Source: Candidatus Kuenenia stuttgartensis
Lineage (GTDB): Bacteria; Planctomycetota; Brocadiia; Brocadiales; Brocadiaceae
NCBI RefSeq assembly: GCF_900232105.1
Contig: NZ_LT934425.1
Coordinates: forward strand, 4,020,001 to 4,052,000
Reading direction: 5' to 3'
Length of the DNA stretch: 32,000 nucleotides
Shown here: in pieces, positions 1-32,000 of the stretch
Numbering within the stretch: the first letter of the stretch is position 1
How the letters are laid out: each line of letters starts with the position of its first letter
Program-made: the position numbers and the translations under genes
Notes under the pieces: generated by a model
The model's database searches: none
Seen by the model: the letters and a program-made list of their open reading frames with translations, nothing else
What the model was told of the DNA's origin: nothing

Positions 1-845
1 CTGTCCAGTTCATCAGCGGAGTATTGTGAAGGATTAAAATCTTTACGGGTAGCCACTGCCGGTTCCTTTACAAAACCGTCCTGAATAGCCTTCGCTAATG
101 AATATTCAAACACGACATTTTTAAACTTAATAGGCCCTCCGCTTCGTTCTATTTGGGGTGTCGCTGTAAGTTCCAATCCTAAAATAGGGTTTAATTCATT
201 AATAACCTGCATGCCTCTGGCTGCCCGGTAGTGATGTGATTCGTCCATCAGCAAAACCAGGCCATCGAGGTTTGAAAGGTAATTGAAATAAGAATCGCCT
301 AAATATTCTGAAAGCCTTTTTACGCGTGGAAGCTTGCCGCCCTTCGTTTCGGCATTTATCTTGGAGATGTTAAAAATGTTGATATGAATATCAGTTATGA
401 ACATTTTTGTCTGGCGAATTTCATTATAATTATCGCCGGTAATAATACGGGGTTGGTTATGAACAAACTCCCCAATGCCCTGAAATACGTATTTTGGGCA
501 ATTCGGATTGGAAAAGTCCTCAATGAGCTTATTATAAATGGTAATATTCGGCGCTAGTACGAAATAGTGCTTTATGCCCTTTGAAAGATATAAATAAGCG
601 ACAAATGCCCCCATTAAGCGCGTCTTTCCAACACCAGTGGCTAAAGCGAAACAGAGAGAAGGGAAGTTTCTTTCAAAGTCAGCACAAGCAGGATAGGCGC
701 TTTTGACTATCTCCAGTGCCGCGAATAAATCGCCATTTTTCTGAAGGGTCAATTTATCCGTCAGCTCTGCCAGTATATTCAGGCTGTCTGCCTGCGGCAA
801 GCGAAGGCTTAAGCGATTCTTGATGGTATTTGCTATGCGATTCAT
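1..845 (-). CDS. res: Type III restriction enzyme Res subunit (DExH helicase-type). Only the N-terminal ~281 codons are present; the gene runs off the window start.
   Basis: Absent from the ORF track because there is no stop in the window. My translation from the ATG at 845-843 gives MNRIANTIKNRLSLRLPQADSLNILAEL...CFALATGVGKTRLMGAFVAY (helicase motif I / Walker A)...LVLLMDESHHY (motif II DExH). An AAGGA Shine-Dalgarno overlaps the upstream toxin stop. The gene lies downstream of a beta-class Mod gene. Confidence 0.75.
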   Translation of the reverse strand, partial: MNRIANTIKNRLSLRLPQADSLNILAELTDKLTLQKNGDLFAALEIVKSAYPACADFERNFPSLCFALATGVGKTRLMGAFVAYLYLSKGIKHYFVLAPNITIYNKLIEDFSNPNCPKYVFQGIGEFVHNQPRIITGDNYNEIRQTKMFITDIHINIFNISKINAETKGGKLPRVKRLSEYLGDSYFNYLSNLDGLVLLMDESHHYRAARGMQVINELNPILGLELTATPQIERSGGPIKFKNVVFEYSLAKAIQDGFVKEPAVATRKDFNPSQYSADELD

Positions 846-854
846 TTTTTGTCC

Positions 855-1169
855 TTAGGCAATGCTATTATCAAAAATATCTTCTTTCAGTAAACGGCTT
901 CCATGCAGTACCGTAACGATCATTACTTTATCTTTTGCTTCATCATACCGGTAAATTATCCGATAATTGCCCATAATCAATTCCCGATACGGCGTATTTG
1001 GAAATTCCGGTAAAAAACGTCCCGCATTGGGGAATAATTGCAATCTTTCTGTGGATTTAAAGATATTTTGGATAGTATATTGTGCGTATAAAAGGGAATC
1101 TCTTGCTATATAGTCATAAATACCTTCTGAATCTGATATGGCTCTTTCAGACCAGATTACTGTTGCCAT
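855..1169 (-). CDS. Type II toxin-antitoxin system toxin, RelE/ParE family
   Basis: 104 aa. The start MATVIWSERAISD..IYDYIA and the end ..YRIIYRYDEAKDKVMIVTVLHGSR are typical of ParE/RelE plasmid-stabilisation toxins. It overlaps the upstream small ORF by 13 nt. Confidence 0.8.
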   Translation of the reverse strand: MATVIWSERAISDSEGIYDYIARDSLLYAQYTIQNIFKSTERLQLFPNAGRFLPEFPNTPYRELIMGNYRIIYRYDEAKDKVMIVTVLHGSRLLKEDIFDNSIA

Positions 1170-1345
1170 TTCTTCGATAACCTTTCTATCGCTTCTTCAT
1201 GGGAAAATGTTCGCCCTTCGGCTATATCTTTTTCACCCATCTCAATTTTTTGAAGCATGTATATACGATACATAACGTCTTCCACCTCTACCTTTTCGGG
1301 TAACTCTTTTATCAGTTCTTCCAATTTTGATTTAATAATCTGCAT
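1157..1345 (-). CDS. Putative antitoxin partner of the RelE/ParE toxin
   Basis: 62-aa ORF immediately upstream of the toxin and overlapping it. The C-terminal pattern ..KIEMGEKDIAEGRTFSHEEAIERLSKKW resembles small antitoxin/addiction-module components. The assignment rests mainly on position and size. Confidence 0.6.
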   Translation of the reverse strand: MQIIKSKLEELIKELPEKVEVEDVMYRIYMLQKIEMGEKDIAEGRTFSHEEAIERLSKKWQQ

Positions 1346-1435
1346 TCTGTAACTCCCCTATTTTTATTTAAAAAAGTAACTATTGACCACTTGCACATCA
1401 CGTCGCTATAGGCTAATCTTGCGATAGTCTGCTCT

Positions 1436-1451
1436 TATCACCGTAGTGATA
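1436..1451. promoter_or_regulatory. Candidate operator: a 16-bp palindrome upstream of the antitoxin-toxin-res unit
   Basis: tatcaccgtagtgata has perfect TATCAC/GTGATA half-sites with a 4-nt centre. It lies about 90 nt upstream of the antitoxin ATG (1345), in the 199-nt gap after mod. Confidence 0.3.
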
Positions 1452-1544
1452 GGAACACCTTTGGCTCATAATGTAACCCCTTCAATATGAGATATGATAA
1501 AATTGTCCGGCAGGAATAATTTCAGAGCAACTACCAATGCCGGA

Positions 1545-3326
1545 TTATTTCTCACGTGCTTTTTCCTCTGCAAAGAGAGACCGTTGAACTATTTTTTTCT
1601 TTGTGCGTCCCTTACTTCTTTTCTTTTGAGGCGAAATAGCGGTAGGATTTGTTTCCTGAGATTCAATTTTCTCCTCATCCGCTTCAACTGGTAAATTGAC
1701 AATATTTAAACTATAATCCTCTTTCCCAAACTCGCACCTGCCAAGCAACATCTTGGGAATCTTTTTTATGGTGATATTAGCGTAACGATTTTCGCAAGCT
1801 TCCTGAAAAGATTTACAACAAATCAGAAGGCTTTCGTCCGGTTTCATTTCTTCGTGAATCTTATCCAGAGACTGTACCGTAACAAACTGTGTGGTGATAA
1901 AAATATAATCCTTTTCAGTGGAACGGCCTTGCTTCCAGTAAATATGCTCATCCGGGCAGTGTCTAAAACCTTCATGCTTTGCCATAGCTGCGGCGAGCAT
2001 ATCGGCATTGTAACGTTCGTCAATAATCCAGTTGCCATGTTTATCTTTTTTCAGCAAACTTGGGGCTAAGTAGTAATATTTGAAACCACCGCCGCCCTGC
2101 CAGTTCACAGCTTTTGATATGCCACCTTGATCCGTGCCGTCAACTACCTTTTTCAATCGCGGAAGGCAGTGGGTATGGCAATGCTCGCCAAGTTCAATGC
2201 CTATCCACCTGCGCCACATCTTATGGGCAACAGCAGCGGTTGTGCCTGAGCCGAGGAAGGAGTCCAGAACCCAGTCACCGGGGTTAGTGGCGATGTGAAT
2301 GATTCTTTTTAGGAGTCTTTCAGGTTTTGGTGTTTCAAAAGTGTCCTCAATACCAAAAAGGGCATTACATTCCTTTTTCGCTTCTTGGTTATGACCAACT
2401 TCCGAATTCGGCCACCATGTCCAAGCAGCAATACCTTCACTTTCAGAAAGGTATGTCTTTTTTCTTGGAACAGAATCACCATCTTTTCCGAACCAAATTC
2501 TACCTTCAGACAATAGCGTTTGGTAAACAGACTCAATATTACGCCAACAAGACCCGGGTCTTGGTTTATATTTTTTCCCATAAGGAGTAACAATTTCATA
2601 CATCTGATTAGGTCTAAACCCTTTTGCCATAAAATCGGCTGATATCCATGGCCCCTTGGGGTCGTTATCCGGATTTTTGTACCTGCTGAGTTGGTCTTCA
2701 GTTTGTTCAAGAATATTCAATTTTTGTTTAAATAAAGATATGTTTTTTGAAAAAACGAGTATATGGTCATGCCCTGCGCCAATTGTTGCCCTCATATCTG
2801 GTTGAATTCTCTTTTGCCACACAACATTAGCAACAAAATTGCTCCTGCCAAATATCTCATCACAGAGCACCTTCAAATAATGGCATTCATTATCGTCAAT
2901 TGTTATCCATAGAGTCCCGTCAGGGCGTAACAGCCTATGCAATATCTCAATTCTCGGCTTCATCAGGCTCAGCCATATTGAATGCTCAAGACCGTCATCG
3001 TAATGCTCAAAAGCGCTACCAGTGTTATAGGGCGGGTCAATACAAGCGCACTTTATCTCTTCTGCAAAATCCTGTTCAAGGGCTTTCAGCGCAAGGAGAT
3101 TATCGCCGTGGATGAGCATATTACCCACCCCTGAATCCCCTCCCATGAGGGGACTTTTATACTTCCCTCTCGAGATGAGGTTGGGGGTATTTTTATTCCC
3201 CTCTTGAGAGAAGCGAGGGGTGTGTCCATAAGACTTCTCAGGGTCTTCAATTAATATGCGCGGCTCCAGCTTTGGCTGGTTTTCCTTGCCTATCCAGGTG
3301 AGTTCGAGTTTTTGGTTTTTGGTCAT
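1545..3326 (-). CDS. mod: Beta-class N6-adenine/N4-cytosine DNA methyltransferase, type III Mod-like
   Basis: 593 aa. Motif IV IDPPYNTG lies N-terminal and motif I DSFLGSGTTAAVAHKM lies C-terminal, the beta-class order with a central variable region. The N-terminal KLELTWIGKENQ and NMLIHGDNLLALKAL are typical of Mod/N4-N6 MTases. A Res-like helicase follows downstream. Confidence 0.85.
   Translation of the reverse strand: MTKNQKLELTWIGKENQPKLEPRILIEDPEKSYGHTPRFSQEGNKNTPNLISRGKYKSPLMGGDSGVGNMLIHGDNLLALKALEQDFAEEIKCACIDPPYNTGSAFEHYDDGLEHSIWLSLMKPRIEILHRLLRPDGTLWITIDDNECHYLKVLCDEIFGRSNFVANVVWQKRIQPDMRATIGAGHDHILVFSKNISLFKQKLNILEQTEDQLSRYKNPDNDPKGPWISADFMAKGFRPNQMYEIVTPYGKKYKPRPGSCWRNIESVYQTLLSEGRIWFGKDGDSVPRKKTYLSESEGIAAWTWWPNSEVGHNQEAKKECNALFGIEDTFETPKPERLLKRIIHIATNPGDWVLDSFLGSGTTAAVAHKMWRRWIGIELGEHCHTHCLPRLKKVVDGTDQGGISKAVNWQGGGGFKYYYLAPSLLKKDKHGNWIIDERYNADMLAAAMAKHEGFRHCPDEHIYWKQGRSTEKDYIFITTQFVTVQSLDKIHEEMKPDESLLICCKSFQEACENRYANITIKKIPKMLLGRCEFGKEDYSLNIVNLPVEADEEKIESQETNPTAISPQKKRSKGRTKKKIVQRSLFAEEKAREK
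3123..3158 (-). repeat. 36-nt G/C-tract hairpin element, copy 1, in frame inside mod (encodes KSPLMGGDSGVG)
   Basis: acccacccctgaatcccctcccatgaggggactttt matches 5430-5465 at 35 of 36 positions. It contains a cccctc/gagggg stem. Two more similar hairpin-like units follow in 3159-3236. Confidence 0.85.
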
Positions 3327-3436
3327 ACCGAATGCCTTTGCAGTTTCACGCTAAATACTTACTCATTGACAAGCGTGATCTCGGACCCTGTAATTGAGTC
3401 TCTGAATAAATGTACCTGTTCCGTTTATTTCTTTCA

Positions 3437-4768
3437 TTAATCCCAGAGTGAAGACTCTTTAGTATAGTTAGTTAATGAAGAGATGGATTCTTGATGCCCT
3501 TTATTATATTGCGCATTGTATGTATCTATTAAAACTTTGAGACTTAGCATCTCATAGATAACTCTTGCTACATCTGCAAAAGGCACCTCGACATTAAAAT
3601 TACCTTTCTTGATTTTTGCAAAAGGAGTTTCAGTACTTAACTGTTCCGCTTTCGCTCTTAAACAAGTATCCACAATCACCCATCCGTCTTTTTCAAATAT
3701 TTTTAATATTTCAGTAAGATTTATTGTGTAAGTTAAATAAATTCTTCCAATCATTAATGCAGTGATATCTTCTATTGAAAGTGGAAACACTGAGAAAGGG
3801 GCCAAGTTTGCAGAAAAACCACGGCGGTCTAAAGAATTGAAAGAGAAAACAACGTCATTATTTTGTTCCCAACGGTTTTTAACACTTTCATGTCTTGAGT
3901 CAAAATATTCTATGACCTTGTCCATGTCATCTAATTTCTCGAAATCAACGCACTCTAAAATCATATAGTTGCCAATCAATTCGCTAGAACAACACGTTTT
4001 TCTCGCTTTTGCAATAATGTTCTTGGCTATTGCTAAATAATTTTTCAGAGGAACATCACAAGGCAGAATTGTTAGCTTTGTGCCCTCATATTTCGTTATT
4101 CCAGTGTTAAAAAACTCTACTACCTCTTGCAACCTTTCCTTTTGTCTTGTTATCCTTCGTCCCCTTTTCTTTGACGACTTTACTTCTATAAGTTCAATGT
4201 CACCATTATCGTCTATTGTAGTTATATCCCCAGTTCTTAAAAAGTTGCTAATATCATTTATTATCGCCCTCTTTTTTTCATGAAGAATTTCTTTTGAAAA
4301 AACAGATAACTCTGTAATTAATCCCTCGTCAAGGCGAACAGGACCGCTATCCTCTTTGTTTGATAAAGCAGATAAAATCACCCTATTATAGTTTAAACAC
4401 CTCCATGCTATTCCATCAATTATAGTCTTTAATGACTGATTGACTAGAAGGACAGCGCCTATCTGGTTCTGATATGTCCTTATTTGCTTCTCCCTATCTT
4501 CTTTATGTAAACTTGAATCAGCCGCAAGTTTCTCTAACATAATCTTCATGGCATCAATAGCCTTGGTATGTTGCAATAAGTCGCCTAATATGGATAATTG
4601 AAGCTTATAAATAGAGAATTTACTTTTACTCCTTTTTCGGCTTATGAACAAGTAATCCTCAATTATTTCCTTGTAATCTTCTTGTAATGGCATCCATATG
4701 GCATTAATCAGACGGGAATAATCTCGTTTTTTACTACCAGCGGTAACTATTTTTTGTTTAAATTCCAT
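3437..4768 (-). CDS. Hypothetical 443-aa protein with a PD-(D/E)xK-like nuclease motif; orphan, AT-rich
   Basis: Long uninterrupted ORF. The segment TGDITTIDDNGDIELIEVKSSKKRGRR fits the D...(D/E)xK restriction-endonuclease-fold pattern. I recognise no other family. Spot counts of 60-nt lines give about 30% GC here (lines 3481, 4201) against about 47% in mod (line 2101). Confidence 0.6.
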   Translation of the reverse strand: MEFKQKIVTAGSKKRDYSRLINAIWMPLQEDYKEIIEDYLFISRKRSKSKFSIYKLQLSILGDLLQHTKAIDAMKIMLEKLAADSSLHKEDREKQIRTYQNQIGAVLLVNQSLKTIIDGIAWRCLNYNRVILSALSNKEDSGPVRLDEGLITELSVFSKEILHEKKRAIINDISNFLRTGDITTIDDNGDIELIEVKSSKKRGRRITRQKERLQEVVEFFNTGITKYEGTKLTILPCDVPLKNYLAIAKNIIAKARKTCCSSELIGNYMILECVDFEKLDDMDKVIEYFDSRHESVKNRWEQNNDVVFSFNSLDRRGFSANLAPFSVFPLSIEDITALMIGRIYLTYTINLTEILKIFEKDGWVIVDTCLRAKAEQLSTETPFAKIKKGNFNVEVPFADVARVIYEMLSLKVLIDTYNAQYNKGHQESISSLTNYTKESSLWD

Positions 4769-4956
4769 AATACTTATCAGTTTGTTGATTTATTCTGTAA
4801 ATAGGCTCTGTCTTGCAAATATACATTCATCGCCGCAGCAAGCGATTCTGTCAGTTTGATCTCAGTCTGGCATTTCGGACAAGTAATCATTGGCTCTGTT
4901 ATATATATCTCATAGAGAGTGTCGACAAACCGGCTTCCCGACGAGCAACGCAATCC

Positions 4957-5003
4957 GTAGCTGGTTCTCCTTACCTATCCATGTGAGTTCTAATCATTTG
5001 TTG
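4957..5003 (-). pseudogene. Remnant of a second mod 5' end (LELTWIGKENQ) directly after the SNF2 stop
   Basis: 4961-4993 ctggttctccttacctatccatgtgagttctaa aligns with 3276-3308 ctggttttccttgcctatccaggtgagttcgag at about 85% identity. The minus-strand translation QNNK*LELTWIGKENQLRI compares with the Mod start TKNQKLELTWIGKENQPKL. Similarity ends after about 16 codons. Confidence 0.6.
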
Positions 5004-5021
5004 TTCTGTATTATTGGTATT

Positions 5022-7916
5022 TTAAATAAGTTTCCATCTAACGGTAAACAATTCTGCTTTTTCAATCTTTTGTTTTAAGCGTGCCTCTATCTCATCTATC
5101 AATCTTTCCTTCCTGTTATCTACGTCATCCTGTGTCTGATACAAATTTAAACGCATGGTGTTTCGTTTCTTTTCCATTTCCTTTATCTGCCTGTGTGCCG
5201 TTACCTTCTCTTCAAGATTGAGGATTTTTTTGGCTTCTGTCTTTCGGCATTTTATCTCTTTATCCAATTCTTTCAATTCAATTTCCATGCTGCTTTTCAC
5301 ATCTTCTGCCCATCTGTCTAATTTTTCCATCTCTGTATCGAAGAAACCTGCATTACGTACAGCATTCATTTGCAGGATTTCGGCTTGCTGTTTTTGGGCT
5401 ATTTGATTTATGAGATTTTTAACATGAGAACCCACCCCTGAATCCCCTCCCAAGAGGGGACTTTTTGATGCGGGAAGGGAAAATAGCCTTTTGCATTGCT
5501 CAATATCCAATTCTGTACCTTCATCTGTCACGCTACATAACAAAATTTGATCTTCAGTTTCAAACGAATTAATTGTTAAGTTAATTACAGATAACCAGCC
5601 CGACTTTGCTATAAGGGACTCTAAAATATTTATTTTCTTGATAGAGTCTGAGTAATTAAATGCTAACTCCTGAACTACTAATGATAAAGACTTTGTTTTT
5701 TCGATAATACGCTGAGCCAAAGGATGCCCAACTCTATAAATGTTTACGTCGTCAATATTCTTTCCCAGTTTGTAGGGGCCAGGATGTATCTTTTCGTCAA
5801 CAAAAGGGTTTTCACGTAAAATAAAAGAATGCTCGTCTATAGCGAAATCAGCGTAAGGTTCAAGGTAGTGTTTAGTAATTTCCCATAACCAATATTCATA
5901 CTTGGACAAATATTCTTTACTCTCCTGTAAATTAACGCGTAATTTTTCATGTACCTCCTCATCGAAATTTTCTAACAAATTATTTCTGGCGTCTTTCATA
6001 CGGTCTTCAATCTGTTCTTCCAGTTCCTTTTGTAACTGGTCAAATAAGGACTGTATTTCTCCCGAAGTTCTGCAATGCTGGTAAATCTGTGCAATCCGTT
6101 TTTCAAAATTAACACCTGATTCAATACTACCCAATACTTCATCGCTTGCCCCGAAAATGCCGTCAAAAAGCTTGAATTTTTCTTTCAATAACTGATAAAC
6201 CCTCTGGTCTGCGGCATTACTCTTATTTAGGAAATTTACGACAACCACATCAAACTTTTGCCCATACCGGTGGCATCGCCCGATTCTTTGTTCGATACGT
6301 TGAGGATTCCAGGGTAAGTCATAATTTACTACCAGAGAGCAAAATTGCAGGTTAATACCTTCTGCGGCGGCTTCTGTGGCTATCAGGATGACTGCCTCAT
6401 CTCTGAAATAATCTACTATTGCAGCCCGCTTATCGGCACTTTTTGAGCCTGTGATTCTGTCTGTGCCAAGATGCCTCTCGATCCATTTTTTATAGATTTC
6501 TTTGGATTTCTGATCGTTGTTCGAGCCGTTAAATAAAACTATCCTGTCCTTGTGCTCAGTATTTTCTAAGATGCTATTCAGATATTCTTGTGTTCTTGTA
6601 GATTCGGTAAATATGATGGCTTTTTTATTACCACCCAGACGTTCTATTTCAGCAAAACCTTTTTTCAGGGCGGTCAGGAGAACCTCTCCCTTTGAATTTC
6701 GGGTAATAGACCTGGCAAGATATTGAAATCCCTTCAGGTCGTTGATTTCCTTTTTGATGTTTTTGATTTCCTCTGGAGTGTAAAGTTCTTCCTTTGTTTC
6801 AGTAACGGGTTGATTTTCTTCTTCAGCATCCTCCCATTCATCCTTAATTTCATCATAAGATTCAAAATCCTGAGACACTATCTGCTCAATGTCTTCCTGT
6901 CGCCCCTTGGTAGTTACGATATTTTCAAGTTTTATTGCAAGGGCGTCTAATGTCCCTGAAATAGCAAAGGTTGACGATGCCAATAATTTCCTCAAAATTA
7001 ACGTCATGAGTTGTCTTTGACCTGGCGGAAGTGCAAATAAATTTTCCCTTTGTAAATAGGCTGAAACCAGGTCATAAAGCCTTTGTTCATCAGGAGACGG
7101 GACAAACTCTTGCGTTATTGCCATTCTATTGGTGTATTTTACATATTCTAATACCTGCCTGCGGAGCGTCCTTATACAAATGGGTTTTAGTCTTTCTTTA
7201 AGATTATGGAAATCATTTTCATTCGCTAATCTGGCAAACTGATTTTTATAACTCTTTAAATCACCAAAGGTATAATCATCAATGATACTGACTAAACCAT
7301 AGAGTTCTAACAAAGAATTTTGGAGCGGCGTTGCGGTAAGCAGCATTTTTGGAGCGTGGGCTACGGCATTTTTGACGGCAGTGGCAATTTTATTTGACGG
7401 CTTATAAACGTTTCTTAATCTATGTGCTTCATCGATGACCACTAAGTCCCAAGGGATATTTTTGATATAAACATCTTTAGCCCTTGCAAAATGGTATGAG
7501 CAAATGATTATTTCGTTCTGGTTGAAGGGGTTTAAGTTTCCTTTTTTAATTTCCTGATTAAAAGAAGGCGTTTCCAGTATAAGTGATGAAAGGTAGAATT
7601 TATCCAGTAATTCCTGATTCCATTGCTTACGAAGGTTTGATGGCACTATAACCAGAATTTTCCGTTTTCTTTCAGCCCATTTTTGAGATATAACCAGACC
7701 GGCCTCGATGGTTTTCCCCAGACCTACCTCGTCCGCCAGTATAGCACCCTTTGAAAGCGGGGAATGGAAGGCAAATAAAGCAGCCTCGACCTGATGCGGA
7801 TTTAAGTCTACCTGGGCGTCTAAAAGAGAAGAAGCCAGCTTTTGCAAACTATCTGAAGAACTGCGTTTTGTAAGCTCAAAAGCAAAATATTTTGCGTGGT
7901 AAGGCGTTATTTGCAT
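5022..7916 (-). CDS. SNF2-family (RAD54-like) helicase/ATPase, 964 aa, with a C-terminal coiled-coil
   Basis: Motifs found: DLNPHQVEAALFA, motif I ILADEVGLGKT, motif II VVIDEAHRLRN, helicase-C AAEGINLQ...NYDLPWNPQRIEQRIGRCHRYGQK. The tail is K/E-rich and coiled-coil-like. Confidence 0.9.
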   Translation of the reverse strand: MQITPYHAKYFAFELTKRSSSDSLQKLASSLLDAQVDLNPHQVEAALFAFHSPLSKGAILADEVGLGKTIEAGLVISQKWAERKRKILVIVPSNLRKQWNQELLDKFYLSSLILETPSFNQEIKKGNLNPFNQNEIIICSYHFARAKDVYIKNIPWDLVVIDEAHRLRNVYKPSNKIATAVKNAVAHAPKMLLTATPLQNSLLELYGLVSIIDDYTFGDLKSYKNQFARLANENDFHNLKERLKPICIRTLRRQVLEYVKYTNRMAITQEFVPSPDEQRLYDLVSAYLQRENLFALPPGQRQLMTLILRKLLASSTFAISGTLDALAIKLENIVTTKGRQEDIEQIVSQDFESYDEIKDEWEDAEEENQPVTETKEELYTPEEIKNIKKEINDLKGFQYLARSITRNSKGEVLLTALKKGFAEIERLGGNKKAIIFTESTRTQEYLNSILENTEHKDRIVLFNGSNNDQKSKEIYKKWIERHLGTDRITGSKSADKRAAIVDYFRDEAVILIATEAAAEGINLQFCSLVVNYDLPWNPQRIEQRIGRCHRYGQKFDVVVVNFLNKSNAADQRVYQLLKEKFKLFDGIFGASDEVLGSIESGVNFEKRIAQIYQHCRTSGEIQSLFDQLQKELEEQIEDRMKDARNNLLENFDEEVHEKLRVNLQESKEYLSKYEYWLWEITKHYLEPYADFAIDEHSFILRENPFVDEKIHPGPYKLGKNIDDVNIYRVGHPLAQRIIEKTKSLSLVVQELAFNYSDSIKKINILESLIAKSGWLSVINLTINSFETEDQILLCSVTDEGTELDIEQCKRLFSLPASKSPLLGGDSGVGSHVKNLINQIAQKQQAEILQMNAVRNAGFFDTEMEKLDRWAEDVKSSMEIELKELDKEIKCRKTEAKKILNLEEKVTAHRQIKEMEKKRNTMRLNLYQTQDDVDNRKERLIDEIEARLKQKIEKAELFTVRWKLI
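5430..5465 (-). repeat. 36-nt G/C-tract hairpin element, copy 2, in frame inside the SNF2 gene (encodes KSPLLGGDSGVG)
   Basis: acccacccctgaatcccctcccaagaggggactttt has the same orientation and reading frame as copy 1. Confidence 0.85.
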
Positions 7917-8323
7917 TAATTATAGCATTCAGGGAATTATTTACTCTTTAAACAAAAGACCCAAATTACCTATTTTCTTTAGGTTTGTGTGTGGAGTATA
8001 AATCATTCAAAAACTTATTTCAATACCCGTTCATAATTCATACTTTCTGAGTGGCTTTGCGTGGGAAAAGAAAAAACTTTCTATTACAACTCGTTTGGGT
8101 TAGTGGATTTTAGGAGTACGGGGGATTGTTTAATTTATACTCAAGATGCTCATAAAATGTGAATTTTAAATTGATGATATGGTGGCACGGACAAACCTTG
8201 TTTGTCCGTGTTGAACTGGTACGACATTGTCTATAAATCACCAATGGTGAACCTCTTGAGTATCACTATTTCTACAAAAGTACAAAGGAATATACTCTTA
8301 AGTGCCTATGGTAACCCTTTTTG

Positions 8324-8851
8324 TTATGGCGCTGCTAATTCCTCTGCCTTTGGCAGATCCTTAATGTTTTTTAAGCCGAAATGTTCAAGAAATTTCTTTG
8401 TAGTGCCGTATAATAAAGGGTGTCCAAGAGATTCGTCCCTCCCAACTACCTTAACAAGGTCTTTTTCCATTAGTAGTCTTATGATTTGACCTGATTGAAC
8501 GCCGCGGATAGACTCAACATCAGCCCGCAATACAGGCTGTTTGTATGCAATGATTGCAAGTGTTTCCAGTGAGGCCGAAGAAAGTTTTGTTTCAGCCGAT
8601 TTTTTACGCAGTTTCGATATCCATTCGTGATACTCAGGCAGTGTGTAGAGTTGGAAGCCGCCTGCAATCTCTTCAATCTGGAATGCCCTCCCCTGCTGAT
8701 TATATTCTTGTTGCAGTAAAGTAATGGCTTCCTTTATGAGGGCGGCGTCAACATCATCGATAATGTTACATATTTTTTTGCTGGAAAGAGGTTCTTCCGC
8801 AGAAAACAGCAACGCTTCAACAATGGGTTTTATTTCTTCAATGTTTTTCAT
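8324..8851 (-). CDS. scpB: Segregation and condensation protein B
   Basis: 175 aa. The start ..IVEALLFSAEEPLS and the later ETLAIIAYKQPVLRADVESIRGV..LMEKDLV are typical ScpB winged-helix repeats. Confidence 0.85.
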   Translation of the reverse strand: MKNIEEIKPIVEALLFSAEEPLSSKKICNIIDDVDAALIKEAITLLQQEYNQQGRAFQIEEIAGGFQLYTLPEYHEWISKLRKKSAETKLSSASLETLAIIAYKQPVLRADVESIRGVQSGQIIRLLMEKDLVKVVGRDESLGHPLLYGTTKKFLEHFGLKNIKDLPKAEELAAP

Positions 8852-8888
8852 GGTGGGAAAAATATCGTATCAATTCCTGCTTAATGAC

Positions 8889-9620
8889 TCACTTGATTTG
8901 CCAGGTATATTCCTGCAATTCGATTTTGATTTTTTCGATTGCATTCTGTACCGCTTTTACTGCGGCATTTGTAGAGATGGTCGCTCCCGTGATTGCTGTA
9001 ATTTTTTCTTTATCCGCAACTTTGGAAACTACCAGTTGATTATATGTCTTATCTTTAAATTGTTCCTGAAACCATGGACGCAGTTCCGTTGCCGCTCCAT
9101 TCCCGGAATTATTGCCTTCTTTTCCCTGATGCATGTTAAATTCAGGCAATTGTTGGATTTTCCCATGGTCAACCCCTGAAGTTTTCCCGAAAAAACTCAT
9201 TAAAACGCTCAATAAAGTATCAGAGCTTTCCTTTTCTACCATTTTCGTGCCGAGGCCAGGTGTTTCCCGCTGTGAGATGATATCGATTCCGAGAATTTTT
9301 TCCAGATTTGAATCGAGCCCCACCATTACATTTATTCTGCTTGAATATCCCTGCGCTTCACCGCTTGCCGCATATCCTATCAATTCCCCTTCACCATTTA
9401 CGCCCTTGTATATTTTGTCCTGATTCTTTGTATTGGGCGGAGAAATTTCTTCCGGTGTTTCATCAATGCCGGGAAGCACCGTAAAGAGCGCCCTGGTGCG
9501 AACCTCCGACTCTTTTTCCCTTATTTTTTCTTTCGTAGTCAGGTACGTTGAGGAAACACCAATTGATGCCAGAAGGGTAACAATCGTTAGAACTACCGGG
9601 TATTGGACTTTTTTTTTCAT
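8889..9620 (-). CDS. rnfG: Rnf electron-transport complex subunit G (FMN-binding domain)
   Basis: N-terminal TM helix and an FMN_bind-type motif ITAITGATISTNAAV near the C-terminus. It lies directly after rnfD. At 243 aa it is longer than usual because of a G/N-rich insert (HQGKEGNNSGNGAA). Confidence 0.75.
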   Translation of the reverse strand: MKKKVQYPVVLTIVTLLASIGVSSTYLTTKEKIREKESEVRTRALFTVLPGIDETPEEISPPNTKNQDKIYKGVNGEGELIGYAASGEAQGYSSRINVMVGLDSNLEKILGIDIISQRETPGLGTKMVEKESSDTLLSVLMSFFGKTSGVDHGKIQQLPEFNMHQGKEGNNSGNGAATELRPWFQEQFKDKTYNQLVVSKVADKEKITAITGATISTNAAVKAVQNAIEKIKIELQEYTWQIK

Positions 9621-9623
9621 GTT

Positions 9624-10655
9624 CTATTTTTTTACTTTTGAACCATAAAGGCGTGGTTTTGTGAATCGGTCAATAAGAGGAGTCGCAGTATTCATGATCA
9701 GAATTGAATAACAAACGCCCTCGGGATAACCTGAATAAAACCGGATTAAAATAGTTAATAACCCCGCCCCAACAGAAAAAATTAACATCCCTTTTTTTGT
9801 AAGAGGAGTGGTTACCATGTCTGTCGCCATAAAAAATGCGCCCAAAAAGAGGCCTCCGGCAAATAAATGGTAAAAAGGGTTATTTGCCCATGGGGTAATT
9901 GTACGAGGAGGCAGAAAAATCGATACGACAAAAACGGTCAAAAGATACGCAACAGGCACGTACCATTTTATACATTTTTTATACAGAAGGTATAATCCCC
10001 CTGCAAGCAGCGCAATCGCGGAGGTCTCTCCAATACAACCCGGCACACTGCCAATCAACAACTGGTAAAAATTATATAATTCTGCCCCGGATTCCTTTGC
10101 AAGAGGGGTTGCCCTGGTTACCGCATCCAGAAGCAGGCCGCTTTCCCCCGTACTGGTAATGTTTTTCAATACATTCATTGCGCCCGGATCTGAAAAGAAT
10201 CGCCAATCTGAATTTACCGAAACAGGATATGCCACCTGCAAAAAAGCGCGTGCAGCAAGTGCAGGATTCCATATATTATTCCCTAAACCACCAAAAGAGT
10301 GTTTAACAACAGCGATCGCAAAAAACGATCCTACCACAGGGACATACCACGGAGCGCCTGGAGGCAATGTATAAGCAAGCAAGATGGCGGTAACAATGGC
10401 GCTGCCATCCTTAATCATTGCAAAAGCAGGCTGCTTTTTCATAAGTGAAATGACAATTTCCGTGACGAGAGCAGTAAGGCAACATAAACCAATAACAAAG
10501 AGGACATAATAACCAAAAACAAAAATGGCAGCGAATCCTGCAGGAAGTAAAGAGAGAACGACAGTCCACATGATATGAGAAATGCTGTCATTGTCTCTCA
10601 TATGAGGCGATGAACTGACGATTAAAGGAGTTACGCTCTGAGTAGTATTTGTCAT
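9624..10655 (-). CDS. rnfD: Rnf electron-transport complex subunit D (RnfD/NqrB family)
   Basis: Polytopic membrane protein carrying SSSPH, FGGLGNNIWNPALAARAFL and FFMATDMVTTP, which are characteristic of RnfD/NqrB. Confidence 0.85.
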   Translation of the reverse strand: MTNTTQSVTPLIVSSSPHMRDNDSISHIMWTVVLSLLPAGFAAIFVFGYYVLFVIGLCCLTALVTEIVISLMKKQPAFAMIKDGSAIVTAILLAYTLPPGAPWYVPVVGSFFAIAVVKHSFGGLGNNIWNPALAARAFLQVAYPVSVNSDWRFFSDPGAMNVLKNITSTGESGLLLDAVTRATPLAKESGAELYNFYQLLIGSVPGCIGETSAIALLAGGLYLLYKKCIKWYVPVAYLLTVFVVSIFLPPRTITPWANNPFYHLFAGGLFLGAFFMATDMVTTPLTKKGMLIFSVGAGLLTILIRFYSGYPEGVCYSILIMNTATPLIDRFTKPRLYGSKVKK

Positions 10656-10705
10656 AGTTTTTACTTTATGCCGATTATTTTTACGTTACACGATAGAAAC
10701 GAATG

Positions 10706-12046
10706 CTATTTCTTTGTTTTTTGTTTTGCAATAAGGGCCTTTGTAAATTTGATGTGATGCACAATAGGCCGTTTTGCAGGGCAAATATAAGTGCAACAGC
10801 CGCATTCTTTGCATTCAAGAACATTATTCTCCAACGCAAGGGAAATATTCATGGATTCCCCCATAATACTTAACTCGCTTGGGTTGAGTCCGTATGGGCA
10901 ACTGACGATGCACCGCCCGCACCGTATACATGCATGAGATTCATAGTGCGGCTGGTTTTTCAGAACAAGAATTCCACCCGTTCCCTTAATCGTCACGGCG
11001 TTATCGATGCTCCCCTGCGCAATGCCCATCATTGGACCCCCAAAGATAATCTTATTGAGGCCAACAGAGGTTCCGGTGATTTCTAATAAATCCCGGACTG
11101 GCGTTCCAATGCGGACGCGCAAATTTTGAGGTTTATTGACTCCATTCCCCGTTACCGTAATTATTCTTTCGATCAAAGGACGCTTATATTTCACCGCATT
11201 ATTGATTGCAAACGCCGTTGCAACATTTATAACGACAGCGCCTGCCTCCATGGGGAGTTGAGTGGGTTTGAATTCACGACGTAATAATGCTTTAATAAGC
11301 TGATGTTCTGCACCCTGAGGGTATTTTACTTCCAATAAATCTATTTTAATGGAAGGATCTCCAGCCAGGGTATTTTTCAATAATTCGTAGACGTCTTTTT
11401 TATTCGCTTCAATGCCGATATGCGCTTTTTTACAACCAATGCATTTCATAACAAGCCGCAATCCCTCAAGGACTTCATTTGCATTGTTACGCATAACGTA
11501 ATGATCGCAGGTAAGATATGGCTCGCATTCCGCCCCGTTCATCACGATAGTATCTATCGTTTTATCTTTTGGGGGAGTAAGTTTTACGTGTGTGGGGAAT
11601 GTTGCGCCGCCAAGTCCTACAATACCGGCGGAGAAAACCCTTTGTCTGATCTCTTCCGGGGTGATATTTTCAGTGTCCTGTTCAACGTTTAACGTCTCAG
11701 CCCATTCTTCCTCGCCGGAATTCTCGATAACTACCGCCAGAGACTTTGCACCGGCGACAGGATGCGGATATGGCGACACATCAACGACCTTGCCGCAAAC
11801 GGAAGCATGTATGTTGGAGGAAACAAAACCATGCGCCTCGCCAATTAACTGTCCGATTTTTACCTGATCCCCTTTGTTGACAATGGGTTTTGCCGGCGCG
11901 CCAATGTGTTGATTCATAAACAGATATACTTTTTTTGGAATCGGGGAGCAAATCTCACTTATTTCAGAAGTAAGCACTTTTCCATCCTCTTTGGGATGTA
12001 TCCCCCCTGCAAAAGTATTCAATTTTGATTTCATTAATGCGTACAT
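10706..12046 (-). CDS. rnfC: Rnf electron-transport complex subunit C
   Basis: Motifs found: GGIHP start region, GLGGATFPTHVKL, MNGAECEPYLTCD, and two ferredoxin-type clusters CIRCGRCIVSCP and CKECGCCTYICP. Confidence 0.9.
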   Translation of the reverse strand: MYALMKSKLNTFAGGIHPKEDGKVLTSEISEICSPIPKKVYLFMNQHIGAPAKPIVNKGDQVKIGQLIGEAHGFVSSNIHASVCGKVVDVSPYPHPVAGAKSLAVVIENSGEEEWAETLNVEQDTENITPEEIRQRVFSAGIVGLGGATFPTHVKLTPPKDKTIDTIVMNGAECEPYLTCDHYVMRNNANEVLEGLRLVMKCIGCKKAHIGIEANKKDVYELLKNTLAGDPSIKIDLLEVKYPQGAEHQLIKALLRREFKPTQLPMEAGAVVINVATAFAINNAVKYKRPLIERIITVTGNGVNKPQNLRVRIGTPVRDLLEITGTSVGLNKIIFGGPMMGIAQGSIDNAVTIKGTGGILVLKNQPHYESHACIRCGRCIVSCPYGLNPSELSIMGESMNISLALENNVLECKECGCCTYICPAKRPIVHHIKFTKALIAKQKTKK

Positions 12047-12260
12047 TTAGTACCTTATCAGTAATTTCTTTGCACTTTTTGGCAAAATATTAATTTTTTA
12101 ATCTGTGCAATCGTTCGACTGAGCTTGCGACGAAGTCTGTGTAATCTGTTGTTCCGCCTTTCGTATTATGATATGAAAAAAAGGCTCTTATAATTTAGCT
12201 TTCAATTCTGTAAAATCAAACGAGAAAATGGAAAAATCGATACTACAGATATTCTGAAGT

Positions 12261-12412
12261 AATTATTCGTAACACTTTAGTTTTTTGAAAAATTCCAATA
12301 ATCGCAATGTGGGGGCGAAGCATTTGCTTTAAATTGTCATAAATGCGTTCATACCCAAACGGGAAAATGCTTCGCCCCTACTTTTTCAAAAAACTAAAGT
12401 GTTACAATTATT
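12261..12412. repeat. MITE-like palindromic element, family A, copy 1
   Basis: The ~30-bp terminal inverted repeats are aattattcgtaacactttagttttttgaaaaa (12261-12292) and tttttcaaaaaactaaagtgttacaattatt (12383-12412). A 14-bp perfect inner stem pairs ggggcgaagcattt with aaatgcttcgcccc. Confidence 0.65.
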
Positions 12413-12444
12413 CCGAAAGGTTGCGCCGGCGTATTATCGATAAA

Positions 12445-14173
12445 TGTTAATCCTAAATCCTGCAAACGATTTTCGCAATGCGAAAATCAGTATTTTCCAC
12501 TACCAAGATTGGCAAAAAGCGATAACAGATATCCGTTTTTTAGCAATTGTGGTAGCGCTATTGTACTACTTTAAACAAAAAGACATGGGAAATTGTCGGA
12601 AACGTGCTCTCTGATGCAATGAAAATCAAGATAGGGATGTACTGTCTCCATCTGCGGTATACTTACCACTCTCAAAAGACTAAAAAAACGAAATACAACG
12701 TCGGTTTTCTACTGAAAAACTACATCCAGTGACATGCGTTCCCACTTTTCCCATTCCTCCTGATGGAGAAATTTCTCCGGCAATTTTAATGTCATCTGCC
12801 GGCTTCTCTCCACCAGTTTCCCTGCCACACGGATTAACCACAGTCTCATCGTCTTTACTTCCCACTTTTGTATCACTCCACCACTGAGCAATCCCATCCA
12901 CTTCAAAAGATTATACGCTAACACCGCACACTGAAATAGCGCAGCATTGGCCAAAAATTCACCCGTACGTATGTGCCCCGCATTCATCTGTCCTTTACTC
13001 TCTTCTATCAAAGTCTCGCAGGTAGCCCTCTTTCCATAACAACGATGCGCTTCCATCGGACTTAACCGCTCCGTTGTAACGTAACAAAAATACTCATACA
13101 CGGACACTTCTACTAATTTCTTTTCTCTTTTGACCAATTGCCGCACTGCCACAAAACGTCTCGCACGATCCCACCCTGCACATCGATACCAAAATTCAGC
13201 CTGTTCCCATCCTGGCTCCCCTTTCACCTCATTCCATTTCTGCCCTTCAAGCAATCCTTCCAGATTCTTCAGCTTTACCTTAATCAGATATCCCGCCAAT
13301 ATTGACTCAAGGTATTCAAGTAATTCTCCGGTAAAAAAACCGCTGTCTCCTCGAAATACCACCCTTACCCCCTTATTCATGTACGCCATACATTCCTTCA
13401 TGAACTCTACTACTCCGTTACTCGTGTAGGCGCTTCCACAGCGGAACCAACTATGTAATACCTCCTTTGTTTCTGCAATAAATGCCATTAAGGGATGATA
13501 CGCCTTCTGCCCCTTCTTGTGCGGATTATATCCTACCTCTGCACCCTCCTGTTTCCCATATACACCATCTACGGTAGAATCAACATCTATCCATACTTCG
13601 CAAAGAGCACTCCTGAGTTTATGGCCTGATCTCACCGCACGCTTCCATATCTTTCCCCTAAACCGGTGGATCACCCCCGTCAGTTCCACTATATCTCCCT
13701 GACTCGCCAGCTTCATAATACGTCCTATCGTAGTATCTACAGGTACCTCTTTCCACCCGGACATCTTCTTCAATACCTCATCTGTACACACCTTCATCAC
13801 CTCTACCATCGATGTCGCCCCTGCTATCAACCCTATCACTACCATTTGTACCGCATCGACAAACTGATACCGGGCATTTGCTCCACGATCCTTATGGACC
13901 GCTTCATGGACTCTCTCCCGGAACATCAGCTTACCCATAAAATTCAATACCGGTAAAAGCCCTGCATGTACCGTTAAGCCTTTCCCGCTCATCTCTGCCT
14001 TGATTTTCGGTTGTCTTTTGCTGTATTTTTTTGCTATATTCTTCATCGAAATGGTGAATCTCCTTTCAGGTGTTTTTTGTTATCAATATACCGCCGAATA
14101 CCTTGGAAATCCTACCATTTCAATCCTATTCCTGCAACAAGGCTTTGCCTTGTTTGCAGGATTTAGGTTAATA
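12445..14173 (-). mobile_element. IS1380-family insertion sequence (~1.73 kb)
   Basis: The terminal inverted repeats are ttaatcctaaatcctgcaaac (12447-12467) and gtttgcaggatttaggttaa (14152-14171), with a 16-nt perfect core and a 1-nt indel. ATAAA is a possible 5-bp target duplication (12440-12444 and 14174-14178). The element encloses a single transposase ORF. Confidence 0.7.
12709..14046 (-). CDS. IS1380-family DDE transposase
   Basis: 445 aa. N-terminal GKGLTVHAGLLPVLNF, then WIDVDSTVDGVYGKQEGAEVGYNPHKKGQKAYHPL, FRGDSGFF, YGKRATCETLIEESK and LAYNLLKW match the IS1380 family pattern. Confidence 0.85.
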   Translation of the reverse strand: MKNIAKKYSKRQPKIKAEMSGKGLTVHAGLLPVLNFMGKLMFRERVHEAVHKDRGANARYQFVDAVQMVVIGLIAGATSMVEVMKVCTDEVLKKMSGWKEVPVDTTIGRIMKLASQGDIVELTGVIHRFRGKIWKRAVRSGHKLRSALCEVWIDVDSTVDGVYGKQEGAEVGYNPHKKGQKAYHPLMAFIAETKEVLHSWFRCGSAYTSNGVVEFMKECMAYMNKGVRVVFRGDSGFFTGELLEYLESILAGYLIKVKLKNLEGLLEGQKWNEVKGEPGWEQAEFWYRCAGWDRARRFVAVRQLVKREKKLVEVSVYEYFCYVTTERLSPMEAHRCYGKRATCETLIEESKGQMNAGHIRTGEFLANAALFQCAVLAYNLLKWMGLLSGGVIQKWEVKTMRLWLIRVAGKLVERSRQMTLKLPEKFLHQEEWEKWERMSLDVVFQ

Positions 14174-14286
14174 ATAAAAGCTTGCACTTTTATGTAGGAA
14201 TACGCTTTGAGAGGAATGATATACTGCCCGGATAGGTAACTATAGAGTATGTTTATTTATTCTTATATAAACAAATCTTCCTGGCG

Positions 14287-14678
14287 GGTTCAAGTTTGCA
14301 ACTCAATGTCATTAAGTTAAGAATTATTGCAACACTTTGGTTTTAAAAAAAACGTATTACCGATAAGCTCCGTAGGAGCAACCTGTTTGTAGTAGATAGG
14401 GATACCATAACAGATATTAGCTCCGTCAGGAGCGGCCTGTCTTCCTGTCAATCATATACAGGCCGCTCCTACGGAGCTATTTACCTGTTGAATTTTATTG
14501 TGCTACAAACAGACCGCCCCTAAAGGGGCTACATTGTTTTTTATATCCCCTTGAATTTTTCAAATAACTAAGGTGTTAAGAATTATTTTATTAAAAACAA
14601 CCCCCTTTTTCCCCCTTTATTAAGGGGACTTTTCTGGCAGGTTGCTTAACTTAATGACATTGGTTTGCAACTTGAACC
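14287..14678. repeat. Nested palindromic MITE-like structure: outer inverted repeats enclosing a family-A copy
   Basis: The outer arms are ggttcaagtttgcaactcaatgtcattaagttaa (14287-14320) and ttaacttaatgacattggtttgcaacttgaacc (14646-14678). The inner family-A arms are gaattattgcaacactttggtttt (14321-14344) and caaataactaaggtgttaagaattatt (~14561-14587). The core holds direct and inverted copies of agctccgt(c)aggagcggcctgt, forming a ~20-bp hairpin at 14419-14479. Confidence 0.65.
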
Positions 14679-14887
14679 CCACGTTTTATATTGTTACTAC
14701 CTGCTGGTATGGGGGATTTAGCCATTAAATACCTGGCGCGGCCTTTGGCCGCAACCAAATTCGAAATACGAAATAAATTCAAATGACAAAAAACCCAATG
14801 CTACAAACTTTACGTAAACCTCATCTAATCAATGTCTTACGATTATGCATTTTGAAAAACTAGCATAAAAAACAAGAAGTTGATCAT

Positions 14888-15844
14888 TTAATCCGTAGCT
14901 ATTTTTTTTGTGATGGAAGCGCTTTCAACGAGATTGACAAGCCACGGCCTTAATCTTTCTCTGTATTTTTTTTCCCGTACTAATTCTTCCAACTCTTTTT
15001 TTACCGTATCAAACTTTTTGTCGCTTCCGGTTTTTCTACCGGTAATTTTTACAATGTGATAGCCGTAATTTGTATTTATAATACCGCTTAACTCACCCGG
15101 CTTGAGATGCGCAACTGATTTTCCAATATCGTCTTCCGGACTAAATGGCAACATCTTCCCATCTCTTGAAGCAGAAGCGCGGTCAATCGACTGGGCCTTT
15201 GCCATTTTCGTAATATCCGCGCCTAAACGCAGTTTCTCAAGAGCTTCTTCCGCCTCTCTTTTCGTTTTCAAAACTATCTGCTGCGCCTCGATTTTTTCTC
15301 CATAAATACTTTTATATGCCTCTTGCAAATCCTCTTCAGATACTGAAATCGTCTTCATTACAACCTTTTCAGCACGTAATTCAATCTCTGCCTCTTTTAC
15401 TAATCTCTTCGTTAATTTATCTTTAAACTCTTTAAGACTTGCACCGATCTTTTCCAGTTCCTTATCAAGATCCGCTTCGTTTTCTATTTTGTACGTTTGC
15501 AGTAAAGCGTTCACTTCGCGCTGCACAAGGGTGTTTATCTTGTTTTCTACTTCCTTAGTGGTAAGTGATATTCCATGTTTTCTTGCCTCCTGGTTTATAA
15601 GCGTTCTTCTGATAAGAACATCAAGGGCTTCATTTCCATAAGTACTCAATAAAAGTTCATATAGCTCATTGCTGGTAATCTTTTGTCCATTGACAATAGC
15701 AACAACATCCTTGTCTTCTTTTGATTCTTTACTTACAAGTACTATACTGGTTTCAGAGTTAGCTGACACACTCTGATTGTGGATACTAAAACTTCCAAAA
15801 GAAAACATTGCCGCCATAGGTAAGAAGAGGTATTTTCTATTCAT
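14888..15844 (-). CDS. Secreted peptidyl-prolyl cis-trans isomerase, parvulin type (SurA/PrsA-like)
   Basis: N-terminal signal-like segment and a SurA-N-like helical region. The C-terminal parvulin signature reads ..GELSGIINTNYGYHIVKITGRK. Confidence 0.8.
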   Translation of the reverse strand: MNRKYLFLPMAAMFSFGSFSIHNQSVSANSETSIVLVSKESKEDKDVVAIVNGQKITSNELYELLLSTYGNEALDVLIRRTLINQEARKHGISLTTKEVENKINTLVQREVNALLQTYKIENEADLDKELEKIGASLKEFKDKLTKRLVKEAEIELRAEKVVMKTISVSEEDLQEAYKSIYGEKIEAQQIVLKTKREAEEALEKLRLGADITKMAKAQSIDRASASRDGKMLPFSPEDDIGKSVAHLKPGELSGIINTNYGYHIVKITGRKTGSDKKFDTVKKELEELVREKKYRERLRPWLVNLVESASITKKIATD

Positions 15845-15945
15845 AAATATTGCCTTGTACGAGATAAAAATTATTTTTTTAGTAAAAAGTTAGAATTGAG
15901 TTAAAATTATAACACAGAGAAAATTAACGTGTCAATGCTTTTAAA

Positions 15946-16554
15946 ATGAACAAATGGGAGATGTGCAAAGTGACAGGAATTATATTGGCCGGCGGGAAAA
16001 GCACCAGGATGGGAACTAACAAGGCATTTCTTGCCTATGGAAATAAATCCTTCATCGAAATTCAAATCGATATATTAAGGCATATATTCCGGGAAATAAT
16101 TATTTCCGCAAATGACTTCTCCCTGTATGAACATTTACAATTGCCAATCGTTCCTGACGTCATGCCAGGAAAAGGTCCTCTTGGTGGTATTTGTGCGGGA
16201 CTTATTCATTCAAAGTACTCATACGCATTTGTAATCGCCTGCGATATGCCGTTTATTAATAAGGAAGTAATCGTATATATGAAGGAACTTGTCAAAGGCG
16301 ACAATTATGATGTAATTGTTCCGCATACAGTCCGCGGACCCGAACCTCTTCATGCATTTTATTCAAAAAATTGCATTCAAACCATGCAGCGATGCCTTGA
16401 AGAAGAAGACCTGCGGATGTCTGATTTCTTGCAGAAGGTAAATGTGCGGCATGTTAACGAAGAAGAACTTATTAAGTCGGGCAAAGATATAAAATCTTTT
16501 ATCAATCTCAACACCTATAGAGAATATGAAGACTATCGTTCAGAATGCAACTAA
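15946..16554 (+). CDS. mobA: Molybdenum cofactor guanylyltransferase
   Basis: TGIILAGGKSTRMGTNKAFL, ..PGKGPLGGI.. and ACDMPFI are MobA signatures. 202 aa. Confidence 0.85.
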   Translation: MNKWEMCKVTGIILAGGKSTRMGTNKAFLAYGNKSFIEIQIDILRHIFREIIISANDFSLYEHLQLPIVPDVMPGKGPLGGICAGLIHSKYSYAFVIACDMPFINKEVIVYMKELVKGDNYDVIVPHTVRGPEPLHAFYSKNCIQTMQRCLEEEDLRMSDFLQKVNVRHVNEEELIKSGKDIKSFINLNTYREYEDYRSECN

Positions 16555-16573
16555 AACATTTGTCACGGAATAA

Positions 16574-16792
16574 ATGGAAAACCAACCAGACCCGATCATA
16601 TATAATATCGGCCAATTGCTTACCATTCGTGGGGTAACGCAAAAACCAAAGACTTCCTGGCAAATGGACGATTCAGGAATCATAGAGGACGGCGCTGTTG
16701 CAATAAAGGAGGGACAGTTTTTTTACGTGTCTAACACCGAAGAAATAATGGACCGCTACGACTCCGGCACGATCAAAACCATTAATGCCTGA
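16574..16792 (+). pseudogene. Truncated N-terminal fragment of an amidohydrolase (imidazolonepropionase-like)
   Basis: The 72-aa ORF IYNIGQLLTIRG...GIIEDGAVAIKEGQFFYVSNTEEI...IKTINA* matches only the N-terminal beta-sandwich part of metal-dependent amidohydrolases. It stops just before the expected G-x-V-PG-x-D-H-H metal-binding region. Confidence 0.5.
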
Positions 16793-16805
16793 TGAAATGT
16801 GAATT

Positions 16806-19502
16806 ATGAAAACAAATATTGGACCATTAAAAGATAACGACACAATAGCAATTATTGGCGGCGGGCCTGCGGGGAGTTTTTTTGCACACTTTGCATTAAA
16901 ACTGGCAAAGGAACTGAATAAAAAGATTACCATTTACATTCTCTGCGGAAAGGATTTTATCCAGAAAGGTCCTGTTGGCTGTAAAATGTGCGCGGGGGTA
17001 TTGTCGGAGACCCTTATTGCGAAAATGGAACAGGAAGGAATTGTACTTCCGACGTCACGCATTCAAAATGAAATAGACGGATATTTCTTTCAGTCGCAGG
17101 AACGCGGCATCTCTCTCCATCACCCGCTTCCGGGCCATAAACCAAGAATTATTACCATTTTCCGCGGAGGGGGGCCAAGGTATTCCCTCTCTGACGTAAA
17201 CATTAGTTTTGATGATTTTTTATTAAACCACAGCGCTTCTATGGGAGCGAAGGTGCTTTCCGCGATTGTAGAAGAAATTGAGTTGCCGGAAAATCCTCAG
17301 CATTTAGTAAATATTGTATACAGGGAGGAAGGCATACGAAAAAAAATATCGGTAAGCCTCGCCGTTGGCGCATTCGGGGTAAATACGTCGCTTACCAAAA
17401 GAATCGTGGGGAAGAAACATGGGTATCGCGAACCGCGGTCGATACGCACATGCAATGCGGAACTCCCGCTGGGGAGGTCTTATATCAGGGAGCGTTTCCA
17501 AAGAACTATCTACATATTTTCACTGGGAATCAAGCCAATTAAATTTGCAGCGCTTATACCCAAAGACGACTACGTTACCGTATCCCTCGTCGGCAATGAA
17601 GACATCACAAAGGCGCATTTAATGCAGTTTATAAAGCACCCCCGAATACGTGAACTTTTGCCGGAAGGGTGGTCGCTGCCGGAAAACGTGTGCATCTGTT
17701 TTCCCAAAATCCCGGTCGCGCATGCCGCACACCCCTATTCTGACAGATTTGTGATAACGGGAGATGCAAGTATTTCCCGTACCTATAAAAACGGCATTGA
17801 ATCGTCTTTTGAAACTTCCCGGTTAGCCGCTTACGCCGCTTTTTATCACGGCATTTCAGAAAAGGATTTTAAGGAAGCGTATTATACGCCGGCGCTGAAA
17901 TTACTTGCGCACGACAATTTTTACGGCAAACTTATATTAAACCTTCACGATTATATCACCTCAAAAAAACACATCGCAAACACGCACATCGACTACCTCT
18001 GCAAACACAAGGATACCTGGGGGGCGCAGCGCATCAATGCCATTTTGTGGAACATGGTTACCGGCAACATCGGGTATAAGGAAATATTTTACGATGCAAT
18101 GAGTTTTCGGTTACAGGCAGTTATGTTTCCTCATAATTTCAGATCCTCGGTCAAAATGGTGTATGGGTATTTCCGCAAACTGACCAATACAGATCTTGCG
18201 GGAACAGCCAGATCGAAAGAAACACCGGCATTGGGTCCCCTGAAAAATCAAAGCACCGTAGTTATAATCGGAGGCGGGCCTGCAGGTACCAGTTGCGGGA
18301 TTGCCCTGAAGCATCTTGCCAAAGAGAAAAATATTGACATAAACGTTATTTTATACGAAATGAAGGATTTTGAAGGTGGAATTGAACACAATGAATGTGC
18401 CGGAGTACTCTCCCATCCTATTGAACATATCATGGAGGATACCTTAAAAATCCCCTTCCCATGGTATCTGGTGAAAAGGGATATACCAGGTTATTATCTT
18501 CACGCAAATGGGCAAACGATAACGCTTGAAGGCAACGGAGAAATATCTTACGCCCTTCGCAGAATTCAATTTGATGCATATCTTCTGCAAAAAGCAAAAG
18601 AAGCCGGCGTTACCGTAATCAAAAGCAAGGTTACTGATATAGAAATCGGACGGGAAAAGATTGTTATCTATAGCGAAACCCGGCATACCAGCGCCGATGT
18701 TGTAGTGGGCGCCTTCGGTATAGAAGAAGGTACACATAAATTATTTGAAAGCGGCACACCGTATAAATCCCCGAAATATTTACTCTCCATATTAACGAAA
18801 TTTCATCCCAAAGGGAAATACCATGATTTAGAAAATACCGATGGATATATCCATGCCTTTTTATCGTCGATAAAAGAAATAGAGTTTGGCGCAATCACCC
18901 CAAAGGCAGACCACTATACCATCAACATTGCAGGGGCTAAAATTTCTTCAAAATCTATGGATAATTTTTTGCAGCAATCCGAGGTAATGAACCAGCTTCC
19001 GGAGTGTTTTAAGGATGCTTTAGGACACTTCGACTATCATAGGGGGTGTTTTCCGGTGAAACCTGCAAAAAATCCCTTTGGCGACAGATATGTAATTATC
19101 GGGGATGCGGCAGGCCTTATCCGTCCGTTTAAGGGCAAGGGAGTGAATGCGGCATGTTTAATGGGCATTAAAGCGGCGGAAACTATGATGAACGTTGGCA
19201 TATCAAAAAGGGCTTTTCATACCTCATATTTTAACAGTTTTTACGACGTCATTAAGGACTTGCCCTATGCAAGAGCAGTCAGGCGCTTTATTATATGGGG
19301 TGCGTATTATGGTTTTTTGGGGAGTGTTATTCAGATTGCCAAAAGCAACCCTGAATTAAAAGGGGCATTGTTTGACAGCGTTTCAGGGAGAAGGACGTAC
19401 CGAAGGATACTTATTGATGCATTCAGCGTGCGATTATCTTTCAAGATATTCGCTGCTATTATTCAATGTTTCATTTCAAAGATAACAAAAAAACAGCGCT
19501 AA
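16806..19502 (+). CDS. 898-aa FAD-dependent oxidoreductase made of two tandem geranylgeranyl-reductase-like halves
   Basis: There are two dinucleotide-binding motifs, IAIIGGGPAGSFFA (aa ~14) and VVIIGGGPAGTSCG (aa ~485). Each is followed by C-x-x-CAGVLS (CKMCAGVLSE / HNECAGVLSH) and later by a GD motif (RFVITGDASIS / RYVIIGDAAGL). The C-terminal tail is hydrophobic. Confidence 0.75.
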   Translation: MKTNIGPLKDNDTIAIIGGGPAGSFFAHFALKLAKELNKKITIYILCGKDFIQKGPVGCKMCAGVLSETLIAKMEQEGIVLPTSRIQNEIDGYFFQSQERGISLHHPLPGHKPRIITIFRGGGPRYSLSDVNISFDDFLLNHSASMGAKVLSAIVEEIELPENPQHLVNIVYREEGIRKKISVSLAVGAFGVNTSLTKRIVGKKHGYREPRSIRTCNAELPLGRSYIRERFQRTIYIFSLGIKPIKFAALIPKDDYVTVSLVGNEDITKAHLMQFIKHPRIRELLPEGWSLPENVCICFPKIPVAHAAHPYSDRFVITGDASISRTYKNGIESSFETSRLAAYAAFYHGISEKDFKEAYYTPALKLLAHDNFYGKLILNLHDYITSKKHIANTHIDYLCKHKDTWGAQRINAILWNMVTGNIGYKEIFYDAMSFRLQAVMFPHNFRSSVKMVYGYFRKLTNTDLAGTARSKETPALGPLKNQSTVVIIGGGPAGTSCGIALKHLAKEKNIDINVILYEMKDFEGGIEHNECAGVLSHPIEHIMEDTLKIPFPWYLVKRDIPGYYLHANGQTITLEGNGEISYALRRIQFDAYLLQKAKEAGVTVIKSKVTDIEIGREKIVIYSETRHTSADVVVGAFGIEEGTHKLFESGTPYKSPKYLLSILTKFHPKGKYHDLENTDGYIHAFLSSIKEIEFGAITPKADHYTINIAGAKISSKSMDNFLQQSEVMNQLPECFKDALGHFDYHRGCFPVKPAKNPFGDRYVIIGDAAGLIRPFKGKGVNAACLMGIKAAETMMNVGISKRAFHTSYFNSFYDVIKDLPYARAVRRFIIWGAYYGFLGSVIQIAKSNPELKGALFDSVSGRRTYRRILIDAFSVRLSFKIFAAIIQCFISKITKKQR

Positions 19503-19507
19503 TCATA

Positions 19508-20164
19508 TCATTCCAGGTTTGAATGCCTCCTGTTCATTTCCTGTTCCGAACTTCTCAATTCCGTCACGAGCAAATGAATTACACCGTCTAAATAAACAAG
19601 GCAGGCTTGTTCGAAAAGCGTACTGCGGAATTGGATAGAACCATTGATTTTGTTGTGCGTACGGATTTCCTGCACAGGTAGATCTACGATAATATCGGCA
19701 TATTCAGTAAGAGGTGAATTTTTCTGCGAGGTAATTGCAGCAACAGTGGCAAAGGATTTTTTTGCCAATTCCGCTATGTAGCAGGTAATGTGCGTATTCC
19801 CTGAACTACTGCAGGCAATCAATAAATCCCCTTTATCGATATTCGGCGTCGTGGCGTCTCCCACACAGTAAGCGTTTAAACCAATATGTGTCAGTCTCAT
19901 TGCAAAAGTACGGGACACCAGACCGGAACGGCCCTGCCCAGTCACAAATATATTCTTTGCATCAAGAATCGACGAAAACAATTGTGCAAAGGACTGTTCA
20001 TTTATCTTATCAAGAACAGAATGAATTTCATTCAATATTATTTTTGTAGTTGGTTTTATGACCAGGGTAGTAGTGTTTTTATGTAATTTCATGATTTTCG
20101 GCACGAACATTTTAAGCCCCCCTCCACAGATTTTTGGTGATTTTAACAAAAATTTACCGCTCAT
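19508..20164 (-). CDS. hxlB: 6-phospho-3-hexuloisomerase (SIS domain)
   Basis: GQGRSGLVSRTFAMRLTHIGLNAYCVGDATTPNIDKGDLLIACSSSGNT and the C-terminal ..RRHSNLE closely follow the PHI family pattern. The true start is probably an internal Met (for example 20110), giving about 200 aa. Confidence 0.75.
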   Translation of the reverse strand: MSGKFLLKSPKICGGGLKMFVPKIMKLHKNTTTLVIKPTTKIILNEIHSVLDKINEQSFAQLFSSILDAKNIFVTGQGRSGLVSRTFAMRLTHIGLNAYCVGDATTPNIDKGDLLIACSSSGNTHITCYIAELAKKSFATVAAITSQKNSPLTEYADIIVDLPVQEIRTHNKINGSIQFRSTLFEQACLVYLDGVIHLLVTELRSSEQEMNRRHSNLE

Positions 20165-20686
20165 AATAATAAAATATTTGTAACTTACTGAGCCGGCATA
20201 GTCAGAACCAAATAAGATAAGATATTAAAAACACGAAATTCGAATGGCGGGGGATTAAGGGGGTGGAATTGTCTGCGGAGGAAATCTGGGAGGTTTATAA
20301 CATGAATAGCCATAAGTTTTTCTTCTCATTCCTACGTTCTGCGGGAATGCATGTCACGAAACAGGATAAAATTGTCCATTTGACCAGCCTGCGGAGCGTG
20401 GGAAAGAGGGTCAAATTTGTTTTCATAATAAAGGGGTAGTTGAATCGATGGAGAAATCCAGTCCACCCCCTGCACCCCCACGGCAACGTCAAAGTCACCC
20501 TATGAAAGACGCGGATCAAGAATTTGTGCCAAAAGCTCCCGTCAGTAAGTGGAGAAGAAAGTAAAAAACGATAGAATTCCCATATAAATCGGCAAAAATG
20601 AGCAAAACAAGCAAAATGTAACGGGAGTATCCCTGTGGTAACGAAAGAGATAGTAAAAAAATAAAGGCTTTTTTTTGTTCTCTACA

Positions 20687-22446
20687 TTACAAGCGAAGCA
20701 TTTGAAGTGAAAGAAAAGGTCTTGCCGCAAAATTTCTGAGCGTCTTTGCAATATTTGGTACATTGAGAAAATGAAACAGCCCAACCACAAGGTTCTTCAA
20801 AGAAGCCATTGCCCTTGGGGCATTTTGTGTGCGTATTTGAGAATGGTCTTCACGGAAGGAGGTATCACGCACATAATGAAGTCCATTTTCTATTGACCAG
20901 TGTCCGCGGGAAAACTTAAGAATGGTTTTGGGACTTGCTTTTTGTTGTGTCAGGCTGGTAATACCGTAAACAATTTCCTCGGTCTTTTTGCCGGTCTTGA
21001 CTTTTGTAAATATTCTATGAATGCAAAATACCTGCTTAACGTAGGGGAAATCAAGTTATTCGTTTAATTCGGTGCTGGTCCAAATCCTGCGGATTTCAAT
21101 GCGGCCATGGCCTTTTTCAATTGTTTCGTGCTGAGGGGGGGAAAAGAACTGAGATTCAGTTCCTTGATGGCTTGTTTTATGGTTTTTTGATTATCTTTCA
21201 CCGTGAATATATATTCTGCCTTTTTGTCTTCTACCAGATAACGGGCGGTTTCCTTTTGCGCATGTAAGGCATCGAAAGTAACGACACGGTCTTTTATGTC
21301 TAAATCATCAAACAATACCGGAACCATCGGTATTTCGTTTGTTTTGCGGTCTACCTGAGTTTGTGCGAGAACTATACCCTGTTTATGAAGAAAAGCGGCA
21401 AGCAAATGTACCTGTTTGCCGTCAGGCTGTCTTGCACCGCAAAGGGTTTTCCCGTCAACCGCAATGGGCAGGCTTTTATCACCTACAGATTGAAACCAAC
21501 GCGAGAGGACTTTATCAACTGCTTCTGCATCCACCTGCTGTAAGAAACGCCTGATGGTAGGTTCACTCGGTGGTTCGTATCGTTTCGTTTTTGCATTGTA
21601 ACGGCAGGAGAGACGTTTGAGCATATTTTGCGGACAACGCTTTGCCCACTCTGCAATGGCGGCAAAGCTCCAGGCATTGCAGATGATAGCACAGATAGAA
21701 ATTGCCAGGATAGAACGTTTCCTGTGGCGAACGCCTCTGGGCATGCGATGTTCAGGGATTTGCTGCAATAATTCGTCAAGAAATTCCGCATCTTTTAAAG
21801 ATAATTTCATAGGCTTTGTCTCCTTTCTTAATTGTATGGTAAGATTAAGGTTGTTAAGTTGTTTTTGGACTTGTGCTTTCAATGAGCGAACAAAGACCAT
21901 CTTTGGCTTATTGTGCAGAAGATAGCCTTGTGATGATCTGGCAAAACCGGTTGAATGTCCTAAAAAAATCCATCCTGCGGCCTTATAGCAGACGCCTTTA
22001 AAAAAACGAGGATCGACAAAGGTCTCCACAAGCCAGATTGGATGCCCATAGACCTTAGTCCAGTCTTGTGATAAGCGCTTAAGGTTAAGAGAAAGAATAC
22101 GGGAGGCAAGGTTTGGTACGTGTATCTGAGGAAGGATCAGGAAACGTGAGTTGTTTGCTATGAGTTTCAGTCGTTGCGATTTTAAAAATGGCGGCCATCC
22201 AATCCACTTATCGCGAACGGTACATTTTAATGCTGCGGCAGCCCAGCCGATCAAGGCAAGCCATTGTCCCTGTGATTCCGCTACGTAGCGAATTGATTCT
22301 CCTACGAGAGAATGAAATCCAAGGTAATGATGCTGGCGCATCAGTGTGTCCCAATTTGCCTGGTCGTTTTGTGAAACAGGACGAACGGTAATTGAATGAA
22401 GTAGTTCGTTGTGTGTGTTATCGATTGGTGTTGTATGCTGGTTCAT
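20687..22446 (-). pseudogene. DUF4338 domain fused to an ISAs1-family transposase, inactivated by a frameshift and a nonsense codon
   Basis: ORF 21064-22446 carries an N-terminal DUF4338-like half (HHYLGF, DKWIGW, LIANNSRFLILP, NLASRILS, LSQDW, LVETFVD, CYKAAGW). Its second half is ISAs1-like (PRGVRHRKRSILAISICAII...AVDGKTLCGA...FDALHAQKETA). The C-terminus continues in another frame as ..EKGHGRIEIRRIW..*..GHWSIENGLHYVRDTSFREDHSQIR, down to the stop at 20687. The frameshift is at the G7/C7 run 21135-21141 and the in-frame TAA is at 21054-21056. Confidence 0.75.
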
Positions 22447-22506
22447 GCCCTATAATATAAAATATTTTAGGGGGAATGTCCACGTTTTTTTACATATCTT
22501 TGTATA

Positions 22507-22917
22507 TTATGTGCTTATGGAAAACTTTGACAGCGCCGTGGGTGTGTCATAGGACGTACCAACAATAACTGTCCCTAGATTAGTCAGCAATTCATAGATA
22601 CCAAACGGACATCCAACACCAATTGCCTGAGAACGAAAATCATGGGCCAAAACTTCGTTTACTATTTTTGTCCACGCCTTGCCCTCATTTCTGAAATTAC
22701 CTATCAATTCCTTTTTCTTACTGTCAACACTGATTATTGGCTGACCAGAATCTTCAAAATACTTTTTTGTCTCATTAATAATTTCAAACTGTCTATTACG
22801 GTCCGGATGACGTGTCTCTGCTATCGTTTTGCGATTTACCCTCAGAGAATAATCCATGTCCTTAAGAAGCTTGCTAACTGTTGTTGCACATACGCTTAGC
22901 TGGTAGGCTGGAGGCCA
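22507..22917 (-). pseudogene. ISAzo13-family transposase, internal fragment only
   Basis: ..TTVSKLLKDMDYSLRVNRKTIAETRHPDRNRQFEIIN...PIISVDSKKKELIGNFRNEGKAW...AHDF...PFGIYEL..N.GTVIVGTSYDT matches the central part of ISAzo13 (Rhodopirellula-type DDE) transposases. The N- and C-terminal parts are missing on both sides. Confidence 0.7.
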
Positions 22918-24930
22918 TTAGCCTCCAACCCCCACTCGTCGCCAGATACTTTGGACAACGTGACAAAGCATCCTTTTTAAACCATACGTCTTTCTCGTAG
23001 TCAGCGACCCCGAAGTGTTGCTCTATAACAGAGAAAAGTCAAACATCATGCTTTAGCACACGCCTTAAGAAATTCTCTTTCGAATGAGAGTAACCCCATT
23101 TTAAAGAATCGGTGAACAGGGAAACGCTTGTTGTCTGTTCTCCATTTTCTTGAGAACTTGAAACATCTCAGTCTCATGCGTACCCAACAGTCTAATGAGC
23201 GATATACCTTTTGTACATTGCCCAGCCGAAAATAGTTGACATGCCCACGAATTACAGGGTTTAATGTATCAACAATGGCTTGCAGATTGACGCCCTGTGT
23301 ACGTCTGGTGATGTCTCTGATGTTGTTCCTTCGGCAGGCTCAGGACAGGCTCTTGAGTTTGTTCAGTGATTTCGTGCTTATACCCTTATACTTGCCCTTG
23401 AAATCGTATCCGAGAAACCTGAAACCTCTTTCGAAGTTGGTGAGCTTGGTTTTATCCTCGCTCAGCTTCATTCCAAGTTTCCCTGCAATGATTTCTTTGA
23501 CATAGCTGAGGGCGGCTGGGAGTTCATCTTTTGTTTTAGTCATGACAACGAAATCATCGGCGTATCGGACAAACTTATATCCAGCCTTTTCAAGTTCCTT
23601 GTCGATGATGTCACCGATAAGGTTTGCAAGCAAAGGGGAAATGACGCCTCCTTGCGGAGTGCCTTTGTTTGTCTCGTGCACGATGCCGTCCTCCATGACC
23701 CCTGCCTTGAGCATGTTCTCAATACTGTTCAAAACCCATCCATCAGCAATTTTCTCACGTAAGGAGTCCATAATAAGCTTATGGGGTATGGTGTCATAGA
23801 ATGCCATTATATCGGCATCAAGGACGCTGGTATACCCTTCCTGCTTATACTGTTCAAGCCGTTTGATAGCATCGTGACAGCATCTGTCAGGGCGAAATCC
23901 AAAGCTGTTATCTGAGAATCCTTTCTCAAATATTGGCTCTATGATTTGCCTGAACGCCTGCTGTACAATCCTGTCCTTAACAATGGGAATGCCAAGAGGT
24001 CTCTTGTCATGCCTGCCTTTGGGGATGTATACCCGCAGGACAGGCGCAGGGTTGTATATGGCAGTCTTGAGTTCCTGATGGATACTCATGATATTCACAT
24101 CAAGATTGGACTCAAATTGCTTAATACTTACCCTGTCAAGACCAGCTTTGCCTTTATTCTTCTTTACGTGTTTGAAAGCAGCATAAAGGTTTTTCAGACT
24201 AAACACCTTGTCTCTTAATGAATGATACTTAAGCATCTCTCGATATATTCCTTTCGATTGATTACGGATAATAGACTTGTCAATCGTGTTTCCTGGGTAC
24301 GGATTCTCCCAAACATAGGCAAAAACAAGAGAGGCTCTTGTTACTGCTTACCTACGCAAAAGAGTTTCTTTTCTCATTGAACGTATTCAATCTGCCACTT
24401 TCATCAATTCCACTACGGTTATGCCCCTTTCATTTCCGATTCACACCGGAAACTATTATGAGCAATGCTGACGACTTCAAAGATAGACTTGTGAGAGAAG
24501 CTTGTCTATCACCATCTCATACAGCTCGGACTTCGGAATTTCCTTATACCTTGCTGTTAGGGAATTTTGCCCAAGGCGTAAGTCCTCCCCCGGTCATATG
24601 GATTACCCCTTTTCCCTTCGTGATGTATGTTCAAACGCATTAACCAGAGATGGTTTTACTTAATCTGTTTATCCATCTCCAACAAAGGACATTGTCAGTG
24701 CTTCGCTGAGAAATGGCAGTTGGCACGGAATAACACGCCACACTCATACACCCCAAAAGGTCGTCTGTACCTCGTAACTCCGTCATACCCCTCACGGGTA
24801 TATGCTATCTTTCTACGCATACGGATTGCTCCATTGTGTGCGCATAGGCACAAACTTCTCTACGAGGATTAGGCTCGCAGAGGTGGTATTTTCAACCACT
24901 CAGGTATTCCATACTTCAAGGCACACACAC
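22903..24930 (-). mobile_element. Group II intron, ~2.0 kb; boundaries tentative
   Basis: It encloses an RT/maturase ORF. About 690 nt of non-coding, structured-looking sequence lies upstream of the ORF (24237-24930), and a possible 5' GUGUG sits at 24930-24926 on the minus strand. About 140 nt downstream of the ORF ends in a 10-bp hairpin plus ..CCUAC at 22903. I could not identify a convincing domain V by eye. Confidence 0.55.
23046..24236 (-). pseudogene. Group II intron reverse transcriptase/maturase without an endonuclease domain, interrupted by one in-frame TGA
   Basis: RT motifs found: GLDRVSIKQFE, RVYIPKGRHDKRPLGIPIVKDRIVQQA, FGFRPDRCCHDA, DADIMAFYDTIPH, GTPQGGVISPLLANL, RYADDFVV. 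After the TGA at 23340-23342 the same frame continues with the maturase X-domain pattern ..IRDITRRTQGVNLQAIVDTLNPVIRGHVNYFRLG.., to the stop at 23046-23048. Confidence 0.85.
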
Positions 24931-25061
24931 CTCTATCACCGCATTCTTTTTTTGTAACCGTTCACGGGCAATAATGGCAATAATTTAGAGTTGCCCGCTG
25001 CGCCGTAATTTTTTTAGAAAAAAAGTTGCGTTCCGGTTCCTGATGATTTATAGTTTCGGGA

Positions 25062-25940
25062 ATGGAAACAACCATAACATATCGGAGGCGGTCAGTCTCC
25101 CCGGAAGATATCGAGACCATCAGGCGGATCATTGAGGCGCATCCTGGCAAAAGCAGACGCTTCATTTCTTAGGAAGTTTGCAGGGAATGGGACTGGCGGC
25201 AGTCGAATGGTGTTCTTAAAGATATGGTCTGCCGAAGCCTGCTTCTTGTATTGGAGTCAAAAGGCCTCATTAAGCTGCCACACAGGAAATTCACTCCTGC
25301 CAACCCGCTTGCAGAACGAAAGAAACCATCCGGAGTAACAGTCGACAACACGTCCATTTATGGTTCTCTTGCCGATCTGTTTCCCATCAACCTTGAGCAG
25401 GTTCGCAGAACTCCCTTTGAGAAGATATTCAATGGTCTTGTAAGCGAATACCATTATCTTGGCTATACCCAACCCATTGGAGAGCACCTCAAATATATGG
25501 CCTTTTCCGGTGGCCGCCCCGTTGCATGTCTGGCATGGGGCTCTGCGCCATGGTATATCGGTGCGAGAGATCGTTTTATTGGCTGGAGTAAAAAGGCCAG
25601 AGAAAGGAATCTTCACCTGATCGCCAATAATCTCCGTTTTTTGATCCTGCCATGGGTACAGGTATCATGCTTAGCCTCATATCTGCTGGCATCTAACCGT
25701 CGGCGTCTGTCACAAGATTGGCAAGATCTATACAACCATCCGGTTTATCTACTTGAAACCTTTGTGGACACAGAACGATATCATGGTACCTGCTACAAGG
25801 CAGATAACTGGATATGTGTGGGCCAGACAACTGGTCTGGGCAAACTTAGTAAATCGCGCGAACCGCTACTTTCCAAAAAGGCCGTTTATGTCTATCCCCT
25901 GACTAAACATTTTCTCCGGGAGTTATGCTATGACGCCTGA
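25062..25940 (+). pseudogene. DUF4338-domain protein with a disrupted N-terminus; the intact ORF runs 25224-25940
   Basis: The core contains YHYLGY, DRFIGW, LIANNLRFLILPW, LASYLLA, LSQDW, LLETFVD and CYKADNW. Upstream in the same frame, ..RRRSVSPEDIETIRRIIEAHPGKSRRFIS*EVCREWDWRQSNGVLKD looks like the native N-terminus, but it contains a TAG at 25170-25172. The only upstream ATG (25061) is in a different frame. Confidence 0.7.
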
Positions 25941-27384
25941 TGACGCATTGGCATTGTATAATGCAGGGCCTAAAGTTGTAATCAAAATACTGTGTGATTT
26001 AAGCAACACTGTTGAATCTCAAAAAGAGCAGATAACTCTCCTGGAAGCCAAGGTCGCCAGGCTTTCAAAGAACTCCTCCAATTCCGGCAAACGGCCTTCT
26101 TCCGATGATATTACAAAGCCCAATAAGAAGAAAAAGAAGAGTACCAGAAAAATAGGAGGACAACCCGGACACAAGAAACATGAGCGTCCATTATTTTCTG
26201 ACAAAGAGATTGATAAGGTTCATTCCTACATATTACCTGCCTGTCCGGACTGCAAAGGGGAAGTCGCCATAATGGACGGCAAACCGCGTGTCATTCAACA
26301 GGTTGAATTGATTGAAGTCCCTTTGAGTAGAGAAGAACACCGCTCATATCCGGTATGGTGTCAGACATGTCTCAAGACTCATTATATGCCATTCCCTCCT
26401 GACGTTTATAAAGAGGGGTTGTTCAAAGAACGCTTAACATCGCTGATAGCCTACATGAAAAATGTCCTCCACGCATCATTTTCTACCATCAGGAAGTATA
26501 TCAGAGATGTCCTTGGAGAAAAGATATCCCGGGGATATTTGCGTAAAGTCATATGTAAGGTATCCCGGTCTCTTGAAGCTCCGTACAACGAATTGCTCAA
26601 TCGTCTTCCTTTAGAGACAGTCGTAAATTTAGACGAAACCGGCCATAAGGAAAATGGCGATAAATTCTGGACATGGGTTTTCAAAGCCGATCTTTACGTG
26701 CTCTTCAAGATTGACAAGTCCCGTGGTTCAAAGGTCTTGATCGACGTTTTGGGTAAAGAGTTTAACGGGGTGCTGGGTTGTGACTATTTTTCTGCATATC
26801 GGAAGTACATGAATGATTTTAACGTCTCAATACAGTTTTGTATTGCCCATTTGATTCGGGATATCCGGTTCTTAACCACTTTAAAGGACCGGGAAACAAA
26901 GGTTTATGGCCAAAAACTCCTCGATGAAGTCAAAAACATGTTTAAAGTCATTCATAACCGTAAAAGCATGACGTCAGAAACCTTTACGTCTGCACTCGAG
27001 TATGCCAAAGAACAAATCATCGCGGCGGCGTTAAGCAATGTTCCAAGCAAGTTGAACAAAAATGGTAAAGAGGAGAAAAGGGAAGCCCAAAATATGGCAA
27101 ATCGCTTTCGTCGTCATGGAAAAGCATATTTTGAATTTATCACAACACCTGGCATAGATCCTACCAACAATGTGGCAGAACAAGCTATACGGTTTGTGGT
27201 GATAGATCGTCATGTAACGCAGGGTACGCGCAGCGAAAAGGGAAGACAGAGCAACGAACGTTTATGGACTGTTATAGCGACATGTTCTTTGCAAGGCCGG
27301 TCAGCTTTCAATTTCATCCTGGAGGCGGTCAAAGCATTTTTTTGTGATCAGCCTCCCCCTTCACTACTACCCGATTCCTCCTGA
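25930..27384 (+). CDS. IS66-family transposase
   Basis: 484 aa. N-terminal coiled-coil, then NSSNSGKRPSSD..GGQPGHKKHER, a Zn-finger region CPDCKGE, DETGHKENGDKFWTWVF, GCDYFSAYRKY, and NNVAEQAIR. Its start overlaps the DUF4338 stop by 11 nt (ATGACGCCTGA). Confidence 0.9.
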   Translation: MTPDDALALYNAGPKVVIKILCDLSNTVESQKEQITLLEAKVARLSKNSSNSGKRPSSDDITKPNKKKKKSTRKIGGQPGHKKHERPLFSDKEIDKVHSYILPACPDCKGEVAIMDGKPRVIQQVELIEVPLSREEHRSYPVWCQTCLKTHYMPFPPDVYKEGLFKERLTSLIAYMKNVLHASFSTIRKYIRDVLGEKISRGYLRKVICKVSRSLEAPYNELLNRLPLETVVNLDETGHKENGDKFWTWVFKADLYVLFKIDKSRGSKVLIDVLGKEFNGVLGCDYFSAYRKYMNDFNVSIQFCIAHLIRDIRFLTTLKDRETKVYGQKLLDEVKNMFKVIHNRKSMTSETFTSALEYAKEQIIAAALSNVPSKLNKNGKEEKREAQNMANRFRRHGKAYFEFITTPGIDPTNNVAEQAIRFVVIDRHVTQGTRSEKGRQSNERLWTVIATCSLQGRSAFNFILEAVKAFFCDQPPPSLLPDSS

Positions 27385-27582
27385 CAATCATACCCCTCCT
27401 TGTCCAGCAGCTATCCGCTCAACTTTTCTATAGCACATGGATCTCGTATTGTGTTATAAAATTACCGTTCAGTCTCAACTACAAATGCATGGATGGAATC
27501 CGTATGCCCCCTGTGAACGGTTACAATTATTTTTAGAACTTGCATTTCTATTTGTTTGTGGATTATTATGAAAACGTAAAGA

Positions 27583-27610
27583 TTGACAACCTTCATCATA
27601 CGCTTAATGG
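27583..27610 (+). promoter_or_regulatory. Candidate sigma70-type promoter for the small Cys/His-rich gene
   Basis: TTGACA at 27583-27588 and TAATGG/TTAATG about 15-16 nt downstream, roughly 35 nt before the ATG at 27644. It lies just outside the IS66 right end. Confidence 0.3.
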
Positions 27611-27643
27611 AGTATTTTTGTCGTTATTGTACGAAAAGAAAAA

Positions 27644-28021
27644 ATGAAATTTTTTACCCGGAAGTCTTTATTAAGAAAAGTATTCTATAGCATTCTGGCA
27701 GTGTGGTTTCTCTTATGCATATTGCCGGGTGATTGTTTATTATTGGGATGCACGGAAGAAGGTACTTCACATTGCAATGAAGAACCTTCTGTTGTCTCTT
27801 CCTATGATAATGATCATACTGCTGCCCCCGGAAATGCTTCACACTGTTCCACCTGTTGTGTGCTTTGCGCACATAATCTTATCTTATACACATCCCATTA
27901 TCATTCAAATACGCACATGGACCTCATTGGCAATTGTGCGTTCATCCCTACAAACCGCTTTAACGCTATTTTTCAAACCATTATATTTCGCCCACCGCGA
28001 ACAATCGCAGAACCTTTCTGA
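27644..28021 (+). CDS. Small membrane-anchored or secreted Cys/His-rich protein; possible metal-handling accessory of the efflux operon
   Basis: 125 aa. It has an N-terminal hydrophobic helix (VFYSILAVWFLLCIL) followed by clustered Cys/His (SHCNEE, SHCSTCCVLCAH, SHYHSNTH). It sits upstream of the czcCBA-like genes, where CzcI-like small proteins occur. I recognise no family. Confidence 0.5.
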   Translation: MKFFTRKSLLRKVFYSILAVWFLLCILPGDCLLLGCTEEGTSHCNEEPSVVSSYDNDHTAAPGNASHCSTCCVLCAHNLILYTSHYHSNTHMDLIGNCAFIPTNRFNAIFQTIIFRPPRTIAEPF

Positions 28022-28145
28022 TTTTCTACTCATTATTTAATTTTAACGCTTCACAGGGACACTATTTCCCCAAAATGGCAATAGCATAATCTTTTTCTAC
28101 CGGTATGTTATCAGTTTATTTGACATGCAGGTACTGGAATGCTGT

Positions 28146-28236
28146 ACAGTCGGCAATCAACAATTAGCAGTCGGCAGTCGGCAACCGGCAATCTACAGAC
28201 GGCAAATTGTGGACTGTAGACTGTAGACTGTGGAAA
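28146..28236. repeat. Heptanucleotide tandem repeat, 13 units
   Basis: The units in register are acagtcg gcaatca acaatta gcagtcg gcagtcg gcaaccg gcaatct acagacg gcaaatt gtggact gtagact gtagact gtggaaa. The last units (gactgt) are partly complementary to the first (acagtc). Confidence 0.8.
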
Positions 28237-28280
28237 TTATTATAAAAACCTTAATTTATTGAGAAGTTACGTTAAATTCA

Positions 28281-28309
28281 TGTAGTGCGACGAGGCTCGC
28301 CGCACTACA
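28281..28309. other. GC-rich hairpin between the heptamer repeat and the efflux operon
   Basis: tgtagtgcgacgaggctcgccgcactaca forms a ~12-bp stem with one mismatch. No U-tract follows on either strand. Confidence 0.5.
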
Positions 28310-28429
28310 AATGGCACTTTCCCGTGTTGTCTCAATAAATAGGGGTAATGCATTTACATTCTTCGTATAAACCTTATAGCTGCTTACCTTTGTGCGGGTT
28401 TACCTATTTATTGAACTGATACTATTTAA

Positions 28430-29761
28430 TTGTATTTTTTTACAAAAGGGCATGGTATGTTCACACATTTTTTTAACAGGCATAATTTTCAACGGTGTAT
28501 TTCCAAGTATCATCTTCTTCTTGTTTGCTCATTTATTTACTTTAGCGCTTGCCATGAAATCGTCTGTGGGAACGATATACAAACACCGGCTAAAGCAATT
28601 TCTCTTAAAGAGGCAATAGACATTGCTCTTGAAAGAAACCCAGAACTGCAATCAATGAAAGATCAGGTAGAAGCACAAATTGGCTCATTGAAACAGGCTG
28701 GACTCTACCCAAATCCGGTAATTAACTTTCTGGCGGAAGAAATGCCTACAGATGAGATAGGGTTGAATGAGAGCCAAAACCAGGTATCAATAACCCAGCC
28801 CATCATTACCGGAGGGAAAAGAGGCCTTGCAATAAAAGTAAGCGAAAAAGCAAAGGAGAAAAACGAATTTGAACGGGATTCCTTTCTCCTCAGTGTTATT
28901 GCTGATACAAAAAAGGCATTTTACAAGGTGTTAGCAGGTCAGGAAAGTCACTCGGTAGCAAAGGAAACGGAAAAGATATCGAAAGATATTTATGAAAGTG
29001 AAAAGACACGGTTTGAAGCGGGAGAGGTTGCACTTACCAATGTATTCAGGGCAGAGGTGGAATTTTCAAAGGCAAAAAATCTGGTTTCCCGGACTGAAGG
29101 AGAGTTGCAAAACTCTTTCAGGGAATTGCAAACGATCATGGGTATCCCGGAGGCAACCGATTTTGATATCACCGGAAAACTGATAACGACACCCATGGAA
29201 TTGTCGTTTCATGAACTTGAACGGAGTATGAAAAATAATCAGCCGCTTCTCAGGGTGTCTGAAAAGAATATAGAAATAGCGGAAGCCGGGTTACTGCTGG
29301 AACAAAGACAGGCCATACCGAATATCACCGTATCTGCAGGATATAAAAGACTTTCGCAGGAAGACGCTGATACCATTCAATTCAGCCTGGGGATACCCGC
29401 CCCTTTTTTCAACCGTAACCAGGGAAACATACAAAAAGGCAAAGCCCTTTCGAGAAAGGCAAAAAACGAAAGCATGTCGGTTTATCAGCAAATGCTGTTC
29501 GAGTTAAAAAAGAATTTCAACCTGTACAATATTGAAAGGAGACGCCTCATTGAATTTAAAAACAAGATTCTGCCAGGCACAGAAAAGGCCCTCTCCTTAA
29601 TTACAAATGGCTATAAAGAGGGTGAGTTCGATTATATAGACCTGCTGGATACTCAGAGAATCTGGGCAGATACGAGGGTATCATATATCGATGTAATAAA
29701 ACAACTAAACCTGATAATAGCCGATATCGAAAGACTGGCAGTTATCAAAATAGGGAAATAA
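28430..29761 (+). CDS. Outer-membrane efflux factor, TolC/CzcC family
   Basis: ISLKEAIDIALERNPELQSMKDQVEAQIG..AGLYPNP and the C-terminal ..GEFDYIDLLDTQR.. are typical of CzcC/CusC-type OMFs. The start is uncertain; an alternative Met lies at 28457. Confidence 0.85.
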   Translation: MYFFTKGHGMFTHFFNRHNFQRCISKYHLLLVCSFIYFSACHEIVCGNDIQTPAKAISLKEAIDIALERNPELQSMKDQVEAQIGSLKQAGLYPNPVINFLAEEMPTDEIGLNESQNQVSITQPIITGGKRGLAIKVSEKAKEKNEFERDSFLLSVIADTKKAFYKVLAGQESHSVAKETEKISKDIYESEKTRFEAGEVALTNVFRAEVEFSKAKNLVSRTEGELQNSFRELQTIMGIPEATDFDITGKLITTPMELSFHELERSMKNNQPLLRVSEKNIEIAEAGLLLEQRQAIPNITVSAGYKRLSQEDADTIQFSLGIPAPFFNRNQGNIQKGKALSRKAKNESMSVYQQMLFELKKNFNLYNIERRRLIEFKNKILPGTEKALSLITNGYKEGEFDYIDLLDTQRIWADTRVSYIDVIKQLNLIIADIERLAVIKIGK

Positions 29762-29771
29762 TAATGAGCAT

Positions 29772-31247
29772 ATGACACTTTCTTATAAGGAGAACATGGT
29801 GAATTATTGTATTTATTTACGGATGCACAACCCTCGTAACACCATTATTTTATGGGGTATTATTCTTTTCTTTATCAGTTTTTTACCGATAACAGATACT
29901 TTTGCCCAGAGAGAAGATGAACATGCATGCGAAAAGTCGTGTGGGGAAAAAGACGAACATATCCGGGAAAAGACAAACAAAGATGAAAATAATCATGATC
30001 ATAGCACTTCAGCCGGGGAAAATTTTTCGAATAGTACTGATTCAGGGTATGAACTCTACGAAAAACTTTTGAAAAAAGAATGCGAACATGATGTATCAAT
30101 TATCAAATGTGATGAATGCCGTTATGAAGTTGGCGTCGTCAAGGTTGACCCGTCTCTTTTGGGTGAAATCGTTACCATTGGCAAAGGAATGCCCATGGAT
30201 ATTGGTATTACGCATGAGGCAACCGGAGAAGTGGGACCCAACCAGGATCGTTTTGTTATAGTTTCGCCAAGAATATCAGGGGTAGTGAAAGAAGTATTTG
30301 TTGATTGGGGAGATCAGGTAAAGGAAGGGCAGAAATTAGCGCTATTGGATAGTATAGAACTCGGCGAAGCAAGGGCGGATTACCTGAAGGCTGCGGCCAT
30401 GCTGAAACTGGCGGAAAAGAATTATTCGAGAGAAAAGGAACTTTACGGAAAAAATATTACTTCGGGAAAACATTTCTTTGATGCGGAGAATGCCCACGAA
30501 CAGTCACACATAGAATTAAATGCCCTGATGGAAAAATTGCTTCTCATGGGTCAGGAAGAAGGGAGCATTAGACAGATGCAGGAAAAACTGCTCCTGATGG
30601 ATCAGGAAGAAGTGGATATAAAGCACACGGCAGAAGCGGAGAAACATGTATCTTCGTTATTTACGCTCACCGCCCCTTTTGATGGAACCGTTATTGACAA
30701 GAAGGTCGCGGTTGGCGAACTCAAAAATGCCTTTGATCCGATGCTTACCATCGCAGACCTCACACAACTGTGGGTATGGTTTGACGTCTATGAGAAGGAT
30801 ATTCCAAAGGTAAGAATGGGAAATAAGGCGATGGTATCGGTAGCTTCTTATCCGGAAGAACAGTTCGAAGGGAACGTGACTTATATCGGGAATACCATAG
30901 ACGAAAAGACACGCACCGTAAAGGTCCGTATCGAGGTTGCTAATCATCACGAAAAATTGAAACCCGGTATGTTTGCAAGGGTGCTGCTTCAGGTAGATGA
31001 TGCCAAAAGCGCTGTTGGATTACCGGAAGAAGCGGTACAGGTTGATGGGCAGGAGCGATTCGTCTTTGTGCCACTCAAAGACGGCTATTTCATTCGGCGC
31101 AACGTGATACTGGGAACGCGGTTGAACGGGTATGTAAAAGTCTTCAGTGGTTTAGAGGAAAACGACCCGGTGGTTGTCAAAGGAGGTTTCCTGCTTAAAT
31201 CCGAAACGATGAAAGAAAAATTTGGCGAAGGATGTGGAGGACATTAA
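29772..31247 (+). CDS. Efflux RND periplasmic adaptor (CzcB/CusB-like MFP) with a His/Asp/Cys-rich N-terminal region
   Basis: N-terminal anchor, then EDEHACEKSCGEKDEHIRE..NNHDHS, then the MFP core (VSPRISGVVKEVFVDWGDQVKEGQKLA, LTAPFDGTVIDKKV, VRIEVANHHEKLKPGMFARV). The start is uncertain. Confidence 0.85.
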   Translation: MTLSYKENMVNYCIYLRMHNPRNTIILWGIILFFISFLPITDTFAQREDEHACEKSCGEKDEHIREKTNKDENNHDHSTSAGENFSNSTDSGYELYEKLLKKECEHDVSIIKCDECRYEVGVVKVDPSLLGEIVTIGKGMPMDIGITHEATGEVGPNQDRFVIVSPRISGVVKEVFVDWGDQVKEGQKLALLDSIELGEARADYLKAAAMLKLAEKNYSREKELYGKNITSGKHFFDAENAHEQSHIELNALMEKLLLMGQEEGSIRQMQEKLLLMDQEEVDIKHTAEAEKHVSSLFTLTAPFDGTVIDKKVAVGELKNAFDPMLTIADLTQLWVWFDVYEKDIPKVRMGNKAMVSVASYPEEQFEGNVTYIGNTIDEKTRTVKVRIEVANHHEKLKPGMFARVLLQVDDAKSAVGLPEEAVQVDGQERFVFVPLKDGYFIRRNVILGTRLNGYVKVFSGLEENDPVVVKGGFLLKSETMKEKFGEGCGGH

Positions 31248-31251
31248 ACGT

Positions 31252-32000
31252 ATGTTGAACAAACTGATTGAAGGTACATTACAGCAGAAATTTCTGATTA
31301 TTCTTACCGTATGCGCCATTATCGGACTCGGTATATTTTGCCTGAAAAAGCTGCCCATTGACGCAGTCCCCGATATATCACCCAACCAGGTACAAATCAA
31401 TACCGAAGTGCCGGGGCTCGGACCGGTTGAAATGGAAAAACTCATATCGTTTCCCATCGAGTTCTCCATGAGCAGTTTGCCGGGGGTGAAAGAAATACGG
31501 TCACTTTCAAAAACCGGGCTTTCCCAGGTGCTTGTCTTTTTTGAAGACAACATCGATATTTATTTTGCCCGCCAACTGGTGCTGGAACGGTTGCAAACTG
31601 CAAAGGAACAACTCCCTCAACTCTTAAACGCCCAACCGGAAATGGGACCGGTCAGCACCGGCCTTGGCGAAATCTATCAATATGTAGTTACCGCTGAGAA
31701 TAAGGACGCCATGGAACTGAGGACCATTCAGGACTGGATGATTACCCCACGACTGCTGCTTATCCCGGGCGTCAACGAGGTGAACAGCTTTGGCGGTTTT
31801 GTAAAACAATACCAGGTATTAATCGACCCGAATAAACTTATCACTTACAACGTTACCCTTCGCCAGGTATTTGATGCCCTGACCGCCAACAATGTCAATG
31901 CCGGCGGGCAATACATAGAACATGCCTCGGAGCAATATCTGGTACGGGGAATTGGCCTGATCAATACCATACAGGACATTGAGAATATTGTAGTTCATGC
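31252..32000 (+). CDS. Heavy-metal efflux RND pump, CzcA/CusA family; N-terminal ~249 codons, running off the window end
   Basis: Absent from the ORF track because there is no stop in the window. Translation from the ATG at 31252 gives MLNKLIEGTLQQKFLIILTV...LPIDAVPDISPNQVQINTEVPGLGPVEMEKLISFPIE...GLGEIYQY...IQDWMITPRL..IPGVNEVNSFGGFVKQYQV, a characteristic CzcA/CusA N-terminus. Confidence 0.9.
   Translation, partial: MLNKLIEGTLQQKFLIILTVCAIIGLGIFCLKKLPIDAVPDISPNQVQINTEVPGLGPVEMEKLISFPIEFSMSSLPGVKEIRSLSKTGLSQVLVFFEDNIDIYFARQLVLERLQTAKEQLPQLLNAQPEMGPVSTGLGEIYQYVVTAENKDAMELRTIQDWMITPRLLLIPGVNEVNSFGGFVKQYQVLIDPNKLITYNVTLRQVFDALTANNVNAGGQYIEHASEQYLVRGIGLINTIQDIENIVVH

Follow-up and report, generated by a model that had tools for sequence, protein, structure and literature searches.

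We found that the first 7,916 nucleotides of a 32,000-nucleotide window from Candidatus Kuenenia stuttgartensis (the whole stretch of DNA that was analysed) contain six genes, all on the minus strand. The gene coordinates agreed with those in a first-pass annotation of this DNA, as did its observation that a 964-aa SNF2-family ATPase (5022-7916) is the leading gene. The SNF2 gene is followed by a gene for an orphan protein with a PD-(D/E)xK-like motif (3437-4768; 443 aa), and then by mod (1545-3326; 593 aa), which encodes a type III, beta-class N6/N4 DNA methyltransferase. Between mod and res there is a putative antitoxin ORF (1157-1345; 62 aa) that overlaps the start of a ParE/RelE-family toxin gene by 13 nt. 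The toxin gene (855-1169; 104 aa) stops 9 nt before the res start codon. The left end of the window cuts res, leaving the first 281 codons (1-845; start codon 845-843). As expected from the first-pass annotation, res continues outside the window; the source contig L001 carries the complete gene (12482-15157), which encodes a Res of 891 aa. Profile searches agreed with the labels SNF2, Mod, ParE and Res, and the orphan protein had no match in Pfam, PADLOC or NCBIfam.

Upstream, the island is bordered by a non-coding gap (7917-8323) that is likely a promoter region. It was correctly placed (at 7.9-8.3 kb) before core genes: scpB (8324-8851) and then rnf genes lie beyond it. The gap has no ORF of at least 50 aa on the minus strand. 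The best promoter-like site (8023-7995, minus strand) matched at 10 of 12 positions. The promoter scan found no more such sites in the gap region than expected by chance, and therefore the spacing of the genes is the only basis for an operon structure here. On the other side of the locus, res is followed by msrAB, amt and a sensor kinase gene on both L001 and L002, and housekeeping genes follow it on the source contig. The G+C content of the six-gene block (0.34-0.43) is lower than that of most of the window (0.40-0.47). We also found a palindrome-bearing repeat element of 105 nt (3121-3225, minus strand) as an in-frame insertion in mod (~aa 34-68). A 36-nt copy of this element (5430-5465, minus strand; 97% identical) is in frame in a variable loop of the SNF2 protein (aa 818-829).

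Mod, Res and SNF2 proteins

The sole Pfam match of the methylase was PF01555 (1e-45), and the PADLOC model MTase_III (PDLC03636) matched it over its full length (6.6e-189). Its motifs have the beta-class order that had been read from the sequence (DPPY, then FxGxG), with DPPY at aa 97 preceding FLGSG at aa 357. Solved relatives are Mod of H. pylori (6k0w) and EcoP15I Mod (4zcf). The Res fragment in the window matched PF04851 (3e-21) and REase_III (PDLC03648; 5e-60). Full-length Res from L001 matched REase_III at 5.5e-188 and contains PF04851 and PF00271. The PADLOC matches listed for Res were limited to the REase_III and PbeA models, and the match of Res to EcoP15I Res was distant and weak (E = 4.6e-6). 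Walker A, DExH, motif VI and a C-terminal PDF..E.K were kept at ≥90% in 35 Res homologues. Both subunits are as in type III systems: Mod is of the beta class, and Res combines an SF2 helicase-like ATPase with a PD-(D/E)xK endonuclease at its C-terminus. A classical type III system consists of mod and res only. This locus does not, as SNF2 is a conserved third member.

The SNF2 protein matched PF00176 (7e-34) and PF00271 (1e-22), and its catalytic motifs are intact (GLGKT, DEAH and QRIGRCHRYGQ are all present). Its architecture is similar to that of RapA and DrmD: an ATPase core (~aa 35-600) and a helical linker come before a beta-rich domain (689-825), after which there are a long coiled-coil hairpin (830-947) and a final strand. 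Among solved proteins, the best relative in sequence and fold is RapA (~1,000 aligned columns). The AF2 model was confident in the C-terminal region only; the ATPase core was modelled poorly (mean pLDDT 63). One PADLOC DrmD model (PDLC02619) matched at 1.9e-211, and a second (PDLC02621) aligned with aa 36-950. The best family match in NCBIfam was DISARM_DrmD_b, at 708 bits and under the curated cut-off of 950 bits; this match spans aa 29-695 only, leaving the C-terminal 270 aa unmatched. The match to PADLOC HmaA was weak, at 178 bits compared with 703 bits for DrmD. Profile searches recognised no nuclease or other effector domain in SNF2.

Conservation of the SNF2-Mod-Res arrangement

At least 592 of the 600 stretches listed from species-representative genomes encode a relative of this SNF2 protein. 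We surveyed 56 species genomes that have at least 8 kb downstream of the SNF2 gene and an SNF2 protein 53-74% identical over its full length. A type III mod was on the same strand in 55 of the 56 loci, and res was also present, with the exception of L066. Res could be detected with a query of the type found in the window in 51 of the 55 loci with mod. The other four loci (L056, L077, L078 and L087) have a gene for a Mod-like protein of ~1,000-1,100 aa followed by a gene for a protein of ~1,080-1,160 aa. Other Mod/Res lineages were a second (PADLOC PDLC03634 and PDLC03647) and a third (PDLC03646 and PDLC03654); the gene pairs of L077 and L087 belong to the third, as does that of L061, which has less downstream DNA than the ≥8 kb set. 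For the most part, SNF2 clades tracked the Mod/Res lineage: in 60 of 70 cases, the nearest neighbour of an SNF2 protein had the same Mod/Res lineage, and there were several switches.

The reciprocal survey took Res as its starting point and covered metagenome loci in which 8 kb or more of upstream DNA was available. Mod was present in 37 of 37 of these loci and this SNF2 in 32 of 37. Co-occurrence was ~98% starting from SNF2 and ~86-90% starting from Res, and SNF2 was always upstream and on the same strand. A few Mod-Res loci were without SNF2; one (L133) has ileS directly upstream of mod. SNF2 and mod were separated by less than 150 bp in 19 of 68 loci, where the genes often overlap, a spacing suggestive of an operon, and by up to 5.9 kb in some loci. 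In Salmonella, E. coli and Klebsiella, the same triad is found on conjugative plasmids of the IncF type.

All three core genes are intact and have the same orientation, and they have been inherited as a set in many phyla and on plasmids. The first-pass annotation had left two options, a poorly characterised type III variant assisted by SNF2 and a hybrid resembling DISARM, and had cautioned that unrelated SNF2 neighbours in close relatives would imply accidental adjacency. In essentially all loci with sufficient DNA, SNF2 was followed by Mod and then Res on a single strand, and the frame was kept in close relatives. These results and the reciprocal survey from Res support the first option. Nor did the block match a named system: PADLOC named the Mod and Res parts and gave an isolated DrmD-like match only, and neither PADLOC nor NCBIfam names the triad as a system. 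We found no description of the triad in the open-access literature. The arrangement is present in hundreds of species and is apparently uncharacterised. We consider it quite probable that the locus is a type III variant of three components that was acquired horizontally, with a fixed SNF2-Mod-Res frame and exchangeable defence-type cargo in both gaps.

Possible roles of the SNF2 protein

Cleavage by type III enzymes is ATP-dependent and requires two inversely oriented unmethylated sites, and the asymmetric site is hemi-methylated. By comparison with the known enzymes, Mod would methylate one strand of an asymmetric site, and a Mod2Res complex would restrict unmodified DNA after ATP-triggered long-range communication. 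SNF2 would be a non-nucleolytic translocase on double-stranded DNA that acts with Mod and Res on incoming DNA, most likely driving or clearing the path for communication between sites, or stripping proteins from the DNA. SNF2 proteins are also found in class 1 DISARM (DrmD), BREX type 3 (BrxHII) and Zorya (ZorD). By analogy, we infer that the role of SNF2 here may be comparable to that of DrmD, BrxHII and ZorD, although such a role is established for none of them. SNF2 is far better conserved than Mod and Res, and it pairs with three Mod/Res lineages. A possible explanation is that SNF2 makes contact with DNA or with a host factor and not with the restriction-modification enzyme.

It is possible, but unlikely, that the SNF2 motor serves the methylase. 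It would then translocate Mod on host DNA, enabling fast modification of hemi- or unmethylated asymmetric sites and guarding the host from its own Res, a methylase-helicase dyad like that proposed for DarB-like proteins. The position of SNF2 directly 5' of mod, often with overlap of the two genes, would fit such a role, as would the description of SWI2/SNF2 ATPases as generally coupled to adenine methylases in mobile elements (PMC5512222) and the loss of protection when drmD and drmMI of class 1 DISARM were deleted jointly. However, methylation by Mod in classical type III systems proceeds without a motor, and the near-constant retention of Res would be left unexplained.

We think it quite improbable that SNF2 is an independent single-gene defence or a housekeeping helicase, next to mod and res by accident or by loose hitch-hiking in a defence island. 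Stand-alone SNF2 defence proteins do exist (e.g., HmaA of Halomonas; PMC11232893), and the high conservation of SNF2, its changes of partner lineage and the long distances to mod in some loci are consistent with independence. In contrast, the high co-occurrence comes with a fixed order and strand in many phyla and on plasmids, and the genes overlap or abut in the 19 closely spaced loci. In addition, SNF2 has no recognisable effector domain of its own, and it stays while the cargo changes.

Genes in the two gaps

The first-pass annotation had two unrelated cassettes separating the canonical partners. The cassettes are indeed unrelated, and exchangeable, but only the toxin-antitoxin pair separates mod from res; the orphan gene lies between SNF2 and mod.

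The orphan protein belongs to a rare family, with only 38 clusters among 5.8 billion proteins. Residues D181, E195-x-K197 and Q209 (D...ExK) are conserved in a 34-sequence alignment. The AF2 model of the orphan protein had a pLDDT of 82.7 and a pTM of 0.84; no PDB entry matched this model below E = 0.4, and the protein weakly matched phrog_14906. Distant homologues (29-41% identical) were solitary in each of six unrelated contexts. ParE matched PF05016 (2.4e-17) and phrog_2455 (6.5e-21), and the 62-aa ORF weakly matched phrog_2268, annotated as antitoxin (2e-4). As in type II toxin-antitoxin systems of the ParDE/RelE type, a toxin with the ParE fold is preceded by a small, overlapping putative antitoxin gene. 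Among ~85 SNF2-led triad loci, the orphan was present in two (that of the window and L001, and L013) and ParE in one. The orphan gene and the 5' part of mod are one inherited block in L013 (82% DNA identity), and a DNA segment 79% identical to that of the 62-aa ORF adjoins a different toxin pair there.

In close relatives, whose SNF2 proteins are 74-92% identical, both gaps hold different genes, among them genes for Schlafen/AlbA_2, reverse transcriptase, YhcG, DUF559 and HEPN/MNT proteins. Related loci had 115 gap ORFs, of which 107 were co-oriented and 55 were singletons in clustering. The gap families include AAA_15, AIPR, RhuM, SLFN/AlbA_2, YhcG, OLD, GmrSD, Ppl, HNH and AAA_13. Breaks in DNA homology lie at the stop codon of SNF2 and the start codon of mod, and a further one is ~10 nt upstream of the res start. 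Judged from these sequence comparisons, the orphan gene and the ParE pair are variable, exchangeable cargo, and the SNF2-Mod-Res frame stays. The embedded genes would be independent or back-up defences, for which TgvAB and PrrC, both embedded in type I loci, are precedents.

It is very improbable that the system is a fixed set of six genes in which the orphan and the ParE pair serve as functional subunits, a notion that the comparative data largely refute. The six genes are co-oriented and closely spaced, with ParE ending just before res, and the orphan was co-inherited with part of mod in L013. Against this stand the scarcity of both cassettes among the triad loci, the solitary orphan homologues, and the different genes in both gaps of relatives with 78-92% identical SNF2.

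Extending the reading of a three-component type III variant, we suggest, tentatively and with some doubt, that SNF2-Mod-Res is a distinct, ancient and widespread defence class. SNF2 might alter target finding or cutting by the type III enzyme; examples would be cleavage triggered by translocation, cleavage at a single site, or the clearing of protective proteins. Both junctions (SNF2 3'/mod 5' and mod 3'/res 5') might be dedicated slots for cassette exchange, and the 443-aa orphan might be a new single-gene defence nuclease.

Comparison with known systems

The locus is like the classical type III systems EcoP1I and EcoP15I (Mod2Res) in its Mod and Res families and in having mod before res. Unlike these systems, it has cargo embedded at the gene junctions, and a gene for a ~960-aa SNF2 ATPase leads in nearly all relatives.

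There is also a likeness to class 1 DISARM (drmD-drmMI-drmA-drmB-drmC), with a DrmD-like SNF2, an adenine methylase and an SF2 helicase in order. Class 1 DISARM also tolerates embedded genes (10.1101/2024.01.29.577857). Unlike class 1 DISARM, the locus is without DrmA, DrmB (DUF1998) and DrmC (PLD), and its methylase belongs to PF01555, in contrast to DrmMI, which is defined by PF13659 (10.1101/2021.12.28.474362). It is extremely improbable that the locus is class 1 DISARM or a DISARM/type III hybrid, with SNF2 as DrmD, the methylase as DrmMI and the helicase as DrmA: the gene order and the DrmD matches favour it, but the DrmD_b score is under its cut-off, the helicase is REase_III and not DrmA, and in all 80 related loci where the methylase and helicase downstream were profiled, these proved to be type III Mod and Res, not DrmMI and DrmA. 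Extension of the contig past res, as the first-pass annotation had suggested, revealed msrAB, amt and the sensor kinase gene; DISARM, including the hybrid option, is excluded because no DUF1998 or PLD gene follows res. The absence of drmA, drmB and drmC from the extended contig refutes DISARM membership.

Like our locus, Hma (in PADLOC) has three genes, for an SNF2 helicase, a methylase and an ATPase, and frequently has embedded defence genes (in 62.7% of Hma systems). In Hma, the methylase (HmaB) is of the m5C type and the ATPase (HmaC) is a different one (PMC8565338), and HmaA carries a NOV_C domain (PMC11232893). In Pfam and PADLOC searches, our SNF2 was without NOV_C and the methylase was of the N6/N4 type; none of the PADLOC matches listed for Mod or Res was to HmaB or HmaC. 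In BREX type 3, BrxHII is a RapA-like Swi2/Snf2 protein beside a methylation-based defence (PMC12839542). Unlike RapA and BrxHII, the SNF2 in the window is without N-terminal Tudor domains, has the long C-terminal coiled-coil hairpin, and has type III Mod and Res as partners.

Earlier reports of embedded defence genes concern Hma, BREX, DISARM and type I systems; in the open-access literature we found no report of embedding in type III systems or of SNF2 as the border of a slot. The nested, variable defence genes resemble PrrC in EcoprrI and TgvAB in a type I locus of V. cholerae ("guilt by embedding"). GmrSD-like, AAA_13/PrrC-like and RhuM families recur both in the known embedded sets and in the gaps described here.

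A six-gene island at the left end of the window

The first 7,916 nt of the window contain six open reading frames, all on the minus strand and placed as the first-pass annotation described. Its gene labels (SNF2, Mod, toxin-antitoxin, Res) were borne out by Pfam and PADLOC profiles. The SNF2 gene (5022-7916) encodes a 964-aa protein with PF00176 and PF00271. Next is a gene (3437-4768) for a 443-aa protein that has no Pfam, PADLOC or NCBIfam match, referred to here as the orphan. mod (1545-3326) encodes a 593-aa protein with PF01555 that matches the PADLOC profile MTase_III over its full length, and its motif order is that of the beta class (DPPY at aa 97, then FLGSG at aa 357). A 62-aa open reading frame (1157-1345), a putative antitoxin gene, overlaps by 13 nt a gene for a ParE-family toxin (855-1169; PF05016). 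The start codon of res (PF04851; PADLOC REase_III) is at 845-843, with the gene continuing past the left edge of the window.

Upstream of SNF2 there is a gap of 407 bp followed by scpB and rnf genes. The G+C content of the six-gene block is lower than that of most of the window. Scans with Rfam and for tRNAs found no RNA genes in the window. Promoter and terminator sites were no more numerous than in shuffled sequence, and we therefore left them out of the evidence for an operon.

We extended the locus on contigs with exact protein matches from two assemblies of Brocadiaceae type, GCA_021646445.1 and GCA_900232175.1. The full Res is 891 aa, and downstream of its gene are msrAB and genes for an ammonium transporter and a sensor kinase. 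The island is exactly six genes, from scpB to msrAB.

SNF2 as a probable partner of Mod and Res

We surveyed relatives of SNF2 in one genome per species. The family is very large (at least 592 relatives in the 600 stretches scanned) and unusually well conserved, with full-length identities of 67-74% across phyla. We fetched 80 loci and searched their open reading frames, taking Mod of the window and the complete Res as queries. A Mod homologue was present downstream on the same strand in 55 of the 56 loci that extend 8 kb or more past the end of SNF2, and Res was detectable with the window-type query in 51 of these 55. The other four had a gene for a methylase-like protein of ~1,000-1,100 aa followed by one for a protein of ~1,080-1,160 aa. 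A group of weakly scoring loci has a second type III lineage (PDLC03634 and PDLC03647), and the gene pairs of three loci (L061, L077 and L087) are a third (PDLC03646 and PDLC03654 in PADLOC). Abutting or overlapping genes are signs of an operon, and this arrangement was seen for SNF2 and mod in 19 of 68 loci and for mod and res in 37 of 56.

The reciprocal survey, anchored on Res, covered 80 metagenome loci, 37 of which had at least 8 kb upstream. Mod was present in all 37 and this SNF2 was upstream in 32; one locus had a divergent SNF2 and one clearly had none (ileS abuts mod). When SNF2 proteins were clustered by distance, the nearest neighbor belonged to the same Mod/Res lineage in 60 of 70 cases, with several switches.

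The triad of SNF2, Mod and Res is also found on conjugative IncF plasmids of Salmonella, E. coli, Klebsiella and Raoultella, with SNF2 proteins that are 44-45% identical and a small HTH gene that overlaps the start of SNF2. The Salmonella plasmid pR18.1595_113k (NZ_CP100694.1) has IS256 and an Abi gene between SNF2 and mod, and in the E. coli plasmid pEC316_2 (NZ_CP018955.1) the triad, with the HTH gene at about 29,496-39,248, is near the ssb/psiB/psiA leading region. The hosts of these plasmids are experimentally tractable. Together, these observations exclude accidental adjacency of SNF2 and Mod/Res, which the first-pass annotation had proposed to check by synteny.

In the Res-anchored locus that clearly lacks SNF2, L133, a lineage-1 Mod-Res pair (4191-7001) directly follows ileS. 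Thus, the SNF2 motor can be missing from a Mod-Res locus of this lineage, at least transiently.

The comparisons show the triad to be a mobile unit of three conserved genes, whose catalytic motifs are intact and whose cargo can be exchanged. SNF2 retains motifs I, II and VI. Across 35 Res homologues, the Walker A, DExH and motif VI sequences are conserved, as is a PDF..E.K motif near the C-terminus. RapA is the best solved relative of SNF2, by sequence and by fold. The AlphaFold2 (AF2) model of SNF2 was built from a shallow alignment (28 sequences, 68-83% identical) and our use of it was limited to the C-terminal region and the comparison to RapA: the ATPase core was poor (pLDDT 63) and aa 670-964 were confident. 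This region is modeled as a beta-rich domain followed by a conserved coiled-coil hairpin of helices (~115 residues, aa 830-947), with a strand at the end. The C-terminal 294 aa matched 886 clusters (E <=1e-10), always at the C-terminus of the matching protein. No conserved nuclease motif was visible among the invariant positions of SNF2.

Based on established type III biology, Mod would mark the host's own DNA and Mod2Res would restrict unmodified DNA. SNF2 may be a double-stranded-DNA translocase that works with Mod and Res, and the cargo genes probably act as independent or back-up defenses. The main rival idea is that SNF2 serves methylation and not restriction. Conservation of SNF2 is very high across three partner lineages, which hints at a contact with DNA or with a conserved host factor. 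That RapA binds RNA polymerase is no more than a lead here.

If entire type III lineages have SNF2 as an obligate third partner, then annotations of 'RM type III' and stray 'DrmD' miss a component, in a family that includes at least ~590 species genomes and IncF plasmids of Salmonella, Klebsiella and E. coli. The triad would then be a simple, genetically tractable setting for the role of SNF2 motors in methylation-based defense, a question also posed by DrmD of DISARM and BrxHII of BREX.

Comparison with known defense systems

The usual view of type III restriction-modification is of a two-gene system, from which the window locus differs by the addition of SNF2. Mod and Res pass the tests for type III; the two-gene definition fails. 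The triad is unnamed in PADLOC and NCBIfam, and we found no paper in the open-access literature that describes SNF2 together with a type III system. A 2025 review of restriction-modification biology never mentions SNF2. A general coupling of SNF2 ATPases with adenine methylases has been described by the Aravind laboratory (PMC5512222).

The first-pass annotation had offered two readings, an SNF2-assisted type III variant or a hybrid that resembles DISARM. The extended contig has no DUF1998 or PLD genes downstream of res, which removed DISARM as a candidate for the window locus. In the 80 related loci, all of the downstream methylase and helicase genes that were profiled are type III Mod and Res, and none is DrmMI or DrmA, ruling out DISARM or a hybrid. 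We had suspected a DISARM subgroup among loci with methylases of ~1,000-1,100 aa and no detected Res, and PADLOC assigned those tested (L061, L077 and L087) to the third type III lineage. Membership in DISARM and in Hma fails on the defining genes of each, and Hma is ruled out by methylase type and HMM scores.

Cargo, remnants and repeats

The orphan and the ParE pair are cargo and are exchangeable. Relatives with a similar SNF2 keep the frame of SNF2, mod and res and have both gaps filled differently. L095 (SNF2 92% identical) has genes for a ParA-like ATPase, AlbA_2 and Bro-N between SNF2 and mod and a 79-aa open reading frame between mod and res. The corresponding gaps contain Schlafen/AlbA_2 and a reverse transcriptase, then YhcG, in L096 (80%); a YhcG fragment, then DUF559 and YhcG, in L097 (78%); and a Phd antitoxin, an AlbA_2 protein and the orphan, then DUF559 and an MNT/HEPN pair, in L013 (74%). 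DNA homology between the window locus and these four loci ends at the stop codon of SNF2, at the start codon of mod and ~10 nt before the start of res.

Among 115 open reading frames in the gaps of GTDB loci, 107 were co-oriented with the frame and 55 were singletons after clustering. The recurrent families (AAA_15, AIPR, RhuM, SLFN/AlbA_2 with HATPase_c_4, YhcG/DUF1016, OLD, GmrSD-like, Ppl, HNH, AAA_13, DUF2130, and M78 with HTH) are the usual 'embedded' defense genes. Such genes are known in Hma, BREX, DISARM and type I systems (10.1101/2024.01.29.577857), with PrrC and TgvAB as worked examples; we found no report of embedding in type III systems in the open-access literature. If the triad is indeed a type III unit with SNF2 as its third partner, its two cargo slots would bring type III systems under 'guilt by embedding' and yield candidate defense genes, for example the orphan family.

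The orphan family is rare (38 clusters in 5.8 billion proteins). Its homologues, 29-41% identical, stand alone in six unrelated contexts. Residues D181, E195-x-K197 and Q209 are conserved. The AF2 model of the orphan is good (pLDDT 82.7, pTM 0.84) and had no fold match in the PDB. There is a weak match to a phage family of unknown function.

The region around the 62-aa gene (window 1109-1377) is 79% identical in DNA sequence to L013 14047-14311. The counterpart in L013 is a 76-aa open reading frame followed by the MNT/HEPN pair and not by ParE. Judged from this alignment, either the 62-aa gene is not specific to ParE or its toxin partner may have been swapped. In some Res-anchored metagenome loci, among them L106 (362-4065) and L170 (3740-5569), a gene for an OLD-family ATPase-TOPRIM protein is upstream of mod; in L106 it is followed by a UvrD-like helicase gene, a Gabija-like pair. 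These OLD-family genes appear to be cargo, and each contig ends before any SNF2 gene is visible.

The cargo region of L096 also contains a 201-aa chimeric open reading frame (14457-15062) made of a 5' fragment of mod and the final 430 nt of the SNF2 gene (87% identical). Such a footprint would be expected of recombination between triads with different cargo, followed by an interior deletion. Additional 5' fragments of mod are in L095 (5634-5743 and 6786-6881), and the L076 gap belongs with these observations. We dropped core-gene remnants as a general footprint of cassette exchange: L095 and L096 have them, yet just 1 of 50 GTDB loci does, and they are therefore anecdotal.

A repeat of ~105 nt with two palindromes (CCCCTC...GAGGGG) is inserted in frame in coding loops and encodes peptides such as 'KSPLMGGDSGVG'. 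Copies are in mod (window 3121-3225) and SNF2 (5430-5465), with a 36-nt core that is 97% identical between the two, and also in L013, L095, L096, L097 and L100. Brocadiaceae relatives have copies in all three triad genes (SNF2, Mod and Res); these can point in either direction, and some are arranged in tandem. In ~70 kb of cargo and flanking DNA there was no copy, and the repeat appears to be confined to the triad genes. It resembles the Rickettsia palindromic elements.

Mobile elements are abundant in the remainder of the window (21064-22446, 23340-24236, 25224-25940, 25930-27384 and 12709-14046). Among them are a protein in which a DruA domain (PF14236) is fused to a DDE transposase, another DruA-domain protein adjoining an IS66 transposase, a 298-aa reverse transcriptase and a DDE_Tnp_1_4 transposase in a region where GC skew is extreme, down to -0.44.

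Follow-up and report, generated by a model that had tools for sequence, protein, structure and literature searches.

The palindromic elements of Rickettsia (RPEs), described by Ogata and co-workers, reportedly occur in frame in many unrelated genes, where they add extra surface segments while protein function is kept; RPE-1 is about 100-150 bp long. The SDRs of Nostoc, described by Elhai and co-workers in 2008, are said to be very short and mobile-looking and to nest in one another and in hairpins. In phasevarions, simple-sequence tracts in type III mod genes shift the reading frame on and off. The REP, REPIN and BIME repeats are dispersed hairpins of 20-40 nt that are chiefly intergenic, often lie right past gene ends, commonly form inverted pairs and clusters, and occasionally occur in frame (PMC3733652; PMC3116915). 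Intragenic REP dimers adding 20-30 amino acids are often located in helicase and repair genes, and the short elements RPE-4 and RPE-6 belong to a CGTC-tagged class (PMC3733652). In-frame REPs have also been found in tnpAREP genes (PMC6006769), and in the subclass 2.4 tnpAREP of Cyanobacteria and Bacteroidetes they are placed in peripheral loops with the frame kept (Quentin et al. 2018, PMC6006769).

We analyzed a 32,000-nt stretch of the Candidatus Kuenenia stuttgartensis genome (hereafter the window), in which a 36-nt element is found in two neighboring phage-defense genes.

1545..3326, minus strand: Mod, a type III-like N6-adenine DNA methyltransferase of 593 aa (PF01555; PADLOC MTase_III, E 7e-189)
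5022..7916, minus strand: SNF2, a DrmD-like SNF2 helicase of 964 aa (DISARM_DrmD_b, E 2e-212, under the curated cut-off)
3123..3158, minus strand: reverse-type 36-nt unit in Mod, aa 57-68, KSPLMGGDSGVG (family model 48.5 bits, E 1e-11)
5430..5465, minus strand: reverse-type 36-nt unit in SNF2, aa 818-829, KSPLLGGDSGVG (family model 51.3 bits, E 1.8e-12), made up of a hairpin (TCCCCTC-TTGG-GAGGGGA), a spacer (TTCA) and a tail (GGGGTGGGT)

The Same 36-nt Unit Is Present in Mod and SNF2

Both copies are located on the coding strand inside intact open reading frames, have the same orientation and are equal at 35 of 36 bases, with a single mismatch (the Mod copy reads ACCCACCCCTGAATCCCCTCCCATGAGGGGACTTTT; the SNF2 copy contains CCCAAGAGGGG). 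Base 1 of each copy is base 1 of a Lys codon (3158 in Mod, 5465 in SNF2), and the two copies thus have a common reading frame. This match had been noticed in a first-pass annotation of the DNA and is borne out by our analysis, as none of 100 dinucleotide-preserving shuffles produced one (0 expected by chance). The same holds for the peptide KSPL(M/L)GGDSGVG, which was proposed to be added to both proteins. Each copy can form a hairpin of 7-9 bp with a folding energy of about -12 to -15 kcal/mol. The corresponding z-scores are modest (only -1.3 to -2.3), because G/C-rich shuffles of any kind fold well too. Outside the paired 36 nt, the flanks of the Mod and SNF2 copies have nothing in common. 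The 35/36 match identifies the copies as near-consensus members of one family rather than as a local duplication.

In Mod, the reverse unit forms one end of a larger insert.

3123..3224, minus strand: whole Mod insert, aa 35-68, 34 codons, in place of native DKNSE (orthologue alignments)
3193..3226, minus strand: forward-type 34-nt unit, aa 34-44, GHTPRFSQEGN (pattern match; family model 36.4 bits, E 1.8e-8)
3159..3196, minus strand: decayed forward-type unit, aa 44-56, NKNTPNLISRGKY (codon-by-codon comparison with L158 and L163)

Two further hairpin units had been suggested for this region (3159-3236). One of them, at 3193-3226, is clear, with a weakened stem (CTTCTC/GAGGGG); the other, at 3159-3196, yielded no significant score against the family model and is a decayed version of CACACCCCCAACCCCCTCTCGAGAGGGGAGTAT, its intact counterpart in L158 and L163. 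At its termini, (A)CACACCCCT…AGGGGTGGGT, the insert has inverted repeats of 10 nt, and a long hairpin can arise by pairing of the outer units. The entire insert folds with -52 kcal/mol (z -2.5). AlphaFold assigns a pLDDT of <50 to Mod residues 37-66, and the insert is predicted to sit in a disordered loop. The Pro/Gly/Ser-rich peptide encoded by the units is carried as a passenger in this predicted loop.

Orthologues Carry Variable Numbers of Units at the Same Sites

We compared the window proteins with insert-free orthologues, as the first-pass annotation had proposed. The majority of Mod orthologues contain no insert and read KSY-GDKNSE-NMLI at this position, and the SNF2 linker varies likewise. 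The SNF2 unit is found in a variable linker bordered by RLFSLPA on one side and by IAQKQQ on the other, which measures 8-9 aa in distant orthologues and 12 aa in the window and has up to ~90 aa extra in Brocadia types. In anammox orthologues, variable arrays of 1-4 units occupy the same two sites in Mod and SNF2. The Mod linker holds a single unit in P0001, P0011 and P0038, two units in P0021, P0029 and L163, and three to four units in the window, P0013, P0005, P0023 and L160; the repeat array of L165 contains nested insertions. Two of the units, among them the Mod reverse unit, are absent from P0001, whose Mod is 90% identical to that of the window, and P0122 (SNF2 85% identical) has a decayed copy of the SNF2 unit. 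The copies are therefore dispensable. The same Mod linker has also received insertions of several unrelated repeat families in other lineages. In a neighbor-joining tree calculated on a conserved Mod segment, filled alleles are grouped yet interleaved with empty ones (7 state changes). In a second neighbor-joining tree, calculated on the core of 440 residues that lies downstream of the linker, filled alleles are scattered, which we suspect reflects a variable central region. The trees are compatible with a single as well as with a repeated gain of the insert.

Clusters of the Brocadia type contain many more units. L164 harbors 12 of them, distributed over 6 in-frame sites, of which three are in Mod and the others in SNF2, DUF559 and Res; the remaining 8.5 kb of the locus has none. 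In mid-Mod, the window represents the empty state (ISKAVN directly followed by WQGGGG), whereas a forward and reverse pair of 96-99 nt is present in L164, L165, L166 and L160. The orthologous mid-Mod unit is translated in differing frames in L164 and L166, and the peptide is thus not conserved. No clear target-site duplication was seen in the empty/filled comparisons. Among Brocadiaceae, the units have colonized surface linkers of the proteins encoded by the SNF2-Mod-Res restriction cluster, and the odd Gly/Pro-rich stretches in these anammox defense proteins most likely represent repeat-derived loops, neither functional motifs nor a switch. This restriction/helicase cluster, repeatedly colonized by palindromic repeats, is a candidate hotspot. 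The sequence NGDLFAA in Kuenenia Res was considered as a decayed unit and dropped, as its DNA likeness is too weak.

The Units Belong to a Dispersed Palindromic Repeat

A unit consists of a C-rich tail (ACMCACCCCT), a spacer of 2-4 nt, a 7-bp G/C stem and a loop of 4-6 nt. The 7-bp stem with a 4-nt loop is present in all three intact window units, and the stem-loop is conserved over 68 aligned units. Forward units of 34 nt translate as (H/P)TPxPSQEGN and reverse units of 36 nt as KSPLLGGDxGVG; the 36-nt copies of the window correspond to the "reverse" unit of this dispersed palindromic repeat. The usual arrangement is an inverted pair of a forward and a reverse unit, REPIN-like, with 10-nt terminal inverted repeats at the pair ends (ACACACCCCT … AGGGGTG(G/T)GT). 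Such pairs were found at every Brocadia-type site and among the Kuenenia intergenic copies. A scan of 2900-5700 against Rfam (E<=10) returned no family, the sole match being a chance snoRNA, and a literature text search with unit substrings found no paper; the Kuenenia genome papers are without a description of the repeat.

The motif had been expected elsewhere in the genome, and it is indeed present in K. stuttgartiensis at five unit sites, all intergenic, in a 213-kb sample that comprises the surroundings of copies of the window's IS and is not a full census. The density in this sample around IS copies extrapolates to roughly 100 sites per genome. At this background density 0.11 sites would be expected in SNF2 and Mod, where we found two (Poisson P about 0.006, post hoc). 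In other Planctomycetota, 15 of 19 matches are intergenic. Among the matches listed, at least 120 stretches come from many phyla, and their conservation extends past the searched bases; a 36-mer in L044 matches at 36 of 36 positions. Viral contigs carry the motif in multiple copies as well.

The window itself contains two partial relatives.

14599..14633, plus strand: degenerate intergenic relative, AACCCCCTTTTTCCCCCTTTATTAAGGGGACTTTT (family model E 0.36)
20249..20266, plus strand: half-unit relic, GGGGGATTAAGGGGGTGG, with spacer and tail and without the hairpin

Both had been proposed as intergenic relatives (at 14622-14633 and 20249-20266). The shared sequence is genuine, as 14599-14633 has AAAAGTCCCCT-N6-AGGGG in common with the unit and 20250-20262 has GGGGATTNAGGGG (0 expected by chance in each case), but the two are partial or degenerate and represent weak relics only. 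A few bases separate the relic at 20249-20266 from a breakpoint in synteny with strain CSTR1 (alignment to L242).

Comparison with Known Repeat Systems

The Kuenenia units resemble REP/REPIN/BIME repeats in size, hairpin structure and dispersal, in their chiefly intergenic location often right past gene ends, in their inverted pairs and clusters and in their occasional in-frame copies. They differ in their signature: canonical REPs have a GT[AG]G or CGTC tag, whereas the present units are devoid of GTAG, CTAC, CGTC and GACG and instead have the 10-nt tail ACMCACCCCT, located 2-4 nt from the stem. REPs are also usually species-specific, whereas the consensus of the present unit is common to several phyla. 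The repeat thus lacks the canonical REP tag and is yet found across phyla. A crude screen for HUH…Y motifs in the collected loci gave no cognate RAYT/Y1 gene; a pseudogene fragment in L243, located at a distance of ~400 nt from a degenerate unit pair, is the sole trace of Y1_Tnp.

Like RPEs, the Mod and SNF2 units are palindromes translated in frame inside genes; the open reading frames that carry them are intact, most Mod orthologues are free of the insert, and the insert is predicted to lie in a disordered loop. Their sequence is unrelated, the host is a planctomycete rather than Rickettsia, and the CGTC tag is absent. Subclass 2.4 tnpAREP genes carry their REPs in peripheral loops with the frame kept, as is the case here, and their range overlaps with that of the present repeat (Bacteroidetes and various phyla). 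There, however, the REPs have GT[AG]G feet and are hosted by the transposase gene, whereas the present units are located in genes for restriction-modification and for a helicase. The nesting known from Nostoc SDRs resembles the array in L165, but sequences and lineage differ. Terminal inverted repeats as in MITEs are also present on our unit pairs; the inverted repeats of the window's IS (12709-14046) are unrelated to the units, and no parent IS with unit-like ends was seen. A type III mod gene whose 5' part contains strain-variable repeats is reminiscent of a phasevarion. We rejected this assignment, as Tandem Repeats Finder reported only a trivial 7-nt repeat (x 2.3) at 3308-3323 and all variants are in frame; the Mod protein is identical and intact in 6 of 6 assemblies that carry the window's Mod. 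The 36-nt length would fit a CRISPR repeat, but the copies are translated and there is no array.

The repeats in Mod and SNF2 most likely belong to an already known kind, namely intragenic REP/RPE-like repeats, and the 36-mers would be members of a dispersed family that forms hairpins, is non-autonomous and resembles REP/REPIN (BIME) elements and RPEs. This agrees with the first-pass reading of a miniature palindromic repeat that, like Rickettsia RPEs, tolerates in-frame insertion, and insert-free orthologues, variable anammox arrays and intergenic copies all speak for it. The units could have spread through gene conversion between copies or by means of a Y1/RAYT-like transposase that acts on single strands and recognizes hairpins. 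They persist at sites where the added length preserves the frame. Stop codons are rare in the units because of their G/C richness.

Conservation at the DNA Level

At third-codon positions, the units of the window and of L164 are identical in 22 of 22 cases, compared with 58-59% in flanking Mod. The genes have diverged by about 27% in DNA, while units at orthologous sites are near-identical. The units are conserved as DNA and not as peptide. Their near-identity exceeds that of a purely neutral passenger, and gene conversion or selection is therefore needed. Units may be held near consensus by continued homogenization or by selection at the DNA/RNA level; if selection is responsible, a mobile hairpin would have been recruited into a defense operon.

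It is conceivable, though unlikely, that the units are selected nucleic acid elements, whose hairpin is kept in the defense operon for its function while the peptide is incidental. Possible functions include termination of antisense transcripts, protein binding, and tuning of translation or stability by a G-quadruplex or another structure of the mRNA. The invariant synonymous positions fit this idea, as does the concentration of units in SNF2, Mod and Res genes, and in the window the reverse units are intact while forward units are decaying. In addition, both reverse units are predicted to be terminator-like on the antisense (plus) strand, where the hairpin of the SNF2 copy is followed by CTTTTT; terminator-like sites number 7 in 2.8 kb, against 1.5 expected. 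The coding strand contains GGGAGGGGATTCAGGGGTGGG, by sequence reading a canonical G-quadruplex pattern. However, close alleles manage without the units (P0001 without the Mod reverse unit, P0122 with a decayed SNF2 unit), unit number and position vary freely among lineages, unrelated repeats occupy the same linker elsewhere, and concerted evolution of copies would also explain the conservation. We also consider it rather improbable that a cross-phylum hairpin of ~35 nt is actively maintained as nucleic acid in anammox SNF2-Mod-Res genes, where it could act as an antisense terminator, as an RNA/G-quadruplex structure or as a recognition site for a conserved enzyme. If true, a mobile repeat would be coupled to regulation or diversification of the restriction system.

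The Copies as Native Sequence or as a Recombination Switch

There is very little chance that the peptide is an ancestral linker motif, or that the SNF2 copy arose from the Mod copy by gene conversion, with no repeat family involved. Native sequence, which the first-pass annotation had considered, would account for the peptide being shared in place by related Brocadiaceae orthologues, yet copy number varies among them and most Mod orthologues are without the peptide. A local copy would fit the unit of P0121 (SNF2 96% identical), which reads ISPLLGGDLGVG, as the window SNF2 copy is closer to its own Mod copy than to this orthologue; the differences in P0121 are, however, single-base changes, likeness ends at the borders of the 36 nt, and other phyla as well as unrelated intergenic DNA contain identical 36-mers, as in L044. 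Absence from distant orthologues, varying copy number and conservation of DNA rather than peptide together argue for an old, dynamic insertion and not for native sequence.

It had further been proposed that recombination between the direct, in-frame copies would delete 2.3 kb and act as a switch; the product would be SNF2(1-829)::Mod(69-593), with loss of ORF443. The arithmetic is correct, since orientation and frame of the copies allow for an in-frame product of 1354 aa, but the switch itself finds no support and is highly improbable: homology between the copies is limited to 23 + 12 bp, Brocadia-type clusters retain about five near-identical direct copies without collapse, and the deletion is seen in none of the six independent assemblies whose Mod protein is identical. 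All six agree with the window at 99.9-100% over the shared parts, and L001 and L002 are the only two that extend to the SNF2 copy and span both. When 5.8 billion proteins were queried with a synthetic SNF2::Mod junction, no match spanned it, the best coverage being 63% and all matches being Mod fragments. P0126, the one SNF2 relative with a methylase domain, was inspected as a possible fusion and represents another chimera, in which an N-terminal fragment of a different methylase is joined to SNF2 from ~160 onward.

An in-frame palindromic repeat in Mod and SNF2

The pair of 36-mers proposed at 3123-3158 and 5430-5465 was borne out by our analysis: the copies differ at a single base, and none of 100 dinucleotide-preserving shuffles produced a 36-mer match with three or fewer mismatches. 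They share a frame, as the Lys codons opening them start at 3158 and 5465, both on the (-) coding strand. Each 36-mer contains a G/C hairpin of 7-9 bp, and the encoded peptides are KSPLMGGDSGVG (Mod residues 57-68) and KSPLLGGDSGVG (SNF2 residues 818-829). Both host ORFs are long and intact.

Host genes and Mod repeat units in the window
1545-3326, (-): Mod, a type III Mod-like N6-adenine methyltransferase of 593 amino acids (PF01555; PADLOC MTase_III, E 7e-189)
5022-7916, (-): SNF2 helicase, 964 amino acids, nearest to DISARM DrmD models, under the NCBIfam curated cut-off
3193-3226, (-): forward unit in Mod, GACACACCCCTCGCTTCTCTCAAGAGGGGAATAA
3159-3196, (-): decayed forward unit, part of the Mod array
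3123-3158, (-): reverse unit, part of the Mod array

The first-pass annotation had described the Mod insert as one hairpin followed by two others; it is instead an array of two forward units, one of them decayed, and a reverse unit. A unit consists of a C-rich tail (ACMCACCCCT), a 2-4 nt spacer, a 7-bp stem and a 4-6 nt loop. Because forward and reverse units pair, the composite carries 10-nt terminal inverted repeats, ACACACCCCT…AGGGGTG(G/T)GT. In 32 kb, the pattern CACCCCT-N5-CNCTC-N2-6-GAGGGGA matches only the three intact units of the window (3123-3158, 3193-3226 and 5430-5465), with 0 matches expected by chance, and a covariance model built from 68 units finds the same three significant (51, 48 and 36 bits). 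An intergenic relative suggested near 14622 gave a weak model match (14599-14632) at an E of only 0.36. Repeats also occur inside repeats: the loop of a forward unit holds a different small repeat, GTTCGGCTGAGTGCTCACGACGAAG, translated as VRLSAHDEV, at 1583-1644 of locus L165 and, in the Brocadia-type locus L164, both at 10646-10707 and in the SNF2 array; in L165 another unit is nested within a reverse-unit spacer.

The inserts vary among orthologues

We compared Mod with 120 database homologues and 80 metagenome loci. Most relatives have only KSY-GDKNSE-NMLI or KSY-HAKHRVTDKDIFD-NRLI at the insert site, and arrays at exactly this position occur in a subclade made up, as far as its members are named, mostly of anammox bacteria. 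Within it, single-unit alleles (GHTPRPSQEG) are found in P0001 (90% identity), P0011 and P0038, two-unit alleles (GHTPNPLSRGEYKSPLLGGDSGVG) in P0021, P0029 and L163, and three or four units in other alleles. The linker that holds the SNF2 unit, flanked by RLFSLPA and IAxKQQ, is variable and measures 8-9 residues in distant orthologues. A protein of 96% identity has the linker ISPLLGGDLGVG, and one of 85% identity a decayed copy of unchanged length (INLLSGGNEMGN); the anchored segment reaches 121-139 residues in Brocadia-type arrays versus 55 in the window. With most Mod sites empty, and unit count and SNF2 linker length varying, these orthologue comparisons indicate that the insert is not native, and that it is old and dynamic. 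Dissimilar repeat-derived peptides occupy the same Mod linker in other lineages (the P0035/47/63/76 and P0072/102/109 families, P0077/L224, L181 and L226); the linker thus either tolerates insertions very readily or attracts them preferentially.

According to the covariance model, L164 holds 12 units at six sites, all in frame: one in the SNF2 linker, three in Mod (N-terminal linker, middle and C-terminal tail), one at the C-terminus of a DUF559 protein and one at the N-terminus of Res. Its other 8.5 kb contain none. The mid-Mod site, judged from the alignment, is a clean empty/filled pair: ISKAVN directly adjoins WQGGGG in Kuenenia and all distant orthologues, and a forward+reverse pair of 96-99 nt fills the site in L164, L165, L166 and L160.

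The idea that copies are dispersed through the Kuenenia genome held up in a 213-kb K. stuttgartiensis sample, taken as the DNA around ten IS copies: it contains five sites, all (5/5) intergenic. At this density 0.11 sites would be expected in SNF2 plus Mod, where two are seen (Poisson P about 0.006, in a test chosen post hoc). In other Planctomycetota, 15/19 units among the genome-scan matches listed are intergenic; those listed within ORFs lie in Mod and its DUF559 neighbour (L082) and in a 429-aa ORF (L074), which we read as a glycosyltransferase.

Conservation as DNA and possible roles

Between the window and L164, third-codon identity across two aligned Mod units is 22/22, as compared with 58-59% at third positions of flanking Mod codons, a rate at which 22/22 has a chance of about 1e-5. 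Orthologous copies of the mid-Mod unit are translated in two frames, giving KKVPSSEGKQGWV in L164 and KESPLLGGEIGVG in L166, and in the AlphaFold model Mod residues 37-66 lack secondary structure and have pLDDT values under 50. For these three reasons, we take the unit-encoded peptide to be a passenger, carried in a loop predicted to be disordered. The unit nucleotides stay near consensus, whether through gene conversion between copies or through selection. An essential role for the unit is argued against by the missing Mod reverse unit in P0001, the decayed SNF2 unit in P0122 and the decay of the window's own forward units.

On the antisense strand, both reverse units read as a hairpin plus T-run resembling an intrinsic terminator, and their coding strand carries a G-quadruplex pattern. 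CCACCC is present in every unit, within the tail CCCACCCC (e.g. 3124-3129 and 5431-5436). It fits CC(m6A)YCC, a methylated motif according to the published methylome of Kuenenia MBR1 (PMC5854607), the neighbouring Mod being only a candidate maker of this mark. The terminator, G-quadruplex and methylation-motif roles are possible functions inferred from the units' sequence.

The direct copies as a deletion switch

It had been proposed that recombination between the direct 36-mers deletes 2.3 kb and creates an SNF2::Mod fusion. The in-frame arithmetic is right (1354 aa), and the switch itself found no support. None of six assemblies is rearranged: identity to the window is 99.9-100% over the shared sequence, only L001 and L002 span both copies, and the sole difference is the presence or absence of an IS at about 12457-14167. 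Querying 5.8 billion proteins with the chimeric junction returned Mod fragments only, at coverage of at most 63%. Brocadia-type clusters retain about five near-identical direct copies. We rejected P0126, from a Brocadiaceae MAG (11.5-kb contig), as such a fusion, since it is a chimera of another kind. Its first ~110 residues comprise a fragment of another methylase and an HhH-glycosylase-like piece, and this segment meets SNF2 at the DEAH box. Either P0126 is a rearranged pseudogene, or its assembly is chimeric.

Breadth of the family and relation to REPs

Scanning species-representative genomes gave at least 120 stretches with the unit pattern, and several viral contigs have it in multiple copies. 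The matches listed include Bacteroidota, Planctomycetota, Nitrospirota, Nitrospinota and Chloroflexota, as well as Ignavibacteria relatives, Balneolaceae, Calditrichaceae, Gemmatimonadales and others. Genome matches are true relatives rather than chance hits, because conservation extends past the searched bases (a preceding aACA or aCC, perfect stems, preferred loops). A copy in an Anaerolineales contig (L044) equals the window's SNF2 unit at 36/36 bases. About two thirds of reading frames through units are open, and genuine internal insertions occur in unrelated proteins too, e.g. a 1029-aa ORF (L100) with a unit inside its kinase-like HRDLKPEN…DFG motif.

Intragenic REP dimers encode 20-30 aa, many in helicase or repair genes (PMC3733652), tnpAREP genes of Cyanobacteria and Bacteroidetes contain in-frame REPs (PMC6006769), and the mobile unit is the REP doublet (PMC3116915). 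The Kuenenia units behave like these intragenic REPs but lack the defining tag GT[AG]G or CGTC of canonical ones. The unit sequence is in none of the papers searched for it, and the repeat goes unmentioned in the Kuenenia genome papers. A crude HUH/Y-motif screen of the loci examined found no cognate Y1 transposase. In L243, a broken Y1-transposase-like gene (16812-17245; weak PF01797 match) has YVLMDNPYHLL at the expected HUH position, and a degenerate inverted pair (ACACATCCC…GGGGATGTGT, 17454-17530) sits about 400 nt away; this pseudogene is possibly a remnant of the mobilising enzyme.

The surrounding locus

The full locus reads SNF2, ORF443, Mod, small antitoxin plus ParE, and type III Res (891 aa, extending past the window start); gene order is unchanged, and the Mod protein identical, on all six assemblies. 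The ParE toxin and its 62-aa partner lie between Mod and Res (window 855-1169 and upstream; L001 11982-12472). ORF443 (3437-4768, (-)) has no match in Pfam, PADLOC, NCBIfam or PDB sequences; uncharacterised and embedded in a defence locus, it may itself be a defence gene. It occupies a cassette slot between SNF2 and Mod, as a relic of the Mod 5'-end (4955-4995, (-); translation LELTWIGKENQ) directly follows the SNF2 stop codon. Relic and real Mod start (about 3275-3305) share two 8-base exact runs and are otherwise close. In L164 this slot holds a 491-aa ORF, a 780-aa ATPase and an AbiV-family protein.

The IS at 12457-14167 encodes a DDE_Tnp_1_4 transposase (12709-14046), with 35-nt inverted repeats on either side (12261-12295 and 14553-14587). 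It is missing from L001, which is otherwise 99.9% identical, and it is multi-copy in CP049055.1, the complete Candidatus Kuenenia stuttgartiensis CSTR1 genome, where its transposase recurs unchanged at no fewer than 9 places; in all, 211 index blocks record an identical transposase. The element appears to be active and polymorphic. CSTR1 synteny ends at about 20243 (about 12430 in the CSTR1 locus L242), a few bases ahead of a half-unit relic at 20249-20266, and at this breakpoint CSTR1 carries a repeat of the CGAAATACGAAA type and, after it, a complete forward+reverse pair located between genes (L242 12301-12375). Another short repeat, ttcgaaatacgaaataaattc, is found near IS ends (window 14757-14780) and at the strain breakpoint (L242 about 12400-12440).

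Follow-up and report, generated by a model that had tools for sequence, protein, structure and literature searches.

A mobile gene of an undescribed protein family, with a putative PD-(D/E)xK-type nuclease core, in a variable slot of an SNF2-Mod-Res operon of Candidatus Kuenenia stuttgartensis

The SNF2-Mod-Res operon and its variable slots

The window (the whole stretch of 32,000 nucleotides that was analysed) holds at its left end a minus-strand operon with genes for an SNF2-family helicase, a Mod methyltransferase and a Type III Res-like helicase, along with the gene for a 443-aa protein that is the subject of this work. The features of the operon are:

5022..7916, minus strand: SNF2-family helicase, DrmD/BrxHII-like, first gene of the operon (Pfam SNF2-rel_dom and Helicase_C)
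4777..4953, minus strand: small ORF (...MITCPKCQTEIKLTESLAAAMNVYLQDRAYLQNKSTN), which stops 8 nt before the ATG of the 443-aa ORF
3437..4768, minus strand: the 443-aa ORF, called as an uninterrupted reading frame, member of a large unannotated family of ~450-aa proteins
1545..3326, minus strand: Mod DNA methyltransferase (N6_N4_Mtase), Type III-like (PF01555, E=1e-45; PADLOC MTase_III, E=6.6e-189)
855..1345, minus strand: toxin-antitoxin pair, ParD-like (1157..1345) and ParE (855..1169; ParE_toxin, E=2.4e-17)
1..845, minus strand: Type III Res-like helicase (ATGVGKT and DESHH motifs), of which the N-terminal 281 residues fall within the window, the gene being cut off at the left end

A previous inspection of the letters alone (the sequence-only reading) had placed the 443-aa ORF between an SNF2 gene and mod, in agreement with these coordinates. 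Beyond that description, the restriction-modification (R-M) operon also holds the res gene, with the ParD/ParE pair between mod and res. The SNF2 helicase matches the PADLOC DrmD model with E=1.9e-211 and the NCBIfam DISARM_DrmD_b model with 707.9 bits, under the cutoff of 950, and its homologues across phyla show 67-74% identity. The Res fragment shares 70-72% identity with the ResIII genes of loci L006 and L014, and orthologous Res proteins of other lineages bear RE_endonuc or TnsA-like nuclease domains.

Two slots of this operon vary across lineages, being empty or occupied by toxin-antitoxin pairs, other nucleases or the 443-aa gene. The ParD/ParE pair is the cargo of the second one, between mod and res, where DUF559 and MNT/HEPN genes are found in L006 and DUF559 and DUF1016 genes in L101. 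The slot of the 443-aa ORF holds unrelated genes in L099, L101 and L102-L105, while in L100 and L106-L111 the SNF2, mod and res genes form a tight operon with gaps of 4-63 bp and a Res protein that has its own endonuclease domain. No member of the family of the 443-aa protein was present at the 13 SNF2 loci examined, and the host SNF2-Mod-Res operon is complete without this ORF. A subunit of the Type III R-M enzyme was discarded as its identity, given that Mod and Res are separate genes and that the operon lacks the ORF in L099-L111. Other genes of similar size also proved to be unrelated to the family, namely the 497-aa slot gene of Firmicutes and the 467- and 485-aa genes adjoining the target in L006 and L014. 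The small ORF at 4777..4953, which shares its 5' part with L014 and L006 but not with L024, is probably what is left of a gene that occupied the slot before. The locus is a clean natural example of cargo turnover within a restriction operon, and the varying contents of both slots make them a practical hunting ground for new defence genes.

A large unannotated family and its mobility

The sequence-only reading had considered the ORF unlikely to be random. This was borne out by its 443 codons without interruption and by dN/dS values of 0.13-0.30 in five close homologues (the relocated copy of L024 among them), which indicate a functional gene under purifying selection and not a chance ORF. It is also AT-richer than its neighbours, as had been claimed, but the proposed contrast of about 30% against about 47% GC was overstated: the measured GC content is 34.2% for the ORF (GC3 31.1%) and 43.2% for mod, with 38.5% for SNF2 and 41.4% for the whole window. 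A search for a second copy within the window gave none, another ORF of 443 aa at 28430..29761 was ruled out as a paralogue, being unrelated, and the counts of predicted promoters and terminators were not above those in shuffled sequence.

That the protein could be assigned to no described family holds true, in that none of the Pfam, NCBIfam and PADLOC models covers it (the query and 35 diverse family members were run), but the term "orphan" applied to it does not. A word-indexed search returned 38 homologous clusters and an exhaustive profile search 1,657 cluster representatives at E <= 0.001, 244 of them at E <= 1e-30, most of which are full-length with 420-480 aa; a second word-indexed search using a broad alignment found no named family member. 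The protein belongs to a large, widespread and undescribed family of ~450-aa proteins that escapes Pfam, NCBIfam and PADLOC at present. Its hosts include Brocadiaceae, a deltaproteobacterial MAG, Thermodesulfovibrionales, Syntrophales and Cloacimonadota, and a plasmid search located one member on the Streptomyces plasmid pSV2. No homologue was found in INPHARED phage genomes by tblastn with three family members, nor in a scan of IMG/VR, so that there is no direct tie to phage biology, except for a weak match of seven of the 35 members to phrog_14906, of unknown function (best E=2.4e-9).

The copy in L024, with 79% amino-acid identity, lies between menaquinone-type radical-SAM genes, where it follows an AAA_21/RloB pair, and delimits what has moved:

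3419..4770, minus strand: unit common to the window and L024 (blastn, a single segment, 82.5% over 1362 nt, flanks unrelated)

BLAST homology takes in 2 bp ahead of the ATG and 18 bp past the stop codon, i.e. essentially the bare ORF, with patchy similarity over ~25 bp upstream in the junction alignment; neither repeats (terminal inverted or direct) nor target-site duplications were found at the junctions. The 443-aa ORF has been relocated as a unit. Its low GC content, the operons that lack it and the L024 copy together give good support to the earlier suggestion of a horizontally acquired cassette inside an R-M operon, and to the view of the gene as optional cargo in a variable operon slot, moving between genomes as a bare gene.

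A precise move between unrelated contexts could also be that of a selfish homing-type nuclease gene, which would spread by cutting and inserting at intergenic sites with no defence benefit to the host. This would be in line with the copies inserted between housekeeping genes (e.g. dprA/topA) and between mqn-type genes, the sporadic occurrence of the subfamily (185,579 species-representative genomes yielded only 5 loci), and the remnant of an earlier gene at the 5' junction. However, the hosts include no introns, inteins or phage genomes, neither a recurrent insertion site nor flanking repeats were found, and purifying selection has been maintained across deep divergence. A three-part protein of 443 aa is also far larger than the known free-standing homing endonucleases. 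We regard a purely selfish gene as rather improbable.

The surroundings of the homologues were analyzed by clustering 534 neighbour ORFs from 76 dereplicated contexts, where no neighbour family appeared in more than five contexts and no conserved partner gene was found. In a raw tally, the neighbours comprise integrases (5), resolvases (2), HEPN/AbiU2, Type I, II and IV REases, DndH, AbiEi, mad genes and PD-T4-6, as well as NOV_C proteins and a cluster of ArdC-like, DUF6094-MTase and SNF2 genes, and many others are ordinary housekeeping genes. Judged from this genomic context, the 443-aa gene may be a defence component. Its position directly upstream of a DNA methyltransferase gene, in the window and in L031, might suggest a Type II-like restriction endonuclease that works with the adjacent Mod, but Mod is already paired with its cognate Res in the same operon, the same Mod family is found with Res in operons that lack the 443-aa gene, and any DNA methyltransferase is nearby in only about 4-5 of 67 contexts, so that the obligatory adjacent methyltransferase of a Type II enzyme is absent in most of them. 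This candidate was rejected as hardly credible.

A closer relation with the whole operon was also considered, in which the protein would be a functional accessory of SNF2-Mod-Res, either a PrrC-like guardian that the R-M complex keeps inactive until a phage inhibits the complex, or an additional nuclease recruited by the SNF2 helicase. The 443-aa ORF is co-oriented with its neighbours, with short gaps of 253 and 110 bp, and the gene order SNF2-X-Mod-Res is kept in three Brocadiaceae lineages, where X is conserved at 79-90% and Mod at 64-66%; homologues in L017 and L049 also have other SNF2-type helicases next to them, and the one in L031 an N6_N4 methyltransferase. There are precedents of effectors embedded in restriction loci, PrrC in EcoprrI and BrxU in BREX (PMC12707154; PMC2610378). 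As in PrrC, RloC and BrxU, the 443-aa gene is an extra gene between restriction subunit genes, in a slot whose content varies between strains, but all three are unrelated to the 443-aa protein, the first two being anticodon nucleases of the ABC-ATPase and HEPN kind and the third a GmrSD enzyme. BrxU, which comes nearest as a precedent, does not depend on its host system for its action (PMC12707154). Among the sampled loci, moreover, the SNF2-Mod-Res setting is limited to Brocadiaceae copies: homologues with <=41% identity, and those outside Brocadiaceae, are all found elsewhere, and the 79%-identical, Brocadiaceae-like copy in L024 has no SNF2, Mod or Res gene nearby. These solo homologues argue against functional coupling to the host system, as does the compactness of the core operon where the gene is missing, and an accessory function seems to us quite unlikely.

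Conserved motif and predicted nuclease core

The following features of the 443-aa protein concern its putative active site:

4415..4417, minus strand: codon of D118, in a DG[IV]xWR motif at the end of a long helix (residues 89-124), invariant in alignments A1 and A2
4166..4231, minus strand: peptide GDITTIDDNGDIELIEVKSSKK, residues 180-201 of the translation, the conserved motif noticed in the sequence-only reading
4058..4327, minus strand: predicted catalytic core, residues 148-237, from the secondary structure of two models and the invariant G/D/E/K/Q; helix 148-161, strand 166-170, G180-D181 followed by strand 182-186, strand 191-194 with E195-x-K197, helix 204-222 bearing R205 and Q209, and strands 224-237

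The D...ExK signature described in the middle of the protein is indeed present in GDITTIDDNGDIELIEVKSSKK, and its G, D, E and K vary little or not at all throughout the family. In alignment A2 (35 sequences, identity down to 19%) D118, G180, D181, E195, K197 and Q209 are invariant, in the core alignment A7 (45 diverse segments) the same is true of G, D, E, K and Q, and the pattern GD..[D/E]xK is retained in 90 of 97 full-length representatives. Conservation of D, E and K among homologues, which had been proposed as a check on the motif, thus holds for D181, E195 and K197 in both alignments. D118 is a candidate for an additional acidic active-site residue.

The AlphaFold model of the protein has a pLDDT of 82.9 and a pTM of 0.84, with residues 201-230 modelled at low confidence (pLDDT 51-65). 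The order of elements helix, strand, (GD)strand, strand(ExK), helix, strand is common to two independent models (pLDDT 82.9 and 81.7), and this order places the D...ExK residues where an alpha-beta-beta-beta-alpha-beta segment canonically carries them. Comparison of the AlphaFold model with known structures by Foldseek, another of the checks proposed, yielded no significant match to a nuclease fold: with the full model, the best hit in the PDB was an unrelated design (E 0.017) and nothing significant was found in BFVD, and with a model of the 105-300 domain the only nuclease to come up in the PDB search was a VRR-NUC domain, ranked eighth (E=2.3). HMM profiles A1, A2 and core-only A7 gave only noise against PDB sequences, and hhalign comparisons with Mrr_cat, YhcG/DUF1016, DUF559, NOV_C and Res C-termini (from fetched loci) gave nothing significant. 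In the PDB profile search the Hjc-like 2eo0 matched over the motif, below threshold (E=0.36). Matches to S28e and to an ABC ATPase were rejected, since they involved no more than 'RxGD'.

These searches bear on the alternative that the protein is not a nuclease and that its conserved D, E, K and Q serve some other chemistry or binding in an uncharacterised fold. All fold and profile searches were without a significant nuclease match, a confident model is left without structural neighbours in the PDB, and the sole near-significant PDB matches, at E=3e-4, were those of positions 204-290 to the EF-hands of centrin. The centrin alignment was rejected, however, since the model has beta-hairpins in this region and the Ca-binding loop consensus is absent, and it lies off the predicted strands. 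On the other hand, the GD-x13-ExK spacing, the hydrophobic pattern and the strand placement match the restriction-endonuclease signature, and the scattered sub-threshold matches all belong to nuclease-fold families (Hjc-like 2eo0, LmuA, Cas4, NA-iREase1, VRR-NUC and NOV_C). Automated methods are known to overlook PD-(D/E)xK domains. A different chemistry is unlikely in our opinion, and a PD-(D/E)xK nuclease, the assignment suggested by the sequence-only reading, is plausible from the sequence and the models: the residues and the order of elements fit, while significant similarity to a known nuclease is lacking.

With respect to the PD-(D/E)xK superfamily, and especially to Hjc/NucS-like proteins with a 'D-x13-E-V-K' arrangement, the 443-aa protein is alike in the invariant acidic residue at the start of a predicted strand and the ExK ~13 residues on, on the next strand, and in having a further invariant acidic residue on a preceding helix and a Q on the following one. 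It differs in that no member gives a significant sequence or structure match. Its core, moreover, lies within one 443-aa globule (pTM 0.84), between an N-terminal part of three helices and a conserved C-terminal half (APxS[IV]FP, W363, W442) that has no described counterpart.

Possible role and relation to known defence systems

We give an even chance to the 443-aa protein being an autonomous, mobile, restriction-like PD-(D/E)xK-type nuclease of an undescribed family, carried as independent cargo in the SNF2-Mod-Res slot. The ORF would encode a stand-alone enzyme, most likely a metal-dependent DNA nuclease, in which D181, E195 and K197 would form the catalytic triad, probably assisted by D118 and Q209. 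The N-terminal part, with its three long helices, and the alpha/beta half at the C-terminus could serve in oligomerisation and in substrate recognition or control. The gene would stand outside the SNF2-Mod-Res machinery, as a self-contained, horizontally mobile cargo in one of its two variable slots, and its product may act alone against foreign DNA as a restriction-like or Type IV-like defence nuclease. If the prediction holds, the family, which counts well above a thousand sequence clusters, would receive its first functional assignment. A functional analogy with Type IV enzymes may exist; matches to Mrr_cat, McrB/C, DUF262/DUF1524 or SRA were absent from the 443-aa ORF and from the 35 family members run.

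A more ambitious and very unlikely proposal would be that the family as a whole consists of single-gene immune nucleases that hop between genomes as bare ORFs, preferentially into the slots of restriction operons, and act as guardian effectors when the host R-M system is neutralised. Were it true, the 443-aa protein would be the founding example of a widespread family, with >1,600 sequence clusters lacking curated annotation, a compact 450-aa architecture without detectable structural relatives, and a second-line role in R-M slots.

Among single-gene systems, Shedu (SduA) resembles the restriction-like nuclease proposed here in being a single gene with no conserved partner, in combining a variable N-terminal part with a putative D..ExK..Q core, and perhaps in its location, the raw neighbour tally placing members of the 443-aa family in variable or defence regions. 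The predicted core of the 443-aa protein is central, however, and not C-terminal as in Shedu. The kinship with Shedu or Cap4 raised in the sequence-only reading found no support, with no match to the nuclease domain DUF4263 (Pfam PF14082) or to SduA in any of 35 members (E <= 0.1), nor in the query.

The host operon itself recalls DISARM class 1 and ARMADA in its DrmD/ArmA-like SNF2 helicase, adenine-type methyltransferase and helicase-nuclease, but its third gene is a Type III Res instead of a YprA/DUF1998 helicase, its methylase is of the Mod type and not DrmMI or PglX-like, PLD and UvrD components are absent, and the 443-aa ORF has no counterpart in either system. The ORF was rejected as a DISARM or ARMADA component, since no DUF1998 or YprA gene is present in the window, L006 or L014, and none of the PADLOC Drm models matches it; the host SNF2 protein also scores below the DrmD cutoffs. 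This combination of SNF2 and Type III R-M genes, which fits neither DISARM nor ARMADA, is very widespread and may merit a study of its own.

The target gene and its host operon

Every gene of the window from position 7916 down to 1 lies on the minus strand, in the order SNF2 helicase, target, Mod, ParD/ParE and Res, and beyond the helicase there are housekeeping genes, among which are ORFs presumed to encode ScpB and Rnf proteins.

Features of the operon in the window
5022..7916, minus strand: SNF2-family helicase (Pfam SNF2-rel_dom and Helicase_C)
4777-4953, minus strand: small ORF (...MITCPKCQTEIKLTESLAAAMNVYLQDRAYLQNKSTN), ending 8 nt before the target ATG
3437..4768, minus strand: target ORF, 443 uninterrupted codons
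1545..3326, minus strand: Type III-like Mod methyltransferase (Pfam and PADLOC)
855..1345, minus strand: ParD/ParE toxin-antitoxin pair, between Mod and Res
Leaving the window at its left end, minus strand: Type III Res-like helicase, represented by its first 281 residues (ATGVGKT and DESHH motifs)

The sequence-only reading of the target was largely right. It had placed the gene inside a restriction-modification operon, which agrees with the SNF2 and Mod flanks, although it missed Res and the toxin-antitoxin pair. The view that the ORF was unlikely to be random was borne out: it is a selected gene and not a chance ORF, since pairwise dN/dS values among five close relatives (79-92% identical) are 0.13-0.30. 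Its AT-richness relative to the neighbours was correct in direction but overestimated in size, GC content being 34.2% in the target (GC3 31.1%) versus 43.2% in the methylase gene, 38.5% in the helicase gene and 41.4% in the whole window.

The helicase matched PADLOC DrmD with E=1.9e-211 and scored 707.9 bits against NCBIfam DISARM_DrmD_b, under the 950 cutoff. The host operon has in common with DISARM class 1 and ARMADA the theme of an SNF2 helicase, a methylase and a helicase-nuclease (PMC13463889, 10.1101/2025.09.15.676423); however, it is devoid of the YprA/DUF1998 helicase that defines those systems and has Type III Mod and Res instead. The SNF2-Mod-Res core matches neither of them as defined, and may constitute a Type III restriction system, assisted by SNF2, that is yet to be described.

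A 36-nt element, AAAAGTCCCCTC[A/T]TGGGAGGGGATTCAGGGGTGGGT, containing a 7-bp hairpin, was found at 3123-3158 and 5430-5465 on the minus strand, in frame within both Mod and SNF2 genes and encoding KSPL[M/L]GGDSGVG in each, while no copies would be expected by chance. A version of about 105 nt is present in 2-3 copies, Res included, in the operons of two other Brocadiaceae loci (L006 and L014). The element has the appearance of a short mobile repeat whose presence inside genes is tolerated.

Cargo slots and mobility

Homologues of the window helicase number in the thousands, with identities of 67-74% across Nitrospirae, Syntrophaceae, Thermodesulfobacteriota and Firmicutes, and the three-gene core, in the order SNF2, Mod, Res, was conserved in the sampled loci of these homologues (L099-L111). 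This core is very widespread and in some genomes forms a tight operon: the three genes are contiguous in L100, with an SNF2/Mod gap of 63 bp, and in L106-L111 they are separated by 10 and 4 bp, Res having its own RE_endonuc domain there. Elsewhere the SNF2/Mod gap (first slot) harbors different genes, and a further slot for cargo lies between Mod and Res.

Slot contents of SNF2-Mod-Res operons
L099: HATPase_c_4 protein and YhcG fragment
L101: YhcG fragment (first slot); DUF559 and DUF1016/YhcG, 15151-16685 (second slot)
Firmicutes loci: 497-aa protein unrelated to the target family
L006 and L014: Phd antitoxin pair and 467/485-aa protein, alongside the target
L006, second slot: DUF559 and MNT/HEPN, 13329-15061
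Window, second slot: ParD/ParE, 855-1345

Extra effectors in restriction loci have precedents in PrrC (Type IC EcoprrI) and BrxU (BREX) (PMC12707154, PMC2610378). That the target serves SNF2-Mod-Res as an accessory or as a guardian of the PrrC kind nevertheless appears unlikely; the target-family HMM found no member in 13 additional SNF2 loci, and in the sampled loci the copies within such an operon are Brocadiaceae ones only. In a Brocadiaceae MAG, a 915-aa helicase (P0191) 92% identical to that of the window combines SNF2, Helicase_C and N6_N4_Mtase Pfam domains, and could be an SNF2-Mod fusion through slot deletion or an assembly or annotation artefact.

A copy of the target, 79% identical, has a different location in locus L024, following an AAA_21 ATPase and RloB pair. 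Together with the target homologue and the gene of a DUF6557 protein, these two genes make up a small islet (8047-11926) inserted between two CofH/MqnC-type (menaquinone-type) radical-SAM genes. DNA homology between the window and L024 is limited to one segment (window 4770..3419, 82.5% identity), that is, the target ORF with almost no flank, and no repeats were found at the junctions of this unit. The small ORF preceding the target in the window, which starts with a zinc-ribbon-like CPKC and presumably resembles DUF2130 N-termini, is missing from L024, and its 5' part is kept in L014 and L006; a gene formerly lodged in the slot probably left it behind as a stump. The proposal of an acquired cassette that landed in a restriction-modification operon is thus well supported by the existence of the core without the target, the variable slots and the relocation in L024: the target is optional, mobile cargo, and its locus illustrates well the cargo slots of a widespread operon that combines SNF2 with Type III genes. 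We also considered that this unit of little more than an ORF might be a selfish homing-type nuclease, which we judge improbable.

The target family and its neighbourhoods

The target had been described as an orphan, and this did not hold. A word-indexed search yielded 38 clusters, every one labelled hypothetical, and an exhaustive profile search gave 1,657 cluster representatives with E <= 0.001 (892 with E <= 1e-10 and 244 with E <= 1e-30), mostly of 420-480 aa and matching end to end. Its assignment to no family was, on the other hand, confirmed, there being no match to Pfam, NCBIfam or PADLOC models or to any named family. In PHROGs a single weak match was obtained, phrog_14906, of unknown function, which was also matched by 7 of 35 diverse members scanned one by one; no consistent curated family emerged among these. 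From these searches, the target belongs to a large family that escaped annotation. Hosts include Brocadiaceae, a deltaproteobacterial MAG, and Thermodesulfovibrionales, Syntrophales and Cloacimonadota genomes, and pSV2, a linear plasmid of Streptomyces, carries one member (hhalign probability 99.8%). Searches of 50,697 phage records and of IMG/VR yielded no member.

Neighbourhoods were sampled in 99 loci, dereplicated to 76 contexts, and 534 neighbouring ORFs were clustered. There was no conserved neighbour, each neighbour family being present in at most 5 of the 76 contexts. Bulk annotation, applied to 148 neighbours in about 55 contexts, identified mobility genes (five tyrosine integrases, two serine recombinases, transposases), HEPN, AbiU2 and ResIII proteins (two each), single ApaLI-like, Type I and Type IV restriction enzymes, DndH, AbiEi and PD-T4-6, and matches to mad2 (three), mad6 and mad8 (one each). 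In individually annotated contexts, NOV_C proteins were found near target homologues and an N6_N4 methyltransferase adjoins one of these homologues. That the target is a Type II partner of Mod seems to us highly improbable. In a Syntrophales MAG (L017, 1525-8484), a 40%-identical homologue comes after genes for an ArdC-like protein, a DUF6094 methyltransferase and an SNF2-related helicase of 768 aa, a conjugative-element-like setting. This is a second independent SNF2-type adjacency, the third being an SNF2-NOV_C fusion protein in L049. Some homologues sit among ordinary genes. The pattern is that of a self-sufficient accessory gene of variable regions. The proposed defence role is compatible with this pattern, but not proven by it, and is a prediction.

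A putative nuclease

Residues Q57, D118, G180, D181, E195, K197, Q209, P324 and W442 are invariant in the family alignment, down to 19% identity; the G, D, E, K and Q are so across 45 diverse core segments, and GD-x(8-22)-[D/E]xK is kept in 90 of 97 full-length representatives. In the target, this region includes the peptide GDITTIDDNGDIELIEVKSSKK (residues 180-201). AlphaFold models the target confidently (pLDDT 82.9, pTM 0.84), with a helix (148-161), a strand (166-170), the GD followed by a strand (182-186), a strand with the ExK (191-194), a helix with R205 and Q209 (204-222) and further strands. A second model, of residues 105-300, has the same order of elements, which in both appears to be that of the PD-(D/E)xK core.

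Foldseek against PDB gave no significant neighbour for either model, the sole nuclease listed being a VRR-NUC domain (E=2.3). A BFVD search with the target model gave nothing, three family profiles gave only noise against PDB sequences, and hhalign with five nuclease domains from fetched loci was not significant. The drop in pLDDT to 51-65 at residues 201-230 may partly account for the failed fold searches. Because the conserved residues and order of elements argue for the PD-(D/E)xK nuclease initially proposed and the fold and profile searches against it, we consider this identity likely rather than established, and it stays a prediction; a non-nuclease protein is the less probable reading, although less remote than the other alternatives. 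The suggested kinship with Shedu is unsupported, since none of the 35 members scanned matched DUF4263 or SduA. Borderline matches to centrin/caltractin EF-hand pairs (best E=3e-4) at positions 204-290 of the family profile (about residues 204-290 of the query) were judged a probable coincidence of pattern, since this stretch forms beta-hairpins in the model and does not show the consensus of a Ca-binding loop.

The target is selected and mobile, lacks an obligatory partner and has an invariant D/E/K/Q constellation. We predict a stand-alone restriction-fold nuclease of variable regions, a clean and testable candidate, yet unsurprising to a specialist. The protein would be a metal-dependent DNA endonuclease whose N-terminal helices (29-124) and C-terminal half, with the conserved motifs APxS[IV]FP, W363 and W442, might control oligomerisation and substrate choice, and it could restrict foreign DNA alone, as do Type IV enzymes or nucleases that, like Shedu, are encoded by a single gene.
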